Shown here piece after piece: positions 1 through 64,000 of a stretch of DNA of 64,000 nucleotides (positions within the stretch are counted from its first letter, which is position 1; each line of letters starts with the position of its first letter). The translations under genes and the position numbers were made by a program. The stretch comes from Candidatus Woesearchaeota archaeon. GTDB taxonomy: Archaea > Nanobdellota > Nanobdellia > Woesearchaeales > GW2011-AR9. Under the pieces are notes generated by a model. The model worked only from the letters and a program-made list of their open reading frames with translations, was not told where the DNA came from and did no database searches. The stretch is taken from contig JACOZP010000007.1 of NCBI GenBank assembly GCA_016181265.1, positions 6,560-70,559 of the forward strand. Direction: 5' to 3'.

Positions 1-24
1 TTGCTATATAACGTATCATCTAAA

Positions 25-990
25 TCAAAGAGCAGCAACAATTCTCATCAACTCCTGTGCCAATTTCTGAGGATCATGACGGATAAGATTCCGTTGCAAT
101 GTATCTCCTTTCTGCACCTCTTTCAACCCACTGCCTAACAGATCAACGGAGACGACACGTGTACCAGTAAGATCACTCTGCACCAAATCCCCTTCTTGCG
201 CATACGCTTTGATCAATTCTTTCGGCGGTTTACCCTCATTCACGATCAAGAAATCAAAAACATCTTTACCGATATAATGTTGGATCTCACGGAGATAATC
301 ACTTACTTTAAATAGTGGTGTTTGACCACGTTTATTGATGAGGTTAGCCACGTAAATCTTCTTGGCTTGCGTATCCCGCAGCGCTTTACTGATCCCTTCC
401 ACTAAAAGATTAGGAATCAGCGAAGTATATAATCCTCCCGGACCGAGAATAATTACATCCGCATTCATAATCTCATCAATCGCTCGCTTGTTAACCTCAG
501 GAAAAGGTTCCAAAAAGATGCTCTTATATCCTTTGTGAATTTCTTCCGAAAGGTGTACCTCTTTTTCTCCCTCTAGTATCTTCTGATTATTAAGAATCAT
601 CTTTAGACGGACAGGATTAGTCGTCACCGGGATCACTTTTCCTCTGATTGATAAGATGCGACCAGCCTCATCCACCGCTTTTTCAAAACTTCCCGTTACT
701 TTCTCTAACGCGGAAAGAAGCAAATTCCCGAAACTATGCCCGCCTAACCCGCCATTCTCAAAGCGATAATTCATCAAGCTGCGCATCAAACGGCTGGAAT
801 CAGAAAGAGCAACAAGACACTGCCTGACATCCCCAGGAGGAAGAACACCCAACTCGTCCCTCAACACCCCCGTGCTGCCACCATCGTCCGCCATCGAGAC
901 AATCGCACTTAAATCAACGGGATAATTCCGTAAGCCGCTTAGGACAGCAAAATTACCCGTCCCGCCGCCAATGACCACAACTTTCTTCAT
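25..990 (-). CDS. YvcK/CofD-family protein (UPF0052; 2-phospho-L-lactate transferase-like)
   Basis: 321-aa ORF with ATG start. An N-terminal VVIGGGTG loop is followed by MADDGGSTG..LPPGDVRQC, the signature stretch of the CofD/YvcK family. Confidence 0.75.
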   Translation of the reverse strand: MKKVVVIGGGTGNFAVLSGLRNYPVDLSAIVSMADDGGSTGVLRDELGVLPPGDVRQCLVALSDSSRLMRSLMNYRFENGGLGGHSFGNLLLSALEKVTGSFEKAVDEAGRILSIRGKVIPVTTNPVRLKMILNNQKILEGEKEVHLSEEIHKGYKSIFLEPFPEVNKRAIDEIMNADVIILGPGGLYTSLIPNLLVEGISKALRDTQAKKIYVANLINKRGQTPLFKVSDYLREIQHYIGKDVFDFLIVNEGKPPKELIKAYAQEGDLVQSDLTGTRVVSVDLLGSGLKEVQKGDTLQRNLIRHDPQKLAQELMRIVAAL

Positions 991-1014
991 TAAAATCTAA
1001 AGACTCGGAAAATG

Positions 1015-1032
1015 TTATTTAAAGATTATGAA
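1015..1032 (-). promoter_or_regulatory. BRE/TATA-like box upstream of 25..990
   Basis: Coding-strand TTCATAATCTTTAAATAA is centred about 30 nt upstream of the ATG. It matches the recurring yCAyAATCTTTAAA motif. Confidence 0.45.
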
Positions 1033-1080
1033 TTTAGAGAACGGAGTATTAAGCTAAAAGAGAGAAGAAAAATAAAAAAA

Positions 1081-1686
1081 TTATTCCTCAACAAAATCAT
1101 CTAATTTTACAGAGAGTTCTTCATCCGTGCGCAATAAACCTTTCTTGCGCATGTATTCTCTGATCATTAAGTAGAATACTAGCCCTACTGACTTCTTCCC
1201 TTTATTGTTACACGGGACAACCAGGTCGATGTTGTTAGATTGATTGTTAGTATCACATAAAGCGATAATCGGGATACCTACTTTTGCTGCATCATTGACT
1301 GCATTTCTGTCCGGCCAAGGATCACAGACAACAATCACTTTTGGTTCAGTAAATGTATCTAAATTCGTATTCGTCAAGATACCTGGAGGATAACGTCCAG
1401 TAATAACATTAATCCCCGTTAATTTTGTCACTTGACGCAGAGCTTTCCAACCATTCTCCCTTCTGCTCACGATCAAGATGTCTTTCGGCTCATATTGTGC
1501 TAGCAGATTTGCTGCGAGAGCGATCCGTTCATCAATCTTCTTCAAGTTCAAGACACTCAAGCCATCTGGTCTTGTTTTGTAGATAAAATTAGACATATAT
1601 TTAGTCTTAAACTTCGTTCCGATATGAATACCGCTCTTAAGATATTCATTTGAATCCATCAATAGATTTTCTTGTTGTTCGGTCAT
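1081..1686 (-). CDS. rps2: 30S ribosomal protein uS2 (archaeal/eukaryotic SA type)
   Basis: 201-aa ORF. The blocks YLKSGIHIGT, VIVVCDPWPD and GIPIIALCDTNN are typical of archaeal uS2. Confidence 0.9.
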   Translation of the reverse strand: MTEQQENLLMDSNEYLKSGIHIGTKFKTKYMSNFIYKTRPDGLSVLNLKKIDERIALAANLLAQYEPKDILIVSRRENGWKALRQVTKLTGINVITGRYPPGILTNTNLDTFTEPKVIVVCDPWPDRNAVNDAAKVGIPIIALCDTNNQSNNIDLVVPCNNKGKKSVGLVFYLMIREYMRKKGLLRTDEELSVKLDDFVEE

Positions 1687-1867
1687 TTTTCATACACTCC
1701 TTGGGAGACAACGATCAAACAAGAATAAGAACTACTCTTGTCTGCGTTCTTTTTTGCCTCACGCAGCTCTATCCAGCTCCAAAGATCTGGACGTCGGCTA
1801 TAAAAGCTCAAAACGGAGAGCCATTTATAAAGATTTCTCCAAGAATAGTTCTCGTCAACCCGGATAA

Positions 1868-3019
1868 GTGTTAAAACTTAAAAGTGATAACAAAACCAAA
1901 AACTTAATAAACAAACCAAATTCTTTCCGAAATATGTTAGAATCTCTTGCTCATAAAACGCGTTATGGAATAGCTGCACTAGCCGCAATTACAACTCTCT
2001 CTCAACCTGTAGACAGCTATGCAAGACCACCACGTAATCCCTCTCAAGCAGTTGTATCCCCGCCGGTTACTGAAGCGTGCAACCTTGAGGCATTATACTT
2101 AGGAGCAGGCCAAGATCAAAGAACAATAAAGAGACTTCTCGGCCCACACTGCGCTAACCTCAAGAAGAACAAAAAGCCCGATTTTGAAGCAGCATTGGCT
2201 GCACTATGGGATTATAAAACTGATCACCGATCGGCTAGAAATCCCGCCGCCAAACAAGCAGAACGAGAACTGGTTAGAGAGTACCGCCGCAACCCTCATA
2301 AAACAACATTGAAAGAGTATATCAAAGACGCAGATAAAACAACCTCTCAGGTCTATGACTCATTAAATTGGTCAAAAGTCCGCGAAGCGTACCATCTATC
2401 TGCAGAAAAAACAAAACTTCTCCAAAAAGGATTAAAGACAATACGTGGAAAAGAGATCATCGCATATGGCATGACTGAATTATTTCCCAGTACTGACGGT
2501 AAAAGAAATACGAAGGTACTCGACTATCTTCTGCGCGAAGCCGGCGCAACATATCTTGAAAGCCTCCCTGCAATGTACGATAAATATAGTAGCTTTGGCA
2601 TGTGGCAATTTACTTCTTTCGCCATCTGTGATTCTCGAGATTGCTTAGAAGGCGCCTCAAAGATGAGCCGGGCGCTTCCTGCAAAATACCAAATTCCCGG
2701 TTCAGTCAATAAGCTCCGGGGAGACGACCACGTTGCCGCAGCCTATCTCTTCGCTGCAAACAATCTAGCATTACTCATCTCTAGGCTAACCCCCAAACAG
2801 CAAAAAAATCTGGAGAAACATCTCGAAACGACAGCGAAAAGAAAAGATGATGATCTAGTCCAATTTATCGCTACTGCACATCACCTGCCGGGAATTGCAA
2901 TCAGAAATGCACGCAGCTGGCTCACTGAAGGGACAAAAAAAGATTTCTCAGCATATAGCAAAAGAAAATTAAGACAGTACGCAACTAAAACAAAAAATAA
3001 TTATGCTGCGCTTCATTAA
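1868..3019 (+). CDS. hypothetical secreted protein (weak lysozyme-like/SLT-type motif order)
   Basis: The ORF opens with GTG at 1868. The first ATG, at 1934, gives a signal-peptide-like MLESLAHKTRYGIAALAAITTLSQPVDSYA. Later, GMTE .. FGMWQFTSF .. AAAYLFAANN resembles the E / GLMQ / AYNAG order of family-1 lytic transglycosylases; I cannot verify this here. Confidence 0.5.
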   Translation: MLKLKSDNKTKNLINKPNSFRNMLESLAHKTRYGIAALAAITTLSQPVDSYARPPRNPSQAVVSPPVTEACNLEALYLGAGQDQRTIKRLLGPHCANLKKNKKPDFEAALAALWDYKTDHRSARNPAAKQAERELVREYRRNPHKTTLKEYIKDADKTTSQVYDSLNWSKVREAYHLSAEKTKLLQKGLKTIRGKEIIAYGMTELFPSTDGKRNTKVLDYLLREAGATYLESLPAMYDKYSSFGMWQFTSFAICDSRDCLEGASKMSRALPAKYQIPGSVNKLRGDDHVAAAYLFAANNLALLISRLTPKQQKNLEKHLETTAKRKDDDLVQFIATAHHLPGIAIRNARSWLTEGTKKDFSAYSKRKLRQYATKTKNNYAALH

Positions 3020-3096
3020 AGCACAAGAAGAATCAGTTCTCCGTCCTGTAAACAATCTTTTTAACGCTCCTTCTCTTTTAAGAAACACATCTTCAG

Positions 3097-3999
3097 ATGA
3101 TACCATCACCTACCTCTTTATTCCAAGAAGCGCTTACTTTTGGCAAAGATCTTTCTCATGTCCTAAAAGAGGCAATAGCGCTGGGGATACAGCATCCAGT
3201 CAAAACCGCAATCATCGCTCAAGGCATTTGGCGTTGCCAAGATTCCTATTTTTCCGTACAACATGAACGCAATGAAAGCCCCTATTTTGTCTACGATGAA
3301 CACGACCGACGAATCCCGTTCCGGCCGCAAGAAAGCAGAACATACAATGATCTTCTCCCCCTTCTTTTGACCGTCCTTAAAACCGGAATCAAAGAACATT
3401 CTCGAAACGAAGTCCAACAGCTCGCAGATTGCTTTCTCACCGCAAACCAAATGGCGCAAGAAGTCTACAGAACATCTCAAACAATCATGCCACGCTTCAC
3501 TGTCCATCAGCAATGGGGACTTCATCTAGTTCAGTGGGTTGACTCACCCGTAAATTGTTGCCCAAGTTTACACGTTGCATTCTCTTCATTAATGTATAAT
3601 CTTCGTGAAGAGTTTATTCCCGCAGCACAACAGTCTGAGGCAGAACACTCACTCGAACGGATGGCCTCTGCCGTCTTATATACAAAACAACATGCTTTGA
3701 TTGATGTTGCCTTTGGTTTCCTTTGTGCAAGGATAGCGTTTGAACGACATTATGGGGCATTTACTGATGACCTTGCCGAACGAGCAGCGTCCCTCCAAAA
3801 AGAACATCCCTCAATTCCTTACCAAACAATCCTCGATCTCTACGAACAGAGCAGACAACGCTACCTAAGAGGTAGAACTCTTGCCGAGATTGTCAGCGAA
3901 CATCTCATAGAAAAGCAATACCCAAAAGTCTCGCGGGAAGAAGATCTTCGAGGGATTTATTTTGACACGCAAGAGAGAATCGTCAAAGAAAAAGAGTGA
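3097..3999 (+). CDS. hypothetical protein with PAP2_3-like motifs
   Basis: 300-aa ORF. CCPSLHVAFS and KQHALIDVAFG resemble the PSLH / HxxxD motifs of the PAP2_3 (AUR1-like) branch. No clear TM segments are visible. Confidence 0.45.
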   Translation: MIPSPTSLFQEALTFGKDLSHVLKEAIALGIQHPVKTAIIAQGIWRCQDSYFSVQHERNESPYFVYDEHDRRIPFRPQESRTYNDLLPLLLTVLKTGIKEHSRNEVQQLADCFLTANQMAQEVYRTSQTIMPRFTVHQQWGLHLVQWVDSPVNCCPSLHVAFSSLMYNLREEFIPAAQQSEAEHSLERMASAVLYTKQHALIDVAFGFLCARIAFERHYGAFTDDLAERAASLQKEHPSIPYQTILDLYEQSRQRYLRGRTLAEIVSEHLIEKQYPKVSREEDLRGIYFDTQERIVKEKE

Positions 4000-4075
4000 T
4001 AAGTCATTGTTTAGCTGCCGCTAAGCGATTACCGCGAGAACAAACATTTATTAACGATATAATTATCATTTCATC

Positions 4076-4570
4076 ATGGCCAACTCAGTGACACATGTCA
4101 TTGTCGCAATCGTCATTCTCGATCTCTTTCGACATTATGTTTTTGGTAAAAAACGCTTTCCACGATATCTGCTTGTCATTGGCGGAATTGCAGGGTTAGC
4201 TCCTGATATTGATGTTCCTCTGACCTGGCTTTATCACTTCTTTACATCCTCTACGACTGATCTCCATGGTCTCTTTACGCATAGTTTATTTTTTGTATTT
4301 TCGTTCTTAGGAATTGCGCTTTTATTCCAGTATTATAAAAATATAAAATGGGCGAAGATCTTTTATGTCATCAGTTTTGGCTGGTTCATGCACCTGATCT
4401 TGGATTGTTTGTATGGAGGATACAAAACATTTTTCTGGCCATTGCACTACGCCAGCAACTTTTGTCCGCAGTGGGGAATCCAAACTCATGCTGCAGATAT
4501 CGATGCGATTATCCTTGTCCTTTGGCTAATCCACGAAGAAGTCCACGAACGAATTAAAGATTATATCTAG
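4076..4570 (+). CDS. membrane-bound metal-dependent hydrolase, YdjM/DUF457-like
   Basis: 164-aa multi-TM ORF. N-terminal SVTHV, APDIDVPL and HGLFTHSL histidine/aspartate motifs are present. Confidence 0.55.
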   Translation: MANSVTHVIVAIVILDLFRHYVFGKKRFPRYLLVIGGIAGLAPDIDVPLTWLYHFFTSSTTDLHGLFTHSLFFVFSFLGIALLFQYYKNIKWAKIFYVISFGWFMHLILDCLYGGYKTFFWPLHYASNFCPQWGIQTHAADIDAIILVLWLIHEEVHERIKDYI

Positions 4571-4808
4571 ACCAGAATCTCTTGAAAAAAGGTAGAGAAA
4601 GAGTAGAAAGCACAAAACCAAGCGTCGGCACAATTGAATTAATGAATGGTTTTGGCAAGCCAGCCGTAAGGAAAAACAAGACAACAACGAAATATGTCAA
4701 GACGGCGATAATGAGTTTACGTGTAAGACTTGTCTCCCACGCTTTATCCAATTCTACTTTCTTATTTCGCTGCTCAATCGTTTGAACTCTTGAATCTAAA
4801 TCTTTCAT
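4554..4808 (-). CDS. small membrane protein, unknown function
   Basis: The track ORF 4554..4874 opens with GTG and overlaps the radB end. The first ATG, at 4808, gives an 84-aa protein with a coiled N-terminus and 2 predicted TM helices. Confidence 0.4.
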   Translation of the reverse strand: MKDLDSRVQTIEQRNKKVELDKAWETSLTRKLIIAVLTYFVVVLFFLTAGLPKPFINSIVPTLGFVLSTLSLPFFKRFWSRYNL

Positions 4809-4864
4809 AGTCTCATCAAATCGGCTGACTTTAAAATTCTTTTCTAAAAATAGTTCAATCCACC

Positions 4865-5542
4865 CTACCCACACACTTCTTCAATCCCCATTCCAACAAT
4901 CTTAAACTTTAATTCTCTCCCCTCCGGAAGTGAACGATGTTTTCGTAGGATCAAACCTCGGCAGGAATTAAACTTCTGTACCTCCAGCAAACATTTGGAG
5001 CCATATTTCAATAGATCTCCACCGACCATTTTAACCTTATCTTTACGTTCAAAATCCGCATAGACCTGATTCGTGATCAAGACTGGAATATTCTTCGTCC
5101 GCGCAATTTCTACCAGCTGTGCAAGCTGCTTTCCTAACGCTGAATTAACATCGTACACTTCTTCTGCCTGGCTCAACTCTAGGCGATAGAGCATTGAAAT
5201 AGAATCAACAATGATCAACCCCACATCATCAACTGCCAGCATTTTCAACCCACCAAAGATCGCTTTTTGGTCTTCAAACGTCACCGGATTCAGAAACATG
5301 ATTCTTTGTAGAACATCTTCATGGCGTGAACTTAGCTGTTTAATTCTTTCAACAGCAATTCCTCCTTCTGTATCGACGAACAACACCTTCTTCCCACTTT
5401 CCGCCATTCTAACTGCCGCCAATAAACAGAGATTCGTCTTCCCGGAACCAGAAGGGCCATAGATAGTCGTGATAATATCCGTATCATAACCCCCTTCTAA
5501 AAACAAATCAAGAAAATCTGCGCCGGACGATACTTTTGTCAT
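4865..5542 (-). CDS. radB: DNA repair and recombination protein RadB
   Basis: 225 aa. Walker A is GPSGSGKTN and Walker B-like is LIIVDS. It is a RecA-fold-only protein of the size typical of archaeal RadB rather than RadA. Confidence 0.8.
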   Translation of the reverse strand: MTKVSSGADFLDLFLEGGYDTDIITTIYGPSGSGKTNLCLLAAVRMAESGKKVLFVDTEGGIAVERIKQLSSRHEDVLQRIMFLNPVTFEDQKAIFGGLKMLAVDDVGLIIVDSISMLYRLELSQAEEVYDVNSALGKQLAQLVEIARTKNIPVLITNQVYADFERKDKVKMVGGDLLKYGSKCLLEVQKFNSCRGLILRKHRSLPEGRELKFKIVGMGIEEVCG

Positions 5543-5590
5543 AGATTCCTTGAATGTTTTGCAATTATAAATATTTAGAGAATGGAATGC

Positions 5591-6196
5591 CTATTTCTTC
5601 AGATGGTTAGCACAATTAAAGACTTCGTAATCATGTTCTCCGGAAAGGCCAACAGTGAGGATACTATATCCCGTATTATCATGACGATATCGCTTTCGTG
5701 TTTCCTCATCAAATGACTCGTTATCAATCCCTAACAATAAGGATTGAATCACACCACCATGTGCAACCACCATTATGGTTTTTGAAGGATATTGTAGGAA
5801 GAGATTATCATAAAAACTCAGTGCCCGTCTCTGTACATTAACAAGAGATTCACCTCTCTCTGGTTGAAAAAGATGAGAAGGAATACCAGACTCAACAATA
5901 CCTCGACGGAATTCAGAATAAGTCTTTCCTTCATAAACACCATAATCTCGTTCACGGAGTTGCCTAGTATACTCAACAGGCACATTTGGATGACGTGCAA
6001 GAATAAGTTGCGCTGTTTGAACTGCCCTTTCCAGATCACTTGCAAATGCTAAATCAATCGTTTCAGACGTAAATCGTTGAGCTACTTGTTCTGCCTGTCT
6101 CAAACCCGCCCCATTAAGAGGAATATTAGCATGACCTTGACATAATTCTAAACTATTCCAATCAGTCTCTCCATGCCTAACAATAATCAGTTTCAT
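5591..6196 (-). CDS. histidine phosphatase family protein (phosphoglycerate mutase-like)
   Basis: 201 aa. The N-terminal LIIVRHGETDWN catalytic RHG motif and a later VVAHGG are present. Confidence 0.8.
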   Translation of the reverse strand: MKLIIVRHGETDWNSLELCQGHANIPLNGAGLRQAEQVAQRFTSETIDLAFASDLERAVQTAQLILARHPNVPVEYTRQLRERDYGVYEGKTYSEFRRGIVESGIPSHLFQPERGESLVNVQRRALSFYDNLFLQYPSKTIMVVAHGGVIQSLLLGIDNESFDEETRKRYRHDNTGYSILTVGLSGEHDYEVFNCANHLKK

Positions 6197-6214
6197 AAAT
6201 AGAAAAAAAATAAT

Positions 6215-6234
6215 CTCTTTAAATAGATTATGAG
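6215..6234 (-). promoter_or_regulatory. BRE/TATA-like box upstream of 5591..6196
   Basis: Coding-strand CTCATAATCTATTTAAAGAG lies about 28 nt upstream of the ATG. Confidence 0.45.
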
Positions 6235-6278
6235 CCCTAAAGACAAACTTATAAAAGACAACTGCTTTTTCTCGTTAG

Positions 6279-7781
6279 ATGCAGCGAAAAACAGCATATT
6301 GGCTTACCGCCATCATCATCGTAACGTTCATTGCCCGTTTAGCCATAGCACAACTAGTGCCCAATTTCACCTATGAATCTTATTTCACTTTTCGACAAGT
6401 AGAAAACATCGCTGAGACCGGACTTCCCCTCTTTGAAGACGAATTATCATATGGAGGAAGAGAGATTACGTTCCTTCCTTTTTTTTACTATCTCGGCGCA
6501 CTCTTTACTTTATTTCTACCTCTAAATGCTGTTGCCACCATCCTCCCTAACCTACTGCTCGCCTTGCTTCCTCTGCTCGTATTCCTCATCAGTCGAACTA
6601 TTTCCAATAGTGAAGAAGGATCTCTCTTCGCAGCTTTCCTTGCTGGCTTCCTTCCAGTTGTCTTTGCTACTGCTAATAATTTTACGGTCGACACCCTCTT
6701 CATCCCGCTAGCATTATTCACGACCTATACTTTCCTAAAGATCGATCAACCGAGATATCTCTATCTCTTTCTCGGCTCGTTCCTGATCTGTTCCCTCACC
6801 AGCAATGCAACTTTCCTTCTGGTTATGGGATTTATCATCTATCTACTTCTCTCCATATTGGAAAATAAAAAAATAAGTAAAGGAGAGATAGAAGTTATTC
6901 TCTTCTCATCTTTCTTCTTCATCTGGACAGAGTTCTTGTTCTTCAAAAACCTTTTTGCCAAAGAAGGAGTGAAATTTGTGTGGCAGAATATACCACAAGC
7001 CATCCTTAGCCAATATTTTCCTCAGATCTCATTATTTCAAGCAATTATTCTCGTCAGTGTCATCCCTTTCATCGCAGGGATTTACATTGTCTACCAAGCT
7101 CTCTTCCAACTTCGCAACACCCGTGCTTTTCTCCTAATTAGTCTGGCGATCTCGACTTCTCTTCTAACGTGGTTCCGTCTTATCCAATTTCGCCTCTCTT
7201 TGATGTTTTTTGGAGTCCTCCTCACGATCCTTTTTGCAATGTTTTATGATGATTTTAGAGCCTACCTTGCTAAGACTAAATTGACAAAGAAACAGCAATG
7301 GATTGCTCCACTCCTCATTCTTCTTCTCTTACCAACAACGGTTCTTCCTGCCATCGCAAATGCTCTTCAGGTTCAAACGCCATCAGACAGTGAAATCAAT
7401 GCATTCATTTGGATTAAAGAACATACACCTCCCGAGACCGGCATCGTTTCCCGTCTAGAAGAAGGTCACCTCGTGACTTACTACGCACAACGTCGCAATC
7501 TGATGGATGACCGTTTCGGGACCGTCAGCGACGTAGGAACACGACTAGCAGATATGAACACCCTTTATCATACTACGCTCCAAACACTTGCTCTCGGACT
7601 ACTTAATAAATATGACCTCCAGTACATCATCTTGACATCACATAGTTTGAAAACAGAGGAAATCGACTCCCTGCGCTATCTCAACAAAAAATGCTTTGAG
7701 ATGGTCTATAACGAAGGGGACGAATATGACAATGGTGCGCGTATTTATCACGTTCGTTGTACGCTTCAGGAATCTCAATAA
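6279..7781 (+). CDS. GT-C fold membrane protein, STT3/AglB-like architecture with degenerate catalytic motif
   Basis: 500 aa with more than 10 TM helices plus a C-terminal soluble domain. First loop is ESYFTFRQVENIAETG..EDELSYGG (compare STT3 DPxFxYR..D..YPxG). WIKEHTPPETGIVSRLEEGH occupies the position of the WWDYG block. Confidence 0.5.
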   Translation: MQRKTAYWLTAIIIVTFIARLAIAQLVPNFTYESYFTFRQVENIAETGLPLFEDELSYGGREITFLPFFYYLGALFTLFLPLNAVATILPNLLLALLPLLVFLISRTISNSEEGSLFAAFLAGFLPVVFATANNFTVDTLFIPLALFTTYTFLKIDQPRYLYLFLGSFLICSLTSNATFLLVMGFIIYLLLSILENKKISKGEIEVILFSSFFFIWTEFLFFKNLFAKEGVKFVWQNIPQAILSQYFPQISLFQAIILVSVIPFIAGIYIVYQALFQLRNTRAFLLISLAISTSLLTWFRLIQFRLSLMFFGVLLTILFAMFYDDFRAYLAKTKLTKKQQWIAPLLILLLLPTTVLPAIANALQVQTPSDSEINAFIWIKEHTPPETGIVSRLEEGHLVTYYAQRRNLMDDRFGTVSDVGTRLADMNTLYHTTLQTLALGLLNKYDLQYIILTSHSLKTEEIDSLRYLNKKCFEMVYNEGDEYDNGARIYHVRCTLQESQ

Positions 7782-7783
7782 CC

Positions 7784-9205
7784 ATGAAACAGAAACAACC
7801 ATCGAAAACAAAAGGAATCGAAGAATCAAGACTTCTTCAGCACTGTCTCCAATATCAAAAGATCTATCTTCTTCTCCTCTTCTTCCTCCTCAGCGGAATG
7901 ATTATTTCCCATAACATAAGTGAAAATAAGCCCCTGTTCACGGGAGCCGAGAGTTATTATCATCTAACTTCTTCCCAAGCAGTCAGTTGGAAAACAGCCT
8001 ACTATTATCCTCTACATGTCCTAGAAGAAGCAGTTGGAAGCAATCTACTAATCATTTTTTCTCTCTGTCTAACAATAACGACACTTTTGATTATCTGGCA
8101 CGTTTTCAAAAAAATAGAACTATCACTTTTATTCACCGGTCTCTTCTCTCTCTTTCTGATTCTTACGCCGGCGTTCATGAAAAGTGCCACGACATTGTCA
8201 TCAGCAATGGTATTTCTGTTCCTCTTCAGCCTTTCCTTCTTCTTTTTCTTCCAGAAAAAGCCAGGCCTACGCTATTGTTCTATCATTACAAGCATCCTGC
8301 TCGCCTGCCTTGATCAATGGAGCGCTCTCTTCGCTTTCTTCATCTTTCTATTATACGCATTAAAGAATGAAAAGACAGAGCGTCGTGTGATCTGGGGAAG
8401 TATCATCGCACTCCTCACCTCATTACTATTTACCTCGCTAGTATCCAAAATTCCGTTTATCCTCGGCCCGTTCCATGCTTCTCAATTAGCACGGGATCTA
8501 ATCTCCGATTTTGGAGGATTTAGCGGGATGAGTTTTTTCATCGCCGCTCTCGCGCTGATTGGATTCATCATCTCCTGGCCAAAAAGAACAGCATACGCCT
8601 TACCTTACCTATCACTCCCTCTCCTTATCCCGGCCTATGTCTATAACACAGAAACAATCCTTCCTCTAAGTATCGTCTTTATCTTTTTCGCAACAGAAGC
8701 CGTGATCAATCTCATTAAACGACAATGGCAGCTTCCTACACTTCAGCAATTCACCCTCTTTCTTCTTCTCTTAGGCATAATCTTTTCCTCTTTAACATTT
8801 ATCTCCCGCTTAGAAACCGCTAGCCCGACCCACAATGATCTCCAAGTCCTTCAGTGGATGAAAGACGACTTAACCTCGTCCATCGTCGTCGCAACCTTTC
8901 CTGAAGATGCAGCTTATGTGCACTATCTCGCAGAAAAAGATACGTTCTTTGCCAGCTACGATCAAGATGCAGAAAGGGAGAAAGAAAATACCGCTATCAT
9001 CAGCGCGACATATATCCACCAGCTCTTTCCTCTCCTAGAGAAAAATAAGATAGAATATATCTATCTTTCAGAAGCTGCCACCAGACGTCTTCCTCCCGAT
9101 CAAGGACTTCCTTTCCTCTTCCAAAACGAAAGGTTTAAATTACTCTACTCAGCCGGAGGAAGCGCTATCTGGAAATTCGGTCCTCAGCCGGAGGGGATAG
9201 AATAA
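7784..9205 (+). CDS. GT-C fold membrane protein, second STT3/AglB-like paralog with degenerate motif
   Basis: The track ORF starts at TTG 7757. The ATG at 7784 lies 2 nt after the upstream stop. The protein is multi-TM with a C-terminal domain, and WMKDDLTSSIVVATFPEDAAY occupies the WWDYG-equivalent position. Confidence 0.5.
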   Translation: MKQKQPSKTKGIEESRLLQHCLQYQKIYLLLLFFLLSGMIISHNISENKPLFTGAESYYHLTSSQAVSWKTAYYYPLHVLEEAVGSNLLIIFSLCLTITTLLIIWHVFKKIELSLLFTGLFSLFLILTPAFMKSATTLSSAMVFLFLFSLSFFFFFQKKPGLRYCSIITSILLACLDQWSALFAFFIFLLYALKNEKTERRVIWGSIIALLTSLLFTSLVSKIPFILGPFHASQLARDLISDFGGFSGMSFFIAALALIGFIISWPKRTAYALPYLSLPLLIPAYVYNTETILPLSIVFIFFATEAVINLIKRQWQLPTLQQFTLFLLLLGIIFSSLTFISRLETASPTHNDLQVLQWMKDDLTSSIVVATFPEDAAYVHYLAEKDTFFASYDQDAEREKENTAIISATYIHQLFPLLEKNKIEYIYLSEAATRRLPPDQGLPFLFQNERFKLLYSAGGSAIWKFGPQPEGIE

Positions 9206-9237
9206 GCAGAAGCATACAACGAAAGAGTGGTTAATCA

Positions 9238-10512
9238 ATGAATCTTTTTGTCTCAATCATCTTGTGGATCAGCTACATTCTCTCTTTATATTTCTCCATC
9301 TTCCTTCTCCTCGTCTATTTTGATCAGAAGAAACTGTTCCGCAAAGAAAAAACGGAGACTAATCTCATCTCGTATCCGTTCGTCTCCATTCTCGTCCCCG
9401 CCTACAACGAAGAGAAAACAATTGAAAAAACGTTAAGATCAATTGATCAATTAGAATACCCAAAAGAGAAGATAGAAGTCATCATCATTAACGATGGATC
9501 AAAGGATCACACTGAAGAAGTAATCCAAAATGTTATCAGAGGAAAGCCCGAATATAATCTTCTTTCACATCAAAACCGAGGGAAAGCAGCATCATTAAAC
9601 AGAGCGTTGGCTCTCGCTAAAGGAGAATTTTTTGCTTGTCTTGATGCCGATTCTTTCGTCCACCCACTTACCTTGCGCAAGATGGTCGCTTTGTACCAGA
9701 AAGAGAACGATCCTTCCGTCGCCATCATCACACCGGCGATGAAAGTAGCCGATCCAAAGACGATCCTCCAGAAGATTCAATGGCTGGAATACTTAGTAAT
9801 GATTCTTTTCAGCCGGCTCACCAGTACTCTTCATTCATTGTATGTCGCACCCGGACCATTCTCTATCTATCGGACGGAAATCATCCGCTCCCTCGGAGGA
9901 TTCGATGAGAAAAATATCACTGAAGATCAAGAGATAGCGTACCGCGTCCAGTTAAGACAATATAAGATCAAACAATGCTTTGATGGTTATGTCTACACGA
10001 CCGCGCCAGCTAAGTTAAGACCATTCTATCGCCAGCGACGCCGCTGGTATCTCGGCAGCGTTATCTGTCTCCACCAATATCGCGAGATGATTGCCAACAA
10101 GAGATATGGAGATTTCGGACTGATGCAGATGGTAAAAAATACGTTAGGTTACTTTTTAGCCGTCGCCGGAATTACTATTTCTCTTTATTACATCTTTCTC
10201 CCTCTAATGCGAGTGTTCGGACGGATGAGTGCGATCAATTTTGACCTTATCAATTATGCTGTCTCTTTCAAATCGAATGTCAATATTTTTACATTCCTCT
10301 TGATGGATTTCAAGCTACTATTTCTTGTCCTGCTTCTCTTCATCATAGGATTCATCTTCTTCTATGCAGCTCACAAAAATGCTGAAGAAAGAATCAGTAA
10401 GTTCGGATGGCTCCCCATCATCCCTTATTTCGCGGGGTACTATCTTCTCAAAGGGACGATCCTTTTGATTTCATTAGGTCAATTCTCAAGAGGGAAGAAG
10501 ATGAAATGGTAG
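9238..10512 (+). CDS. processive family-2 glycosyltransferase (NodC/PgaC/HAS-like polysaccharide synthase)
   Basis: 424 aa with N- and C-terminal TM helices flanking a GT2 domain. Motifs seen: VPAYNEE, INDGSKD, LDADS, ITEDQE and QRRRW (the D,D,D,QxxRW set). Confidence 0.75.
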   Translation: MNLFVSIILWISYILSLYFSIFLLLVYFDQKKLFRKEKTETNLISYPFVSILVPAYNEEKTIEKTLRSIDQLEYPKEKIEVIIINDGSKDHTEEVIQNVIRGKPEYNLLSHQNRGKAASLNRALALAKGEFFACLDADSFVHPLTLRKMVALYQKENDPSVAIITPAMKVADPKTILQKIQWLEYLVMILFSRLTSTLHSLYVAPGPFSIYRTEIIRSLGGFDEKNITEDQEIAYRVQLRQYKIKQCFDGYVYTTAPAKLRPFYRQRRRWYLGSVICLHQYREMIANKRYGDFGLMQMVKNTLGYFLAVAGITISLYYIFLPLMRVFGRMSAINFDLINYAVSFKSNVNIFTFLLMDFKLLFLVLLLFIIGFIFFYAAHKNAEERISKFGWLPIIPYFAGYYLLKGTILLISLGQFSRGKKMKW

Positions 10513-11240
10513 ACCAACACAAAAACGATACAGAACAGAAGACGAAAGAAAAATCTTGGAGAACGATCAGTACAGATAAATACATCATCGCCGGCATCAT
10601 CACCGCTTTGATTTTTGGCTTGGGTCTTACCCTTGGCCTGATCTTAGAAGACGCACGATATGGTCTCGTCCAACAGGTCAATCAAGATCAGGAAGTCCGC
10701 TATCAAAGCCTTCAGCTGCAATATCTTTTCCTCACCACATTCCATAATGAAAATAGTTGCCCGATCCTCGCCGCGACGCTGCAAGAAACGATCACCGATC
10801 TCTCCAACTCGCTCAATGATGTTATCTCTTACGAAGAGAAGAAGACGGGAAACGATGCTAAGAAAATAACCGTAGAGCGCCGCTACCTCTTGGACAACTT
10901 ACGGTATTGGCTTCTCGCTAAAGAAAGTAAGCAAAAATGTAATATGGACATTGTCCCGGTGATTTATTTTTATCGACAGGAATGTGAATCCTGTTCCGGT
11001 CAAGGAACAATTCTCACCTACTATAAGAATCTCCTCGAAGATAAGCTTCTCGTTTTCCCCGTCAATCTAGACTTAGTTGAACGAGAACCGATGGCTAAGA
11101 TAATTCAATCACAATACAACGTCACCCAATTCCCCACTTTGATCATAGACAATACAAAATACGAAGGAGTGGTAGATAAAGACCAGATGAAAGAAATAAT
11201 CTGTTCATCATTACGTGAAGCGCCACAATGTCAAAATTAA
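10506..11240 (+). CDS. membrane-anchored thioredoxin-fold protein (CxxC)
   Basis: An internal ATG at 10506 overlaps the upstream stop. One TM helix (IIAGIITALIFGLGLTLGLIL) is followed by YFYRQECESCSGQG (CxxC) and a cis-Pro-like FPTLIID. Confidence 0.6.
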   Translation: MVDQHKNDTEQKTKEKSWRTISTDKYIIAGIITALIFGLGLTLGLILEDARYGLVQQVNQDQEVRYQSLQLQYLFLTTFHNENSCPILAATLQETITDLSNSLNDVISYEEKKTGNDAKKITVERRYLLDNLRYWLLAKESKQKCNMDIVPVIYFYRQECESCSGQGTILTYYKNLLEDKLLVFPVNLDLVEREPMAKIIQSQYNVTQFPTLIIDNTKYEGVVDKDQMKEIICSSLREAPQCQN

Positions 11241-12688
11241 AAATAGAACCGATCCAGAGACGAATTATTCAACTACGACAAAGAGCAGAACACCATCCCC
11301 TCCTGACTATTCTTCTCTTTTCTTTTCTGATAAGGATATTCTACCTCTCATTTCAAAATCCTTTATGGTGGGATTCTTATATCTATGTAGGAATGGGAAA
11401 ATTTCTTCTCTCACAAGGAAACGCGGGATTATTTGAAGTCTTCCGCCCGCCCCTCCATCCTCTCCTCTTGGGAATGATCTGGAAAGCCGGAATAAACCCC
11501 ATCATCGCCGGGATCGTCTTAGATGTTCTCTTTTCACTACTCATCGTCTATCTAACCTATCGGATCGGGGCTCTCGTCTTCAATCAGAAGACGGCATTTC
11601 TCGCAGCGTTTCTGACCAGTATAACTCCTGTTTTTCTTATGCATACCGGATTGATTCTTACAGAACCGCTCGCCATGGCTCTCAGCCTGACGGCAATATA
11701 TCTCTTCATAAAAAATCGCTCGCTCATCCTGACCGGAATCCTCATAGGACTCTCCGTTCTCGCAAAATTCCCTCAGGGAATTGTTTTTCCAATCTTTGTT
11801 CTGACCATCTTCGTCAGGCAAAAAAGAATCTCCGAAAAGATAAAAGAGACGATTCTATTAACAGGAGGATTTTTACTTGTCCTCCTGACATATGGCTACC
11901 TGAACCAGCTTTATCTCGGCAATCCTCTCGCGCCACTAAAAGCAGGAGCTTGGATTGTGACGACAGCTACTTGGTTGTATGGGTCGGGAGTATCATATTA
12001 TTTTATTCATTTTTTCCTCATGTATCCGCTCTTTCTCTTTTTTGGAGGATATATATATCTATTCGTTAAAGACAGTATTCAGAACAAAAGAATTGACAAT
12101 CCGTATTCATTTCTCCTCTTATCCCTCTGTCTAGTAACCATCGGTTATTTTCTAACCGTCCCGCGAAAAGAGCCGCGCTATCTTGTCGTGATCGTTCCTT
12201 ACCTCGCTCTCCTGTCTATAGAAACAGCAAGAAGGATATATCATTGGCTCTGCCAACAAGAGAGACCAGCGTTCTCTCCCGCTTCATTCGTGATCGTCTG
12301 CGTCGCTCTTAGCATCATTTTTATTCCCGGTCCGCTCTCTTTTGAAAAAACAATCTATCCGGAAGAGCTACGAGAGCAATTGACAGAAATAACAACGCAG
12401 CTGCCGATTATTTCCAGCAATCCCTTGCCTACAGCATACGCTGACAACAAAGTTGTTCCGCTGGGGAATATGGAATTTGCCTCTGCAGTCTATGCCGAAA
12501 ACAAAAAAAGTGCTAGTTTACTTCTCCTTACGGATTGTGATCTCATCTGTCCTCCAGACGACCATCTCTGCCAACGTCAGAAAGAAGAATTTATCCAGAG
12601 CGTTGATAAAGAGAACCAGCTTATTTTCCACAAAACAATTAAAAGCTGCACAACCAGCTTCTACGATCTAAAGAAAGAGAAAGAATGA
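11228..12688 (+). CDS. ArnT/PMT-like GT-C glycosyltransferase (GT39/GT83-type)
   Basis: 486 aa, polytopic. The N-terminal loop WWDSYIYVGMGKF..FEVFRPPLHPLL is typical of polyprenyl-phosphate-sugar dependent GT-C enzymes. Confidence 0.65.
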   Translation: MSKLKIEPIQRRIIQLRQRAEHHPLLTILLFSFLIRIFYLSFQNPLWWDSYIYVGMGKFLLSQGNAGLFEVFRPPLHPLLLGMIWKAGINPIIAGIVLDVLFSLLIVYLTYRIGALVFNQKTAFLAAFLTSITPVFLMHTGLILTEPLAMALSLTAIYLFIKNRSLILTGILIGLSVLAKFPQGIVFPIFVLTIFVRQKRISEKIKETILLTGGFLLVLLTYGYLNQLYLGNPLAPLKAGAWIVTTATWLYGSGVSYYFIHFFLMYPLFLFFGGYIYLFVKDSIQNKRIDNPYSFLLLSLCLVTIGYFLTVPRKEPRYLVVIVPYLALLSIETARRIYHWLCQQERPAFSPASFVIVCVALSIIFIPGPLSFEKTIYPEELREQLTEITTQLPIISSNPLPTAYADNKVVPLGNMEFASAVYAENKKSASLLLLTDCDLICPPDDHLCQRQKEEFIQSVDKENQLIFHKTIKSCTTSFYDLKKEKE

Positions 12689-13542
12689 ACACCAAACAGA
12701 TAGGAGGACTGCTTCGGATAAACCAATGGTACAAGAATAGTATCATCTTTCTGGCAATATTTTTCTCCGGAAACCTAGCAAGTGTTCAAGCTTTACAGCA
12801 GACTATCCTTGCCTTTTTCGCGTTGTCTTTTCTTTCATCGGCAGGATATATTATCAATGATCTCAAAGACCACAAGGAAGATCAGCTTCATCCTGAACGC
12901 AAACTAAGGCCGCTGGCGTCGGGAATGATCAAACCAGCCTCTGCTTTATTGTTTGTTCTATTCCTTCTTCTTGCCGGATCGTATCTTGCTCTTTCAATCA
13001 ATCTTCTCTTCGTGATTACTGCAGCCTCTTTCTTTATCCTCGGCCAACTCTATACTTTCATCCTCAAGAAGGTGATCTTTGCCGACATCATCGCTATTTC
13101 TCTCTTATTTGTCCTCCGCGCTGTCGCCGGTGCCGTAGCCATCTCCGTGATAATCTCACCATGGCTCATCCTTGTCCCTTTCTTCCTCGCCCTTTTCCTC
13201 GCAGCCGGAAAGCGCTACAGTGATCTCCATCTTCTCCGTGAAAAAGCAGGGATGACGAAGAAAGTATTACAAGAATACACCCCAGAAATAACCAATACCC
13301 TTATGATCATCTCCACGACACTGCTGATTATTTCTTATGCACTCTATTCATTCTTAAGCGAACATCCTCTTCTCATCGCCACGCTCCCTTTGGCCCTTTA
13401 CAGCATTTTTCGTTTCTATAATCTCATCACGAGCGGCTCATCTATTGCCCGCAATCCCGAAAAAAGTATAAAAGACGTCCCTCTTTTGATAGGGATTATA
13501 ATATGGGTGCTGACTGCAGCCGCAGTAGTTTACCTCCTCTAA
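12685..13542 (+). CDS. UbiA-family prenyl-phosphate phosphoribosyltransferase-like enzyme (DPPR synthase-like)
   Basis: 285 aa with 8-9 TM helices. RINQWYKN near the N-terminus and NDLKDHKEDQLHPERKLRPLASG match the RPxQWxKN / NDxxDxxxDxxHPxKxxRPxAxG pattern of decaprenyl-phosphate 5-phosphoribosyltransferase (Rv3806c type). They do not match the DGGGP synthase pattern. Confidence 0.6.
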   Translation: MNTKQIGGLLRINQWYKNSIIFLAIFFSGNLASVQALQQTILAFFALSFLSSAGYIINDLKDHKEDQLHPERKLRPLASGMIKPASALLFVLFLLLAGSYLALSINLLFVITAASFFILGQLYTFILKKVIFADIIAISLLFVLRAVAGAVAISVIISPWLILVPFFLALFLAAGKRYSDLHLLREKAGMTKKVLQEYTPEITNTLMIISTTLLIISYALYSFLSEHPLLIATLPLALYSIFRFYNLITSGSSIARNPEKSIKDVPLLIGIIIWVLTAAAVVYLL

Positions 13543-13546
13543 AAAC

Positions 13547-14005
13547 ATGAAAATCCACAAATTCGAGAAATATCTGGACGTCTTCTTCAGGGATATTACT
13601 TCATTGGGAAGTTTTGCTTTCCATTTCTTCTTGATCTTATTTATAGCCGCGCTAGGACAACTGACCTTAGTTTGGCAGCTCCTCTTCTCGTTCTTCTTTA
13701 CTCTCATCGCGACGACGATCATCAGGATGTTCTATTTTAAAGACCGACCTCACAAGCAAACCCATGCGAATTTTATAGAAAAGATAGATGCGGCATCATT
13801 CCCCAGCCTGCATACTGCCCGCACTGTGGCCATGGTTATGATTGTTCTAAACGCCGTCCAGAAAAATGCCGTCACTATTTTTCTTGTAGGCTTCTCAGCA
13901 CTGATTATCTACTCACGAGTCTATCTCAAGAAGCATGATTGGGAAGATGTCGCAGGAGGGATTATTCTAGGAGTAGTAACATTCTTTTTAGCGCTGTTGG
14001 TGTAG
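13547..14005 (+). CDS. PAP2-family lipid phosphate phosphatase
   Basis: 152 aa, membrane protein. PAP2 motifs FKDRP, PSLH and SRVYLKKHDWEDVAGG (SRx5Hx3D) are present. Confidence 0.75.
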   Translation: MKIHKFEKYLDVFFRDITSLGSFAFHFFLILFIAALGQLTLVWQLLFSFFFTLIATTIIRMFYFKDRPHKQTHANFIEKIDAASFPSLHTARTVAMVMIVLNAVQKNAVTIFLVGFSALIIYSRVYLKKHDWEDVAGGIILGVVTFFLALLV

Positions 14006-14024
14006 AAAAAAGGATTACTCAAGA

Positions 14025-15011
14025 TTAAGATCTCAGTCCCTCATGGATTTTATCTTTTATTACATCATTATGTTTAAGTACTGATTTAGCTTGTTTTTCA
14101 ATAGTATCAGTAAGCGTGATTATCTCTTTTAATATCCCCAATAATGTCTTATTCGTGTTCCTCAATTCTCCGATATCTCCCTCCTCTTTCATCTTTTCGT
14201 ATTCTTCGGCTAAGATATAACCCACAAGAAAAACTTGTTTATAAGAACAGACAAAAACATTCTTACTTGCCCCCGATTCTATCATTTCTGGAGCTAGTTC
14301 AATAGCACTCTCTGGAACAGCAAGAATACACTTATTAATTGTGTTTTTCTGGTTTCTATATTTTTGCACCCGCTCTATCTCATGCTTTATTTTATCAATG
14401 ATTTTTTTTCTAACACTATTCTTCTCAGCTTGGGTCGTTTCTTCGGTGATGGACTCAATAAGTTCTATCAGGTCTGGAAGCTTAGCATCAATAGGAATAT
14501 ACATATTATCCCCAAGATTCCAAGCAAATTCAACTTCCCCCGACTCCGTTCTTAGTGAAGTTTTGATAATCCCTGCTTTTATAGATTCCTGAAGATATTG
14601 TCGTAATAAATCCTCACCTACAATTCCTCTTGTCTTCGTTCCGTGAACTACTCGGTTAAATGCATCAATAACAGAGGCAAATTTGTTCATTTGTGTATCT
14701 CTTTTCTCTTCATATTTGCTTCTCACTTCATCTTGTTTCTCGAAGAACTTTTTTGTCGAATCAACAAAATCTTGATATCTTTTCTCCTTTTGTTCACTTA
14801 ATCGATCCAAATTTTTCTCTTTCTCTTCTCTTAATTTTTCGTAACCATCAAATTTAACTTTCATTTCAGTTACCTGTGTAGTTAATGATTGTAACATTGC
14901 AGATTTATTAGAAATGTCAGTATCTTGATATGCTTTGTATCTTCCAAAGTAATATCCTAACGCGATTCCAACAATTAATGATATAAGTGTAGTGATATAT
15001 TCCAAAGTCAT
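14025..15011 (-). CDS. rmuC: RmuC-family DNA recombination/nuclease-like protein
   Basis: 328 aa. It has an N-terminal TM helix, a long charged coiled-coil, then GEDLLRQYL..IPIDAKLP.. as in the RmuC C-terminal domain. Confidence 0.55.
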   Translation of the reverse strand: MTLEYITTLISLIVGIALGYYFGRYKAYQDTDISNKSAMLQSLTTQVTEMKVKFDGYEKLREEKEKNLDRLSEQKEKRYQDFVDSTKKFFEKQDEVRSKYEEKRDTQMNKFASVIDAFNRVVHGTKTRGIVGEDLLRQYLQESIKAGIIKTSLRTESGEVEFAWNLGDNMYIPIDAKLPDLIELIESITEETTQAEKNSVRKKIIDKIKHEIERVQKYRNQKNTINKCILAVPESAIELAPEMIESGASKNVFVCSYKQVFLVGYILAEEYEKMKEEGDIGELRNTNKTLLGILKEIITLTDTIEKQAKSVLKHNDVIKDKIHEGLRS

Positions 15012-15030
15012 ATATTTAAATTAGTATCAG

Positions 15031-15046
15031 AGATAATATAAACTTT
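15031..15046 (-). promoter_or_regulatory. TATA-like box for rmuC-like gene
   Basis: Coding-strand AAAGTTTATATTATCT lies about 27 nt upstream of the ATG at 15011. Confidence 0.45.
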
Positions 15047-15062
15047 ACCCAAAAGTTTAGGC

Positions 15063-15078
15063 AAAGTTTATAATTAAA
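15063..15078 (+). promoter_or_regulatory. TATA-like box for zinc-ribbon gene
   Basis: AAAGTTTATAATTAAA lies about 27 nt upstream of the ATG at 15097. It is near-identical to the divergent box at 15031-15046. Confidence 0.45.
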
Positions 15079-15096
15079 CGACCGTTCATTTATGTC

Positions 15097-15696
15097 ATGG
15101 TAAGTGGGGATCATTTTGTTTGCAACTCCTGTGAATATCAATGGAGAACTAGGAAAGATGTTGGAGAGCCATCAGTTTGTCCGCATTGTAAAAGTAATCA
15201 TATCAAAAATGAGAGTGAAAAATCAAGAAGAGAACAGGAAGATTTTAGAAAAGAAGAAGAGAGGAGAAAAGAACAAAAGCTAAAAGAGTATAATCAAAAA
15301 CTATCAAAATTAAAAGGGGATAATCGGTTATTATATTATCTGGTTTCTTGGAGATGGATTTTGCTAACTGTTGGAGTAGTTACCACCACACTAGGAATTT
15401 TTGGCTGGGGACTGATAATTCTCTCAATAATCGGGTTTGTTAAAGATATTCTACTAAAATTAGATTTAGAGTCCCCCATCCAGATTCTCATCCCCCATCC
15501 AGATTCTCAAATAGTAGCAAGAGTGGGAGTCAAGCTGGAATCGGGATATACTTATTTCGTTGATGAAAAGGGGGATGTTTCTAGAACAACAAGTAATAAT
15601 ATGAAACAAACCGTGGCTAAAGTAGGCATAAAGAGAGAAGTTGGTTATCATTACTTTGTAAACGATGATGGAAATATTGCAAGAAGACGCGGGTGA
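15097..15696 (+). CDS. zinc-ribbon membrane protein with C-terminal duplicated beta-repeat
   Basis: 199 aa. It has CNSC..CPHC, a Lys/Glu-rich linker, 2 TM helices, then two repeats, VARVGVKLESGYTYFVDEKGDVSR and VAKVGIKREVGYHYFVNDDGNIAR. The reading frame depends on the 19-nt duplication at 15472-15509. Confidence 0.5.
   Translation: MVSGDHFVCNSCEYQWRTRKDVGEPSVCPHCKSNHIKNESEKSRREQEDFRKEEERRKEQKLKEYNQKLSKLKGDNRLLYYLVSWRWILLTVGVVTTTLGIFGWGLIILSIIGFVKDILLKLDLESPIQILIPHPDSQIVARVGVKLESGYTYFVDEKGDVSRTTSNNMKQTVAKVGIKREVGYHYFVNDDGNIARRRG
15472..15509 (+). repeat. perfect 19-nt tandem duplication TCCCCCATCCAGATTCTCA x2 inside a CDS
   Basis: Read directly: 15472-15490 is identical to 15491-15509. The two copies are translated in different frames (SPIQILI / PHPDSQ). 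Confidence 0.95.
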
Positions 15697-15730
15697 CAAG
15701 TTATTTAAATGAATCAGCAGAGCAAAAACT

Positions 15731-16210
15731 TTACTTCCTCTTCATTTTCATAAAATCTCCTAACGTCAATTCATCTGACTTCTTCGCAGAAACAATTTCT
15801 TCACCGACAGCTTCATCGATGACAACAAGCGTCAGCCCTAACAGTTTCTGCAATTTCTTCGCTGTCTCCAGACTTGGTTTTACCGTCCCCGCTTCCCACT
15901 TGTTGACAACACTTTCCCGTTCCTGCAAGAGTACAGCAAAATCCTCTTGGCTCAACGTGCTCCGTTCGCGCGCGGAGCGAAGCAACCGAGAAAAATCATC
16001 AACTACTTTCCATTCTTTCTCTTGTTTAGGTGGAGATGAAAAAGAACGTCTACCTTGCTGGTGATATCCCCCACTGCGAAATGAAGAAAAATGTTGATTC
16101 TTTTGGATTTGGCCATGTTTCGCACAGACCTGACAAACAGATAAGTCTACTCCTTCCACCAGAGCCCGTAACAGGTCTCCCGTCCGCCCGCACATCTCAC
16201 ACAATGCCAT
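15731..16210 (-). CDS. mbf1: archaeal multiprotein bridging factor 1 (zinc ribbon + HTH)
   Basis: 159 aa. It has an N-terminal CEMCG..CQVC zinc ribbon and a C-terminal cro/C1-type HTH (LSQEDFAVLLQERESVVNKWEAG). Confidence 0.8.
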   Translation of the reverse strand: MALCEMCGRTGDLLRALVEGVDLSVCQVCAKHGQIQKNQHFSSFRSGGYHQQGRRSFSSPPKQEKEWKVVDDFSRLLRSARERSTLSQEDFAVLLQERESVVNKWEAGTVKPSLETAKKLQKLLGLTLVVIDEAVGEEIVSAKKSDELTLGDFMKMKRK

Positions 16211-16257
16211 TTCTCAACGTAAAGAAAGAAGTCCTATTAAAACTTTTGGATACTTAA

Positions 16258-16571
16258 GGCACTGTAGAAAAAGTCGCTGCTTGGACCAAGAGGTTGCACT
16301 GAGAAAAGCAGAATGCCCTGATCTTTAGATCATGTATGAATGCTATCGCTATCATTTCTGCTTTTCTTGTGTCACAGAAATTCGTCTATCAAGAAAGCGT
16401 CTCAGTTCAAGCCCTACTATTTATGAGGGGTGAGACGCTTTCGGCGAATTTCTCATGACGTGAGAACTGGTATATCCCGAAGTTATTGGTGCTGCTTAAC
16501 TGTAGAAGTTGTAGCAAAAGCAGCACGAACGCAACGGCCGAAGCGACTTTTTCGAGATTTTCTACAGAGCC
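16258..16571 (+). repeat. structured intergenic repeat, long copy (candidate sRNA or MITE)
   Basis: It shares its 5' block, core and 3' block with 28472-28617 and 56736-56886. The termini are reverse-complementary, and it carries an extra segment of about 160 nt at 16298-16459. Confidence 0.8.
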
Positions 16572-16671
16572 GGTACTTAACTAAGAATAAAACAATGGTC
16601 CTTCTCTCTCCAGACCATAAAAAGACCACCCATCCACAAACTATTTAAAACGAACTTCTCCTAAAAAAATC

Positions 16672-17694
16672 ATGGATTTTATGCTCTTCTTCAGAAGCCA
16701 ATTTTTCCCACTCTTTGTAGCCATTACAATTCTCGTCTGGATGATCATGCCTTATTGGATCAAACGCGCACAAAAAGCAGGCCTCACAGGCAAAGATATC
16801 CACAAAAATAACAACCACGTAGTAGCAGAAATGGGAGGAGTTGTTGTTCTGTTAGGATTTCTGATGGGAATTATGGGATACATCGCGATGCGCGTCTTTC
16901 TTCTCAAAGCAAATAGTAACATCGCTTCCATCCTCGCTGTTCTCACGGCCATCCTCATCGCTGGCATTATCGGCATCATTGATGACATCCTCGGATGGAA
17001 AATCGGCTTACGTCAATGGCAGAAACCTCTTCTAACCCTATTCGTCGCCGCTCCAATCATGGCAGTCAATGCGGGAACACGTCTGATGCACATCCCCTTT
17101 CTCGGCCTCACCGATCTAGGAAGCCTTTATCCTCTAATCATCATTCCAGGAATCATTTTAATGACTACCAATGGTTTCAACATGCTTGCGGGATACAACG
17201 GATTAGAGACCGGACAAGGGATTATTATTCTCACTACTCTCGCTTATTTCGCAGCTGTCACCGGTTCCTCTTGGACTGCTGTTGTCGCGTTGTGTATGGT
17301 TGCGGCTCTTCTTGGTATGCTCATCTTTAACAAATACCCCACGTCAGTTTTTCCCGGAGACACGTTGACGTATTCCGTCGGAGCGCTCGCCGGAATTATT
17401 GCGATCATGGCTAATTTAGAGAAAGTGATCATCATCCTCTTCATCCCTTATATTCTCGAATTTATCCTTAAATTACGTGGTAAATTCCAAATAGAGAGTT
17501 TCACTCAGGTGCAAGAAGATGGAACGCTAAAACCACGTTACGAAAAGAATTATGGGCTAGAACATCTCGCCGTTCGCATCTTAAACAAACTAAAGATCAA
17601 AACGACTGAACGAAAAGTAGTCTATCTTCTCCACAGCTTCCAGCTCTGTTTTGTAGTCATCACTCTCATCACTTCCCGAGGTCTACTGATATGA
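16672..17694 (+). CDS. aglH: UDP-GlcNAc:dolichyl-phosphate GlcNAc-1-phosphotransferase family (GT4 MraY/WecA/ALG7-like)
   Basis: 340 aa, polytopic. Motifs IIGIIDDILG, NGFNMLAGYNGLETG and VFPGDTLTY are typical of the GPT/AglH family. Confidence 0.75.
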   Translation: MDFMLFFRSQFFPLFVAITILVWMIMPYWIKRAQKAGLTGKDIHKNNNHVVAEMGGVVVLLGFLMGIMGYIAMRVFLLKANSNIASILAVLTAILIAGIIGIIDDILGWKIGLRQWQKPLLTLFVAAPIMAVNAGTRLMHIPFLGLTDLGSLYPLIIIPGIILMTTNGFNMLAGYNGLETGQGIIILTTLAYFAAVTGSSWTAVVALCMVAALLGMLIFNKYPTSVFPGDTLTYSVGALAGIIAIMANLEKVIIILFIPYILEFILKLRGKFQIESFTQVQEDGTLKPRYEKNYGLEHLAVRILNKLKIKTTERKVVYLLHSFQLCFVVITLITSRGLLI

Positions 17695-18710
17695 AAATGG
17701 TTACTAATCTGAAAACAGAAGAGCTTCATCTTGTCGTACTTATCCCCGCTTATAATGAAGAAAAGACGATCGGCAACGTTATCCGTTCCATTCCTCGCGA
17801 TTGCGCGAGAAAAGTAGAAGTTCTCGTTCTTAACGATGGCTCTCAAGATCATACTATTCATGTTGCCAAAGAAGCCGGTGCGGATCGTATCGTTTCTCAC
17901 AACACCAACAAAGGGCTAGGGATTACGTTCCGTGATGGCATTGACGAAGCACTGAAGATGGGAGCAGACATTATCGTCAACATTGATGCTGACGGCCAAT
18001 TTAACCCCTTAGACATCCCGCGTCTTATTCAACCCATCGTAGACCACAAAGCAGACATGGCTACATGTTCACGATTCAAAGATCCGCGTCTGACACCAAA
18101 GATGCCTGCAATTAAAATCTTTGGCAATAAATTCTTCGCTAGAATTCTTAATCTTTTCCTTAAGAAAAAGTATTACGATACCCAATGTGGTTTCCGTGCC
18201 TATTCAAAAGAAGCAGCATTAAACCTTGTTCTTTTCGGGCGGTTTACCTATACTCAAGAAGTGTTCATCGATCTCGTCAAGAAAGGCTTTCGCATCATCG
18301 AAGTTCCTTGCCGCGTCATCGGTGAGCGGAAAGGAAAATCACGCGTCGTCAAGAATGTCTTCTCCTACGGATTAAAAGTATCGCTCATCATCCTTCGTAG
18401 TATGCGTGATTACGAGCCTTTCAAGTTCTTTGGGCTCACCGGAGTCTTTCTCTTTTTACTCGGATCGTTCAGCAGCTTTATCCTTTTCATCCGCTGGCTT
18501 CTCATCGGTCGTATCGATCCTTACCTTATCGTTGTTTACGCCAACGTCTTCCTTATCATCATCGGCGTTCTGTTGATGATTCTTGCCCTTATCGCGGATA
18601 TGCTCGATCGCAACCGTAAACTACAAGAAGACGTCCTCTGCCGCTTAAGGAAACAGGAGTTAGTGATGAACAAACAAGCTGCCGACTTACAACACAAACA
18701 GAGGAAATAG
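17691..18710 (+). CDS. GT2 polyprenyl-phosphate sugar synthase (Dpm1/GtrB-like) with C-terminal TM helices
   Basis: 339 aa with an ATGA overlap to aglH. Motifs VLIPAYNEE, VLNDGSQDHT, NIDADGQ and QCGFRAY are followed by 2 C-terminal TM helices. Confidence 0.75.
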   Translation: MKMVTNLKTEELHLVVLIPAYNEEKTIGNVIRSIPRDCARKVEVLVLNDGSQDHTIHVAKEAGADRIVSHNTNKGLGITFRDGIDEALKMGADIIVNIDADGQFNPLDIPRLIQPIVDHKADMATCSRFKDPRLTPKMPAIKIFGNKFFARILNLFLKKKYYDTQCGFRAYSKEAALNLVLFGRFTYTQEVFIDLVKKGFRIIEVPCRVIGERKGKSRVVKNVFSYGLKVSLIILRSMRDYEPFKFFGLTGVFLFLLGSFSSFILFIRWLLIGRIDPYLIVVYANVFLIIIGVLLMILALIADMLDRNRKLQEDVLCRLRKQELVMNKQAADLQHKQRK

Positions 18711-18713
18711 AAA

Positions 18714-20612
18714 ATGTGCGGCATCTGCGGCTTCAACGGAGAGGATCAGAAACTATTACAAGAGATGAACACACTTCTCATCCATCGTGGTCCCGACGCC
18801 GCGGGAACGTACAGCGATGGAAAGATGAGCCTTGGCCACCGCCGCCTATCCATTATTGACCTTTCACCTGCCGGTAAACAGCCGATGAGTAACGAAGACC
18901 AGACCATCTGGATCACGTTTAACGGCGAGATCTATAATTTTCAAGAGCTCCGTAAAGAATTAGAAAAGCGCGGCCACTCATTCTCATCCAACACCGACAC
19001 TGAAACGATTGTTCACGGCTATGAAGAATGGGGAGAGAAGATCATTCAAAAATTGAATGGGATGTTCGCGTTTGCGTTATGGGACACAAAGACAGAAACA
19101 CTCTTTCTCGCCCGCGATCGATTGGGGGTAAAACCACTCTATTACTTTTGGAACGGGACAAGATTCGCCTTCGCCTCCGAGATTAAATCCCTTCTCGCAG
19201 ATCAGACCATTCCCCGCCAGCTAAATCAAAATGCGTTGCAGCAATATCTCAATCTCCGCTACATTCCTGGAGATGAAACGCTATTTCAGCAGATTAAAAT
19301 CCTTCCTCCCGGACACACGATCACTCTTCATGGTAAAGAATGTATCATCAAAAAATATTGGGATCTCTCTGTTCAGCAAAATGGAAAGATCGGTACTGCA
19401 ACAGAGATTCGTGATCGTCTTCTGGAATCAGTTCGTAAACGCCTCCTCGCAGATGTTCCCGTCGGAGTCTATCTCTCCGGCGGCATCGATTCCGCAGGCA
19501 TAACTGCTCTTGCCGCTCAGCTTAAGCAAGAACAAGCAGTAAAGACCTTCTCTGTCGGTTTTGACCACAGCAACGAAGTTGATGAATTATCCAAAGCGAA
19601 AAAAATTGCTCAGCATTGCAACACAGACCATACCGAGATTATCGTCAACGGCAGCGTCGTAGAATTGCTCCCTAAATTAATATGGCATCTGGATCAGCCT
19701 CACGGAGATCCTGTGATCATCCCACAGTTCCATCTCTCACAAAAAGCCAAAGAAAAAGCTACCGTCGTTCTGTCTGGAGAAGGTGCAGATGAGATTTTCG
19801 GAGGGTATGTTCAATACAAAACGATGCTCACCGCACAGAAAATTCGAAAAGTTCCATCATGGATCGGCAAAACAACGATCCAATGCCTTCCTATTAAGCT
19901 CCTCGATCGACTTTTTGATTATCCTTCATCCATCGGCGAGAAAGGAAAAGAGAAACTCTTTGATTTTATCGGGAACCTCGACCACGAGGAAAAGGCATAT
20001 CACGACATCATCTCTATCCTCAGCGATAAGGACCGAAAAAAACTGTTCAAAAATAGAGAATTAAATTCAGAGAAACAGAGACCGATCCCTTACCCTCACG
20101 ACCGCCAGCCACTTCTTCATCGTATGATGTATTATGACACAAAAACTTGGTTGCCAAACTATGTCCTCTTCATCAACGATCGGATGACGATGGCTAACGG
20201 CATCGAAGGGAGGACACCATTTCTAGACTACACTTTCGTCGAGCACGTCCATCAACTCCATAATTCTCTTAAAATCAATCCGCCACAAAATAAAGTGGTC
20301 TTACGAGAAGCGCTCAAGCCCTTGCTTCCTCGCGAGATCGTAGAAGGAAAGAAACACGCTTTTTTCACCCCCTTAGATAGATGGTATAAAGAAGAATTAA
20401 AAGGCTTAGCAGAACAGCTTTTTACACCATCCTCCGTAAAAGCAAGAGGTCTCTACAACTATGACTATCTTAGAAATATTTGGGAGAAATACCCGAAATC
20501 ACCATTACTGTATGGAAAACAACTCTTTACCATCATTAATTTAGAATTATGGCAAAGACAATTCCTAGAACAAGAAAAAATAACTCCTCTCAAACTTAAA
20601 AATATTCTCTAA
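18714..20612 (+). CDS. asnB: asparagine synthetase B-type glutamine amidotransferase
   Basis: 632 aa. It has the N-terminal MCGI Ntn nucleophile and the SGGIDS PP-loop. Confidence 0.85.
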   Translation: MCGICGFNGEDQKLLQEMNTLLIHRGPDAAGTYSDGKMSLGHRRLSIIDLSPAGKQPMSNEDQTIWITFNGEIYNFQELRKELEKRGHSFSSNTDTETIVHGYEEWGEKIIQKLNGMFAFALWDTKTETLFLARDRLGVKPLYYFWNGTRFAFASEIKSLLADQTIPRQLNQNALQQYLNLRYIPGDETLFQQIKILPPGHTITLHGKECIIKKYWDLSVQQNGKIGTATEIRDRLLESVRKRLLADVPVGVYLSGGIDSAGITALAAQLKQEQAVKTFSVGFDHSNEVDELSKAKKIAQHCNTDHTEIIVNGSVVELLPKLIWHLDQPHGDPVIIPQFHLSQKAKEKATVVLSGEGADEIFGGYVQYKTMLTAQKIRKVPSWIGKTTIQCLPIKLLDRLFDYPSSIGEKGKEKLFDFIGNLDHEEKAYHDIISILSDKDRKKLFKNRELNSEKQRPIPYPHDRQPLLHRMMYYDTKTWLPNYVLFINDRMTMANGIEGRTPFLDYTFVEHVHQLHNSLKINPPQNKVVLREALKPLLPREIVEGKKHAFFTPLDRWYKEELKGLAEQLFTPSSVKARGLYNYDYLRNIWEKYPKSPLLYGKQLFTIINLELWQRQFLEQEKITPLKLKNIL

Positions 20613-20629
20613 AGATCAGAACAGATGCT

Positions 20630-21379
20630 ATGGACAATCACGATCAGAAAACGCGTATCATGACCATCGACCTTGAGCCAGATCTAGGCTCACGAGAGTG
20701 TAAGAGTATACACTCTGTCGTCCCGCGCTTATTAGATTTCTGTGACCATCATAAGATTAAAGCGACGTTCTTCACCGTCACCTCTCTCCTAGAGAAATAC
20801 GAATCAGAAATCAAAGAGATCGCGAAAAAACATGAGATCGCTTCACATTCTCATACTCACCATGCATTGAACCCCGTCAACGCCAGATGGGAAATCGAAA
20901 ATTCAAGAAGAGTATTGAAAGAGTACAGCCTCACGGCATTCGGCTTTCGTGCGCCGATGTTTATCACAACAAAGGACCACCTCCAACTCGTCAAAGATGC
21001 AGGCTACTCATATGATGCTTCATTCGCTCGCTACCTGCCGACACGCTATCAAAATCTGACCTTACCAGGCAAACCCTTTGTCAAAGAAGGGATTGTTGAA
21101 TTTCCTACACCGAATTTTACTTACCCTATCTTAAACTCGGGATTGCCCTATCTCAAAGCATTCCATCCCCTTTCAAAAGCATTCCCAAAACCGTACCTGT
21201 TCTATCTCCACCCTTGGGAATTTTTAGAGAGAGATCATCTGAAAGGAAATACCTTTCTTACCCGTAACTGTGGAGAAAGAGCATGGTCTATTTTTGAAAA
21301 GTATATTGAACGTTGCGGGGGAAAGTGGATTAACTGTAAAAGGTGGATGGAAGAAGAAAAATCTAAAGAAAAGAGATAA
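20630..21379 (+). CDS. polysaccharide deacetylase (CE4/NodB-homology)
   Basis: 249 aa. Motifs MTIDLEPD, KATFFTV and ASHSHTHH are present. Confidence 0.7.
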   Translation: MDNHDQKTRIMTIDLEPDLGSRECKSIHSVVPRLLDFCDHHKIKATFFTVTSLLEKYESEIKEIAKKHEIASHSHTHHALNPVNARWEIENSRRVLKEYSLTAFGFRAPMFITTKDHLQLVKDAGYSYDASFARYLPTRYQNLTLPGKPFVKEGIVEFPTPNFTYPILNSGLPYLKAFHPLSKAFPKPYLFYLHPWEFLERDHLKGNTFLTRNCGERAWSIFEKYIERCGGKWINCKRWMEEEKSKEKR

Positions 21380-21385
21380 AATTAC

Positions 21386-22426
21386 TCAAATCCCTAATTC
21401 TTTCCTCAAACGATGCCCGATCCTCTTCGTCAGCCATAATGGCATCATTTTCCACGCCGCAACAAAAAGCCGATACTTCGCGTGATGCGGATCAACAATG
21501 GGAACATCTTTTCCATTCCACATCACGAAATAAGAGGGCAAATCTAAAAGCATCGGCCCCCATTTCTGTTTGTATTCAAATTGGCCAGACTCATCACGAA
21601 CTCGTCCAAAATCAAACCAAACAAAATTATTCACACAGGCCCAACGAATAAATTCCCAATGGACCGCATCATTCGGACGTAGCTCTTGAAACAGAGGATC
21701 AGAAATAGCGATGATAATATGAACACGATCACGATAACAAAGACCAAAAAGCGCAGCAATTAATTTCCCCGTACTTTTTTCATACGCTCCTAGAATCTTA
21801 CCTAACTTTTTGTCAACTAGTTGAAGATAAAATTGTCTAAAATAATCAATGCCATAACAAGGACTACCGAAACGCCGCATATTTTCGACGTAGAGATCAT
21901 AAAGCACGTCCATCTCAGAAACAGAAATATCCCGCACTTCTACCAGATCTCCAGCTTTCCTGATCGCTTTGCGTTTCGACTTTTGAATATTATTCCAGAC
22001 AACATCCTCACTACCCACCTTCAACACAAAGCGCTTGTATAGATCACTTCTCAGAGTCAAAGAACCTAAGATCATATCAAACGCCTCCACCCCACCCCTG
22101 ATTTCCAAATAATCAAAAGAACGATCATACTTCTCACGCAGAGCAGATAAAATTGGTTCGATTCCTTCATTGTCACCGGCAAAACCACCGTATTCCAGAT
22201 ACGCCGTTGAAATGATTCGATTACCAAAGAGAGTACTCTTTACCTCTACAAACGGAAAAACAGTCTTGGCCTCGCCATTATCAATAGCAACCGCAAAGAG
22301 ATAATGGCAGGAAAACGCTGCAGAGATAAATCCAGCATAAGCAGAAGTATGAAAGATCAGATGCTCATTCTTTATCAAGAAATAAGAAAGCCGCTCATCT
22401 TCCGGAGATACGAATTCAACGTTCAA
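21386..22426 (-). CDS. FemAB-like / Acetyltransf_6 (GNAT-fold) transferase, paralog A
   Basis: The region homologous to the 350-aa paralogs at 40659-41711 and 41727-42779 begins at a TTG at 22426, which overlaps the upstream TGA (TTGA). The 73-codon N-terminal extension in the track ORF is antisense-overlap noise. The C-terminus reads RPNDAVHWEFIRWA..FDFGRV..FEYKQKWG. Confidence 0.6.
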   Translation of the reverse strand: MNVEFVSPEDERLSYFLIKNEHLIFHTSAYAGFISAAFSCHYLFAVAIDNGEAKTVFPFVEVKSTLFGNRIISTAYLEYGGFAGDNEGIEPILSALREKYDRSFDYLEIRGGVEAFDMILGSLTLRSDLYKRFVLKVGSEDVVWNNIQKSKRKAIRKAGDLVEVRDISVSEMDVLYDLYVENMRRFGSPCYGIDYFRQFYLQLVDKKLGKILGAYEKSTGKLIAALFGLCYRDRVHIIIAISDPLFQELRPNDAVHWEFIRWACVNNFVWFDFGRVRDESGQFEYKQKWGPMLLDLPSYFVMWNGKDVPIVDPHHAKYRLFVAAWKMMPLWLTKRIGHRLRKELGI

Positions 22427-22779
22427 ATGGTCGCACCCCACCCCAGCAGAATAATTCCCATCATAATGAACAGGATTCCCAACCACCGATAAGACGTAAT
22501 TCTTTCTTGAAGAAAATAAACCGACAAGAAAGCAACCCAGACATAGCTTAGCGCTGCAAACGGGTATAAGAAAGAAAGATCCCCAAAGCGCAACGCAAAC
22601 ACGAACAAAAGGGCAGATAACCCATAGAAAAGAAGACCACCACATAAGTAAGGTGAAATCAATGAGGAGTGATATCCTTTTTTTCGGGAGATAGAGAACT
22701 TAAGGAAAAGGGCGCCAACAGCACCAACAAACGTGCTTAACACCGTCAGACCAATTCCCCAGCCGAGACCCTCAACCAT
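22423..22779 (-). CDS. small 4-TM EamA/DMT-type protein (ArnE/ArnF-size)
   Basis: 118 aa, 4 TM helices. ALRFGDLSFLYPFAALSYVW is the EamA half-domain signature. Confidence 0.65.
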   Translation of the reverse strand: MVEGLGWGIGLTVLSTFVGAVGALFLKFSISRKKGYHSSLISPYLCGGLLFYGLSALLFVFALRFGDLSFLYPFAALSYVWVAFLSVYFLQERITSYRWLGILFIMMGIILLGWGATI

Positions 22780-22783
22780 AGAG

Positions 22784-23146
22784 TTAACTTCCTCCTCCCC
22801 CTATAAAGATAATCCCAAACACAATAAGAATAATTGCAGCAATCTTAAAGCTATTTAAGACTTCATGAAAGATAGTCACCGCAATAATCAAGACCCAAAC
22901 AAAAGTCAGAGCAATAAAAGGATATAATTGGGAGAGATCGCCATGCCGTAACGCGAAGATAAGCAACAGCGAGCCCATACCATAAAAGAAAAAACCAATG
23001 ATCAGGGGATAGTTCAACAAAATGCCTTGGATGCTTAAAGAAAAAGAACGAGCACCGAGTTTGAAGAAGAGCTGTCCGAAAGCAGTAAACAAAGTGCAGA
23101 GAACCATCAAGATTATTCCCCTTCGTAACGAGCGAGAATGACTCAT
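22784..23146 (-). CDS. small 4-TM EamA/DMT-type protein (ArnE/ArnF-size)
   Basis: 120 aa, 4 TM helices. It carries ALRHGDLSQLYPFIALTFVW and is paired with the preceding gene. Confidence 0.65.
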   Translation of the reverse strand: MSHSRSLRRGIILMVLCTLFTAFGQLFFKLGARSFSLSIQGILLNYPLIIGFFFYGMGSLLLIFALRHGDLSQLYPFIALTFVWVLIIAVTIFHEVLNSFKIAAIILIVFGIIFIGGGGS

Positions 23147-23148
23147 TA

Positions 23149-24216
23149 TTACCTTCCCCCGTAATATTCATTCAAGATAGAAATAATCCTTTCCACTTCC
23201 CTCTTTGGACGATATAACGCTAACGTGAGATGTTCTTGCTCTGCGCGGGATGCTTTCGGATTTCCTCGCTCAAAACAACGGAATGTACGCATCACCCCGA
23301 ATTCAACACCTCTCTTCTCCAGATGTCGTTGCACCGCGGCTCGATCGTTCTCCAATAACACAACATATAATGCTCCATCATGAACATTCCCTCGCAGAAG
23401 CGGGACGCTAGATATCAACTTCTCCTTAAACAAAATTGCATTTCTTCGTCTTAATGCTAATATCCGATCATAACGTCGCCATTGATGAAGAACTACTCGT
23501 CGAGCATAGGACGAATAACCATATGTTAATGGTTCTTGCTTTCTGCTCAACTCATCGCGTAGCAGAGGCTTAAACAGATCGTAGAATAAAGACGAAAAAA
23601 AGAAGGGGGATACTATTGTCCTCACCACAGCTTCGCGAACATGACGAAGAGGTAGCGGTGGCATCCGAGGAAGAATCATTTTCTCTTTACTGGCAATCAA
23701 CCCCCCACAAAAACCAATATTTTTACTCAAGCCAAAAGAATAGACAGCATAAGAACCAAAGCCGCCAACAAGTTGATTATTCCAACGTGCTCCGAGTGCC
23801 TGAGCACAATCCTCAATGAGAATAACATCTCGACGCTTACATGCTGCGGCGATGACATCCATCTCTGGCACAAATCCAAAATTATAAGTTATCAATAAAG
23901 CATCAACACGTGGCAACACCCGGATGATATCCGCAGGATCAGCCACAACACCACAATCATAGAAGACTGGGACACAACCACTACGACGAACAGCGTCGAG
24001 CACAACTTGACAAGTGAAAGTGGGAACGCCAATCCTACTTACCTCTTTTTCAACACGACAATGTGATAAAACCAGCCGTAACGCCTCTCTTCCCGATCCA
24101 GTCCAATAATGAAAAGGAAGTTCCACCAAACGATGGAGGGCCGATGTAGGCTGAGGTAAGAAAGCAGCAGCCAAATCTCCCCATTGCGGCGTAATTCGTT
24201 GCTGACTGAATAACAT
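23149..24216 (-). CDS. DegT/DnrJ/EryC1-like PLP aminotransferase-fold protein, paralog A
   Basis: The ATG at 24216 (M20 of the track ORF) avoids a divergent overlap with 24272. It has IEDCAQALGA and YSFGLSKNIG (candidate PLP lysine). Confidence 0.55.
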   Translation of the reverse strand: MLFSQQRITPQWGDLAAAFLPQPTSALHRLVELPFHYWTGSGREALRLVLSHCRVEKEVSRIGVPTFTCQVVLDAVRRSGCVPVFYDCGVVADPADIIRVLPRVDALLITYNFGFVPEMDVIAAACKRRDVILIEDCAQALGARWNNQLVGGFGSYAVYSFGLSKNIGFCGGLIASKEKMILPRMPPLPLRHVREAVVRTIVSPFFFSSLFYDLFKPLLRDELSRKQEPLTYGYSSYARRVVLHQWRRYDRILALRRRNAILFKEKLISSVPLLRGNVHDGALYVVLLENDRAAVQRHLEKRGVEFGVMRTFRCFERGNPKASRAEQEHLTLALYRPKREVERIISILNEYYGGR

Positions 24217-24233
24217 GAAACCCTTTTTCACAA

Positions 24234-24250
24234 AGCTATTTAAATAAGTT
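24234..24250. promoter_or_regulatory. shared (bidirectional) TATA-like box between divergent genes
   Basis: AGCTATTTAAATAAGTT lies about 30 nt from the ATG at 24272 (+) and about 26 nt from the ATG at 24216 (-). Confidence 0.4.
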
Positions 24251-24271
24251 GCGGAGTAAAAAACACAAACC

Positions 24272-25423
24272 ATGAAAATCTGTTACGTTAATCCTACAAA
24301 CAACATCCGCCGTCCTATTGCTGAGCTTTCCGAAATTCTCGCCAAAGAAGGTTATCAAGTAAGTATCATGTTCCCTCTCAGTGCTGATTGCCCGACAAAA
24401 AACTGGGTCGCCAACGATCGCATAGAAAAAAATCAGATCACCCGCCTCCCGGTAAAGTCTTGGTATTTTTCCTCACTACGCTATTCTTTCCCAAATCTTG
24501 TCCATCTTTGGAAAACGACGCAAAAAATCTTTAAAGAGAATGATCGTGTTCATATCTGGGAATATTACTACCCTATTTCTGTCTTCCCTCTTCTCTATGC
24601 ACTGTTCACTGGAAACAGGAAGAAAGTGATTCTGACCACAGATGGTTTCGTCGGTTACTCCTATAAGCCAAAAAAGCCGCGCTGGCTTACTCCAGCATTC
24701 AAACTATACACTCAACTCTTCGCCCGTTTCCTCTTCAAGATTCCACAAAAGATGACGACGTACGGCAAAGTGCTGATTCCCCACGCTAGAAAAGCAGGCG
24801 TGCCCATTCATAAGCTGCAAGTTCTTCCTACGGGGATCCATCTCACCCGCTTCCAAAATATCTCCGAAGAGAAAGTAGGCGCGCTAAAAAAAGAATTTAA
24901 CATCAACGATGAAAAAATCATCTTCTACGCAGGAATGTTAACAGAACGCAAAGGCATAGACAAGATTATCAACATCAGCACCCAGCTGTTAGACGAAGGA
25001 ATGAACATCAAGACACTTCTTGTTGGAGATGCCCATGGAGAGAACACATTCCAGAAACTTGTTCCGGAGAAATACAAAGATAAGATTATCTTCACCGGCG
25101 GAAGAAAAGATATCCCCGAATTTATGAAACTATCACACGTTCTCCTCCTTCCGAGCGAAGGCGAAGGACTTCCAGGAGTTGTCATGGAAGCGATGGCTGC
25201 CGGCTTACCCGTCGTTGCGACAGACGAAGGATGCACGCCGGATTTGATCGAAAGTGGAAAAGAAGGATATCTAGCTCAAAGAGAAAACACTGATGAGTAT
25301 CGTGAGGCAGTAAAGAGAATAATCAAAGAAAAGAAGACAATAGAAAGTCGGAATAAAATCAGCCAATTCTCTTGGCAAGAAATCAAAAAGCAATATCTCT
25401 CACTCTATGGAGAAGCAAGATGA
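24272..25423 (+). CDS. GT4 (group 1) glycosyltransferase
   Basis: 383 aa. The C-terminal EGEGLPGVVMEAMAAGLPVVAT is the E-x7-E motif. Confidence 0.8.
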   Translation: MKICYVNPTNNIRRPIAELSEILAKEGYQVSIMFPLSADCPTKNWVANDRIEKNQITRLPVKSWYFSSLRYSFPNLVHLWKTTQKIFKENDRVHIWEYYYPISVFPLLYALFTGNRKKVILTTDGFVGYSYKPKKPRWLTPAFKLYTQLFARFLFKIPQKMTTYGKVLIPHARKAGVPIHKLQVLPTGIHLTRFQNISEEKVGALKKEFNINDEKIIFYAGMLTERKGIDKIINISTQLLDEGMNIKTLLVGDAHGENTFQKLVPEKYKDKIIFTGGRKDIPEFMKLSHVLLLPSEGEGLPGVVMEAMAAGLPVVATDEGCTPDLIESGKEGYLAQRENTDEYREAVKRIIKEKKTIESRNKISQFSWQEIKKQYLSLYGEAR

Positions 25424-26487
25424 ATAGAAGCAAGCTTGAAAGAAAGAAGGAAGGAATTCTCTTTGTCACGCTTTCAGATAAGAATACCATTGACAATTCC
25501 ATTCACCAATACATTCTAAAAGAACTTCAGGAGAGATTTAACACAGTCACAGTATTCTGTCGTGGAGAAAAATCCACACACAGCGAAAAGAATATTACTT
25601 ATTATAGTGGAAATTTCATGAACTGGTTCAAAAACCTTAAGGATATCAAAAATATTAAAATAGTGTACATAAATGATTTCTTTGTAGGTGGTATATTCGG
25701 AATTTTAGCAAAGAAAATGAAAAAAGCGAGTTTAGTCTTTCGTTGTGGAAGTCCTTGGAAATACGAGGGAAAATCACTGAGTGTAATTCTTAAAACAGCA
25801 ATCGTCATGTTTACAAAACCAATCGTCATCAAAAGTTGTAAGAGAGTTGCCTATAATTCACACTCGATAATCCAGAAAAAATACAAACATCAATGGAATG
25901 TAGTATATAACGGCGTTGATATCAATTTATTTAAACCAAAGAAAATTGAAGAGGATCAGAAAAGCCGAAAACTAAACCTCTTGTTTATCGGCCGTATCAT
26001 AAAAGAAAAAGGGCTCCCCTATCTCTTGGAAGGAATGAGTAAACTTAGTGATATCGCAACCCTTGATCTCATCGGAGATGGCCCACTGATTGAGCACTAT
26101 CGTCAGAAATATCCATCAGTCAATTTCCTTGGAAGAGCAAGAAATTCTGATCTCCCAGAAATGATTGCGGAGAGGGATGTTGTCATTCTTCCTTCATTAA
26201 CCAAGAGCTCAGAATCATTTCCAAATGTTCTCCTCGAAGCAATGGCTTGTGGTAAACCAGTAATTGGAACTAGAGTCTGGGGGATACCTGAAATCATCGA
26301 TGACACAGTGAATGGTTTTCTGGTGAAAGAACGAGATGTTGCTTCAATAATTGAGGCAGTTCATAAGATAAAAGATCCTCTACAACAAGAACAAATGGGC
26401 CAGAGAGCAAGAGAAAAGGTGGTTCAACACTTTGAGCTAAGTAAACAGATAAATGATCTTTGTGATTATCTTATCGACGAAGATTAA
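25420..26487 (+). CDS. GT4 (group 1) glycosyltransferase
   Basis: The ATG at 25420 forms an ATGA overlap with the upstream stop. It carries SESFPNVLLEAMACGKPVIGT. Confidence 0.8.
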   Translation: MNRSKLERKKEGILFVTLSDKNTIDNSIHQYILKELQERFNTVTVFCRGEKSTHSEKNITYYSGNFMNWFKNLKDIKNIKIVYINDFFVGGIFGILAKKMKKASLVFRCGSPWKYEGKSLSVILKTAIVMFTKPIVIKSCKRVAYNSHSIIQKKYKHQWNVVYNGVDINLFKPKKIEEDQKSRKLNLLFIGRIIKEKGLPYLLEGMSKLSDIATLDLIGDGPLIEHYRQKYPSVNFLGRARNSDLPEMIAERDVVILPSLTKSSESFPNVLLEAMACGKPVIGTRVWGIPEIIDDTVNGFLVKERDVASIIEAVHKIKDPLQQEQMGQRAREKVVQHFELSKQINDLCDYLIDED

Positions 26488-26534
26488 TTGCAAAAGTATT
26501 AAATATTAACATAGGAGAATTAAAAATCAAGAAG

Positions 26535-28094
26535 ATGAGAAGAAAATTAGTGATCATGGATCTAGATGATACGTTAATTGACACGTGGGGCTGCATCACC
26601 CCGCATCTTATCAGACAGGCAATCCGAGAGATGGTTAACGAAGGATTGAAGATAGACTCTGTTGAGACAGCAATCAAAAGATTGACTGAGATTAACAATT
26701 ACTCCAAAACAGGAGAAGAAGCAATTGCGCGCTTCCTCGAAGAATTAAAAACAGATCAGAAGTATCTCGAAATAGGAAAGAGGGGGTTCTACAATTTCAA
26801 TTTTGAATATGAGATCAGGACTCTTCCGGGATTCGAAGAGATGTTTACAAAGACTGACGCAGAATTCGCATTAGTCTCGAAAGGCGACCCACAAGCACAG
26901 ATGGAAAAAATGAAAAAAGCAGGGATAAATCCCGCCCTGTTTCAGAAAATACACATCGTATCAAAATACAATAAGAAAGAATATTATAAAGAAATAATGG
27001 AGGAGCTTGGCTTCAACAGAGAAAATTGTTTCGTCTGTGGCGATCGCTACGAAACAGATCTTTTGCCCGCGAAAGAATTGGGGATAAAGACGATTTATGT
27101 CCAGTGGGGGAGGGGGAAAATCTATCCACCAAATTGCCAAGATGTCAATTATAGCATAACAGATCTTAAAGAGATTGTTGCGATTGTCGACGGAGAGCAA
27201 TTAAAAGAAGAGATAGTGATTTTACAAAATAATAGCATCCAAGTTAAAATCTACCGAGGAGACATCATCAGCATTCTCTACGATAATACTGAATTCATGC
27301 ATGGAGGGAGTAAGCCAAAATTAATACAAACAGCAGAAGACCAAAAAGGATGGAACAAGTCAGAGATTATCATGTTTCCTGTAATTGGCCCACTTGAGAA
27401 ATACCATGTAGTAGTCAACAATCAAATTATCCCCCAAGACCAACACGGTTTAGCCCGCTACATCCCTTTTGAGATCATTGAATCTCAAAAAGACCGTCTA
27501 CATTTAAAACAAAATCATTCTGCCGACCAACTGGTCCAAAATATTAAATTCTCGTCGGATAAAACACGACCCCCTCTTCTGTCCTGGCCTTTTTCTTATG
27601 TCATCGAAAAAGAAATTTATCTAAATGAGAATAAAATAAGAGTCGATTTTACCATTAAGAATTATTCCCAGGATAAAATGCCATTCATGTTCGGCTGGCA
27701 TCCAGCGTTTAAAACATTGGGCGATAAAAATAGAGGAATTTTTCATATTAATAATGAAAAATACCCCCTCTCCTCAGTAATTAAAGCATCGCAAGAAAAT
27801 ATCGCGATGTTGATCGAGAATGCCCATGTTATCACCTACATCAACGAAGAAACAAAGCAAGGGATTACCATCAGTAGCGCAGAATTCCCAAAGACAATGT
27901 TGTGGTGTCCAGACGATAATTCTCCAATGTTCTGTATCGAACCAGTTACAAAACACCCCGCCCCAAAAGAGAGTCAATACTACTTCAATAAAACGGATCA
28001 AGGATATGGAGAGGGAATAGAATACCTCGCAGGTGGTGAGAGTAAGCGATACTCCATAATCCTTAGCCCTCTAAAAGAAATCAGCGGACGATAA
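26535..28094 (+). CDS. fusion protein: HAD-superfamily phosphatase + aldose-1-epimerase (mutarotase)-like domain
   Basis: 519 aa. The N-terminal part has IMDLDDTLIDT (DxDxT) and GDRYETD. The C-terminal roughly 300 aa carry FGWHPAF and a beta-sandwich-like composition. Confidence 0.6.
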   Translation: MRRKLVIMDLDDTLIDTWGCITPHLIRQAIREMVNEGLKIDSVETAIKRLTEINNYSKTGEEAIARFLEELKTDQKYLEIGKRGFYNFNFEYEIRTLPGFEEMFTKTDAEFALVSKGDPQAQMEKMKKAGINPALFQKIHIVSKYNKKEYYKEIMEELGFNRENCFVCGDRYETDLLPAKELGIKTIYVQWGRGKIYPPNCQDVNYSITDLKEIVAIVDGEQLKEEIVILQNNSIQVKIYRGDIISILYDNTEFMHGGSKPKLIQTAEDQKGWNKSEIIMFPVIGPLEKYHVVVNNQIIPQDQHGLARYIPFEIIESQKDRLHLKQNHSADQLVQNIKFSSDKTRPPLLSWPFSYVIEKEIYLNENKIRVDFTIKNYSQDKMPFMFGWHPAFKTLGDKNRGIFHINNEKYPLSSVIKASQENIAMLIENAHVITYINEETKQGITISSAEFPKTMLWCPDDNSPMFCIEPVTKHPAPKESQYYFNKTDQGYGEGIEYLAGGESKRYSIILSPLKEISGR

Positions 28095-28425
28095 GATCAT
28101 CGTCTTGGATATATTCCAAACCGTAATTTAATGCTAAGTATGCTTTCTGGAGTTCGCTGCCCATATTAGCAGCGTGTTCTAAAAGGGAGATTAGACCCTC
28201 GCGAATAAGAGTATAATAGATTTCCTCAGGATGGTTGCCGATGATGATCTTTCTGATCTTATGATCATTACCACAGAAAGCAACTTCAATTTTCTGTATT
28301 TCTCTATTCACTCGGACTAGAAAGTAACCGACCTTATCTTGGACCCAAGCATGTTTCTTAGCTTCAATAATTTCAACATTATCCGGAAGATCAATATTCC
28401 ACCATTTTCCTTTGATTTGTCCCAT
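28081..28425 (-). CDS. DUF4346-like small protein (uncertain)
   Basis: The track ORF begins at GTG 28494, inside repeat copy 2. The ATG at 28425 leaves the repeat intergenic. GYFLVRVNREIQKIEVAF..EHAANMGSELQKA resembles DUF4346; this is from memory only. Confidence 0.4.
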   Translation of the reverse strand: MGQIKGKWWNIDLPDNVEIIEAKKHAWVQDKVGYFLVRVNREIQKIEVAFCGNDHKIRKIIIGNHPEEIYYTLIREGLISLLEHAANMGSELQKAYLALNYGLEYIQDDDLIVR

Positions 28426-28471
28426 CAAAAGACTTGACCATCGAAGATTATAAAAATCTTTCCACTGATCT

Positions 28472-28617
28472 GCCCTATAAGAAAAGCCAGCCACCAGACT
28501 AAAAATTTGCGTGAGAACAACAACATATCCTAGTCGCTGGTGCTTCTTAGATTTAATCCAAGTAGCTGGAGAAGCACGAACACAACGGTCAGGTGATTTT
28601 TCGCTATTTTCTACAGA
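28472..28617 (+). repeat. structured intergenic repeat, short copy
   Basis: It aligns end to end with 56736-56886 and with the outer parts of 16258-16571. Confidence 0.75.
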
Positions 28618-28725
28618 TCAAGATTCTCGAAATAAGATTCTGCTTAAGAGAGACACTAACCAAGATTTCATAACATTTATATAACAACAAAAACAAAAAA
28701 CTCAGAACATGGGAGGCTGCTGTAA

Positions 28726-29592
28726 ATGGAAACAAAAAACGAAAGAGGGAAGTTAATAATTAATTTTACGCCAAATGGGATGATTCCGACTAAAGAGATG
28801 ACACCTTTCGTTCCCATCTCCCCAGAAGAAATCGCCAACGATGTTCTTAAAGCCGCAGAACTGGGTGCATCAATCGTCCATCTTCATGCTCGCGAACCTG
28901 ATGGTACACCATCAACTAAAAAAGAAATTTTCGCCGAGATCATTCGCCGTATTCGAGCAAAAAATAAAGAAATCATCATCGGAGTTACAACCAGCGGGAG
29001 AAACATCAATACTTTTGAAGCAAGATCAGAAGTCTTGGATCTAGATGGCGATGTTAAGCCAGATATGGGAAGCCTCACGCTAAGTTCATTAAACTTTAAC
29101 AAGAGCGCAAGCGTAAATTCCCCAGAAGTGATCCAGAAACTCGCAACAAAAATGTTGGAGAGAGGGATAAAACCAGAATTAGAGGCCTTTGATATTGGTA
29201 TGATTAATTATGCAAAATATCTTATTACCAAAGAGATTATTAAACCGCCATTTTATTTCAACCTCCTCTTTGGAAATATCGCCTGTGCCCAAGCCGACCT
29301 CATCAACGCTGGTCTTATGATTCGGGAATTACCAGAGAGCTCAACCTGGGCTTTTGCAGGTATTGGGGATCATCAATTAAAGATGAATACACTAGGAATA
29401 ATTTGGGAAGGCAATGTAAGGGTCGGACTAGAAGATAATATTTATTTTGATAACCCTAAAAGGACTCAACTAGCAACGAATATTCAACTTGTAGAAAGGA
29501 TAGCAAAGTTAGCTAAAGCATATGGCCGGGAGATTGCCACACCCCGTGAAGTCAGGAAAATTCTCGGTCTAAGAGCGCCCGAAGAGATTTAG
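28726..29592 (+). CDS. BKACE family enzyme (3-keto-5-aminohexanoate cleavage enzyme-like, DUF849)
   Basis: 288 aa with GGAGG 8-13 nt upstream. NFTPNGMIPTK..SPEEIA..GASIVHLHAR is the family N-terminal signature. Confidence 0.7.
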   Translation: METKNERGKLIINFTPNGMIPTKEMTPFVPISPEEIANDVLKAAELGASIVHLHAREPDGTPSTKKEIFAEIIRRIRAKNKEIIIGVTTSGRNINTFEARSEVLDLDGDVKPDMGSLTLSSLNFNKSASVNSPEVIQKLATKMLERGIKPELEAFDIGMINYAKYLITKEIIKPPFYFNLLFGNIACAQADLINAGLMIRELPESSTWAFAGIGDHQLKMNTLGIIWEGNVRVGLEDNIYFDNPKRTQLATNIQLVERIAKLAKAYGREIATPREVRKILGLRAPEEI

Positions 29593-29629
29593 GTTTTTTA
29601 GATTCAGGTTAGAACAAGAGAACGAAAGT

Positions 29630-30763
29630 ATGATCCCACTCGCCAAACCCCATATCGATGAAAAAGATATAGATTACGTTATCCAAGCTCTAAGATCAGG
29701 CACCCTCAGTTTGGGACCTTTTCTCCAAAAGTTCGAAGAAAACTTCGCAAAAAAGATTGGTGTAAGATATGCTGTTGCTGTCAATTCTGGAACATCCGGA
29801 CTACACCTAGCGATACGGGCGCTAGGAATCACGAAAAATGATGAAGTTATCACCTCTCCATTTTCATTTATTGCCTCTGCAAACTGTATTCTCTATGAGA
29901 ATGCCACACCAGTATTCGTCGATGTTGAAGAAGAAACTTATAATATTGACCCAGAAAAGATTGAAACAAAAATTACTGCAAAGACAAAGGCGTTGCTGAT
30001 CCCGCATATCTTCGGGCAAAGCGCTAATATGACTCAAATCATGAATATTGCCCACAAATATCATCTTCCTGTCATCGAAGATGCCTGTGAATCGATCTTA
30101 GCAACCCACCACGGAAAAAACACGGGAACATTTGGAGATATCGCAGTCTTCGCTTTCTATCCAAATAAACAGATGACAACTGGAGAAGGAGGCATTATCG
30201 TCACAAACAATGAACGTCTTTACAAATACTGTAAAAGTGCAGCAAACCAAGGGCGAAGCGATGCACTGCAATGGCTAAGCCACGATAAATTAGGATATAA
30301 TTATCGGATGGACGAAATGAGCGCCGCTTTAGGACTCTCTCAACTAGAGAAAATCGACTTTCTTATATCAAAACGGCAAGAACTGGCCGAGATTTATTCT
30401 AAAAATTTAGTTAATCTTCCAGAAGTGAAAACAGTACGGGTCAACCAGATAAATCATTCTAGTTGGTTTGTTTATTCGATCCGCGTCGACGAACAGCAAA
30501 GAGACAAACTTATTGAAATGCTTATCGAAAAAAAAGTTCAATCAAAAGCTTATTTCTTCCCTTGCATCCATGTACAACCGTTCTACCAAAAACAGTTCGG
30601 ATATCAAGTTGGGGAATTTCCTGTGGCAGAAAAATTAAGCAGAGAAACTCTTGTCCTGCCTTTTTATCCTGATCTCTCAGAAAGAGAGGTCCTGTTGATT
30701 ATAAAGATCCTCAACGATTCATTAAGAGAATTAAAAAGAGAAAGAGAGCAAACAAAACCATGA
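29630..30763 (+). CDS. DegT/DnrJ/EryC1 sugar aminotransferase (PseC/PglE-like)
   Basis: 377 aa. Motifs AVNSGTSGLHLA, IEDACES and FAFYPNKQMTTGEGG (PLP lysine) are present. Confidence 0.85.
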   Translation: MIPLAKPHIDEKDIDYVIQALRSGTLSLGPFLQKFEENFAKKIGVRYAVAVNSGTSGLHLAIRALGITKNDEVITSPFSFIASANCILYENATPVFVDVEEETYNIDPEKIETKITAKTKALLIPHIFGQSANMTQIMNIAHKYHLPVIEDACESILATHHGKNTGTFGDIAVFAFYPNKQMTTGEGGIIVTNNERLYKYCKSAANQGRSDALQWLSHDKLGYNYRMDEMSAALGLSQLEKIDFLISKRQELAEIYSKNLVNLPEVKTVRVNQINHSSWFVYSIRVDEQQRDKLIEMLIEKKVQSKAYFFPCIHVQPFYQKQFGYQVGEFPVAEKLSRETLVLPFYPDLSEREVLLIIKILNDSLRELKREREQTKP

Positions 30764-31788
30764 GAGACGACCTGTTTGTAAAAACATTTAAAGGGAAAGA
30801 TATCCTCATCACTGGCGGCTGTGGATCAATCGGCAGCGAAATTGTGAAACAACTGATCCAATTCCAACCGCGAAGAATTCGCGTTTTCGATAACAACGAA
30901 TCGGGTCTATTTGAATTACAACAGAAGTTGCAATCCCCTTTAATACGAACGTTAGTAGGAGATATTAGGGATAAAGAGCGATTACGATTTGCAGTTAGGG
31001 GTGTAGACATCGTGTTTCATGCTGCAGCACTAAAGCATGTTCCTCTCTGTGAGTACAACCCATTCGAAGCAGTAAAAACGAACGTCATTGGGACACAAAA
31101 CCTAATAGAAACCTGTCGCGAAAATTTAGTAGAAAAATTCATTGCAATTAGTACAGATAAAGCAGTAAACCCGATTAACACGATGGGTGCGACAAAATTA
31201 TTATCAGAAAAATTAGTGATGACCGCCAATATTGGAATTAATTGTAAAACTAAATTTTCCTGTGTCCGCTTTGGAAACGTCTTAAACTCTATTGGATCAG
31301 TAATTCCTATCTTCAAGCAGCAAATCAAAAGAGGCGGGCCGGTGACAATAACTGATGAGAACATGGTCCGCTTCTTTATGTCTATGTCAGAAGCAGTAAA
31401 TCTAGTACTCGAAGCCGCCACACTCTCTAAAGGAGGAGACATCTTCATCCTCAAAATGAAAAGATTAAAAATCACTGACCTTGCCGATGTTGTTATTAAA
31501 AAGATGGCCCATAAATACGGGCACGACCCGCGGAGTATTAAAATAAAAATCACAGGAATACGCCCAGGAGAAAAGCTAGAAGAACAACTGATTACAGAAG
31601 AAGAGTTTAGTCAGCTGATTAACGTAAAGAAAATGTGGATCATTCGCCCACATCGTATACTCCCCTATGCCCATAAGTACTATGAAAAGATGCCATTAAA
31701 ATTTGGATCAAAGGAGATTAATGAAGAAGTAATTCTTGACAAGAAGGAATTAGAAACACTCTTGGAGAAGTACGATCCTCAGATTTAA
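30760..31788 (+). CDS. UDP-GlcNAc 4,6-dehydratase family (CapD/PseB/FnlA-CapE type)
   Basis: 342 aa with an ATGA overlap. Motifs ILITGGCGSIGSE and STDKAVNPINTMGATK are present; Met replaces the usual Tyr of YxxxK, as I recall for CapE/FnlA. Confidence 0.75.
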   Translation: MRDDLFVKTFKGKDILITGGCGSIGSEIVKQLIQFQPRRIRVFDNNESGLFELQQKLQSPLIRTLVGDIRDKERLRFAVRGVDIVFHAAALKHVPLCEYNPFEAVKTNVIGTQNLIETCRENLVEKFIAISTDKAVNPINTMGATKLLSEKLVMTANIGINCKTKFSCVRFGNVLNSIGSVIPIFKQQIKRGGPVTITDENMVRFFMSMSEAVNLVLEAATLSKGGDIFILKMKRLKITDLADVVIKKMAHKYGHDPRSIKIKITGIRPGEKLEEQLITEEEFSQLINVKKMWIIRPHRILPYAHKYYEKMPLKFGSKEINEEVILDKKELETLLEKYDPQI

Positions 31789-33554
31789 ATGCTATTATTT
31801 TGAACATCACAAGCATAAATAGCTCCAACTAACTGTCCTTTAGAAAAGAATTCCCGTTCTAAGCGACAGTGCTTAACAATCTGCCAAGCGTGGCTTTCTT
31901 CTGGAATAGGCGGCCAATTAACAAGCAGAATAGTCCCCCCTCTCCGCTGAATACTACGCAATGTCACTTCACTAACATCGTCTCCTTCCTCAGTTTCGTA
32001 ATCCGGGATTCCCAAAACATTACCATCTGGCTTCTTACTCTCCGCCCAATGCTGATGATTAAAATACCACATCATCCCCGAATCCGTAGTATAAATAGGG
32101 TAAGCTAGTTTCTCATTAAAAACATAATTAATCATCTCTTCTTTCACAGTGCTGACATCCACTCCCGTTGGATGAACTACATATTCTGTAACAAGAAAAA
32201 GATTAAATGCTATCGAAACCGCCAGAAAAGTGACAAAAAGGTAAGTTCCTTCGCTCTTAATCGCCCTTCTCTTCCAAGAGGACCACCAGTTTAAAATAAT
32301 ATATAAGAATAAAGAACTATACGCAATTAAAAACACAAGTAATAATATCGTGAAGTTAATCCCGAAAGTTGGGCCGGAAGCAGAGGTGTATGAAAACAGG
32401 AAGTGGCTATTGCCTTTCTGTAATTCTTGAAAATAGATATTAGGAAGACGAGGGATGTATTTAAAAGGAATAGAATTCAGAAGAAAAAAGAAAAAAAGAG
32501 AAAAAAATGTCAAAGTAACACCATACCACTTTTCCGTTCGAGAAAAGGAAAGAGAAGAGAGAAAAATTCCACCGAGAATTGCCATGGCGGGAATTGTGTT
32601 CATAAAATATCTATCCAGAGAACCTGAAGTCATAAAAAAAGTATAAAAGAGAATAGCAACAGTAATCCATAAAATAAGCAATAACTCTCTTTTATTTCTT
32701 CTTTGAATCAAATGGAAAAAAGAGAGAAAATAAAATCCTAAGAGAAGGGGAGTTGCCCAGAGAGCAAACATAATAATCCCCAGTAGAGAAACACCATAAA
32801 GAGCAATTTCCTTAGCTTGGTAAGCATTTTCAAACCCATTATACCATGAGAATAAAGGAGTATAATTCAGCCAATCACCTGAGGAAGCAACAAAAGCTAA
32901 GCCTAAATGAGTAATAAAAAGAACAAAACCGACCCCATACAATAAGAAGAGATCTTCAAAGACCGCTTTTATATCTCCCCTCTTTAAAATTAAAGAATGA
33001 AGCGTGATGGCCCCGACAATATAGACAGCATTATATTTGAGAATAACCGCCAATCCTAAACTAAGCCCCCCAACTATTCTCCAGATATTTTTCTTCTTAT
33101 TGTTTTCTGCTTTTTCTGCCTCTACATAAGAAAACATCAACAGCAGAAAAGAGAATAAAACAAAATTTCCTTCAACATCAAGCTGAAGCGAAGCTAGGGT
33201 TGGATAAAAGCCGATGAGCATTAAGATTGTGGCGAAAAACGCTTCTCTTCTCCCAAAATTACGAGCCGTGAAAAGATAAACTAAAAAAGTATTGACTACC
33301 CCAAAAAAGAGAGGGATTAATCTAAAGACCCAAACCTCTAATCCAAATAGAAAGATAAGCGGCTTGAAGAGGAGATTAAAAGGTTGCGGTGAAGGAAAGT
33401 CGTGGTTAAAACCGAGAGCATCCATTACTGTTAGCGAATAAGCAAAATTCGCTTCATCATCGTAGAGAGCCTCGTTGATATTCATAAAACGAATTACAAA
33501 GATGAGCAGCGTAAAGAGAATTAAAAGAAGAAGTCGTCTATTTATGGTCATCAT
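31785..33554 (-). CDS. ArnT/PMT-like GT-C glycosyltransferase
   Basis: The ATG ATG at 33554/33551 overlaps the end of the upstream gene (GATGATGACCATAAATAG). The protein has about 14 TM helices, an early loop YDDEANFAY, and a C-terminal soluble domain. Confidence 0.6.
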   Translation of the reverse strand: MMTINRRLLLLILFTLLIFVIRFMNINEALYDDEANFAYSLTVMDALGFNHDFPSPQPFNLLFKPLIFLFGLEVWVFRLIPLFFGVVNTFLVYLFTARNFGRREAFFATILMLIGFYPTLASLQLDVEGNFVLFSFLLLMFSYVEAEKAENNKKKNIWRIVGGLSLGLAVILKYNAVYIVGAITLHSLILKRGDIKAVFEDLFLLYGVGFVLFITHLGLAFVASSGDWLNYTPLFSWYNGFENAYQAKEIALYGVSLLGIIMFALWATPLLLGFYFLSFFHLIQRRNKRELLLILWITVAILFYTFFMTSGSLDRYFMNTIPAMAILGGIFLSSLSFSRTEKWYGVTLTFFSLFFFFLLNSIPFKYIPRLPNIYFQELQKGNSHFLFSYTSASGPTFGINFTILLLVFLIAYSSLFLYIILNWWSSWKRRAIKSEGTYLFVTFLAVSIAFNLFLVTEYVVHPTGVDVSTVKEEMINYVFNEKLAYPIYTTDSGMMWYFNHQHWAESKKPDGNVLGIPDYETEEGDDVSEVTLRSIQRRGGTILLVNWPPIPEESHAWQIVKHCRLEREFFSKGQLVGAIYACDVQNNSI

Positions 33555-35592
33555 CAGAACCTTTATCATGGATGTTTTTAACTTTAATAACAGATGTTCC
33601 AAGATGATACGATTCAATATCTTCCGATGAAGCAAGAAATTTTTCCGTCAAGCGATCTCCTCTTCTTGGAGAAATAATAATTTTCTCTCGATGAGGATAC
33701 AATCTCTCGGCAACATCACCCATTTTAAGTAGATGTCCTGAATTAACAATGTATCGACCTGGTTTCGCCATCATCGTATACAAAATTAATCCTGCCGCTT
33801 CATCGAGGGAGATAAAATGCCGCTGACAGGTGGGCGCAACTCTAATGGGCTCGTTTTCCGGCAAGCTTCTCCATATCTCAAAAACATTGCCGCTACTCTC
33901 CACAACATTGAAATAACGTGCAACACTACCCCCAGAATTAAGCGTCATCCTTTCGGCAATCAGTTTGGAGGCGCCATAGACTATTTCGGGGTTCGCAGAC
34001 TTACAGGTTGACGCGAGAATGATCCGACAATCTTTGGGTGCGCAATCAATTAAATTTTTAGTACCGATGGTATTTATAGATAATGTTTTCCACGTTTCAT
34101 GTTCTCCCTCGGGAGCATGTTTAGCACCTGCAATATTAACAATAATCGTTGGATGATACTTATTCACAACCGCAAAAACATTGTTAAAATCAGTGACATT
34201 CATATACGTATGATTTCCTTCAATATCTGTTGACAAAAAATCAATCTTTGCATCTTGAGACAGTATATTGAACCCCTGTAATCGTTTTAGTAAAGAGGTA
34301 CCAATACTACCATTGGCACCCGTAATCAGAATTCTTTCATTTTTTAATGAGTTGATGTCCAATAACACTAATTCATTATATTCTTTTCGTCCTAACACCA
34401 GTTCCACTTTTTCTTTGTCCATGATTTTAACTCTCCCATTTAGTCTTGATATTTTATTCTGTTCAGAAGCATCATCCCGATAAGAAAAATATGGATTATC
34501 AGGAAGATATTTTTCAAAAAAATCTCTTATCGCCCTAACAACATATTGACGATCGTCTTCTGTTAAATAAGGTCCGATTGGCAACGAGAGTATGGTAGTC
34601 GCAATTCTTTCGGCGACAGGGAAAGATTCCTGTTCATATTCTTTATAAGCGGCTTGTTTGTGAATCGGAATAGGGTAGTAGGCTACACTTTCAATTCTTC
34701 TGTCTGCAAGATATTTCTGAAAATAGTCTCTCTGCTTAACAAGTATGCTATATTGATGGTAAACATGACCGTCATTTTTTGTTGGTAGAGTGATTTCTGA
34801 CAATTCTCGTAGCGAAGAATCATAGAAAAGAGCGTTGTGCACACGTTGCAAATTGAACGCTGTTAGTTTTCGCAGTTGCTCCAGTCCGATAGCCGCGGCA
34901 ACATCAGTCATTCGATAGTTATAACCTATAAAGTCATGGTTATATTTTTTAGAAGAACCATGACTAATCAGTAAGCGTATCCTTGCAGCAATTATATCAT
35001 CATTCGTCGTAACCATCCCACCTTCACTTGTTGTCATATTTTTAGTCGGATAAAATGAGAAACAGCCGATTCCGAAAGAGCCAACTTTTCGTCTTTTATA
35101 CTCCGCCCCATGGGCTTGACAAGCATCTTCCACAACCAAGAGATTATATTTCTTAGCGATGTCCATAATTTTTCCCATCTCTGCCGGAAGCCCAAACAGG
35201 TGTACCGGGAGGATCGCCTTTGTTCGTGGCGTTATAGCACGTTCGATCAACAAGGGATCGATGTTAAATGTCCTCTCGTCAATATCAACGAATACCGGTG
35301 TTGCCCCGCACATCTTTATTGCATTCGCTGTGGCAATAAAAGAAAAAGCGGTTGTAATTACTTCGTCACCATGACCAATACCCAAACCTAATAAAGCGGC
35401 ATGCAGCGCAGTCGTCCCATTTGATGTCGCAATGGCATGCTTAACACCAATAAATTCTGCAAACGCTTCTTCAAACGCTGCCACTATCTTTCCCTGCGCC
35501 AGCATTCCTGAAGATAGAACTTCTATAACTGCCTTTTTTTCCTCTTCACCGATCAATGGCTTTGCTATTGGAATTATTTGGGAAATCATCAT
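33538..35592 (-). CDS. fusion protein: DegT-type sugar aminotransferase + CapD/PglF-like SDR dehydratase domain
   Basis: 684 aa. The N-terminal roughly 380 aa carry SNGTTALH, VEDACQAHGA and FSFYPTKNMTTSEGG. The C-terminal roughly 280 aa carry ILITGANGSIGTS, NIAGAKH and VYGASKLIAE (YxxxK). Confidence 0.75.
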   Translation of the reverse strand: MMISQIIPIAKPLIGEEEKKAVIEVLSSGMLAQGKIVAAFEEAFAEFIGVKHAIATSNGTTALHAALLGLGIGHGDEVITTAFSFIATANAIKMCGATPVFVDIDERTFNIDPLLIERAITPRTKAILPVHLFGLPAEMGKIMDIAKKYNLLVVEDACQAHGAEYKRRKVGSFGIGCFSFYPTKNMTTSEGGMVTTNDDIIAARIRLLISHGSSKKYNHDFIGYNYRMTDVAAAIGLEQLRKLTAFNLQRVHNALFYDSSLRELSEITLPTKNDGHVYHQYSILVKQRDYFQKYLADRRIESVAYYPIPIHKQAAYKEYEQESFPVAERIATTILSLPIGPYLTEDDRQYVVRAIRDFFEKYLPDNPYFSYRDDASEQNKISRLNGRVKIMDKEKVELVLGRKEYNELVLLDINSLKNERILITGANGSIGTSLLKRLQGFNILSQDAKIDFLSTDIEGNHTYMNVTDFNNVFAVVNKYHPTIIVNIAGAKHAPEGEHETWKTLSINTIGTKNLIDCAPKDCRIILASTCKSANPEIVYGASKLIAERMTLNSGGSVARYFNVVESSGNVFEIWRSLPENEPIRVAPTCQRHFISLDEAAGLILYTMMAKPGRYIVNSGHLLKMGDVAERLYPHREKIIISPRRGDRLTEKFLASSEDIESYHLGTSVIKVKNIHDKGSDDDHK

Positions 35593-35713
35593 AGAAATAG
35601 TCTAAAATCAATTTATAAATGTTCAGGAACTAAAGCTTACTCTCATTCAAAAACACCATCCCATTGAAAAACACCCTTTACAAATAAAGAGAATCTGAAT
35701 TTGCCCATTGACA

Positions 35714-37336
35714 TTACCCTACCGCACACTTCTCACAATTATCTCCCGCTCTCTTCCCAGAACTCAATTTATTTCCACATCTACAAACAAATCCTTGTAA
35801 TCGTGCCGGATTTCCATATACTAGGCCAAAGGCCGGAACATTTCTTGTCACCACCGAACCAGCACCAACTAAAGCAAACCGACCGATCGTTACATCAGGT
35901 AACACAACAACACGCGCACCAAGAGAAGCTCCTTCCTTGACCAGGATTTTACCAACAATCCAATCGGTTTCTTTTTTAGGAACACCCCCCAGATTAATCG
36001 CTCGTGGATTTTTATCATTAGTGAGAACAACATGTGGACCTATAAATACCCCATTTTCTAACGTCACACCACGATATAAAGACGAATTATTTTGAATCCG
36101 ACAATGATTCCCGATGACAACACCTCTATCAACATACACATTCTTTCCCAGCATACAGTTGTCCCCGATCACTGCTTCTTCACGAACTTGAGCATGATGC
36201 CAAATAGAAACAACATTGCCGATGATAGCTGCAGGGGATACTTCAGCAGTAGGATGAACTCTTCCTTTTTTAATTTCTCGAACAATCTTCTCACTAGCGC
36301 CTAAATAAAAATCATGTCTCTTTCGTTTGAGATCTTTGATCCCTGAACTCTTAAAGTAAGTGGCGTATGCCGTAACGATCTTTTCAGTAGTTGTCCCTGC
36401 AAGGATGTTTTTTCCATCATAGATCGGCCTCATCCATTCCGTCTCATTCCGCGGAATAAGACATGGTGTGTTCAACGCGACAGCCTCTTCCTGAACTCCA
36501 CCGGAATCAGTGATGCAAAATGTACACGACGAGAGTAACGCTAAAAACTGAAGGTAGGACTGAGGTTCGATCAAAACAACATTCTCATTAAAAACAACTC
36601 CTTTTTCTGTAATCACTTTCTGTGTTCGTGGATGAACAGGAAAGACGAGAATCTCCGACTGCGAAATTACTTTTAGACTTTCTATGATCTGAGTAAAATT
36701 CGGTTCTTCTGTATTTTCAGCACGATGGACCGTAACAAGAACAAAACTCCCTGGTCCCAAACCGAGATTAGCAAGAATTTGAAGATCAACAAAAACTCTA
36801 TTTCGTGCGACTGCATCATACGCCGTGCTCCCAAAATGGTAAATCTTCGAAGAAGGATACTGCTCCCGGGTCAAATTTCCAACAGCAACAGTATCTGGGG
36901 CAATTAAATAGTCTGCAATCCGATCAACTTCAATCCGGTTCATCTCCTCCGGCATAGCTTCATTGAAAGAGCGGCAGCCCGCTTCAATATGCATTAGTCT
37001 CACACCACATTTTCTTGCCGCGCGTGCACCGGCAAGCGTTGAGTTCGTATCGCCAAGTACAAGGACTAAATCTGGTTTCTCTCGATTCAATATTGGCTCG
37101 ATCTTCTCCTCCATCATCTGAAGCTGCTCATCTCGTGAAAGTGAACCAATATCCAGCATAAATGCAGGTTTGGGCAGCTTCAATTCTTCAAAGAATATCT
37201 TATCCATGTTAAAATCATAATGTTGTCCCGTATGAATTATCTTATGTTCAATAGAAAGATCGTTCTCCAACAAATCAATTACCGGCGACAATTTAATGAT
37301 CTCCGGTCTCGTCCCCAATACAGTAATAACTTTCAT
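35714..37336 (-). CDS. fusion protein: UDP-GlcNAc 2-epimerase + hexapeptide (LbH) acetyltransferase + C-terminal zinc ribbon
   Basis: 540 aa. It has an N-terminal VLGTRPEIIKLSPV and DSGGVQEE (Epimerase_2), then about 150 aa of imperfect hexapeptide repeats (IGDNCMLGKNVYVDRGVVIGNHCRIQNN..), then CRCGNKL..CEKC. Confidence 0.75.
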   Translation of the reverse strand: MKVITVLGTRPEIIKLSPVIDLLENDLSIEHKIIHTGQHYDFNMDKIFFEELKLPKPAFMLDIGSLSRDEQLQMMEEKIEPILNREKPDLVLVLGDTNSTLAGARAARKCGVRLMHIEAGCRSFNEAMPEEMNRIEVDRIADYLIAPDTVAVGNLTREQYPSSKIYHFGSTAYDAVARNRVFVDLQILANLGLGPGSFVLVTVHRAENTEEPNFTQIIESLKVISQSEILVFPVHPRTQKVITEKGVVFNENVVLIEPQSYLQFLALLSSCTFCITDSGGVQEEAVALNTPCLIPRNETEWMRPIYDGKNILAGTTTEKIVTAYATYFKSSGIKDLKRKRHDFYLGASEKIVREIKKGRVHPTAEVSPAAIIGNVVSIWHHAQVREEAVIGDNCMLGKNVYVDRGVVIGNHCRIQNNSSLYRGVTLENGVFIGPHVVLTNDKNPRAINLGGVPKKETDWIVGKILVKEGASLGARVVVLPDVTIGRFALVGAGSVVTRNVPAFGLVYGNPARLQGFVCRCGNKLSSGKRAGDNCEKCAVG

Positions 37337-37400
37337 TAAAATGATACTAAAAACAGCCTTTTTATGTTTTATGGGTCAGAGATACTACCCCCTAATTTTC

Positions 37401-38024
37401 TCATCGAAAATTCCTGACCAGTACTCCTAATTCTTGATACGAATCAAAATAAATATCGGCTCCCGGAGCAGTGGAACGATAAAGAAACACTCCCTTCATT
37501 TTCGCTGCGTGTGCTGCCTCAACATCAACAAATGTATCTCCAACATAGATCGCTTCCACAGCGGCTACACCTAATACTTTCAATGCTTTTAACAATGGCT
37601 CAGGATGTGGTTTTGCATACTGAACTTGATCAACTCCCACTACTGTACCAAACAAGCGTTCTACTTCAGAGATCTTCAAATAATCACCAATTCTGTCTCG
37701 CGTCCGGTTAGAAACCAATCCCAAGCCATGATCAACAGACAAATCTTGTACCGCTTCTGAAGAATAAGGGAAGACTTTTAACAATTCACGTGGGTAATCA
37801 ACAGTTCGGGAAAATTCTTCTAATTCCCTACGTTTACTTTCGGGCAAGTCTCTTGCTAAGACATCAATCATGTCGTATCTGCGTAAATGCCAATAGGCAG
37901 CCATCTCTTCTGCAGTAGGGATTTTATATCCAGCTTGGCCAAACACCCGCTGATAAAATGCAATATTTGCTTTTTCTGAATCCAGCAACGTCCCATCAAT
38001 ATCAAATAACACTGCTCTAATCAT
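37401..38024 (-). CDS. HAD-superfamily hydrolase (phosphoglycolate/sugar phosphatase-like)
   Basis: 207 aa. Motifs LFDIDGTLLDS and VGDTFVDVEAA are present. Confidence 0.75.
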   Translation of the reverse strand: MIRAVLFDIDGTLLDSEKANIAFYQRVFGQAGYKIPTAEEMAAYWHLRRYDMIDVLARDLPESKRRELEEFSRTVDYPRELLKVFPYSSEAVQDLSVDHGLGLVSNRTRDRIGDYLKISEVERLFGTVVGVDQVQYAKPHPEPLLKALKVLGVAAVEAIYVGDTFVDVEAAHAAKMKGVFLYRSTAPGADIYFDSYQELGVLVRNFR

Positions 38025-38077
38025 AGATCTCCGTTAAGATCAAGTCTATTTAAATACAATGAAAGAATAACCTCGAC

Positions 38078-38812
38078 CTAGTTTCTCAAAAGATGCAATC
38101 TTCTTGCTACTGATCTCGGTGTTATCTTCAATAGATACCTAGCATGACTCCTCATCACTCGCAATAGACGGATCTTGGAAACACCATATTCTCGCACATG
38201 CAACACCGTTGGATATTCACGAATCGTATGACCCGCTGCATACGCATTCACTAAGATCTCTGCCATCGCTAAGAAATCAGGAGACGTAAACGCCACTGAT
38301 TTAACAACGTCCATTTTATATACACGAAACAATGCAGTGAAAGTAAAAATTTTAATTCCCGTCGTTAAACGATATAACAATGTGATTCCTTTACTCAGCA
38401 GGAGACGATATGCGGGAACGTTCTCCACGCCCCCTCCTGGATGATAAGGTGAAGCAGTCACGATCGAGGTATTTTCATCTAATAAGTCGACCATTGCTAA
38501 CAAACCGCGGGGGTCGTACGTACAATCGCTGTCCATCGTCGCCACAAAGTCACCCGTCGCTGCAGCAAATCCTGTCTGCATCGCCGCCCCAAGATTCTTG
38601 TTTTTCTCATGACGGATAATTTTTGTATTCGGATGTAAACCAAAGTAGCTATTCAACAATTCAAACGTATTATCTCTACTCCCATCGTCAATAAAAATAA
38701 GTTCCACAGCAAACTTCCTCCCTAGTTCTTCCAAAACAGGAGCAATCTTCGTAGATAAATGCGGAATACTTTCCTCCTCATTATAACAGGGGATAATTAT
38801 AGATAATTTCAT
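38078..38812 (-). CDS. GT2 polyprenyl-phosphate sugar synthase-like (ArnC/Dpm1-type catalytic domain)
   Basis: 244 aa. Motifs IIIPCYNEEESI, IDDGSRDNT and MDSDCTYDP are present. There are no C-terminal TM helices. Confidence 0.7.
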   Translation of the reverse strand: MKLSIIIPCYNEEESIPHLSTKIAPVLEELGRKFAVELIFIDDGSRDNTFELLNSYFGLHPNTKIIRHEKNKNLGAAMQTGFAAATGDFVATMDSDCTYDPRGLLAMVDLLDENTSIVTASPYHPGGGVENVPAYRLLLSKGITLLYRLTTGIKIFTFTALFRVYKMDVVKSVAFTSPDFLAMAEILVNAYAAGHTIREYPTVLHVREYGVSKIRLLRVMRSHARYLLKITPRSVARRLHLLRN

Positions 38813-38874
38813 CTACAGCACGCGGCACAAAGTTAATTTATAAATATTTCTTTAATCGAAACAAGGAATTCCCA

Positions 38875-39207
38875 TCAATTGCCAACATTCATCACGACAA
38901 TACCCAACATGATCAATGCCACACCCAAAAGCTTATGTTTATTTAACTGTTCTTTCAACGCAAATTTCGCTAGAACAACTGCCCAAATATAACTCACCGA
39001 CGCAGTCAGATAGATGAACGTCAACGGCGCAAACTTCAGAGCATAAACATAAAAGATAAACGACAAGCCACCTAGCAAGACTGCCAACCCCAGCTTCGTA
39101 TTTTTAAGATCGATTGGCCGGCTGGAACCGATCTTAAAGTAGAGTGTACTAAACGCCCCGATAACTGATGAGATCAGTATCAGAATTATTGCCACACTTT
39201 GATTCAT
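38875..39207 (-). CDS. small 4-TM EamA/DMT-type protein (ArnE/ArnF-size)
   Basis: 110 aa, 4 TM helices, with an ATGA overlap to the upstream partner. Confidence 0.65.
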   Translation of the reverse strand: MNQSVAIILILISSVIGAFSTLYFKIGSSRPIDLKNTKLGLAVLLGGLSFIFYVYALKFAPLTFIYLTASVSYIWAVVLAKFALKEQLNKHKLLGVALIMLGIVVMNVGN

Positions 39208-39629
39208 TGTTCTTCCTCTTTTTCAGGCAGTACTTCTTTCCCCGCTACTGAAACCGTCTGCTGATGACCATATTTTCCGATTAAAATAACACCACCCATA
39301 ATCAGGAACATCCCGCTCCACTTCTGCAGTGTGACGATCTCGTCTAGAAAAAAGACAGAGAGTAATGTGACAACAATATAGCCTGATGCCATCACTGGAT
39401 AAATAACCGATAACTCGCCCAAGCGAAACGCGTAGATAAAAAAGACAGCACCAAAAACATAAAGAGCTCCCCCGACCAGCAGAGGAACATTGGTCAATTG
39501 AGAGAATAATTGATCGGGTGCCAACGAAAAATGATCACTTCCTTTCTTTAATAGAATCTGTGCAACAGAAACGATAGCTGTGCAAAGCAGTGCTAGAAAT
39601 ATCCCCTTTTTATTATCGGTCAACACCAT
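39204..39629 (-). CDS. small 4-TM EamA/DMT-type protein (ArnE/ArnF-size)
   Basis: 141 aa. AFRLGELSVIYPVMASGYIV is homologous to ALRFGDLSFLYPFAALSYVW of 22423-22779. Confidence 0.65.
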   Translation of the reverse strand: MVLTDNKKGIFLALLCTAIVSVAQILLKKGSDHFSLAPDQLFSQLTNVPLLVGGALYVFGAVFFIYAFRLGELSVIYPVMASGYIVVTLLSVFFLDEIVTLQKWSGMFLIMGGVILIGKYGHQQTVSVAGKEVLPEKEEEQ

Positions 39630-39652
39630 TTTTCTCAGTTACTCATTTCGCT

Positions 39653-40681
39653 TTATAAATCTTCTACTGCTTCGGCAAATGATAACAGTTTCCTCTTGCT
39701 GAAAGAAACGCGATTCGGCACAAAGAGAAGCCGCTGCGAAACGGCCGTCCCAGGCCAGGGTGGCAAAAATAAAAATTGTTTTCGCACTGCCTGGTCTCGT
39801 TGTTCTTGATTCTTAAAATAAAAAGCAAGATAAGAACACGCTGATTCCGCGCGAGGATCTACTTCTTGCAAGCGGACATTTTTCTGCTTCAAAAAAAGAT
39901 AATTAGCGCGCTTGCGACGAACATTCCTCACGACACTTTCAACTTGCCAATATGCTAGTTGAGCCTCAACTACAGAACAATGAGCATGGAGAGATAACTC
40001 TTGTGCAAGCCGTAAATCTGCCCGTTTCCGAACAAAGTCGATTAATAATTTAGATAACCAGAAAGCCCGTGTTTCATACAACGATCCGAACAGGCGTTTG
40101 GCGAAGTCAGAAAAAGACGCTTTTCCGTTCTGCATCTGTTGTAATCGCACAATCTCACCAACGTCATGGTTCGTGAACAGTGCTCCTCCACCAATGTTCA
40201 CCATCTGCTTGGTAAAACTATAGACAGCATAATCGCCAAACGTCCCCGCATTCTGTTGATCATAACGTGCACCAAGTGCATGAGCGATATCTTCAATTAA
40301 AATAACATTACGTCGGCGGCAGAGGTCAGCAACTTCTCTAATTCCAGAAGGATTTCCATACGTATGGACAAAGATAACTACTTTCGTTCGAAGAGTGATC
40401 TGCTTCTCCAAAGATTCCGCGTCCAGGTTCAATGTATGAGGATTAACGTCTACTAGTTTAGGAATAGCGCCCCCCTTTGTAATCGCCAATGTCAAACTAT
40501 CACAGATAAAAGATTGGATGATAACTTCATCATCTTTTTGCAGATGAAGGCTACACAACAAAGTGTAAAGGGCATTACGACAAGAGCTAAAGAGAACAAC
40601 ATGACGTAGCTTTAACATCTGAGCTAACTTCCAACAGAGCTTTTCCTGAATCCCTGCCCTATTTGAATTGCCTGATAACAA
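39653..40681 (-). CDS. DegT/DnrJ/EryC1-like PLP aminotransferase-fold protein, paralog B
   Basis: 342 aa from a TTG start that overlaps the upstream gene end. Motifs IEDIAHALGA and YSFTKQMVNIGGG are present. Confidence 0.6.
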   Translation of the reverse strand: MLSGNSNRAGIQEKLCWKLAQMLKLRHVVLFSSCRNALYTLLCSLHLQKDDEVIIQSFICDSLTLAITKGGAIPKLVDVNPHTLNLDAESLEKQITLRTKVVIFVHTYGNPSGIREVADLCRRRNVILIEDIAHALGARYDQQNAGTFGDYAVYSFTKQMVNIGGGALFTNHDVGEIVRLQQMQNGKASFSDFAKRLFGSLYETRAFWLSKLLIDFVRKRADLRLAQELSLHAHCSVVEAQLAYWQVESVVRNVRRKRANYLFLKQKNVRLQEVDPRAESACSYLAFYFKNQEQRDQAVRKQFLFLPPWPGTAVSQRLLFVPNRVSFSKRKLLSFAEAVEDL

Positions 40682-41711
40682 TCGGACTTATCACCTCAAT
40701 CATTTTTTTAGGTAGCAAGCGCCATACTTTCCCGTAGAGACGATACAAGCCAAAGGAAGCATCTAAAGAAGGGATGTCCTTTGAATCGGCAGCATAAAAA
40801 TAATAAGGAATCTCTCTCTGACGCGTCGCCCATTTCTCTTTGAATGCATACATATTCCCATCGTTCATCTCTCTCGTAGACCCACCTAAATCTACAATTG
40901 CATATTTTTGTGTAATGCCATAGCAGATAATCTCCCAAAGTAGAATATAATAGGGACTTATCTTATTATAACAATAATCTGTCCCTGCAAAAGCATACTC
41001 GATCGTCTCTCGATCAAAAAATAAGAAAGCCGCAGCAATTGGTTTTTCCCCGAGATAAGTCACCGCGATAGTAGTCGTACAAGTACGAAGTGCTTCCTCA
41101 AACAACGTATATGGCCATGCCGGAACACCTCGTCTCTTTCGCGTATTCAGATAGACGTTATAAAAATCATCAAGTCGCTTTTTTTCCGTACCAATAACAA
41201 CTATTAAGCCATTCTTCTGTGCTTTGCGGATGTCGTAACGAACATCTTTCGAAAAAGAAGCCAGCATCTCTTCTTCAGAAGATCTCAGGTCAATCAAAAA
41301 GTCAGTAATCGGAGATTGTTTCACAAAGTGAGACACTAAATCTTCTTTCAATGGTTTCTGTTGCCGAATCTCTAAAAATTTTCCGTCCTGTGCTAATTCC
41401 TTTGCTTTCTCCAAAAGCATCTTTGTTACTTCATCATCATCGCTTACCACGCCGCCAAATGGAAAAAAAGGAATAGACACATAACGTACCCCTTCTACTA
41501 AGCTACTCGTCTTAAAGAGAGGCAAAACACCACGAATAGAACCATCAACCCAGGCAACAAGATAGGAAGGGGAAAAGCGAAAGTGATGCACAATTAAATC
41601 CATAATTTCCAAACCATGGAGATACAACGCATCAGGATGGTTCTTAACAAATGACTGATAGGTTTCATACTCGTCTTTGTTCAGTAATCGTACTTCTCTC
41701 TGGGATTTCAT
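40659..41711 (-). CDS. FemAB-like / Acetyltransf_6 (GNAT-fold) transferase, paralog B1
   Basis: 350 aa. It has the same length and block order as 41727-42779 (..LPLFKT..L.., DVRYDIRKA, YNVYLNTRKRRGVP, FAGTD, YAFKEKWA). Confidence 0.6.
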   Translation of the reverse strand: MKSQREVRLLNKDEYETYQSFVKNHPDALYLHGLEIMDLIVHHFRFSPSYLVAWVDGSIRGVLPLFKTSSLVEGVRYVSIPFFPFGGVVSDDDEVTKMLLEKAKELAQDGKFLEIRQQKPLKEDLVSHFVKQSPITDFLIDLRSSEEEMLASFSKDVRYDIRKAQKNGLIVVIGTEKKRLDDFYNVYLNTRKRRGVPAWPYTLFEEALRTCTTTIAVTYLGEKPIAAAFLFFDRETIEYAFAGTDYCYNKISPYYILLWEIICYGITQKYAIVDLGGSTREMNDGNMYAFKEKWATRQREIPYYFYAADSKDIPSLDASFGLYRLYGKVWRLLPKKMIEVISPIVIRQFK

Positions 41712-41726
41712 GTTTTTATTACACTC

Positions 41727-42779
41727 CTAGACAAACTGGCGGATGAGATATGGGCTTAATTTATCAATAACGAATAACGGAAGCTTTTTCCATATCTTAC
41801 TCGCAACCAGAAATAAAACACCATCAGTCTGTGGAAGCGGCAAACCAGTGGGAGAATAAAAGTAAGAGGGGACCGTTGTGATAGTATCTGCCCATTTCCG
41901 TTTGAATTCATAGAGACCACCATCATTCGCGGACAATGTCGCCCCCCCAAAATTAAAGAGTGTATATCCTCTCTCACACCCATCTTTAATTGCTTCCCAG
42001 AGTAAAAGATGATAAGGTTGCAACTTTAAGATCGACTTCTGTTGAAGCGAGCCGCTGAAAGCATATCTAATTTCCTTCTTATGATACAACAAAAAAATAG
42101 AGGCGATTGGTTTTTCTTCGTAAAACGCGGTATAGATACGTGCCGTATCTCCGAAGCATCCCAGAATCTGCTTAAAATAAGAATAAGGGTAACCGGGAAC
42201 ACCACGAAACTTGCGCGTGATCAAGAAAAGACGATAGAATCCATCCAAGTCTCTGACAGAATTTCCCCATCTCCAAGTTATCCCGCTCTTCTCTGCAGTC
42301 TTTATACCCCAGCGGACACTGCTTTTTGGTAATTTCAATAAGACCCGTTGCGCATCAGCATTAAGCATGAGAGAAAAGTTAAATACTGCTTGTGAACGGC
42401 GGAAATGTGAGACGTAATTCTCATTCTGTTCTGGCTCTCGTACTTCGAGAAAAGAAATATTCTCTTTGTTTGCTAATTCCCGTGCAAAAGAGAGCATACC
42501 TCGTTCCGCCACAGGGTTATCCCCCAGTATCCCCGTTGAAACGGCATATGGAGTTGAAACAAGACGAGCGCCAAAGAGGCTCTGTGTTTTAAATAGAGTC
42601 AAAACTCCATCTATTTTTCCCACTTCGTTCTTATGGACGATAATCATCGGGACAAATTTAAAATGTCGAGCAAGAATTTCTGCCCATCGCCGCGTGTGTT
42701 CAAACGTTGAGGAAGGATGCGTTTCAACATAACAATCATATTCTGTCCAATCATCCTGCGAAAGGAAAGTAGTGATCAT
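41727..42779 (-). CDS. FemAB-like / Acetyltransf_6 (GNAT-fold) transferase, paralog B2
   Basis: 350 aa. Blocks LTLFKTQSLFG, SVRWGIKTA, LFLITRKFRGVPGYP, FSGS and YEFKRKWA are present. It is tandem with paralog B1. Confidence 0.6.
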   Translation of the reverse strand: MITTFLSQDDWTEYDCYVETHPSSTFEHTRRWAEILARHFKFVPMIIVHKNEVGKIDGVLTLFKTQSLFGARLVSTPYAVSTGILGDNPVAERGMLSFARELANKENISFLEVREPEQNENYVSHFRRSQAVFNFSLMLNADAQRVLLKLPKSSVRWGIKTAEKSGITWRWGNSVRDLDGFYRLFLITRKFRGVPGYPYSYFKQILGCFGDTARIYTAFYEEKPIASIFLLYHKKEIRYAFSGSLQQKSILKLQPYHLLLWEAIKDGCERGYTLFNFGGATLSANDGGLYEFKRKWADTITTVPSYFYSPTGLPLPQTDGVLFLVASKIWKKLPLFVIDKLSPYLIRQFV

Positions 42780-42780
42780 C

Positions 42781-43674
42781 TCAATTCCTCAACCTCAACG
42801 CGAATTCAGCAGATGTGACAAAAGTATGATGCTTTGTCAGCTCTTGTAACATCCTTCGAAAGAGCTGAAGTCTTTTTTCCAATGGTATTCCTATCAAATG
42901 GCCTAATCGAGGATCATGGATCTCATCTGCTAGATCAGCGGCATGAAATTCATAATTAAGAGGTATTTTTAACAAACGTACGAGGGAGTGAGCAATCTTA
43001 AAATAAAAAAACCCCAACTTTACTATAAAAGTAGCATGGATCGGAATCCTCAACAGTGGCATCACCGTACAAGGAATTTCTAACAGTTTCCCTCTTCTAT
43101 TCGAAGCTACAACATAAGGCTTATTTTTCTTTAAGAACCAGTGCCAGCGCGGGCCGTGTGTCCGTAAGACCCCTCCTTTAAACCAAGTGTTCAAACGCAT
43201 AATGATTGGATACACAAACGTCGAGATATAAGAGCTATCATAACGATAGCCACTCCCATGAAGAATCTGCAATACCTCCGTATCAATATCATATCCCGGA
43301 GCTTTAAACCCAACTGGTTTTCTCCCTGTTATCATCAAAAGAGCCTTCTCTCCTTCGAGAATTTCTTTTTTCTTCTGCTCCAAAGAACATTTTCGTAACC
43401 CAAAAGGATGTGAGTAAGTATGATTCGCTAATTCATGTTCTTCATCATAAATTCGTTTCAACAACTCTCTTTTGAGGGGATCAGCCGTATCCCTACCAAT
43501 GACAAAAAACGTCGCTTTAATTCCAAACTCTCGAAATAATTCGAGATAGCGTGGTACGGCTGTCTCAAACAGTATATCAGGAGAGATTGATACATCATGT
43601 CCATAATAGCTGAGATTAGTCCATAACCCATCTAAATCAACTTGAATCGTTGCTAAAGTTCGTTTCAAAACCAT
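42781..43674 (-). CDS. polysaccharide deacetylase (CE4; ArnD/PEP-CTERM-locus-like)
   Basis: 297 aa. Motifs QVDLDG, KATFFVIG and ANHTYSH are present. Its stop is 1 nt from the next start. Confidence 0.7.
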   Translation of the reverse strand: MVLKRTLATIQVDLDGLWTNLSYYGHDVSISPDILFETAVPRYLELFREFGIKATFFVIGRDTADPLKRELLKRIYDEEHELANHTYSHPFGLRKCSLEQKKKEILEGEKALLMITGRKPVGFKAPGYDIDTEVLQILHGSGYRYDSSYISTFVYPIIMRLNTWFKGGVLRTHGPRWHWFLKKNKPYVVASNRRGKLLEIPCTVMPLLRIPIHATFIVKLGFFYFKIAHSLVRLLKIPLNYEFHAADLADEIHDPRLGHLIGIPLEKRLQLFRRMLQELTKHHTFVTSAEFALRLRN

Positions 43675-43699
43675 CGGCTAGTATGATTCATTCTTCCCT

Positions 43700-43714
43700 A
43701 ACCTTTATAAAATT
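43700..43714 (+). promoter_or_regulatory. TATA-like box for Alg14/Alg13-like operon
   Basis: AACCTTTATAAAATT lies about 27 nt upstream of the ATG at 43735. Confidence 0.45.
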
Positions 43715-43734
43715 TGTCGAACCACGACACCCAG

Positions 43735-44223
43735 ATGACCAAGAAAAAAATGCTTGTGGTTTTGGGAATGGGAGGCCATACCGCCCAGATTCTCCGCTTG
43801 CTCGATTCTTTAGGTGACACGTATGAATACGAATATGTCATTGGCCACGATGATACTACTTCCGCCGCCAAGATAAAACTAAAAGGAAAAATCCACGTCA
43901 TGCGCAATCCACGTCTGATGACAGACAAATCAATAGCAAAGGTGGCGCTCAATATGGTGCCTTCCACTATTGACGCTTTTTCAATCCTACGCAAAACTAA
44001 ACCAGATGCCATTCTCAGCGCTGGACCGGCCTTGACCATCCCTCTCTTCTGGTTGGCAAAAGCAAGAGGAACAAAAACAATCTTCGTTGAATCATGGGTC
44101 CGCGTCCACCATCAGTCATTAACAGGGAGATTAGTATACCCAGTCAGCGATCTCTTCTTTGTCCAATGGGAAAGTATGACCAAAACATATCCTAAAGCAA
44201 TATACGCTGGAAGACTATCATGA
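43735..44223 (+). CDS. Alg14-like oligosaccharide biosynthesis protein (membrane-anchoring subunit of GlcNAc transferase)
   Basis: The ATG at 43735 lies about 27 nt downstream of a TATA box (CCTTTATAAAAT). Motifs VVLGMGGHTAQIL and FVESWVRV are present. Confidence 0.7.
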   Translation: MTKKKMLVVLGMGGHTAQILRLLDSLGDTYEYEYVIGHDDTTSAAKIKLKGKIHVMRNPRLMTDKSIAKVALNMVPSTIDAFSILRKTKPDAILSAGPALTIPLFWLAKARGTKTIFVESWVRVHHQSLTGRLVYPVSDLFFVQWESMTKTYPKAIYAGRLS

Positions 44224-44753
44224 AACAGCAAGAACATAAGATGAAAGAGAAAAAAGAACAGCTAGGCACAGAAAAAAAGATACTGTTCGTCACCGTTGGA
44301 AATGGTAAGTTTGATCCTTTGGTCCAAGAGTTGGACCGTCTTAAAAAAGAAGGGAAAATCAATCACGATATTATCATCCAAGTAGGACATGGAGAATACA
44401 AGCCTTCACACTGCCAATGGTTTACGTTTGACCAACATCTTGGAAAATATTACGAGAAAGCAGATCTGATCATCGGCCACGGCGGACCGGGAACTGTTTT
44501 TGAAATCCTACGTCTAAAGAAACCATTGATCGCTTTACCTAATCGTGACCGCACCGACCCACAGCATCAGGTTGAATATCTTGAAGCGATGGCAAAAGAA
44601 ACAACCTCATTATTATACTGTGATCATGTAGAGAAGATCAACGAGTTTTTAAAACAAGCAGAGACCCATCAATTTACGTCATATCAACCACCCCCTTGTT
44701 TCATTCATCTAAAAGTACATGAAGCATTGCAGCCGCATGATCAATCGCCTTAG
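44220..44753 (+). CDS. Alg13-like glycosyltransferase family 28 C-terminal domain protein (catalytic subunit)
   Basis: ATGA overlap with the Alg14-like gene. Motifs LFVTVGNGKFD and ADLIIGHGGPGTVFE are present. Confidence 0.7.
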   Translation: MKQQEHKMKEKKEQLGTEKKILFVTVGNGKFDPLVQELDRLKKEGKINHDIIIQVGHGEYKPSHCQWFTFDQHLGKYYEKADLIIGHGGPGTVFEILRLKKPLIALPNRDRTDPQHQVEYLEAMAKETTSLLYCDHVEKINEFLKQAETHQFTSYQPPPCFIHLKVHEALQPHDQSP

Positions 44754-46008
44754 GACCTATCTAAAACGAGGAGAAACCGCTCCTCATCTTCTCAAGACTT
44801 TTTTTATGTACGGTCTGATCGCGTTGAGCATCATCGGCACAAAAGTGTTGATCGCCCGACTTTATGGCCAGGAAGAGCTGGGACAATTTTCTTATTTCTT
44901 CAGTCTCGTCACCGTCGCGTTTCTCTTCACTTCTTTTGGCCTGCCAGAAGCAATTACCCAGCTCGTCGTCAAGAACCATCAACTGCTTCGCCCGATCGTC
45001 AAAAAAGCGTTGAAATGGATTCTCTCGATCTCACTAGTCGTGAGTATCCCGTTGATATCGACCTCTTTCTTTCTAGATACTTCTTTGAGTAAAGTTAATT
45101 TTGTGGTATATATTTCTACCTATACTCTTTTTTACGTCATGTATTGTATCTTTCGCGCCTATAAGAAATTCGTAGAAGGAACATGGTACTCACTCGTCAA
45201 TCGCTTTATTTTCATTGCCACCGTCATTATTGGTGCATATTTGTCCCTGCCTTTTGAATACGTTCTCACCGGTTTATCCCTTGCCCTCTTCACCGCAAGC
45301 ATCGTTTCGCTTCCATCATTGATAAAGCTGTGGAAAGAAGTAGAGATAAGATCAGAAGAAGATAAAACCGTCGAAAAAGAGAAAGAAAATATCACCTCAA
45401 AAGAACTTCTCTCCGTCGCTCTTTCTCTTGCCCTCATGCAAGCTGGCTTTTATCTCCTAAGGGAAACAGATATTCTCATCATCTCTTACCTATCTAATTT
45501 CACAGAATTAGGATTATATTCTGCTCATTCCTCCCTCAGCAACATCATCCGCCTCATTGCCTATGTCTTCCCTGTTGTCATCCTGCCCATGGCCGTTGCA
45601 AGTAGGTACAAGATTAGCGCATCATTTTGGAAAATCATGAAGATTCTCGTACCTTTCTCACTCCTTGTTCTAGCCACAACATACCTCTTTGTGCCTTTGC
45701 TCTACGGCAAAGAATATACGGATTATGTCCTACCGATTGCTCTTGTTGTCTCTTCAGCACTCATGGTCATCTATTCCTACTTCAATTCTGTACTTGTCGG
45801 AGAGAATAAAGTCTCTTCAAACTACCTTACATTGATCACTATCGACTTTTTCATCACACTTGTGGTGAATACCGGATTGACCATTCTCTTCATCAAATGG
45901 TGGGGCATTATCGGCGCACCGATCGCCACCACAATTACACTCTTATTAAAAATAGGATTAAATCTGTATGGGATTAAGAAGTTAAGACAGGAAAATTTAA
46001 ATAGATAA
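44719..46008 (+). CDS. Wzx-like oligosaccharide flippase (MOP superfamily polysaccharide biosynthesis protein)
   Basis: 429 aa with about 12 TM helices and a composition typical of Wzx/RfbX. The start could instead be the ATG at 44737. Confidence 0.65.
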   Translation: MKHCSRMINRLRTYLKRGETAPHLLKTFFMYGLIALSIIGTKVLIARLYGQEELGQFSYFFSLVTVAFLFTSFGLPEAITQLVVKNHQLLRPIVKKALKWILSISLVVSIPLISTSFFLDTSLSKVNFVVYISTYTLFYVMYCIFRAYKKFVEGTWYSLVNRFIFIATVIIGAYLSLPFEYVLTGLSLALFTASIVSLPSLIKLWKEVEIRSEEDKTVEKEKENITSKELLSVALSLALMQAGFYLLRETDILIISYLSNFTELGLYSAHSSLSNIIRLIAYVFPVVILPMAVASRYKISASFWKIMKILVPFSLLVLATTYLFVPLLYGKEYTDYVLPIALVVSSALMVIYSYFNSVLVGENKVSSNYLTLITIDFFITLVVNTGLTILFIKWWGIIGAPIATTITLLLKIGLNLYGIKKLRQENLNR

Positions 46009-46025
46009 ATACCTCCCTCTTACCA

Positions 46026-46247
46026 ATGAGTGATTTAGATCAGAAAGTTGATGACCTATTTAAAAGAGATTTAGCAGGATTAGTTAGGACTGCTAATGAA
46101 CATGGTTATCAATCAGAAGAAGTAAGGACTTACGCCCAAGAAACAGCCCAACACTACAAAAGTTCGGAGAGAAAAGAAGAATATTTAAGACTGTGTGCTA
46201 CAACTCTCGTATTGATGGAATCCTCTGGTGAGGATGAGATCAAATAG
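46026..46247 (+). CDS. hypothetical small acidic protein
   Basis: 73-aa ORF with an ATG start. It has no recognisable motif. Confidence 0.35.
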   Translation: MSDLDQKVDDLFKRDLAGLVRTANEHGYQSEEVRTYAQETAQHYKSSERKEEYLRLCATTLVLMESSGEDEIK

Positions 46248-46295
46248 AGTCAATCCTATTCACTCTCTTCTTTTGACAGGTTTTCTGATCGCCAC

Positions 46296-46568
46296 CTATT
46301 CCTTCGGATGGATTTTCTCACCAGTCTCCAAATCATAAATTTCAATGATACTAACGGGACAGACTTGCGCTCCTTCAAGATGACGAGCTAGATTAGCTTC
46401 ATCGATAATCAGTTCTTCTTGCTCATCGGTTTTTTTTGCCAGAGGATCTTTTAACGTAGCAATGCTCTTCTCTTTATCATAATGCCATAATTCTGGCGCC
46501 GCAAACTCACAGGCTCCCGCGCCGATGCAGTCTTTTTTACGATAGATGATGTGGTATTGTTTGGGCAT
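46296..46568 (-). CDS. mono-cluster ferredoxin-like protein
   Basis: 90 aa. DCIGAGACEFAAP ... AQVCPVSII gives a C-x2-A-x2-C ... CP pattern, which suggests a 3Fe-4S type cluster. Confidence 0.5.
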   Translation of the reverse strand: MPKQYHIIYRKKDCIGAGACEFAAPELWHYDKEKSIATLKDPLAKKTDEQEELIIDEANLARHLEGAQVCPVSIIEIYDLETGEKIHPKE

Positions 46569-46588
46569 GGAATTGGAGGGGAACTAAC

Positions 46589-46609
46589 TTTATTAAAAAG
46601 ATTGTGATT
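46589..46609 (-). promoter_or_regulatory. BRE/TATA-like box upstream of ferredoxin-like gene
   Basis: Coding-strand AATCACAATCTTTTTAATAAAG lies about 29 nt upstream of the ATG at 46568. Confidence 0.45.
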
Positions 46610-46680
46610 TTACAAACTTAATGAGAAGGAAGTGGTTTTATCTTCTTTCGGTAAAGTGAAAGAAAAGAAAAAAAGAAAGA

Positions 46681-47388
46681 CTATTTTATGTCAATCCAAC
46701 TCAAAGTGTTAAAAGAAGTAGGATGCTTAGCGCAGATCCTTTCTGATCCATATTTTCCCTTGTATTTATCACCTATTTGGGCGGATAAACCATCTGGACC
46801 AATTTTATTCCCACATGTTACCCAGCTTTCGTATGTTTTTCCACCAATTACTTTATTTTGACAGCTAGCAGTGGTAAGTGAGCCTCCAAGTCCTCCATCA
46901 TTAACGTTTGAAAGATATATAACGTCATCATTATAATTCATTTCCTTCACAAAGTCGCTATCACATTCTTTGAAACTACCGATCGTAATCTCTTTTCCTG
47001 CTTTGTCTATTTTATTCCAGTCACAAAAAACATCAAAGTTATTATCAACGTTTAAGACCCCATAAACCGGAATATCAACCGTGCAAGTAAAACGTTTCCC
47101 TTTCGCACAAATACTATCTAAAGCTTTGTTATCTTTAGGTTCCATATAACTTCCCCTAAATACCCATCCACTACATTTTGGATCAGCACAATCTATGACC
47201 CCATCTTTATTATCATCTAATTTATTGTCACAGATTTCACCAAGTATTTGGTTTGCCCCTCCCATTGTTGGCGCTGTTACTCCTTTTGGAAGTCTTTTGG
47301 CGTTTCCTGCTAACGTTTCACCAGGCACGCAAGCCACAACAAACAACGTAATGACTACTAATCCTAAAATTACAAACATCTTCTTCAT
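46681..47388 (-). CDS. secreted Cys-rich protein with Ca-binding-like DxDxDG motif
   Basis: The ATG at 47388 (the track start is TTG) gives the signal/anchor MKKMFVILGLVVITLFVVACVPG. There are 14 or more Cys residues, plus DNKLDDNKDGVIDCADPKC. Confidence 0.55.
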   Translation of the reverse strand: MKKMFVILGLVVITLFVVACVPGETLAGNAKRLPKGVTAPTMGGANQILGEICDNKLDDNKDGVIDCADPKCSGWVFRGSYMEPKDNKALDSICAKGKRFTCTVDIPVYGVLNVDNNFDVFCDWNKIDKAGKEITIGSFKECDSDFVKEMNYNDDVIYLSNVNDGGLGGSLTTASCQNKVIGGKTYESWVTCGNKIGPDGLSAQIGDKYKGKYGSERICAKHPTSFNTLSWIDIK

Positions 47389-47639
47389 TACATTCACCCT
47401 TATTAATTTTAATGAACCTCCCAATCGCAGCAGAGCTGCGGGGTATTAGACCCAGAAGGGAATAAAATAAGTAATCTGTTTCAATTTTTAAATCTTTCTG
47501 TCCCCCACTCCCCCAGTGACTAAAGAAAAAGAGAGGAAGAATGGAAACAGAGTGATTACGATTTTATCATTGTTTCTCCAAAGTTTAGAAATGTTCATTG
47601 GCTTCAAAGAATTACAAAAATAATATCTTTTTAACAACC

Positions 47640-48119
47640 CTACCTTTGCTGTGTAAACACGCGAAACTCCTCATACCCTTCCAAAATCTTCAGCAAGGTA
47701 TTCGCTTTCACTTTTCCTGCAGCAAACACATCAACCCTCCCAATCATCAACCCAGGAACGACCAATCGTTGAAATGCTTGATAGATTCTTTCGTATAACT
47801 CTGGAGCAAGAACTTCATCTAACGAAGGATACTTGCCTAGGTAGTAATGAGCAAGCTGATTAATGAAACGATCTGGACGCATTCCCCAAAACGGCCGTGA
47901 AGAGCGTTCCCATTTATTATGGAGAAAAGAATCTAAATCCGGAAACGGTTCACGAATAGAATAGCATCCTCGTAACTTGCCATACTCAGCAATTACTTGC
48001 AATGCATCAAAATCATCTCCTAAAGCACGCGCAGCAGCAAAACGCGGCTCTCGCTCTGCGCTAAATGATTTCCCTTCTTGCGCCAGAAGCACTTTTTGTA
48101 CCAAAAAATAATCTAACAT
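47640..48119 (-). CDS. hypothetical protein
   Basis: 159-aa ORF with an ATG start and a TATA-like AAACTTTTTAAATGA upstream. No family recognised. Confidence 0.5.
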   Translation of the reverse strand: MLDYFLVQKVLLAQEGKSFSAEREPRFAAARALGDDFDALQVIAEYGKLRGCYSIREPFPDLDSFLHNKWERSSRPFWGMRPDRFINQLAHYYLGKYPSLDEVLAPELYERIYQAFQRLVVPGLMIGRVDVFAAGKVKANTLLKILEGYEEFRVFTQQR

Positions 48120-48249
48120 ATACGTCCCGAGCCAGAAATCATTTAAAAAGTTTCATGACATCAGCTTATTTCATAACCTTTAAAACCGAATTCCAAAAAC
48201 TATATAAGAACTAACTAATTCACAATCGTTAACTCTAAGAAGTGGTTCC

Positions 48250-49791
48250 ATGACACCTCCAACCGAAGTAGTACAACGTGAACAGCCCCAGAATCTTACT
48301 GGTATTCCTTCGCAAGAAGAGTCAGATGTCTGGAAACCAGACTATAAGCCCCGATTTAAACGTGTCCTTTTCGTCATCACCGAAGTTTCAGCAAGCTACG
48401 GCCGAGCATTAAACCCCCATCTCGGCGTTGCTATGCTCATGGCGTATCTTGATAAATACAACATCGAGAACGCAGTCATTGATCTTCAATTAGATTATAC
48501 CATTAAAGATGTTATTCAGAAAGCCAAAGATTTCAAAGCCGATGCCATCGGTATTACTATGTTCAGTTTTGATTTCGCAAATACCTATAAAGTCATCGAC
48601 CAGATCAAAGAAAGAACGGGCTTGCCTGTTATTCTTGGCGGCGCGCATATCTCTACCGTCAAAGGCGAATCATTAGAACGTACTAACGCTAACTTCGCCA
48701 TTACCCGTGATGGAGAGATTCCTCTGCTCCAACTTTGTCTTGGTTATCCGTTAGATCAGATCAAAAGTCTCATCTGGAAAGATGAGAATGGAAAAGTTAC
48801 GGAAAATCAGATCCGCAAATTAAACTGGCAATTAGACGACTTGCCTAATCCCGCGTATCATAAATTTGAATTAGAACGATATGTCCATTTCATCGACAAG
48901 CGCCTGCCGATCGAAACTTCACGCGGCTGCCCGTACAGCTGCACATATTGCGATGTCAAAGTAAGCATGGGACAAGCTTTCCGTCCACGCGGGCCGGAAC
49001 ATATTATCACGGAAATAAAACACTTTTATGACCAAGGCTATCGTTTCTTTGAATTTGTCGACGATGTTTTCACGATGGATCTCAATCGTGCCAAGACTGT
49101 CTGTCGTATGATTTTAGAAAGTGGCATGAAGTTCCGCTGGAATTGCGCCAACGGCATCCGCGCTGATAGAGTAGACGAAGAATTACTGCGCTTGATGAAA
49201 GATGCCGGCTGTGAATTCGTCGCCTATGGTTTAGAAACAGGCAATCCGGAGATGTTGAAGATTATTAAAAAAGCAATTACGTTAGAGAAAGCAACGGAGA
49301 CGTTTCATCTCACAAAGAAGATTGGTTTAAAGTTTGCCGTTAATTTTATTATTGGCCACCAAGAAGAAACATTTGAACGTGCGATGGACTCCATCAGATA
49401 TGCCAAATCCATCCCAGCAGATTATGTCAATTTCTCAAACATGATCCCCTATCCAGGAACAGAAATCTATAAATGGCTCTGTGACAACGAAAAATCGGGA
49501 CGGGCACGATTTTTAGTTCCCAAAGAAGAATTCTTAAAAAATTCGACAACAAAATTAGGACTTCCCGTCTTTGAAACAGATGAATTCAGTTATGCCGAAC
49601 GCGTCAAAGCGTTGAAACTCGGCCGCGGCATTGCTAAGAGATCACATTTGAAATATCGTCTTGGGCCAGTCATCGGAAGCGCCGTCTATCAGATCTCTCG
49701 CAATGACAAAGCATACAATGCTTTACGACGCTTTGCGACTGGCTCGCATTTCGGGAAGAGATTGTACAATCAGTTTAGGAGAGTGTATTGA
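48250..49791 (+). CDS. B12-binding-domain radical SAM protein (class B-like)
   Basis: 513 aa. It has an N-terminal Rossmann-like B12-binding region (VLFVITE..ADAIGITMF..ILGGAH) followed by ETSRGCPYSCTYCD (CxxxCxxC). Confidence 0.8.
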   Translation: MTPPTEVVQREQPQNLTGIPSQEESDVWKPDYKPRFKRVLFVITEVSASYGRALNPHLGVAMLMAYLDKYNIENAVIDLQLDYTIKDVIQKAKDFKADAIGITMFSFDFANTYKVIDQIKERTGLPVILGGAHISTVKGESLERTNANFAITRDGEIPLLQLCLGYPLDQIKSLIWKDENGKVTENQIRKLNWQLDDLPNPAYHKFELERYVHFIDKRLPIETSRGCPYSCTYCDVKVSMGQAFRPRGPEHIITEIKHFYDQGYRFFEFVDDVFTMDLNRAKTVCRMILESGMKFRWNCANGIRADRVDEELLRLMKDAGCEFVAYGLETGNPEMLKIIKKAITLEKATETFHLTKKIGLKFAVNFIIGHQEETFERAMDSIRYAKSIPADYVNFSNMIPYPGTEIYKWLCDNEKSGRARFLVPKEEFLKNSTTKLGLPVFETDEFSYAERVKALKLGRGIAKRSHLKYRLGPVIGSAVYQISRNDKAYNALRRFATGSHFGKRLYNQFRRVY

Positions 49792-49802
49792 GATCAGTAA
49801 GA

Positions 49803-50039
49803 ATGGCAGACGATCTTTTAGATTTGGAAGAGGCAGTCTTAAGAGCTAAGACGAGAATCTCTGGATCAGTTAGTACCATTGCCAACCTCTATGAAGAAGA
49901 CAGAAACAAGTGTTATGCTCGAGGATATCATCGAGTTGGTAGCGACGAAGATAGACACGGTGAACTCAGAATCTGTTATGACTGTGAACTATTCTTTGGC
50001 AAAAACGATGGTGTTTCCTATAGAGTCGAACCACTCTAA
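49803..50039 (+). CDS. small hypothetical protein following the radical SAM gene
   Basis: 78 aa from the ATG at 49803; the track start, TTG 49788, overlaps the rSAM stop. It has an acidic N-terminus, then KCYARGYH and ICYDCELFF. Confidence 0.4.
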   Translation: MADDLLDLEEAVLRAKTRISGSVSTIANLYEEDRNKCYARGYHRVGSDEDRHGELRICYDCELFFGKNDGVSYRVEPL

Positions 50040-50105
50040 AGAAAGACCTAAGTTCTCTCTAACTTCACAATCTTTAAATAATCACTTTCTCTAATATTAC
50101 CCGAA

Positions 50106-50816
50106 ATGAATTACGAACAACTCTATTCGGGAGAACATCTCAAAAAGATCAATCCGAAATGGACATTCCGCAAGTGGTCTTATCGCCATACGTTCGTGGC
50201 AAAGATGAAATATGTCACTAAACTTCTCCAGAAAACGCCAAAAACACATAAGATTCTCGACGCCGGCTGCGGCCAAGGCCTTTTAGTCGAACATCTCCGT
50301 AAAAGAGGTTACGACGTCAGAGGAATCGATGCATTCTACGGCTCGGAATATGTCCATCAAGGAGATCTTCTTCAAAACGACTTTTCCAACAACACGTTCG
50401 ATGTCATTCTCTGTCTCGATGTCATTGAACACTTCCCGTTACTAGAACAAGAAAAACTCATCCAAGAATTAACACGCATCCTTAAGCCAAACGGAAAAAT
50501 CATCTGGAGTATTCCCAATCAAGCACATCTTTCCTCACGCTTTCTTTTCCTTCTTACGGGCAGACTACTTCGCACCGCCAAAGTAGAATATCATCCCGGA
50601 GACAGGCCGATCACCGAATATTATCGGCTTCTCCGTAAACATCTTACTATTACGCAAAAGAAAGGTCTTTCCCCGACCATTCCAATCCTCTTCCAAGCCA
50701 CACAAGTCACCCCTCAGTACACGGGCTGGCTCCACACAATCCTACGACCATTTGCGCTCGTCCCAAACTGGTGTTTCAATGTGATTGTCATCACAAAGAA
50801 AGGTGAAAGAAAATGA
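50106..50816 (+). CDS. class I SAM-dependent methyltransferase
   Basis: 236 aa. It has motif I ILDAGCGQGLL and motif II VILCLDVIEH. Confidence 0.8.
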   Translation: MNYEQLYSGEHLKKINPKWTFRKWSYRHTFVAKMKYVTKLLQKTPKTHKILDAGCGQGLLVEHLRKRGYDVRGIDAFYGSEYVHQGDLLQNDFSNNTFDVILCLDVIEHFPLLEQEKLIQELTRILKPNGKIIWSIPNQAHLSSRFLFLLTGRLLRTAKVEYHPGDRPITEYYRLLRKHLTITQKKGLSPTIPILFQATQVTPQYTGWLHTILRPFALVPNWCFNVIVITKKGERK

Positions 50817-51235
50817 GGTTTTATCAAAGAATGGGAGCAAGTCTTCTCGCGCTTGCTGCTCTTCACTGCAGCCCACAGTATTTTGTCGTTCCTAGCGATG
50901 TTAATAAAGATAAGCACGTTGATTTGATAGTCGGCGAGCAAGACGGCGACGTATACGTTCTCATTAACTCTAGAGCAAACAGAGAAGATTCACAACGAGG
51001 AAATGTCAGTACCTACATTAAAGGGAAAAAACATGATCTTCCCGTGCGAGAAGAGGGATACACCAGATCAGATCTCGGCTCGCTCCTTCACGGCTTAAAA
51101 CAGATGGGAGTCTACGACATTGATAATGACGGGCTAGAAGACGTCATCGCCACCGACAATAAACAGAATGTTTACCTTTTCTTCAACGAGGGTGATGGGA
51201 ATTTTAGATTAACAAAAACAATCATCGCCCCATAA
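50813..51235 (+). CDS. secreted FG-GAP/VCBS-repeat-like protein
   Basis: 140 aa with an ATGA overlap. It has the signal-like MGASLLALAALHC and two DxDxDG-type repeats (DVNKDKHVDLIVG, DIDNDGLEDVIATD). Confidence 0.55.
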   Translation: MRFYQRMGASLLALAALHCSPQYFVVPSDVNKDKHVDLIVGEQDGDVYVLINSRANREDSQRGNVSTYIKGKKHDLPVREEGYTRSDLGSLLHGLKQMGVYDIDNDGLEDVIATDNKQNVYLFFNEGDGNFRLTKTIIAP

Positions 51236-51817
51236 CTATGCTGCCAAGCCCTGTAAGATATACTTTACTCCCCACGATAATGTAATTAGACCGAGGATTG
51301 TTGAGATCACTTGAATCAGAATTTTCCCCAAGACTTTACCGACTCTCTCCGCATTATAAAAGAGAACAGCCGTCCCTAACAACACGACACCGATCGCGGA
51401 ACCCGTGACTGCTCTCCCATAATCATGAGCCGAAAGAATGATTGAAGTTATTGCTGCCGGTCCGGTTAGTAATGGAGTGCCAATAATCGAAGCAACTGCC
51501 CAGCCAGAATTATTCTTTAATTGGTCAATATTAGTCAGGGAATATCCTAATACCATTTTGACACCTAGAATTCCTAAGATAATTCCTCCTGCAATCTGAA
51601 ACTCATTGATTTTAGTGTTAAAAAGATCCAAGAGATTCTGACCGAAAATCAACACTAACAATGATAAAGAAGCGGCGACGAGAACGGCAATCAACGCTAT
51701 GATCTTTCTCTCCCTACCCTGCATCTTATTCGTCGCAACAGTAAAGACCACAAAACTAGCTAGCGGATCAAAGATGACGAAGAATAAAACCAATAATTGA
51801 TAGAATGGATCAATCAT
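51236..51817 (-). CDS. MarC family (UPF0056) integral membrane protein
   Basis: 193 aa with 6 TM helices and the N-terminal FFVIFDPLAS motif. Confidence 0.7.
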   Translation of the reverse strand: MIDPFYQLLVLFFVIFDPLASFVVFTVATNKMQGRERKIIALIAVLVAASLSLLVLIFGQNLLDLFNTKINEFQIAGGIILGILGVKMVLGYSLTNIDQLKNNSGWAVASIIGTPLLTGPAAITSIILSAHDYGRAVTGSAIGVVLLGTAVLFYNAERVGKVLGKILIQVISTILGLITLSWGVKYILQGLAA

Positions 51818-51829
51818 CTAGTGCACCAC

Positions 51830-52105
51830 TTAAAAAATTGTAAACGGTTCCTCTTCAAAACGAACATAGACAGGATATTCATGGGTCTCCCGTTTATATG
51901 TGATCGGCAAGATTGCTCTAATCCTCTCTTCTTGCTCGGGGAGAATAAGAGGTTGATTTTCTTGGGGGGAGATAATAACCTCTAACGTTCCTGGGTTCTC
52001 CGAAACGTCTAGACTACAGCTTAGAGTGTATCCTAATGCTTCAATTTCAGGAGAGTAGCGAAGGTAGAAAGAACTGATATCGTCGCTGTGAAAATCTAGT
52101 ACCAC
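51830..52105 (-). CDS. hypothetical protein (GTG start)
   Basis: 91-aa ORF with no internal Met and a GTG at 52105. It lies in the same transcription unit as its neighbours. Confidence 0.3.
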   Translation of the reverse strand: MVLDFHSDDISSFYLRYSPEIEALGYTLSCSLDVSENPGTLEVIISPQENQPLILPEQEERIRAILPITYKRETHEYPVYVRFEEEPFTIF

Positions 52106-52174
52106 AACTCGAAAAGCGTTCTTGAAGTACTTAAATTTTGTTTACTACTTAATAATCTTAAAAATAGTATACTA

Positions 52175-53296
52175 CTAAGGATTCCTAAAATTCGGGGACG
52201 CTTTTCTAATGATATTTACAACCCCTCTATCCGCATCGACTTCCACTTCGTCACCATCAACGAGAACTCTTGTCGCATTGCCCGTGCCAACAATACAGGG
52301 AATTCCAAACTCTCTACTGACAATCGCCGCATGAGAAAGAAGCCCGCCCATGTCTGTAACAATTGCGCCAGCCTTTTGACATGCGACAATCAGCTCTGGG
52401 GCTGTTGTTTTCGCGACTAAAATATCGCCTTTTCGCATTTTGTTAATTTCGTAACTCATAGCTTCAATCTTATTATAATTCACTGGAATAACTTTAACCA
52501 CTCCCGATACTTTCCCTCTGCTTGCCATCTGCCCTACTACTTGATTGGTATCAGCCATCTTCTCTTCAAATTTCTCCGCGATTTCTTTGGCAAGTGCCCC
52601 TTCATATGGTTCAACTCGATCATACGTGGAGATAAAAATATCTTGCCTCTTTTGCACAGCTTCTAAGTTCGGTCTCTTTCCATTAAACAGATCAAGCAAT
52701 TCTTTTTGTGTAAGATTTTGTAGGATTGAACTGCTCATTGGAAACTGCTTGTTTAAAATTGTAAATAGACGTGATGCATACCCATCTGCTTCAAAAAGAA
52801 CGGTATTCATAAAAGTGCGGATCTGGTCTTTTAATGTTAAGATTGTTGTTAAGTTTTGTTTAATGATCGTGTTTTGCTCCATTAATATAAATGCTCTATC
52901 GGTATGTTCAATATTCATCATCGTATATTCTTTACAGAGCTTAATTGCATAATCCAAGAATTGCTTTAATACTGCTGGAGAAATGGACTCTTTTCCTTTT
53001 ATCTCCGATTCAAAAAAATGTCTAAACCGGGTACAATGACCATGTACTTCTTTTTCAAATGAAGCGAATTTCTCCTCGCTGCTATAAAATTGAACACCTC
53101 TTTCTAAAGCTCGTTCAAATGCTCTCCGGGTGAAATATTGCTTAAACATCCCGTGTTCAATGATGAATAAAACTTCAAGATCAATGTAGGCATTTCGATG
53201 AATGTCAGTTACAAAAACAGTAACTCCTTCAACAGCAAAGCTAAGGATGTAATCCTCTCTCTTGAATCTTTTGGCTTCATTTGATCTTGACTTCAT
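52175..53296 (-). CDS. PEP-utilising-enzyme mobile (swivel phosphohistidine) domain protein with unknown N-terminal domain
   Basis: 373 aa. The C-terminal roughly 100 aa read GKVSGVVKVI..GDILVAKTTAPE..TDMGGLLSHAAIVSREFGIPCIVG, with a conserved His. The N-terminal roughly 270 aa are unrecognised. Confidence 0.65.
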   Translation of the reverse strand: MKSRSNEAKRFKREDYILSFAVEGVTVFVTDIHRNAYIDLEVLFIIEHGMFKQYFTRRAFERALERGVQFYSSEEKFASFEKEVHGHCTRFRHFFESEIKGKESISPAVLKQFLDYAIKLCKEYTMMNIEHTDRAFILMEQNTIIKQNLTTILTLKDQIRTFMNTVLFEADGYASRLFTILNKQFPMSSSILQNLTQKELLDLFNGKRPNLEAVQKRQDIFISTYDRVEPYEGALAKEIAEKFEEKMADTNQVVGQMASRGKVSGVVKVIPVNYNKIEAMSYEINKMRKGDILVAKTTAPELIVACQKAGAIVTDMGGLLSHAAIVSREFGIPCIVGTGNATRVLVDGDEVEVDADRGVVNIIRKASPNFRNP

Positions 53297-53311
53297 CTTT
53301 AAAATAGAGGT

Positions 53312-56089
53312 CTAATTCACCTTAAAGAAATACTCCGGCAGATATTCATTGCCACCTAAATATCTCTTCTTCATTTCTGGATCGACCGTAAATCCTTTGG
53401 GATAATTGATCTCCCACATCTTGATCGGACCAATCAATCTATTTTGATATAGAGACAGCGGGATCCCACTTTTCCCAACGCCATAGATCTCTCTAAATGC
53501 GGAAGTATCATACGCTAGGTTTTGTTGATCAAAGACATAAAGATTTACCCATAATGCTTTCATCCCTTCCTCGGAGACAAATAATCCTGCACCAACGGCG
53601 CTCGCAATCTTTCCATCATTTGCCAGAACAGGAATGATTCGGAAACAACCTGCATATCCTTGCGTTTGATAACGGAACATCTTGCCGTTAAAATAAAGGC
53701 ACTGAAGCGGTACATCCGTCCTTTTTCCATCTTTTACAATCGCTATCGTTGGTTGACCAAAAGTGACTGATTCCGTCGTCTCGTTCTCCACAACTCGCCG
53801 AATCGGAACGAAAACCGCACCTACACCTGATTGACGAGCAGGAAAGACCTCCCCATTCCAAGTGAAATCATCATCAAACGCCTGGCTTCCTTGAAACATC
53901 AATACAGTTGAGTCTCGTGTCTCTTGCGTTCCTTTCTCGTTAAGGACAAAAGTATTAATCCAGCTATACCGATCATAATTCTCATCCGAACCGATACTGG
54001 AATACGCCGTATACTTACCAATATCATCAGAAACGATCAGCAAATTCGTCGCTCTGTGAACCGATAGAAACTGTAATGCCTCTTCCTGAGATTGCCCCGT
54101 CAAGACATAACGCCCCATCAGATAGTTCCAATACTTGACTTTATTTGCCCCATCTAAGACGCTCGCTCGCTCAAAGCCATTCTGTACCCAATATCCATAA
54201 TCCCACCAATGCGCGAAAACCGCATCTTTTGCAATATTCTCACGTACCCAAGCACCGGCCATCTGCCAGGGAGGATTGTAAGGTGGAGAGGTATATGTTG
54301 CTTGTTTAACGGAATCTTGATAGTTGTCCGGAATCAATCCGCGGAAAGGCGAGACTAGCGGACTCATCAAGACGAGAAGCAGCACGACTAAAAGTGCAAC
54401 TCGCCCAGACTTATGTTTCCAATTCCAGATCATCTTTGCTAATTCCACAACGGCATATGCCCCCAATAACGCAACGACCGGTGCGAACACGAATAAAAGC
54501 CTGATTGCGCCACGCGCAGCGACAACCATAAATAAGACCCAGATCAAGACAAACAAAAGATTACTATCCCAACTCTTCAGTTGCTCGTATGCTTCTCTAT
54601 CTTTGTAATACCCACGTAATACATAATAAACTGTAAGCACTGCTAAAGCTAAGAAACTACCAAAGTAAAGGATAATCGAAAGAGGGGTCGAGCCGTTCAA
54701 CACACCATCAGGAGAATAACGACTCCATAATAAAAAGAACAAGAAGAGTACGTACGCTAAGACCAATTTGACTTTATCTTTATTCTTTCTAACCATCGCA
54801 TAAAACGCAAGAATCGTCCCGATAAGGAACAGAAAATAGGCCGCAGGAACACCGACGAATTCTGGACCGAAATTAGAGAGAATATCCGTAAAATACGGTT
54901 GATGTTGCTCGGCAACAGTTAATTCCCAGCGGTCTTTTCCCATCGGATGCAGTAATAACGACTTCGCTTCCTCCAACTGCGATCCCAGATGCATAGGACC
55001 AATTGCGATAAGCAAACCAAGTAATCCTAGTGCGCCGGCCACGAGAATACTTACCGCTGCCGGAGGTATTTTCCCTTTGATTTTTGTCTCCAAGCCAAAA
55101 AGATGATATTGAAAGAGAACAAGATCAATAGCAAGTACTACGAGGATAAATAAAGGGATTGCAGTGGTAATGGATTTCACAAGCGAAGATAAAGGAAATA
55201 ACGGAACCCAAGAAACCATCACCAGAACCGCGATAACAAACCATAAGCCATACATGTAGACGTGGCGTCGTTCAATCTTCTGAAAGATGTATTCTAATAA
55301 GACAAATAAACCGAAGATCAACGCAAGAAACTTCCATGCCCCCCACGTCAATCCCGTCAGACCAGTCGCGACACCCGCAGCCGCTCCCCACCATAGCGTC
55401 CTCTTCAAATCTTTTGCTTGCCAAGCTGCGATAAACAGATACATTGAAAGGAACATAAACATCATACCCAATGCATCGTGATCTGAGCTCCCTCCCATCG
55501 TCCTCTGCAAAAATGCCGGAGAAATTGTTAGTAAGAAACTGCCCAATAATGCCACTTTTTCATTAAACAATCGACGAGCGAGAAGGAAAAAGAAAAAAAT
55601 TCCCAGCGCAAACGCAATAACAGGATACACCACATCGGCATACCCCAATGTAACTGTCGGCACTAAGAAATGCATGATTTTATAGAGAAAATAGATAACA
55701 TACGCCATAAATGCATAGTTCGCTGTCGGCGCTCCGATCGGAACAAAACGCGTGGTATCAACAGCTGGAACGGACCCATCCGTCATTATCATCTTGGCAT
55801 ACTTAAAGTAAATATGTGAATCTAAGTCGACAGAAAGCCATTCCTGGTTGGTTACATCGTGAAGCAAACTGAAGTTAAGCGTGCGGATATAGCCCCCTAA
55901 CAAGATTATAGCAATCAATACTACATAAACCCAAAGATTCTTATTCTCTTTGAGATACGTGATCACTTTCTTTCGCTTCTGCGAAAGAGCATCACCAGCA
56001 TCATCGGAAGTTGAAAAGAAAGATTTGACTTTCTTTGTTAATTCTGTTCGTTTTTGTTGTAGATTATCTTGTGAATCGTTGTCTGTCAT
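53312..56089 (-). CDS. aglB: archaeal oligosaccharyltransferase AglB (STT3 family)
   Basis: 925 aa with 13 or more TM helices. The first loop is DLDSHIYFKY..D, and the canonical WWDYGYW motif (AHWWDYGYWVQ) is followed by a large C-terminal domain. Confidence 0.9.
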   Translation of the reverse strand: MTDNDSQDNLQQKRTELTKKVKSFFSTSDDAGDALSQKRKKVITYLKENKNLWVYVVLIAIILLGGYIRTLNFSLLHDVTNQEWLSVDLDSHIYFKYAKMIMTDGSVPAVDTTRFVPIGAPTANYAFMAYVIYFLYKIMHFLVPTVTLGYADVVYPVIAFALGIFFFFLLARRLFNEKVALLGSFLLTISPAFLQRTMGGSSDHDALGMMFMFLSMYLFIAAWQAKDLKRTLWWGAAAGVATGLTGLTWGAWKFLALIFGLFVLLEYIFQKIERRHVYMYGLWFVIAVLVMVSWVPLFPLSSLVKSITTAIPLFILVVLAIDLVLFQYHLFGLETKIKGKIPPAAVSILVAGALGLLGLLIAIGPMHLGSQLEEAKSLLLHPMGKDRWELTVAEQHQPYFTDILSNFGPEFVGVPAAYFLFLIGTILAFYAMVRKNKDKVKLVLAYVLFLFFLLWSRYSPDGVLNGSTPLSIILYFGSFLALAVLTVYYVLRGYYKDREAYEQLKSWDSNLLFVLIWVLFMVVAARGAIRLLFVFAPVVALLGAYAVVELAKMIWNWKHKSGRVALLVVLLLVLMSPLVSPFRGLIPDNYQDSVKQATYTSPPYNPPWQMAGAWVRENIAKDAVFAHWWDYGYWVQNGFERASVLDGANKVKYWNYLMGRYVLTGQSQEEALQFLSVHRATNLLIVSDDIGKYTAYSSIGSDENYDRYSWINTFVLNEKGTQETRDSTVLMFQGSQAFDDDFTWNGEVFPARQSGVGAVFVPIRRVVENETTESVTFGQPTIAIVKDGKRTDVPLQCLYFNGKMFRYQTQGYAGCFRIIPVLANDGKIASAVGAGLFVSEEGMKALWVNLYVFDQQNLAYDTSAFREIYGVGKSGIPLSLYQNRLIGPIKMWEINYPKGFTVDPEMKKRYLGGNEYLPEYFFKVN

Positions 56090-56111
56090 ACCTCACCCAC
56101 CAATAAAATAA

Positions 56112-56690
56112 CTAAGAAAGTACGCCCAAGAACTCATATATAATTCTTTCTGTAATTCTCTCCCATTCCAACGCAGAGACAGCACCAATTGCCAGACATT
56201 GTCCGTCACTTGTCAGTGTCGTCTCAATAGAACTAAGAGCAGCATCGCGCAGGATGATCCCCGGACTTTGACAGGTAACAATCGGAATATCTTTAGCACA
56301 ATCGTTCTCAGAGAGGCACGCTTCCTGCAAACGCACCCCATTCACATAAAGAACAGCTTGTAACAAAGGGATTGATGATGCAGAGAGAGAGACACTCTTG
56401 TTTGCAACTGTCTCATCGATAAGATGAACCTTCCCTACAGCTCTCCATCCCGTGACGGATAGCGGCAGTGCGATAGATTGCACCTCCTGTGGCAGATAGA
56501 GAAAACTATATTTTTGGCCATTGATCATTGATGTCCACACATTATTTTCTCGAATAAAAGTGTAACCATTGAATTCTTGAGTGATGGATAGAGGATCAGT
56601 AGGACCCAATAATGTTCCGCCAATAACTCCTCCGATGCTGAGAACCATAATTGCAATGATAAACCAAGCAGCTGCTTTTCGTGTATCCAT
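56112..56690 (-). CDS. membrane-anchored extracytoplasmic protein, unknown function (aglB operon)
   Basis: 192 aa with one N-terminal TM helix. It lies 22 nt upstream of aglB on the same strand. Confidence 0.5.
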   Translation of the reverse strand: MDTRKAAAWFIIAIMVLSIGGVIGGTLLGPTDPLSITQEFNGYTFIRENNVWTSMINGQKYSFLYLPQEVQSIALPLSVTGWRAVGKVHLIDETVANKSVSLSASSIPLLQAVLYVNGVRLQEACLSENDCAKDIPIVTCQSPGIILRDAALSSIETTLTSDGQCLAIGAVSALEWERITERIIYEFLGVLS

Positions 56691-56710
56691 GAATAGTATG
56701 GAAGAACATG

Positions 56711-56728
56711 ATTATTTAAAGATTATGG
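56711..56728. promoter_or_regulatory. TATA-like box between aglB-operon start and repeat copy 3 (possibly bidirectional)
   Basis: Coding-strand CCATAATCTTTAAATAAT lies about 28 nt upstream of the ATG at 56690. The repeat begins about 18 nt on the other side. Confidence 0.45.
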
Positions 56729-56735
56729 AGAAAAA

Positions 56736-56886
56736 GGCTCTGTGAGAAAAAGTCAGCCGCCTGACCAAAAAGTTGCGTGAGAACAGCAATATCCCCCGTT
56801 ATTGGTGCTTCTTAGTTCTAGTCTGGGCGACTGGAGAAGCACGAACGCAATGGTTAGGTTGACTTTTTCAAAATTTTCTACAGAGC
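56736..56886 (+). repeat. structured intergenic repeat, short copy
   Basis: The sequence runs GGCTCTGTGAGAAAAAGTCAGCC ... GGTTGACTTTTTCAAAATTTTCTACAGAGC. The termini are reverse-complementary and there is an internal GTGCTTCT/AGAAGCAC hairpin. Confidence 0.8.
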
Positions 56887-56900
56887 AGAAGAAAAACTAG

Positions 56901-57140
56901 TTACAGTTGAATAAGTTCACAAACATCTCTGACAATTTTCTCTTTTTTCTCAGAATTCCAGACGTCATCTTCAATCTGAGGGTATTGTGGGACAACTCTT
57001 CTTAGAGCGACACGTAGTCGTTCCGTGAAATCTTCCTCCGGATGCTTCCCTTGATCCTCTAACGCTTGCATTACATCAGTAACAAGAATTGGGAGAACAG
57101 CCTCCATCCTTGCTTCCTCCTGAGGCATAATTGCTGGCAT
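56901..57140 (-). CDS. hypothetical small protein
   Basis: The track start at 57146 is TTG. The ATG at 57140 lies about 28 nt downstream of GGTTTAAAAAAATTG. The protein is 79 aa and acidic. Confidence 0.35.
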   Translation of the reverse strand: MPAIMPQEEARMEAVLPILVTDVMQALEDQGKHPEEDFTERLRVALRRVVPQYPQIEDDVWNSEKKEKIVRDVCELIQL

Positions 57141-57185
57141 GATCAAAGTAAGAAAAAGAGGGGTTTAAAAAAATTGTGGAAGAGA

Positions 57186-57920
57186 TCACTCTTTCAGCAG
57201 TTCAATCTCATCTTCTTCCACCCTACGTACAGGTTTCTCATACTTCAATTCCTCATACGTCTGCGCCACTAATCCCGGCGTCCGACCGATAATAAATACT
57301 CCTTTGCCAAGCAACGGATCAAAACTAAAATCACATAACAGCAACGCTAAAAAACCATCAATATTAATTGGTAAGCTCTTTCCTTTCGTTTCCTGAAACG
57401 CTTTCTCCACTTCTTCCTTCAAGAAGAGATGCTTCGATTTGAAACCAAGCTTTTTCATCTCTTTCAATAATAATAGCACACGAGGGTCTTCATCTTTATA
57501 CACTTTGTGGCCAAAACCATAGATCGTTTTCTTCCCAGAAATCATTTCTCTAATCTGGATAGATGCTCTCTCTTTACCTAACTGTTCCCAAGCATAAAAC
57601 TGCTGCATCGCTTTTTCAATTGCACCGCCGTGATGATCTCCAATACTAAGAATACCGCCACCCACTCCCACATTAAGCGCATTCCCTCCCGAAGCGATAC
57701 ATCGTGCCGTCAGCGAAGACGTTGTACCCATCCCATGATCAATGACTCCGATCAGCATCTTCTCAAACAATACACTCTCCGCTGCCGTTGCTTTTCTTCC
57801 AGATAATAACAGAAAGATAGCATCGCTAAATTTTCCTTGTGTGATCAACGAAGACAACTTCTCATTTCGGATAACAACATCATTGTCCACAAGTTTGGAG
57901 ATACGTGTCTTGAATTCCAT
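57186..57920 (-). CDS. citryl-CoA lyase-like protein (citrate synthase-homology domain)
   Basis: 244 aa. It has the GFGHKVYKDEDPR motif of the citrate synthase/ACL C-terminal fold and is similar in size to a stand-alone Ccl. Confidence 0.65.
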   Translation of the reverse strand: MEFKTRISKLVDNDVVIRNEKLSSLITQGKFSDAIFLLLSGRKATAAESVLFEKMLIGVIDHGMGTTSSLTARCIASGGNALNVGVGGGILSIGDHHGGAIEKAMQQFYAWEQLGKERASIQIREMISGKKTIYGFGHKVYKDEDPRVLLLLKEMKKLGFKSKHLFLKEEVEKAFQETKGKSLPINIDGFLALLLCDFSFDPLLGKGVFIIGRTPGLVAQTYEELKYEKPVRRVEEDEIELLKE

Positions 57921-57924
57921 GGTC

Positions 57925-58833
57925 CTATTTACTGATTGCCTCTTTTATTAATCTTCCGATGTCATGATGCACTTCAGCGATGACCACACCCGCTCCTCGT
58001 AACGCGTTCACTTTCGCATCGCGTGTCCCTTTAGTCCCTTCGATGATAGCCCCGGCATGGCCCAAAGAAACAGCTGGCAACGAACTGGCAAATCGTCCAG
58101 AAATAAATGCAACAATCGGTTTAGAAAACGGCTTTCCTTTCTTTCGACGTTCCAAAAGATACTTTGCTAAATCTTCTTCGGATGATCCTCCTATCTCTCC
58201 GAACAGAACAATCCCTTTTGTCTCCGGATCTTTTTCAAATAACGGCACAAGTTCAGCAAAGGCCGCTCCCATCAAGATATCGCTCCCGATACTAACTACT
58301 GTCGACTGTCCTAACCCCGCTTGAGACAAAACAAGAGAAGTCTCGCAAGACATCCCTCCGCTCCGTGAGATGACGCCGATCGATCCAGGAGTAAACGCAA
58401 TCTTCGCTTTACCGCTACCGATTGGACCACACTTTGCTTTTCCCACCGAATAAATTCCTGCAGAGGTTGCGCCGACAATCATCACTTTCTTTTCCCGTGC
58501 CAACGAGAAACAGTAGGCCATATCATGGACAGGAATATTTTCTGTGACTACATTGATGAGAGGAACTCCCGCTTCAATCGCTTCCACAATTGCCACCTTC
58601 GCTAATTTTGGAGGAACAAAAATAATAGAACAATCTACCCGCTGTTTTTTTTGCGCTTCCACAATAGTATTATACACGGGTACGCCCAGCACTTCCATCC
58701 CGCCTTTCCCGGGCGTCACGCCAGCAACAACAAGAGAGCCGGCTGCTAACATCTCCTGACAAGCCTGTTCTCCTTGTTTTCCCGTAATCCCTTGGATCAA
58801 AAATCGTGTCTTTTTATCAATCAAGATTGCCAT
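57925..58833 (-). CDS. succinyl-CoA synthetase alpha-like subunit (citryl-CoA synthetase small subunit / ACL alpha N-domain-like)
   Basis: 302 aa. Motifs QGITGKQG, ISRSGGMSCE and LGHAGAI (phosphohistidine loop) are present. Confidence 0.75.
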   Translation of the reverse strand: MAILIDKKTRFLIQGITGKQGEQACQEMLAAGSLVVAGVTPGKGGMEVLGVPVYNTIVEAQKKQRVDCSIIFVPPKLAKVAIVEAIEAGVPLINVVTENIPVHDMAYCFSLAREKKVMIVGATSAGIYSVGKAKCGPIGSGKAKIAFTPGSIGVISRSGGMSCETSLVLSQAGLGQSTVVSIGSDILMGAAFAELVPLFEKDPETKGIVLFGEIGGSSEEDLAKYLLERRKKGKPFSKPIVAFISGRFASSLPAVSLGHAGAIIEGTKGTRDAKVNALRGAGVVIAEVHHDIGRLIKEAISK

Positions 58834-58834
58834 C

Positions 58835-60085
58835 TCAGTTCACCATCGTCTTTCGAATATTTTTCTTTACTATCGGATCAGCTCTTCTGGTATTCAACAT
58901 CTTGTACTTTTCTGACAACTCTACCATGATCTTCGCCGCCTGTGTCAATAAGATCTTTTCATCATAATAATGAATATTCAACCCGTATTTCTCTTTTGCT
59001 TCCATCAACATTGCGCGCGCCTCATCATCGTGCGGCCCCGCTCTCCGGATTACGATCGGGAAATCAGGTTTCAGTTCGATGAGAACATTCAAGACTCCTC
59101 GTAGCGTCTCTGCAATATTAGTAAAGTTAGCAATAACCCCCGCAACGAGCAAACCAGATAATCCTTTTCGTCCCAAGACGATACGAGTCAGTTTTTCTAC
59201 CTTCTCCATCGGCGGATTACCGCTATATTCTGTAAAATTCGCCGGCTTTCCCCCATAATCAACTAACGCATCGAGCAGTGTCATCGAAGCGCCACCACCA
59301 CTGGTCAGGATCGCAATATCACCATCAAGATCGATGAATGTCTTTCCTGCAACACCTCGATAATCGTCTTTATCGATGAGATGGGCCGCTGCTTCACGTG
59401 GCGTAACCGGCCGGTTATGTGTTCTCTCAGGGAAATGCATCTCCCAACGAAACTTGGCATCATCATCTAAAACTGCAACAGCATCAACTGCAACAACATC
59501 GGACGCAGTGGTAACAACCAGTGGATTTATCTCCATCATCGTACAATCAAACCGCGTGAAACAAAGATAGGCTTTCTTCATAACCTCGCGTACTTTCTTT
59601 AATACATTCTGCGACAATACCGAACCCGAAAGAAGAAAATCAAGATCACCCTCAGTCAACCCCGCATGATAAACTAATTCTCGAAGCTTGATCTTCTCTG
59701 GATTCTTTTGTTTCAATTCTTCAATATTAGCGCCGCCGGATTCACTATAAATAAAGACTGGTGTGCGTTTGGAAGTATCAAATAAAATACCAAGATATAA
59801 TTCCTGTTTGATCTCAATCTTCTCGTCTAGCAAGACTTCAGAGATCTGTTCACTCATGAACGTAGAATGAAGGAAGCGGGCGGCAAATTTCTCTGCCTCT
59901 CCCGCATCCCGTACTAAACACACCCCACCCGCTTTTCCTCTGCCTCCTGCTAAAGTCTGTACTTTCAGCAGACGCTCCTCACGGAATGGAGGAATATCAT
60001 CTTTGCTTTTGATGAGTATACCTTTACTGACCGGAATATCAACTCGCCGGAATAATTCTTTGGACTCAAATTCTTTCAGTTTCAC
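58835..60085 (-). CDS. succinyl-CoA synthetase beta-like ATP-grasp subunit (citryl-CoA synthetase large subunit / AclB-like)
   Basis: 416 aa from a GTG start. The N-terminal MKLKEFESKELF aligns with the SucC MNLHEYQ start, followed by an ATP-grasp and a ligase-CoA domain. Confidence 0.75.
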   Translation of the reverse strand: MKLKEFESKELFRRVDIPVSKGILIKSKDDIPPFREERLLKVQTLAGGRGKAGGVCLVRDAGEAEKFAARFLHSTFMSEQISEVLLDEKIEIKQELYLGILFDTSKRTPVFIYSESGGANIEELKQKNPEKIKLRELVYHAGLTEGDLDFLLSGSVLSQNVLKKVREVMKKAYLCFTRFDCTMMEINPLVVTTASDVVAVDAVAVLDDDAKFRWEMHFPERTHNRPVTPREAAAHLIDKDDYRGVAGKTFIDLDGDIAILTSGGGASMTLLDALVDYGGKPANFTEYSGNPPMEKVEKLTRIVLGRKGLSGLLVAGVIANFTNIAETLRGVLNVLIELKPDFPIVIRRAGPHDDEARAMLMEAKEKYGLNIHYYDEKILLTQAAKIMVELSEKYKMLNTRRADPIVKKNIRKTMVN

Positions 60086-60140
60086 ATCACATCACCGCAT
60101 CAATTTTATCATCAAAATTATAATTTGTCTTTATATCTCT

Positions 60141-62321
60141 TTACACATTCTTAAGATAAAATATTTCTGTATAGTTAAAGTTACCCTTCTGCACCATTGA
60201 TCGTAGCTCATCGTGATCAACAGCGTAGACAATAAGATTAAAATTTTCTTTACTGTGGATAGGATCATGCCAGGGGAGACCAAACTCTTTCTCGACGACC
60301 TCGCGACTAAGAAGAGGATCATATCCCACAACACGAACATTATGATCTTGTAATTCCGTAATGAAATGTTTTACTCGACTGTTGCGATAGTCAGCCACAT
60401 TAGGTTTAAATGTCAATCCTAAAACCAATACGGAAGGAGAAAGATTCAGGCGTTCTTTTCTGGCTAAAATCCGGAGAACCTTCCCCGCGTAGAACTTGTG
60501 CATATCATCATTAATTCTTCGGCCTGCCAGGATCACATCCGGATGATAACCCAAACCTTGTGCTTTATACGTTAAATAATAAGGATCAACACCAATACAA
60601 TGGCCTCCCACCAAGCCTGGCTTATAATGATGAAAATTCCATTTTGTTCCCGCTGCTTCCAACACCTCAGAAGTATTGATCTTCATCCTGTCGAAGATGA
60701 TTGCCAGTTCATTCATGAGAGCGATGTTAAGATCACGCTGTATATTTTCGATGACTTTTGCCGCTTCAGCAACTTTGATCGTCGGCGCCCGGTGAGTTTT
60801 TGTGATCGTACTATACACAGAATCAATAACATCAAGACTTTCTTTGTCCATCCCCGAGACGATCTTAACCACCTTATCGATTGTATTCTTTTTGTCTCCT
60901 GGATTTATCCGCTCGGGACTATAACCTACTTTAAAGCCGACCCCACATTTCAGTCCAGAGAATTTCTCGATGATCGGGACACAAACTTCTTCTGTCACAC
61001 CAGGATAGACCGTGCTTTCATAAACGACAATCGTACCAGGTTTAATATTCTCTCCCACCACTTTTGATGAAGATTCCATATATTTCAGATCAGGCTTATT
61101 GTATTGATCGATCGGTGTTGGAACACAGACGATGATAAAATCAACTTCTTTAAGGGAAGAAGCTTTCGCCGTAAAATCTATCTTCACCGAACGAAGCTCT
61201 TCCTCCGAAACTTCACGAGTAGCATCCATACCCTTCCGAAGAGCATCGATTCTCTGCTCATTGACATCAAAACCAACGACAGGGAAGTGTTTTCCTAAAG
61301 CAACAGCAAGAGGAAGACCGACATAACCTAAACCCACAATGGCAATCTTCTTCTTTGTTCTACGCGCTTCTGCTGTAGTATACTCTCGATACCACGCGAT
61401 AAACTGATGAATCCCTTCTTCGATCGTCGTCTTCGGTTCCCATCCTAAGACTTCTTTTGTGCGATCAATGTCAGCATACGTCTTATGGACATCACCTTGT
61501 TGCATAGGCACAAACTGTTTCTCCGCTGTTCTACCTACCTCTTTCTCGATACAAGAGATAAAATGCATCAATTCGACCGGTTTGTTATTTCCTAGATTCA
61601 GGATCTCAAAGCCTTTTACTTTATCCAATGATTTTAAGACACCATCCACAATATCAGAGATGAACGTAAAATCACGAGAATGATCCCCGTTGTTAAAGAC
61701 TTGGATCGGCTTTCCTTCAATGATTGATTGCGTAAAATGGAATAATGCCATATCCGGCCTTCCCCAAGGCCCGTATACTGTAAAGAAACGGAGACCAAGA
61801 CAATTAAGTTCATAGAGAGAATGATAGACATGGGCCATATGTTCCGTGTGCTTCTTCGTCGCTGCATAGAGGGATATTGGTTGATCAACAGGATCCGTAA
61901 CTGAAAAAGGAATCTTTGTGTTTCCACCGTATACCGAACTAGAAGAAGCAAAGACTAAATCTTTAACATTAAACTCACGCATCAATTCCAAGATATTAAG
62001 AGTGCCGAGATTATTTGCTTTATGATAGACAAAGGGATTCTTCAGAGAATAACGCACCCCTGCTTGTGCTGCAAGGTGACAGATTTTATCAAAGGTATGA
62101 TTCAGAAAAACTTTTCGCAAAGCATCAAAATCGCTGATATCTAAGCGGTAAAAAGTAACTTTGTCCTGGATCTGTGCCAACCGTGCTTTCTTCAGGTTGA
62201 CATCATAATAATCATTAAGATTATCAACGACAACAATTTCATCGCCCCGCGCTAGCAGTGCTTTCGCCACGTGAAAACCGATAAACCCTGCACCACCCGT
62301 AACCAACACTCTCATGAACAT
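60141..62321 (-). CDS. fusion protein: UDP-(N-acetyl)hexuronate 4-epimerase (TviC/Cap1J-like SDR) + UDP-N-acetylhexosamine 6-dehydrogenase (TviB/WbpO-like)
   Basis: 726 aa. The N-terminal part has VLVTGGAGFIGFH..DNLNDYYD..YAATK. The C-terminal part has IAIVGLGYVGLPLA.. and GGHCIGVDP (catalytic Cys). Confidence 0.75.
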   Translation of the reverse strand: MFMRVLVTGGAGFIGFHVAKALLARGDEIVVVDNLNDYYDVNLKKARLAQIQDKVTFYRLDISDFDALRKVFLNHTFDKICHLAAQAGVRYSLKNPFVYHKANNLGTLNILELMREFNVKDLVFASSSSVYGGNTKIPFSVTDPVDQPISLYAATKKHTEHMAHVYHSLYELNCLGLRFFTVYGPWGRPDMALFHFTQSIIEGKPIQVFNNGDHSRDFTFISDIVDGVLKSLDKVKGFEILNLGNNKPVELMHFISCIEKEVGRTAEKQFVPMQQGDVHKTYADIDRTKEVLGWEPKTTIEEGIHQFIAWYREYTTAEARRTKKKIAIVGLGYVGLPLAVALGKHFPVVGFDVNEQRIDALRKGMDATREVSEEELRSVKIDFTAKASSLKEVDFIIVCVPTPIDQYNKPDLKYMESSSKVVGENIKPGTIVVYESTVYPGVTEEVCVPIIEKFSGLKCGVGFKVGYSPERINPGDKKNTIDKVVKIVSGMDKESLDVIDSVYSTITKTHRAPTIKVAEAAKVIENIQRDLNIALMNELAIIFDRMKINTSEVLEAAGTKWNFHHYKPGLVGGHCIGVDPYYLTYKAQGLGYHPDVILAGRRINDDMHKFYAGKVLRILARKERLNLSPSVLVLGLTFKPNVADYRNSRVKHFITELQDHNVRVVGYDPLLSREVVEKEFGLPWHDPIHSKENFNLIVYAVDHDELRSMVQKGNFNYTEIFYLKNV

Positions 62322-62338
62322 TTACAGACTAGAAAAGC

Positions 62339-62357
62339 GCTTTTAAAGATTGTGATT
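62339..62357 (-). promoter_or_regulatory. BRE/TATA-like box upstream of TviC-TviB-like fusion gene
   Basis: Coding-strand ATCACAATCTTTAAAAGCG lies about 25 nt upstream of the ATG at 62321. Confidence 0.45.
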
Positions 62358-62484
62358 TTGAAAGATAGAAATAGGGGATGAAAATTCACAGAGCCAACCG
62401 CAAGGAATGATAAAATGTGAGAGAAGGGGGGAAGCTGTGCCCGGTAATTGTCGGGGGGATGAGCGCCCAACTAGGTTTTAATGT

Positions 62485-62973
62485 TCATTGTTCGATAAAT
62501 TGCCCACTCTTCGTATCTCTCTTGCACTTATCCCAACGAAGAATTCTACCATGCATGGCTATGAAAATTCCTTTTTCTAGAACATTTATTGCTCCAATAG
62601 CAAGGCCAATATTAATTGGCGCATCAGAATTAGAAAATCTCTCTGGTCTCATTGCACCAGTAATAATTATAGTTTTATCTTTTATCTCATTCAAAACTCC
62701 TGCAGTATCAAGCATTGTATCGGTGCCATGGGTAATTATTAGTTTGTCAGTTTTCACTTTTTTGCAACTTTCCAATATCTTCTTTCTATCCTCTTCGGTA
62801 ATATCCAAACTATCTTTTCTTAAGACTGACAGTATTTCGTATTCAAAAGAGGGATTTAGTTTTTCCAGAATTCTTCCCACCGCGGGTTCAGATATCTCAA
62901 AGGCATACCCTCCTTTTGTTTTAGGGTAATCCTTATCAATTGTCCCGCCGGTTTGGATAAATGTAAGTTTCAT
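62485..62973 (-). CDS. single-domain L-asparaginase/glutaminase N-terminal-domain protein
   Basis: The ATG at 62973 gives 162 aa. Motifs QTGGTIDK (nucleophile Thr), THGTDTM and GAMRP are present. There is no asparaginase C-terminal domain. Confidence 0.6.
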   Translation of the reverse strand: MKLTFIQTGGTIDKDYPKTKGGYAFEISEPAVGRILEKLNPSFEYEILSVLRKDSLDITEEDRKKILESCKKVKTDKLIITHGTDTMLDTAGVLNEIKDKTIIITGAMRPERFSNSDAPINIGLAIGAINVLEKGIFIAMHGRILRWDKCKRDTKSGQFIEQ

Positions 62974-63001
62974 AAAGCCCGTAATACTAATATTTTTAGA
63001 T

Positions 63002-64000
63002 CTATTTCCTGCCCACTCCCACATACTCGAAGCCGTCTTCTCTTACCATTTCTGGCTCATAGATGTTTCGTCCATCAAAAACGATTTTGCGTTTCATCAT
63101 CTTTCCCAAATCAGCAAAATTGACATTGCGAAACTCATCCCATTCCGTCGCCAAAATAATCGCCGAACTGTCCATGACCGAATCAGAGAGTGAAGAAGCG
63201 TATCGTACTCTTTCCGCAAACACCTCTCGAGCATCTGCGTGAGCAACAGGATCGTACACAGTCACATCCGCGCCATGGGCAAGTAGTTCTTGAACCAGCG
63301 CTAGCGCGGGAGATTCGCGGATGTCACTGGTCTGCGGCTTGAAAGCAAGCCCCCAGATCGTAAACCGCTGTCCTTGCAACGTCTGACCAAACGTTGCTTT
63401 GATCTTATGAGTAAGATGTCTTTTCTGCCGCTCATTCAGAGCGTCAACTTCACGCAAGAGATGGGCATCATATCCTTTTTCCTGAGCAGTATGGATTAAT
63501 GCGCGCACGTCCTTCGGAAAACAGCTTCCACCATATCCGATTCCGGGATTCAGAAAACGCGGATTGATTCTATAATCAAGACCCATCGCTTGAGTAACCA
63601 TCTTCACATCTGCCCCCACTTTGTCACAGATGTTTGCCAGCTCATTGACAAAACTAATTTTTGTTGCTAAAAAAGAGTTATTCGCATATTTGATCATCTC
63701 AGCTGTTTCCCAGTCTGTTTCTAGAACCGGAATGTACGTTCGTGTCCGTCCCGTATAAATTCGTCGCAGAAGGGAATACGCCTTAGCAGTCTTCGCCCCC
63801 AGTACGATCTTGTCCGGATGCGTAAAATCATAGACTGCTTTTCCCTCAGCCAGAAATTCTGGATTGGAAACGACTTCTACCTCAGAGAGCGGATTTGTCT
63901 CTTGGATGAGCAGCTGACATCGCTGTGCTGTGCCTGGTGGCACCGTACTTTTATTGATCAATAATTTGTAGCCGTCAGCATACCGTGCAACCGTCTGCGC
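63002..64000 (-). CDS. ugd: UDP-glucose 6-dehydrogenase, N-terminally truncated by window edge
   Basis: The frame stays open through 64000 (..AQTVARYADGYKLLINKSTVPPGT). Motifs GGSCFPKD (catalytic Cys) and GLAFKPQTSDIRES are present. Confidence 0.85.
   Translation of the reverse strand, partial: AQTVARYADGYKLLINKSTVPPGTAQRCQLLIQETNPLSEVEVVSNPEFLAEGKAVYDFTHPDKIVLGAKTAKAYSLLRRIYTGRTRTYIPVLETDWETAEMIKYANNSFLATKISFVNELANICDKVGADVKMVTQAMGLDYRINPRFLNPGIGYGGSCFPKDVRALIHTAQEKGYDAHLLREVDALNERQKRHLTHKIKATFGQTLQGQRFTIWGLAFKPQTSDIRESPALALVQELLAHGADVTVYDPVAHADAREVFAERVRYASSLSDSVMDSSAIILATEWDEFRNVNFADLGKMMKRKIVFDGRNIYEPEMVREDGFEYVGVGRK

Follow-up and report, generated by a model that had tools for sequence, protein, structure and literature searches.

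Three elements in the window and their flanking genes

Three copies of a short non-coding element lie in the 64-kb window, the whole stretch of DNA analysed here, all of them on the plus strand, and each stands next to the start of a minus-strand gene: an mbf1-like gene whose product carries an HTH_3 domain, a PterinBD-DUF4346 gene, and a gene encoding a protein of 192 amino acids (Table 1). The three same-orientation copies described in the original prediction are real. The limits given there for copy 1 (16258-16571) proved exact, whereas those of copies 2 and 3 (28472-28617 and 56736-56886) had to be extended slightly, to 28471-28620 and 56736-56887. No further copy was found in the window by nhmmer profile search, by covariance model or by pattern searches. 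The blocks said to be common to the copies (GGCWCTGTRGAAAAAGTC, CGTGAGAAC, TGGTGCTKCTT..AGCACGAACRCAAYGG and GAYTTTTTC-N4-ATTTTCTACAGAGC) are all present, and the 5' and 3' blocks are indeed reverse complements of each other. The core pattern has three matches at 0 mismatches, and only about one chance match is expected even with 3 mismatches allowed; weak matches at 3260, 22598 and 60588, all within coding sequence, were set aside as chance. Pairwise identity among the three copies is 65-76%, as would be expected of decaying relics.

Table 1. Coordinates of the three putative MITE copies, their ends and duplications, and the predicted promoters beside them
Feature	Coordinates	Strand	Sequence and remarks
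mbf1-like gene promoter	16235..16248	-	BRE-like CAAAAG 16248-16243, then TATA box TTTTAATA 16242-16235
Copy 1 left 9-bp target-site duplication	16249..16257		GATACTTAA; 8/9 match to 16572-16580
MITE copy 1	16258..16571	+	314 bp: 152-bp element interrupted by nested 162-nt repeat
Copy 1 left terminal inverted repeat	16258..16275	+	GGCACTGTAGAAAAAGTC; 1 mismatch to family consensus
Nested 162-nt two-hairpin repeat	16297..16458	+	alignment gap; between GGTTG and CGTGAGAAC
Copy 1 right terminal inverted repeat	16554..16571	-	GGCTCTGTAGAAAATCTC on minus strand
Copy 1 right 9-bp target-site duplication	16572..16580		GGTACTTAA
PterinBD-DUF4346 gene promoter (ATG 28425)	28448..28461	-	AAAGAT spacer, then TTTTATAA
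MITE copy 2	28471..28620	+	degenerate, mutated ends; covariance model 89.9 bits
192-aa gene promoter (ATG 56690)	56713..56726	-	ATAATC spacer, then TTTAAATA
Copy 3 left 9-bp target-site duplication	56727..56735		GGAGAAAAA; 8/9 match to right copy
MITE copy 3	56736..56887	+	152 bp, best preserved of the three; covariance model 149 bits
Copy 3 right 9-bp target-site duplication	56888..56896		GAAGAAAAA

The element itself has no ORF and encodes nothing. It is bounded by terminal inverted repeats of 14-18 bp (GGCTCTGTAGAAAAAGTC; the element reads GGCTCTGTAGAAAAAGTC ... ATTTTCTACAGAGCC from end to end), and the repeats GGCTCTGTAGAAAA / TTTTCTACAGAGCC are found in all three window copies as well as in relatives elsewhere. 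Copy 1 exceeds the usual length because of the insert that it carries; with the insert removed, its identity to the consensus derived from the copies in a Woesearchaeota MAG is 83%. Its left 18-mer is the very 18-mer that ends the autonomous insertion sequence (IS) copies described below, and its right repeat matches IS right ends, e.g. ..TTTTTCGGAGATTTTCTACAGAGCC at L091 (related loci are given as L-numbers). Copy 2 retains 75% identity to the family consensus. Target-site duplications, proposed at the outset as something to look for, were found: they measure 9 bp, with 8/9 agreement in copies 1 and 3, and in copy 2 the duplication has been lost beyond recognition. The T5 and T4 runs reported at the ends of the copies are present; they correspond to the A-runs of the terminal repeats as read on the opposite strand. 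A contig of the same sample begins roughly 140 nt ahead of the neighbouring gene, a point computed to fall within copy 1; repeats disrupt assemblies in this way.

The repeat nested in copy 1 has no target duplication of its own, and its boundary is ambiguous by 1 nt. It folds with a z of -5.9. A free-standing copy, 84% identical, lies at L040:2095-2252, and further instances of the 3' hairpin module occur in L071, L095 (twice), L064, L058, L023 and L079 (twice). An IS200/IS605 (TnpA/TnpB) origin was considered for this repeat, with its two hairpins and no duplication; neither TnpA nor TnpB was found next to its relatives, where the neighbouring ORFs are ordinary housekeeping genes. For the main element, an origin as an IS200/IS605-derived PATE was considered and rejected, since it has the terminal repeats and 9-bp duplications that PATE, which carry subterminal hairpins, lack.

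The gap between the minus-strand ATG and the element is 45-47 nt at all three copies, in agreement with the first description. The TATA box, placed there at 17-20 nt from the element, was measured at 15 nt, a distance made up of a 6-nt spacer and the 9-nt duplicated target. At the mbf1-like gene, 6 nt separate the duplicated target from the TATA box, and 32 nt separate the box from the ATG at 16210, in a promoter that agrees with the family-wide site logo presented below. The TATA box of the 192-aa gene stands 6 nt beyond the duplicated target of copy 3, and that of the PterinBD-DUF4346 gene 6 nt beyond the 9-bp target that we infer at 28462-28470.

Relatives beyond the window and an autonomous partner

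A count of copies beyond the window, also suggested by the original prediction, gave no fewer than 10 in the portions retrieved of the Woesearchaeota MAG JACQNE01, where the core pattern has matches on 9 contigs. The left-end 18-mer occurs at 120 or more metagenome loci, on contigs whose taxonomy was inferred from archaeal genes present on some of them. Most relatives are flanked by perfect or 8/9 duplications (e.g. GCGTGAAAA at L007); dozens of these are perfect, and their sequence differs by site. The terminal repeat had 0 matches in viral contigs, and no empty (unoccupied) allele was seen among the approximately 145 loci compared.

The same ends also bound full-length insertion sequences of 894-986 bp, at L044, L072, L091, L094, L133, L026, L125, L140 and L143. 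Their duplications are perfect over 9 bp at L044 (CGTAAAATA) and L072 (AAACACGGC), and unrecognisable at some loci, e.g. L140 and L143. The encoded proteins of 266-304 aa match PF01609 DDE_Tnp_1 (E 5e-10 and 3e-21), and they score 127 bits (the L044-type, below the 140-bit cut-off) and 160 bits (above it) against NF033579, a model against which the transposase of IS903 itself scores 353 bits. The alignment of one archaeal IS protein with the IS903 transposase spans the whole of that protein (E 2e-8), and the MITE repeat is identical to the IS903 inverted repeat (GGCTTTGTTGAATAAATC, read from L019 / Klebsiella plasmid) at 14 of 18 positions. Judged by these matches, the autonomous partner is an IS903-type insertion sequence of the IS5 family with a DDE transposase. 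Searched by tblastn with IS903 and both archaeal transposases, the 64-kb window and the Woesearchaeota MAG loci retrieved showed no transposase gene. The MITE shares only its terminal 17-19 bp with the IS, its core having no similarity to the IS interior, and it is therefore not a simple deletion derivative of that element, an origin which we rejected.

Position of the insertions relative to core promoters

The position seen at the three window copies recurs throughout the family. We compared 66 unique insertion sites at which the duplication has at most 1 mismatch, gathered by exact match to the left end, a procedure that favours young, intact copies. A TTTAWAWA-like box starts 3-9 nt beyond the duplication in 52 of the 66 (79%), against 6.5% of random positions and 12.4% of all possible intergenic targets to which the same rule was applied (p 9e-35); the offset is exactly 6 nt in 31 and 5-7 nt in 45. 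Of the 14 exceptions, most have a near-miss TATA box at that offset. In the site logo, C stands at target position 9 and A at positions 10-13 (87% at position 13), followed by TATA, the other flank being without signal, and the spacer between target and TATA box is A-rich and BRE-like. From the TATA box to the start codon of the gene reading away from the element, the distance peaks at 30-31 nt. Full-length IS copies (L044, L133, L091, L140 and L143) follow the same position rule. The orientation of the element with respect to the promoter is weakly biased, at 20:8 among 28 asymmetric copies.

If real, this rule means that the family integrates with base-pair precision just upstream of the BRE/TATA core promoter, in some 80-90% of more than 60 independent insertions. 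Taken together with the repeats, duplications and IS partner set out above, it leads us to conclude, with considerable confidence, that the three window copies are what remains of a small MITE without coding content, mobilised by an IS903-like transposase, and that they do not constitute an sRNA gene family. A MITE with a preference for promoter-proximal insertion had been offered originally as the alternative to an RNA; it is strongly supported here, the preference being far more precise than was first seen.

The same distribution might arise without any targeting, if the MITE inserted at random and the promoter-adjacent location were what remained after purifying selection in a gene-dense genome. 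DPANN genomes are compact, about a quarter of the sites have a gene directly on the other side of the element (gaps of 0-13 nt), and MITEs in general are mostly intergenic (PMC11602168), all of which is in keeping with such selection. It should yield a plateau of offsets, whereas those observed form a spike at 6 nt, and the rule is satisfied by 79% of the sites observed against 12.4% of all possible intergenic targets. Nor is space short on the far side of the element, where the free non-coding DNA has a median length of 65 nt and frequently extends to hundreds; copy 3 hugs its promoter even though approximately 300 nt of non-coding DNA lie to its right. We regard random insertion followed by selection as very improbable.

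Two readings of a genuinely targeted insertion deserve attention. It is conceivable, though we hold to it only tentatively, that the transposase itself reads the BRE/TATA sequence with no host transcription factor taking part. IS903 shows a sequence preference of this general kind, the palindrome WTTYA-N9-TRAAW flanking its 9-bp duplication (PMC2577343, Table 1), and the A-run at positions 10-13 of the archaeal logo resembles the TRAAW half-site. The archaeal sites, however, do not follow the palindromic preference: their signal is one-sided and reaches 14 nt beyond the duplication, where a symmetric two-end complex should produce a palindrome, as that of IS903 does. The accepted boxes show the degeneracy of natural TATA boxes, and the weak orientation bias fits an external landmark better than it fits reading by one end of the element. 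Such a landmark could perhaps be the transcription pre-initiation complex, with TBP/TFB on the BRE-TATA sequence, or the bend that they impose, positioning the transposition complex; this suggestion, likewise tentative, would place the staggered cut at the upstream BRE edge, approximately at positions -39 to -47 relative to the leaderless gene's start.

Fold, covariation and the question of an RNA

The element for which an RNA had been proposed was described as structured. Against shuffled sequences the fold is strong in copy 3 (z -6.1) and copy 1 (z -5.9), and no better than shuffles in copy 2 (z -1.4). We confirmed that covariation exceeds chance, with a score of 0.433 compared to 0.137 in shuffles (0/500 reach 0.433) and 0.05-0.09 in slid controls. 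In the structural alignment, which was fitted to the model and thereby inflates pairing, 90.5% of cells are paired and 46 of 48 pairs show double changes. The model was specified by hand, since RNAalifold on MAFFT alignments recovered the outer helices and nothing more, owing to misalignment of the centre. The compensated change pointed out in the inner hairpin (GCTTCT/AGAAGC versus GCTGCT/AGCAGC) is a real difference, but not one compensated in place: both variants also occur among the copies of another genome (L004, L011 and L016 versus the rest), and they are thus inherited subfamily variants.

Searches for known RNAs agree with the original expectation that no known family is represented. 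At the gathering threshold of Rfam 15 there were 0 matches in the window and 10 related loci; at a permissive threshold, copies 1 and 3 gave noise only (E at least 0.56), and no tRNA or tmRNA was found. A kink-turn or C/D-like motif at GUGAGAAC / CACGAA was rejected, in that the UGAG/CGAA junction of the window subfamily is without a 3-nt bulge and its G-A pairs are replaced by Watson-Crick pairs in the subfamilies of L022 and L034, so that the junction is part of a 10-bp helix. Resemblances to a hammerhead-like CUGANGA/GAAA core, to 5S and to SRP likewise fail at key positions and have no Rfam match.

In the original proposal the copies were small structured RNA genes of a new sRNA family: a TATA box acting in both directions would serve the minus-strand gene and also start plus-strand transcription of the element, which would end at the T-runs. 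The stable and covarying fold is what such genes should have, a transcript whose start lay some 24 nt from the edge of the TATA box would begin at element position 8-10 or so, the T5/T4 runs lie at the 3' end, and a family with no Rfam match would be new. Yet the terminal repeats, the 9-bp duplications and an autonomous IS with identical ends explain the copies without any RNA, and the TATA boxes lie outside the duplicated target and belong to the host genes. Bidirectionality also finds no counterpart in the promoters, where the BRE-like A-run occurs on the element side alone and the gene side has no T-rich mirror image of it (T 0.15-0.36 at positions 24-29). Eight of the 28 asymmetric copies are oriented opposite to the promoter. 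A strand preference, sought in G-U versus A-C pairs, was not significant (26 versus 14 cells, p 0.08; 16 versus 11 distinct events); counts of 19 versus 4 obtained from RNAalifold pairs did not hold with symmetrically defined pairs. The window copies have diverged from one another, and copy 2 no longer folds. Structure is just as strong where the same ends enclose unrelated cores: across 35 such MITE subfamilies, the internal parts have a median z of -3.9. That the copies are sRNA genes is, on this evidence, highly improbable.

A transcript of the MITE could also have been recruited secondarily, as a functional structured RNA or as a cis-regulatory module, possible roles being a two-way terminator or insulator before the promoter, or a protein-binding RNA. 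Across subfamilies, pairing in helices P2 and P3 is maintained by 3-4 pair types per position, a conservation that exceeds what transposase-binding ends would need, and on either strand a T5 run marks the exit from the element, oligo-T being an archaeal termination signal. Against recruitment stand the lack of strand bias in wobble pairs, the generality of structure among all MITE subfamilies with these ends, unrelated cores included, and the decay of the window copies; we consider it unlikely. We infer instead that the conserved three-way fold of the interior represents the self-complementarity that MITEs typically have, and not a dedicated sRNA; in the transposon it may serve to bring the two element ends together. 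What appeared as an sRNA candidate hence dissolves into a transposon relic, an ordinary outcome with a practical lesson: in these genomes, an intergenic repeat that is structured and covaries should not be called an RNA gene until terminal repeats and target duplications have been looked for.

Discussion

The account that we favour, and think very likely to be right as a whole, is of a MITE with an IS903-type partner, inserted so as to abut the core promoter, whose fold reflects MITE self-complementarity. The DDE transposase encoded by the IS would act in trans on the ends of the MITE, by a cut-and-paste chemistry that we take from knowledge of IS903 and IS5; a 9-bp staggered cut in the target, followed by gap repair, would then generate the 9-bp duplication. 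The target itself lies directly against an archaeal core promoter, on the upstream side: about 6 A-rich, BRE-like nucleotides follow it, then the TATA box and, about 30 nt past the box, the start codon of a leaderless gene that reads in the direction away from the element. The promoter is left intact, and the element occupies a harmless spot in a very compact genome. In this scheme the transposition complex may be positioned by sharply bent promoter DNA, bound by TBP/TFB, rather than by a symmetric target sequence.

In our judgement the family belongs to a type of element already known, and what is new is its precise habit of integrating upstream of promoters, a habit that we did not find described in the literature searched. 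Neither the automated census of archaeal MITEs (PMC11602168) nor the 2026 survey of archaeal IS (PMC13343696) describes this MITE family, its IS partner or its position rule, and neither mentions a promoter, TATA or target-site preference. If the habit is real, it would amount to a natural "safe-haven" targeting in very small archaeal genomes, and would provide a direct handle on whether TBP/TFB, relatives of the factors that steer Ty3, can steer a DDE transposase. Since each insertion points at a promoter, the elements could also serve as a marker of functional promoters, readable from sequence alone, in uncultivated DPANN archaea, and possibly as a starting point for promoter-directed insertion tools in archaea.

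Among small repeats of bacteria, the Correia/NEMIS elements of Neisseria, ERIC and RUP resemble this MITE in being non-coding, multi-copy and intergenic, with terminal inverted repeats and long stem-loops, and in lying near gene starts. They differ in their transposase families and duplication lengths (TA for Correia), and Correia elements in addition carry their own promoters and an IHF site; we know of none among these that inserts at a fixed distance from a core promoter. Closer in setting are the SM elements of Sulfolobus and the MITEs of haloarchaea, which are likewise non-autonomous IS derivatives in archaeal intergenic DNA. To these the census adds 18,091 archaeal MITEs of the same general kind and location, one Woesearchaeal genome being among those of highest density, at 105 per Mb (PMC11602168).

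With the bacterial IS903 group, the archaeal family shares NF033579 as the best model of its transposase, a single ORF that fills the element, and ends that agree as described in repeat sequence. Elements of the IS903 group have ends beginning GGC and make 9-bp target duplications, and both traits recur here. The archaeal family differs in its DPANN hosts, in its proteins, only 19-24% identical to that of IS903 and encoded by elements of about 900 bp, in MITE cores unrelated to the IS interior, and in a target that is one-sided against BRE/TATA where that of IS903 is palindromic.

The nearest parallels to the position rule come from eukaryotic retroelements. Yeast Ty3 integrates at the transcription start of RNA polymerase III genes through TFIIIB, and Dictyostelium TRE5-A integrates approximately 48 bp upstream of tRNA genes. 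By analogy, these would share with the archaeal family a fixed distance from a promoter, in their case one bound by TBP and a TFIIB-family factor, as well as the use of a "safe haven" in a compact genome in which the promoter is left working. They move by integrase or by target-primed reverse transcription, and their tethering has been proven by experiment, whereas here the element is an archaeal DDE DNA transposon whose tethering is suggested by the placement of its insertions in genome sequence. Should the pre-initiation complex indeed act as the landing mark, the family would be a prokaryotic counterpart of the targeting of Ty3 or TRE5-A via TFIIIB.

MITE identity and the autonomous partner

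Reading of the three sites located copies 1-3 where the original prediction had placed them, and they align end to end (MAFFT) except for a block of about 160 nt unique to copy 1. The core pattern AGCACGAACRCAAYGG matched the window three times with no mismatch, where about one match would be expected by chance even with three mismatches allowed; four weaker matches all fall within coding sequence, and profile, covariance-model and terminal-repeat searches revealed no fourth copy in the 64 kb. A scan for relatives in one genome per species, using the pattern CGTGAGAAC-N45-75-ACGAACRCAAYGG, returned 16 matches, nine of them on nine separate contigs of the Candidatus Woesearchaeota MAG JACQNE01; the others occur singly in assorted unrelated genomes, chiefly bacterial, and are taken to be chance. 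The JACQNE01 copies have the ends GGCTCTGTAGAAAAAGTC ... ATTTTCTACAGAGCC, and most lie between 9-bp direct repeats that differ in sequence from site to site (GCGTGAAAA on both sides at L007; 8 of 9 positions matching at L010 and L014). Copies 1 and 3 behave in the same way, with duplications GATACTTAA / GGTACTTAA and GGAGAAAAA / GAAGAAAAA, respectively; copy 2 no longer has the duplication or several of the end positions. The combination of terminal inverted repeats, target duplication of fixed length, multiple copies and no coding capacity thus identifies the element as a MITE by every defining feature tested. Identities of 65-76% among the window copies, and of 75-83% between these and the MAG consensus, form the star-like pattern of old, decaying insertions. 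Logan contig SRR12113430_669225 (L017), from a separate assembly of this sample and compared with window about 16533-18500, begins some 140 nt upstream of the adjacent glycosyltransferase gene, by arithmetic at window ~16533, in the right arm of copy 1; a contig break inside this copy is the usual signature of a repeat present elsewhere in the genome.

A metagenome scan with the left-end 18-mer recovered at least 120 loci. MITEs of 99-258 bp make up most of the matches listed; their interiors are of many unrelated kinds, and perfect 9-bp duplications are very frequent. Dozens of such subfamilies have one terminal repeat and one BRE-adjacent insertion site in common; the 142-bp elements at L036, L040, L049, L054, L084, L088 and L129 are examples, and some subfamilies, unlike the window subfamily, have fully symmetric ends.

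Several listed metagenome loci are insertion sequences (IS) of 894-986 bp that carry the two ends of the MITE and perfect duplications (CGTAAAATA at L044, AAACACGGC at L072). Each contains one ORF of 266-304 aa, and the encoded proteins have a DDE_Tnp_1 domain, their best NCBI IS5 sub-model being NF033579 (127 and 160 bits). The IS903 transposase, read from a Klebsiella plasmid, scores 353 bits with that sub-model and gives an end-to-end alignment to the archaeal protein (19% identity, E 2e-8); the inverted repeat of IS903, GGCTTTGTTGAATAAATC, shares 14 of 18 positions with that of the MITE, and IS903 makes 9-bp duplications as well (Table 1 of PMC2577343). The partner belongs to the IS903 type of the IS5 family, and it has no more than the terminal 17-19 bp in common with the MITE. 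The two IS ends are asymmetric beyond 14 bp, and the right-end sequence (..ATTTTTCGGAGATTTTCTACAGAGCC in L091) accounts for the odd 9-nt "bulge" in the MITE closing stem. No transposase was found in the window or in the retrieved parts of JACQNE01; public metagenomes hold more than 600 relatives, all unnamed or called just "transposase", one being labelled "MAG: transposase [archaeon]". Between the IS types L026/L125 (986 bp) and L044/L072/L091/L094/L133 (894-908 bp), transposases are about 25% identical and the 18-bp left end is the same; at least two divergent transposase lineages use one set of ends, and presumably serve the same MITE pool.

Insertion beside promoters

The window is archaeal; its G+C is ~41%, and its gene products include an MBF1-like HTH protein, numerous glycosyltransferases and an oligosaccharyltransferase of STT3/AglB type. 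Long series of glycosyltransferase, sugar epimerase/aminotransferase, asparagine-synthase-like and STT3/AglB-type genes (about 16670-44000 and 53312-56089) probably represent a surface-glycan or N-glycosylation island, and all three MITE copies occur at promoters within or beside it. GC skew is negative in each 4-kb bin of window 1-64000 and cumulative skew declines steadily throughout, indicating no replication origin or terminus-like switch inside.

The left ends of the window copies had been noted to lie 45-47 nt from a minus-strand ATG, near a TATA box, and this regularity extends far beyond the window. We assembled 66 unique insertions of all MITE subfamilies (window, MAG and metagenome loci) with no more than one mismatch in the duplication, and scored a TATA box as an 8-mer matching TTTAWAWA at seven or more positions and starting, on one or both sides, 3-9 nt past the duplicated 9-mer. 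Of the 66 sites, 52 had such a box. The background frequency was 6.5% at random positions and, with the elements removed from the same contigs, 12.4% across every possible intergenic 9-bp target (binomial p 9e-35). The offset was exactly 6 nt at 31 sites and 5-7 nt at 45; the 14 failing sites mostly have slightly weaker boxes at the same offset. The window copies conform exactly, with a 6-nt spacer in all three, and full-length IS copies obey the rule on the left (L044, L133, L140) or right (L091, L143). In a logo of 47 reconstructed empty sites oriented by TATA, C occupies the final target position (51%), A the next four (87% at the fourth), followed by two free positions and TTTAWAAA, with no signal on the opposite flank. 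The layout is that of an archaeal BRE-TATA promoter. A long ORF pointing away from the element most commonly has its start codon 30-31 nt from the first T of the box, which is leaderless archaeal gene geometry and sets the 9-bp target at about -39 to -47. Five sites (table) have a TATA box at the canonical offset on each flank of the target; insertion there was exactly between two divergent, back-to-back promoters.

Random insertion followed by selection could also yield promoter-adjacent elements, yet selection would not leave insertions peaking at a single offset, and ample DNA was available on the side away from the promoter, where a median of 65 nt, often hundreds (~300 nt at copy 3), lacks any ORF of 100 or more codons. 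There is a moderate orientation bias: 20 asymmetric copies have the GAAAAAGTC end towards the promoter, compared with 8 in the reverse orientation (p 0.036). A one-sided signal reaching 14 nt past the duplication, tolerance of degenerate TATA boxes and insertion in either orientation together point to an outside landmark that positions a symmetric transposition complex. The obvious candidate would be promoter DNA to which TBP and TFB have bound, bending it; the main alternative is that the transposase itself reads the target sequence directly.

Folded interiors and hairpin inserts

The original prediction had favoured a dedicated small structured RNA, with a promoter-proximal MITE as its alternative. 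Its Rfam search, now run, gave no family at gathering score in the window and only noise at a permissive threshold for copies 1 and 3; no tRNA genes were found in the window. Folding far exceeds that of dinucleotide shuffles in copy 3 (z -6.1) and copy 1 (z -5.9), with no gain in copy 2 (z -1.4). The proposed covariation is real: in an alignment of 53 copies fitted to the model, 90.5% of cells pair, 46 of 48 pairs show double changes, and the covariation score of 0.433 exceeds those of shuffles (0.137) and slid controls (0.05-0.09). P2, the helix adjoining the terminal stem, stays paired across 31 members through changing sequences (GUUGCG/CGCAAC, GUAACC/GGUUAC, GAGGUC/GACCUC, ACAAAAC/GUUUUGU and others), and single-sequence folds share a three-way junction whose 3' hairpin (P3) varies in sequence. 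However, the two compensated variants contrasted earlier, which do differ, both occur among MAG copies and are therefore inherited subfamily variants; the UGAG/CGAA "motif" is swapped for ordinary pairs in sister subfamilies; G-U versus A-C counts single out no strand (26 versus 14 cells, 16 versus 11 distinct events); and the logo has no mirror-image BRE that would direct RNA polymerase into the element. Moreover, interiors of 35 subfamilies stripped of terminal repeats are themselves structured (median z -3.9; 24 of 35 below -3), many being unrelated in sequence, which makes self-complementarity a property of whatever this transposase mobilises. Most simply, it would hold the two element ends together. 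The sRNA candidate is explained away, and the MITE with promoter-proximal preference is borne out by its terminal repeats, duplications and TATA-adjacent sites.

The block in copy 1 is a repeat in its own right that entered without target duplication. Its relatives are scattered through intergenic DNA of related contigs. Its 3' hairpin (GUCACA..GAAAGCGUCUC..UGAGACGCUUUC..AUGAC) recurs at nine or more further places in the retrieved loci with compensated stem changes, the outer stems covarying. Rfam gave no match to the repeat, and its relatives are not flanked by TnpA or TnpB genes; a further non-autonomous mobile element and a genuine small RNA are both possible readings. Two other MITE copies carry different short hairpin inserts, the mini-hairpin of one also being found in L112, and MITE interiors in these genomes seem to grow by gaining hairpin modules.

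Locations of MITE copies, hairpin inserts and double-TATA sites (L-numbers, retrieved loci of related genomes and metagenomes)
Feature	Location	Size or identity	Remarks
MITE copy 1	window 16258-16571		
MITE copy 2	window 28471-28620		
MITE copy 3	window 56736-56887		
Extra repeat in copy 1	window 16297-16458	162 nt	separate, unrelated to MITE; two hairpin modules
Free-standing relative of 162-nt repeat	L040:2095-2252	84% identical	
Repeat relatives/3' module	L071:2926-3014; L095:4584-4672 and 8971-9059; L064:1601-1689; L058:6262-6348		
Repeat relatives/3' module, further	L023:9665-9744; L079:5515-5593 and 10412-10490		
MITE with other insert	L023:13506-13715	insert 58 nt	ends CACACAA..TTGTGTG
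MITE with other insert	L025:403-590	insert ~36 nt	GUCAC-GAACGAA-GUGAC mini-hairpin
Double-TATA insertion sites	L081:4322-4483; L107:4272-4371; L050:1748-1913; L049:7718-7870; L100:2299-2460		

Comparison with known systems

According to an automated census (PMC11602168), MITEs are very dense in a Woesearchaeal genome; promoters, TATA boxes and target preference go unmentioned both there and in a 2026 archaeal insertion-sequence survey (PMC13343696), and a limited search of the full-text literature found no report of BRE/TATA-adjacent integration. The archaeal family differs from the IS903/IS5 group in host and in target choice, its logo departing from the palindromic WTTYA-N9-TRAAW preference of IS903 (PMC2577343). 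Viewed as a transposon, it has an integration rule that is unusually precise and testable. Ty3 and TRE5-A integrate beside TFIIIB-bound promoters, and they would provide the nearest functional analogy to the promoter-adjacent insertion of this MITE family.

Follow-up and report, generated by a model that had tools for sequence, protein, structure and literature searches.

What is made by a compact string of genes that, in a DPANN-type archaeon, places a CE4 deacetylase beside two FemAB-like transferases, a DegT-like protein, two very small membrane proteins and a GT2 glycosyltransferase? The string is in a 64,000-nucleotide stretch of a Candidatus Woesearchaeota contig (JACOZP010000007.1), here called the window. 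The answer towards which we lean, with restrained confidence, is that the operon makes, and exports on a lipid carrier, an N-aminoacylated diamino sugar. Such a system would put the chemistry of the Wbp/Vim pathway, where an amine unmasked by a CE4 enzyme receives an amino acid from a FemAB-like one, on a lipid-phosphate carrier route of the Arn/AglD-R-S type, combining the two schemes in a previously undescribed manner.

Extent of the gene string

The original prediction was of seven genes in 38078-43674, and 7/7 open reading frames were found exactly where it had them, all on the minus strand, with Pfam scores above gathering for the families it gave (Table 1). One nucleotide separates CE4 from Fem1 and 15 nt separate Fem1 from Fem2, Fem2 and the DegT-like gene overlap by 23 nt, a 23 nt gap precedes the first mini-DMT gene, the two mini-DMT genes are joined by an ATGA overlap read directly from the sequence, and 62 nt lie between the second of them and GT2. 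However, the co-directional string continues past 38078 to 31785 with sugar-nucleotide genes and a GT-C gene, and the unit is an 11-gene minus-strand string of ~12 kb (31785-43674), larger than was first described. On balance the seven genes are probably the front part of an 11-gene operon. GT-C genes had been placed elsewhere in the window, but one of them (31785-33635) closes this same string. Within the divergent spacer, a TTTATAAAA element ~30 nt upstream of the CE4 ATG is probably an archaeal TATA box, which would give a leaderless operon transcript.

Table 1. Features of the gene string, its divergent neighbours and module A
Feature	Position	Strand	Evidence
CE4 (NodB-fold) N-deacylase, 297 aa	42781..43674	-	Pfam Polysacc_deac_1, 76 bits, 2.3e-21
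Fem1, FemX-type tandem-GNAT transferase, 350 aa	41727..42779	-	FemAB 67 bits, 2e-18; Acetyltransf_6 49 bits, 9e-13
Fem2, Fem1 paralog, 350 aa	40659..41711	-	Acetyltransf_6 66 bits, 5e-18; FemAB 60 bits, 2.7e-16
sDegT, truncated DegT-fold PLP enzyme, 342 aa, TTG start	39653..40681	-	DegT_DnrJ_EryC1 138 bits
Mini-DMT subunit a, EamA-like, 141 aa	39204..39629	-	EamA 31.8 bits (gathering score 28.2)
Mini-DMT subunit b, EamA-like, 110 aa	38875..39207	-	EamA 39.9 bits
GT2, 244 aa	38078..38812	-	Glycos_transf_2 114 bits, 1e-32
HAD-family phosphatase, 207 aa	37401..38024	-	HAD_2 4e-35
WecB-type non-hydrolysing UDP-HexNAc 2-epimerase + hexapeptide (NeuD/PglB/VioB-type) sugar N-acetyltransferase fusion	35714..37336	-	Epimerase_2 3.6e-91 + Hexapep
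Full-length DegT sugar aminotransferase (PseC/LegC-like) + PseB-like SDR domain fusion	33538..35592	-	DegT 1.4e-130 + Polysacc_synt_2 4.5e-29
GT-C glycosyltransferase, PMT_2/PMT	31785..33635	-	PMT_2 4e-10, PMT 7.7e-9
Divergent spacer, 39 bp	43675..43713	.	Sequence read
Alg14-like, Alg13-like (GT28_C), Wzx-type Polysacc_synt flippase	43714..46008	+	Pfam
Module A CE4	20630-21379	+	Pfam
Module A Fem-like, 419 aa	21386-22645	-	Pfam
Module A mini-EamA, 120 aa	22784-23146	-	Pfam
Module A DegT-like, 374 aa	23149-24273	-	Pfam
WbpS/TIGR03108-like amidotransferase adjoining module A	18714-20612		TIGR03108 508.8 bits

A deacetylase and two FemX-type transferases

Are the two proteins of 350 aa Fem-type enzymes by score and by fold, as had been predicted? 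Both are above the Pfam FemAB gathering score; Fem1 matches TIGR03019 over its full length with 162.9 bits (cutoff 260), and Fem2 scores 172.9 bits. The AF2 model of Fem1 (pLDDT 94.5) has among its top Foldseek matches FemX of W. viridescens (TM 0.67-0.72), FemX and FemA of S. aureus, Sbb17/Sba18 and aa-PG synthases, and by score and fold Fem1 and Fem2 are real FemX-type tandem-GNAT transferases. Fem2 is 35% identical to Fem1 and has an orthologous clade of its own, whose members are 46-60% identical to Fem2 and only 30-38% to Fem1. The nearest non-archaeal relatives of the Fem proteins are true TIGR03019 members, some of them fused to CE4 domains, one VimE-like. Fem1 residues F292-K293, invariant across 30 sequences, align with F304-K305 of FemX, whose Lys305 is the sole catalytic residue (PMC12945691), and the FK motif is retained in Fem2. 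Fem1 is thus predicted to be a VimA-like, aminoacyl-tRNA-dependent N-aminoacyl transferase; that a Fem-type enzyme can aminoacylate the amine of an amino sugar has a precedent in Orf11.

Fem1 adjoins CE4 in all related loci. CE4 has D-x-D, HTYSH and KAPGY motifs, and with H. pylori PgdA as best PDB match (3qbu, 7e-15), TIGR03006 as best NCBIfam match (56 bits, below cutoff) and only 18.8 bits against the ArnD model, it is nearer PgdA and TIGR03006 than ArnD; its predicted role is VimE/ArnD-like. The view that FemAB-like and CE4 pairs are uncharacterised is outdated. In the Bacteroidota T9SS Wbp/Vim linking-sugar pathway the CE4 enzyme VimE strips the 2-N-acetyl group, and VimA, which is TIGR03019-type, adds Ser or Gly to yield the 2-N-seryl/glycyl linking sugar, a 2,3-diamino sugar (PMC7468200). 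The pair here would be the archaeal counterpart of VimE/VimA.

sDegT, the mini-DMT pair and the remaining genes

The DegT-like protein, once listed as a family-level equivalent of ArnB, is no ordinary ArnB but belongs to a distinct truncated DegT subfamily, sDegT. Its DegT_DnrJ_EryC1 match spans residues 18-174 only; it is without the N-terminal 27 alignment columns, its C-terminal domain is shortened and there are inserts at residues 174-189 and 208-221. The clade is tight, with a sharp score drop to ordinary DegTs, and its PLP Lys158 and Asp131 are invariant. The AF2 model (pLDDT 91.3) matches WbpE, perosamine synthase and WecE (Foldseek, TM 0.72-0.77). Recurrent fusion to a mini-DMT is a feature: orthologs P0053, P0070 and P0077 are fused to an EamA protein, and such fusions are in at least two lineages.

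The mini-DMT proteins are DMT-like, as proposed, with EamA scores above gathering and ArnE as top NCBIfam match for both (33.5 bits for subunit a, where the cutoff is 92, and 34.2 bits for b). Each had been credited with four TM segments; the hydropathy scan finds four in the 110-aa protein, but in the 141-aa one three clear segments and a fourth just under threshold. They are candidate flippase subunits. GT2, with no TM of its own in that scan, has ArnC as best NCBIfam match (82.9 bits; cutoff 529) and P. furiosus DPMS (5mlz, 2.7e-25), three ArnC structures (~1e-20) and GtrB as best PDB matches, and is predicted to be a polyprenyl (dolichyl)-phosphate sugar synthase. The earlier proposal of an Arn-like pathway therefore holds at family level, through the PDB relatives of GT2 and the ArnE matches, but 0 cassette proteins reach an Arn equivalog cutoff in NCBIfam and there is no ArnA-type step in the window. 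Nor does any cassette protein reach the curated TIGR03019 and TIGR03006 cutoffs.

Further downstream, the epimerase/hexapeptide fusion scores 299.9 bits with TIGR00236 (above the cutoff, 210) and 90.9 bits with TIGR03570, and both its halves are kept downstream of GT2 in related loci. The DegT/SDR fusion scores 316.7 bits as PseC and 64.6 bits as PseB; relatives keep the full-length DegT, and L011 has this fusion too. The HAD phosphatase has no counterpart at the same position in the related-locus maps. The GT-C, which probably starts downstream of the TTG, has at least 11 TM (11 hydrophobic segments in the hydropathy scan), gave no match in a PDB sequence search and has orthologs downstream in L002, L009, L011 and L015; it is a candidate ArnT/AglS-like enzyme using lipid-phosphate sugar extracellularly. 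The divergent Alg14-like/Alg13-like/Wzx trio, presumptively for lipid-linked oligosaccharide assembly, adjoins the cassette in L001, L003, L007, L010, L018 and L020.

Conservation and a second module

That the neighbourhood would be conserved across archaea proved correct. The order CE4-Fem1-Fem2-sDegT-EamA-EamB-GT2 recurs, with a GT-C next to it, at no fewer than 11 distinct loci of archaea, labelled mostly Woesearchaeota or Nanoarchaeota, at 40-65% protein identity, and because of this recurrence the arrangement is not due to chance. In relatives another GT-C is directly upstream of CE4, and most carry a WbpB-like GFO_IDH_MocA oxidoreductase; both that gene and the upstream GT-C of most relatives are absent from this window. 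L004, L013 and L014 have one Fem and no mini-DMT, and in L020 GT-Cs flank CE4-Fem-Fem while GT2, sDegT and EamA are all missing from the vicinity, so the gene set is modular and its parts are not strictly interdependent in cis. An MprF-type flippase-like gene (LPG_synthase_TM) is present in loci without the mini-DMT pair and also in a bacterial TIGR03019 locus.

The window itself holds a diverged second CE4/Fem/mini-EamA/DegT-like module, module A (20630..24273), with 178.7 bits for TIGR03019 and 66 bits for TIGR03006. Its blastp identity to the cassette (module B) is 24-26% for Fem, 34% for EamA and 32% for DegT.

A proposed pathway and its alternatives

The following scheme is proposed from what the sequences show: which genes are present and to which families they belong, their folds and conserved catalytic residues, their synteny and their fusions. 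The two distal fusion proteins would convert UDP-GlcNAc to a di-N-acylated diamino-hexose nucleotide, and GT2, of DPMS/ArnC/GtrB type, would load the sugar onto dolichyl or polyprenyl phosphate. CE4 would then strip one N-acyl group, and Fem1 and then Fem2 would acylate the exposed amine again, now with amino acids from aminoacyl-tRNA, giving an aminoacyl or dipeptidyl sugar. The mini-DMT pair, with sDegT docked on it, would flip the lipid-linked product, and a GT-C would pass the sugar on to a glycan or protein at the surface. What is new is the tandem Fem paralogs, the truncated DegT subfamily repeatedly fused to mini-DMT and, in predicted function, the coupling of a Vim-like pair to a polyprenyl-phosphate carrier route of GT2, mini-DMT pair and GT-C.

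Must the sugar be on lipid when it is edited? Lipid loading, deacetylation, aminoacylation and flipping, in that sequence, is one of two viable orders. Neither CE4 nor the Fem proteins have TM segments or an evident membrane anchor (hydropathy scan), and both the Wbp/Vim pathway and the NCBIfam name of VimE, UDP-2,3-diacetamido-2,3-dideoxy-glucuronate deacetylase, put the editing on UDP-sugar; editing may therefore precede lipid loading. CE4 and the Fems would then act on soluble cytoplasmic UDP-sugar, before either lipid-phosphate loading by GT2 or addition of the aminoacyl-sugar to a lipid-linked oligosaccharide by a cytoplasmic glycosyltransferase, with the mini-DMT pair and GT-C acting as above. 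The finished P. gingivalis sugar is added by a cytoplasmic glycosyltransferase, VimF, the best structural match, W. viridescens FemX, takes a UDP-linked acceptor, and bacterial CE4-Fem pairs occur without GT2 or mini-DMT. Against this, though not decisively, sDegT, whose gene separates Fem2 from the transporter genes, occurs fused to a membrane protein, Fem-family genes associate with MprF-type flippase-like genes, and S. aureus FemX and ArnD have lipid-linked substrates. We regard this order as a serious but lesser candidate.

It is improbable that two separate pathways merely share the operon, with sDegT, GT2, the mini-DMT pair and GT-C forming an Arn-like branch for exporting a plain cationic amino sugar, and CE4, Fem1 and Fem2 a Vim-like branch for modifying a different sugar, one in the N-glycan precursor that Alg13/14, Wzx and AglB build. 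The conserved Alg14, Alg13, Wzx and AglB neighbours fit such a division, as do L020 and the three loci (L004, L013 and L014) that have CE4, Fem1 and GT2 but not the mini-DMT pair, but in those three GT2 stays beside Fem1 where the middle genes are missing, Fem2, sDegT and EamA overlap or are translationally coupled in several loci, the order persists at the identities given above, and module A again unites the same four families. Very improbable indeed is that the Fem-like proteins exchange N-acyl groups after CE4 with acyl-CoA, or another donor, in place of aminoacyl-tRNA. They do match Acetyltransf_6, a generic GNAT family, older annotation made VimA an acetyl-CoA transferase, and no demonstration of the amino-acid donor of VimA, or of the donor of any TIGR03019-type protein, was found in the literature searched. 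Yet 25/25 of the best PDB fold matches of Fem1 (Foldseek) are aminoacyl-tRNA-dependent transferases, among them Sba18 and Sbb17 in complex with streptothrisamine, an amino sugar, with acetyl-CoA tandem GNATs ranking lower; the catalytic Phe-Lys motif of FemX is kept without variation, and a motif scan of the Fem proteins found no GNAT acetyl-CoA motif A, [QR]xxGx[GA]. Finally, when VimA is swapped, Gly is incorporated in place of Ser, and the family therefore installs amino acids.

The gene string and its upstream region

The seven genes proposed to form a cassette for a lipid-linked amino sugar are, as ORF coordinates bear out, all on the minus strand where the original prediction had placed them, and its family assignments also held, each protein being over the Pfam gathering score for its family: Polysacc_deac_1 for the CE4 deacetylase, FemAB and Acetyltransf_6 for both Fem1 and Fem2, DegT_DnrJ_EryC1 for a truncated DegT-like PLP enzyme (here sDegT), EamA for both mini-DMT proteins and Glycos_transf_2 for GT2. 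The packing is tight, with 1 nt between CE4 and Fem1, 15 nt between Fem1 and Fem2, a 23-nt overlap of Fem2 with the DegT-like gene and an ATGA overlap within the mini-DMT pair. The nearest NCBIfam models are TIGR03006, TIGR03019, ArnE/ArnF and ArnC, with all scores far under the curated equivalog cutoffs. The co-directional string runs on beyond 38078 to a GT-C gene (Table).

At its other end the operon is preceded by a 39-bp spacer (43675-43713), across which lie Alg14-like, Alg13-like and Wzx-like genes in divergent orientation. Within that spacer, some 30 nt upstream of the CE4 ATG start codon, is the element TTTATAAAA, as would fit an archaeal TATA box and transcription without a leader. 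The TTG start of Alg14 may be mis-set. Beyond the divergent trio come an AglB/STT3 gene, a B12-radical SAM gene and a methyltransferase. A scan for bacterial promoters and terminators, ill-suited to archaea, yielded nothing above shuffles, and the window gave no match when scanned for tRNAs and against Rfam.

Table. Locations of the features discussed, in window coordinates unless a related locus (L number) is named
Feature	Location	Strand	Remark
CE4 deacetylase	42781-43674	-	
Fem1	41727-42779	-	350 aa
Fem2	40659-41711	-	350 aa
sDegT	39653-40681	-	
Mini-DMT a (EamA)	39204-39629	-	
Mini-DMT b (EamB)	38875-39207	-	
GT2	38078-38812	-	
HAD phosphatase	37401-38024	-	in string after GT2
WecB-type non-hydrolysing 2-epimerase + hexapeptide N-acetyltransferase fusion	35714-37336	-	
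Full-length DegT + PseB-like SDR domain fusion	33538-35592	-	
GT-C, PMT_2 family	31785-33635	-	~11 hydrophobic segments
Module A CE4	20630-21379		
Module A Fem-like	21386-22645		419 aa, N-terminal hydrophobic segment
Module A mini-EamA	22784-23146		120 aa
Module A DegT-like	23149-24273		partial Pfam match same as that of sDegT
GalE/TviC-like epimerase + TviB/WbpA-like UDP-GlcNAc C6-dehydrogenase fusion	60141-62321	-	726 aa
sDegT-EamA single-ORF fusion	L008:3384-4796		470 aa
sDegT-EamA single-ORF fusion	L018:8001-9545		514 aa
LPG_synthase_TM (MprF flippase-domain family)	L014:6278-7255; L013:128-1099; L019:1936-2883		beside Fem-family genes
Phosphonate-type cassette (Woesearchaeota MAG)	L007:11108-18847		between Fem1 and Fem2

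Two FemX-type proteins in a host without peptidoglycan

What would such enzymes use as donor and acceptor? Fem1 and Fem2 are 35% identical and belong to two separate orthologous clades, the single Fem of one-Fem loci being of the Fem1 type. Their Pfam FemAB scores are 66.9 and 59.8 bits (gathering score 24), and in a search of the PDB the Fem family profile matched Weissella viridescens FemX at 1e-16. The AlphaFold model of Fem1 (pLDDT 94.5) aligns to FemX by Foldseek with TM 0.67-0.72 and E 3e-19, and its best 25 PDB fold matches are, without exception, aminoacyl-tRNA-dependent transferases: FemX, FemA, aminoacyl-phosphatidylglycerol synthases, and Sbb17/Sba18 in complex with the amino sugar streptothrisamine. 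Tandem GNATs that use acetyl-CoA are placed lower. F292-K293 is invariant across 30 sequences, Fem2 included, and aligns with FemX F304-K305; Lys305 is considered the sole catalytic residue of FemX, and the DhpH-C equivalents, Phe328/Lys329, are essential (PMC12945691). These features are evidence that Fem1 and Fem2 are FemX-type, predicted tRNA-dependent enzymes. Indirectly, the fold ranking and the failure to find acetyl-CoA motif A in the Fem sequences point to aminoacyl-tRNA as the putative donor.

A peptidoglycan precursor as acceptor is ruled against, since K36 and R211, which in FemX bind UDP-MurNAc-pentapeptide, are Leu and Tyr/Trp in the profile alignment, and the Fems reach just 47.5 and 41 bits with the FemX equivalog NF047883 (cutoff 500). 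Shared with FemXAB/MurMN, with Orf11/Sba18/Sbb17 of streptothricin-type pathways and with the synthase domain of MprF are the tandem-GNAT fold (TM ~0.7 to FemX), a conserved catalytic Lys after an aromatic residue and a conserved basic helix. For Orf11-type enzymes aminoacylation of an amino-sugar amine has already been shown. Unlike FemA, Fem1 and Fem2 have no coiled-coil insert, and unlike FemXAB/MurMN they are in a host without peptidoglycan, with a presumed nucleotide- or lipid-linked diamino sugar as acceptor.

The deacetylase and Fem pair compared with Wbp/Vim and PEP-CTERM genes

CE4 and Fem1 are adjacent or overlapping in all related loci. The Fems align to positions 2-328 of the 330 of TIGR03019 at 162.9 and 172.9 bits (cutoff 260.35), and CE4 scores 56.1 bits with TIGR03006 (cutoff 276.2); the VimE model NF053580 had no match to the window CE4 at E <= 0.01. 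An exhaustive profile search for Fem relatives recovered 3295 cluster representatives at E <= 1e-30, in which about 10 archaeal representatives score highest and are followed by a plateau of true TIGR03019 members, some with a fused CE4 domain (protein clusters P0232 and P0250), one of them, P0250, matching the VimE deacetylase model; the contig with P0250 is too short to reveal neighbouring genes. These relatives lead to the Wbp/Vim pathway.

The 2,3-di-N-acetyl-glucuronic acid of Porphyromonas gingivalis and Tannerella forsythia is the product of WbpA/B/E/D. The CE4 protein VimE is the proposed remover of its 2-N-acetyl group, VimA, which matches TIGR03019, puts on Ser or Gly, the residue switching when vimA is swapped, and the AsnB-like WbpS amidates the uronic acid (PMC7468200). 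The C-termini of T9SS cargo are amide-linked to that sugar, and vimA/vimE/asnB homologs have been noted beside exosortase and rhombosortase genes (PMC7468200). Because this pathway provides the VimE/VimA precedent, the earlier view that pairs of FemAB-like and CE4 genes are uncharacterised is outdated (PMC7468200).

The likeness to this Bacteroidota T9SS system (WbpA/B/E/D, VimE, VimA, WbpS, VimF; Veith et al. 2020, PMC7468200) is of a CE4 gene beside one for a TIGR03019-type FemAB-like transferase, which in Wbp/Vim joins an amino acid to the freed amine of a diamino sugar. It extends to the DegT, hexapeptide acetyltransferase and WecB-type epimerase of the window's operon, to a GFO_IDH_MocA oxidoreductase in most related loci, and to a WbpS/TIGR03108-like amidotransferase and a TviB/WbpA-like dehydrogenase elsewhere in the window. 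The differences are the archaeal host, two tandem Fem paralogs rather than one, the CE4 without a VimE-model match, Fems under the TIGR03019 cutoff and, in place of the cytoplasmic glycosyltransferase VimF that adds the sugar, a route of polyprenyl-phosphate GT2, mini-DMT pair and GT-C. A WbpB-like GFO_IDH_MocA gene goes with 9 related loci and is not in the window; given that absence and the PseB-like SDR domain, the window's diamino sugar may be 2,4-diamino.

With the XrtA/PEP-CTERM EPS genes the window shares proteins that align full length to TIGR03019, TIGR03006 and TIGR03108, true members of those families being their closest non-archaeal relatives. However, they score under all three curated cutoffs, neither exosortase nor PEP-CTERM proteins were seen within the window, and the loci are of archaeal N-glycosylation type with Alg13/14, AglB and GT-Cs.

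A proposed carrier route with Arn-like logic

The best solved relatives of GT2 in the PDB, Pyrococcus furiosus dolichyl-phosphate mannose synthase (DPMS), ArnC and GtrB, are all polyprenyl-phosphate glycosyltransferases. GT2 has no TM segment of its own and scores 82.9 bits with the ArnC equivalog NF007986 (cutoff 529); its predicted placing is in the broader polyprenyl-phosphate glycosyltransferase class, not in the ArnC equivalog. The mini-DMT proteins, EamA-family products of overlapping genes with 3-4 and 4 TM segments, have ArnE as top NCBIfam match, a weak one (33.5 and 34.2 bits; cutoff 92). For CE4 no specific kinship with ArnD was found: it has 18.8 bits with the ArnD equivalog NF011923 (cutoff 382), and no ArnD is among its PDB sequence matches, of which Helicobacter pylori PgdA is the best. 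For ArnA (UDP-GlcA decarboxylase/formyltransferase), no Formyl_trans_N gene was found in the window's operon; one was seen only in the variant locus L004.

Lipid A, the substrate that the Arn (PmrHFIJKLM) system modifies with L-Ara4N, is absent from Archaea. Common to Arn and the cassette, in enzyme families and proposed logic, are an aminotransferase, polyprenyl-phosphate loading by a GT2, amine unmasking by a CE4, a heterodimeric 4-TM DMT/SMR-like candidate flippase and a GT-C transferase. Unlike Arn, the cassette has no protein at any Arn equivalog cutoff, no ArnA, a CE4 that is not specifically ArnD-like, a truncated DegT-like protein that can be transporter-fused, a Fem pair without Arn counterpart and no lipid A acceptor. 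Support for the GT-C proteins is their Pfam PMT_2/PMT matches and topology; PDB sequence searches with both GT-C types, bearing on ArnT versus PMT, gave no match at E <= 1.

Monosaccharide decoration through a lipid phosphate is the business of AglD/AglR/AglS in Haloferax volcanii and PpgS/Rv3632/Rv3779 (GalN) in Mycobacterium tuberculosis, where a polyprenyl-phosphate sugar made by a GT2 is flipped and an outer-face GT-C then decorates an existing glycan. To our knowledge such routes involve no aminoacylation step and no CE4/Fem pair, and their flippase candidates are from other families. GT2 also matches the models for PpgS and for haloarchaeal dolichyl-phosphate hexose transferase.

In loci without the mini-DMT pair there is, beside the GT-C, a gene for an MprF-type flippase-like protein, LPG_synthase_TM, and we infer a non-orthologous flippase replacement. 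A bacterial TIGR03019 locus also has an adjoining LPG_synthase_TM gene. The neighbourhood of LPG_synthase_TM and Fem-family genes resembles a "split MprF" arrangement.

A truncated DegT-fold enzyme that can be joined to a candidate transporter

The DegT-like protein differs from an ordinary ArnB. Its clade is tight, with members of 334-368 aa and a steep score fall to other DegTs, and retains the PLP lysine K158 and aspartate D131. Missing from the clade are 27 N-terminal alignment columns that canonical DegTs have; two inserts (residues 174-189 and 208-221) are specific to it, and its C-terminal domain is shortened. The model (pLDDT 91.3) has a confidently DegT-like fold, with TM 0.72-0.77 to WbpE, perosamine synthase and WecE, with ArnB ranked 44th or lower among the fold matches; the ArnB model NF008658 gives 90.4 bits (cutoff 631), for the N-terminal half only. 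A membrane-binding amphipathic helix in the inserts is not claimed, both segments being unremarkable in a hydrophobic-moment test.

In at least 2 lineages sDegT is fused to the first mini-DMT (protein clusters P0053 in L018 and P0070/P0077 in L008), and the protein database has a third fusion cluster, P0070, of 475 aa. The fusions tie the enzyme physically to a membrane transporter. Our best guess at its reaction is transamination on a membrane-bound sugar, which would occur just before flipping or be coupled to it.

Conservation and variation among related loci

The closest homologs of Fem1 and the DegT-like protein, at 45-65% identity, are, where named, from Woesearchaeota, Nanoarchaeota or Nanoarchaeia MAGs; some GTDB representatives are titled "uncultured Methanosarcinales". 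When window proteins were mapped onto the fetched loci, the complete order CE4-Fem1-Fem2-sDegT-EamA-EamB-GT2-epimerase-(SDR)-hexapeptide-DegT was found in L001/L006, L002, L003/L016, L008, L009, L010, L011 and L015, and in L018 it is kept through EamB, followed by a GT-C and the contig end. In all full-order and partial loci a GT-C is immediately upstream of CE4; the window has none there, its own GT-C being the counterpart of the "downstream" one of L002, L009, L011 and L015. In L007 an 8-kb phosphonate cassette splits Fem1 from Fem2, the fetched DNA ending inside sDegT. The genes of that cassette, for a PEP mutase-cytidylyltransferase fusion, a TPP decarboxylase-like protein, an Fe-ADH, a CDP-alcohol phosphatidyltransferase, a radical SAM/SPASM protein and an HTH protein, hint at phosphonate decoration of the same glycan.

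The variants show the gene set to be modular. In L004/L012 a formyltransferase accompanies CE4-Fem1-GT2; L013 and L014 lack the mini-DMT pair and carry a single Fem, a full-length sister of sDegT on the opposite strand and LPG_synthase_TM beside the GT-C; L020 has only GT-C-CE4-Fem-Fem-GT-C (L020:4041-13809) with no sDegT, mini-DMT or GT2 nearby. Because L020 has Fem2 without sDegT or EamA, the idea that Fem2, sDegT and the mini-DMT pair are a strictly co-varying accessory module was dropped. Downstream in L020 are a HAD gene, a GNAT gene and one for a NeuB-type nonulosonic acid synthase.

Order of events and alternatives

The scheme that we favour, with a confidence a little better than even, combines Wbp/Vim chemistry with a carrier route of the Arn/AglD-R-S type. 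It would begin with production of a di-N-acylated diamino sugar nucleotide, whose sugar GT2 would load onto dolichyl phosphate; CE4 would take off one N-acyl group; Fem1 would aminoacylate the amine from aminoacyl-tRNA, and Fem2 would extend the product or aminoacylate a second amine; the mini-DMT pair, with sDegT, would flip the lipid-linked product and the GT-C would pass the sugar to a surface glycan or protein. Need the editing be at the lipid level? The same chemistry could be performed by CE4 and the Fems on the UDP-sugar, as is assumed for VimE/VimA, an order that the soluble nature of these proteins favours; lipid-level editing is favoured by the joining of sDegT to a membrane protein and by the association with flippase-like genes, and the UDP-sugar order is a possible but distinctly less probable alternative. 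That the operon instead holds two independent pathways is improbable, and, with the fold ranking and motif evidence pointing to aminoacyl-tRNA, Fem acylation dependent on acyl-CoA is very improbable indeed.

With the hybrid scheme goes a bolder suggestion, one we think rather unlikely, that the cell displays the aminoacyl (or dipeptidyl) sugar as a purpose-built nucleophile, an amine handle by which surface proteins would be amide-linked to a glycan or glycolipid, or glycans to one another. After dolichyl-phosphate export and GT-C transfer, a sortase-like transpeptidase would act on the sugar's free alpha-amine, for which PorU with its seryl/glycyl linking sugar and sortase A with Fem-built pentaglycine are precedents. 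Among the window ORFs scanned there was no sortase (PorU-like included), exosortase or archaeosortase. If true, the handle idea would give Archaea their first peptidoglycan-like anchoring chemistry that depends on Fem and tRNA, and would make the sDegT-mini-DMT fusion a new kind of PLP-enzyme/flippase complex, editing a lipid-linked sugar during export.

Novelty and relevance

Neither the component families nor the two halves of the logic are new in themselves. Not found described in the searched literature were the occurrence of the cassette in DPANN, its two Fem paralogs in tandem, a Vim-like pair coupled with a polyprenyl-phosphate/mini-DMT/GT-C route, and a truncated DegT subfamily fused to a mini-DMT; searches combining FemAB with Woesearchaeota, FemX with DPANN, ArnD/ArnE with archaea/dolichol and VimA with aminoacyl-tRNA returned nothing relevant. 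Aminoacyl-tRNA-dependent decoration has so far been described for the bridges in bacterial peptidoglycan, for a few antibiotics and, on genetic evidence, for the T9SS linking sugar. If the proposal is correct, such decoration of sugars reaches Archaea, in host-dependent and poorly understood DPANN lineages, and a testable function is gained by genes of peptidoglycan-free organisms that databases label "peptidoglycan bridge formation glycyltransferase FemA/FemB". The PEP-CTERM FemAB/deacetylase/amidotransferase trio and the Wbp/Vim and Arn pathways would be joined as one modular toolkit, and the fact that a truncated DegT-fold PLP enzyme is repeatedly fused with a 4-TM mini-DMT suggests that sugars are edited right at the flippase. 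A surface amine handle could bear on protein attachment in DPANN or on attachment of their cells to hosts.

Other genes in the window

A second, diverged glycan module spans 16672-24273. It includes module A, a diverged CE4/Fem/mini-EamA/DegT-like set that adjoins an AsnB-type amidotransferase with a full-length TIGR03108 alignment, and also holds an AglH/WecA-like Glycos_transf_4 gene and a GT2. The epimerase-dehydrogenase fusion could, by a WbpA-like step, supply the sugar in a uronic-acid form, and a second UDP-glucose dehydrogenase-like ORF, at 63002-63961, runs off the window end. Convergent to the operon GT-C are plus-strand genes (28726-31788) for a BKACE-family enzyme, a second full-length PseC/LegC-like DegT and a PseB-like 4,6-dehydratase, which suggest that another amino-sugar branch exists next to the one analysed here. 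On the minus strand, 46681-47424 encodes a Cys-rich protein of 247 aa with an N-terminal hydrophobic segment, which could be secreted or at the surface; the gene is flanked by the glycan genes and the B12-radical SAM gene, and the protein's sole family match is to an acidic double-disulfide repeat.
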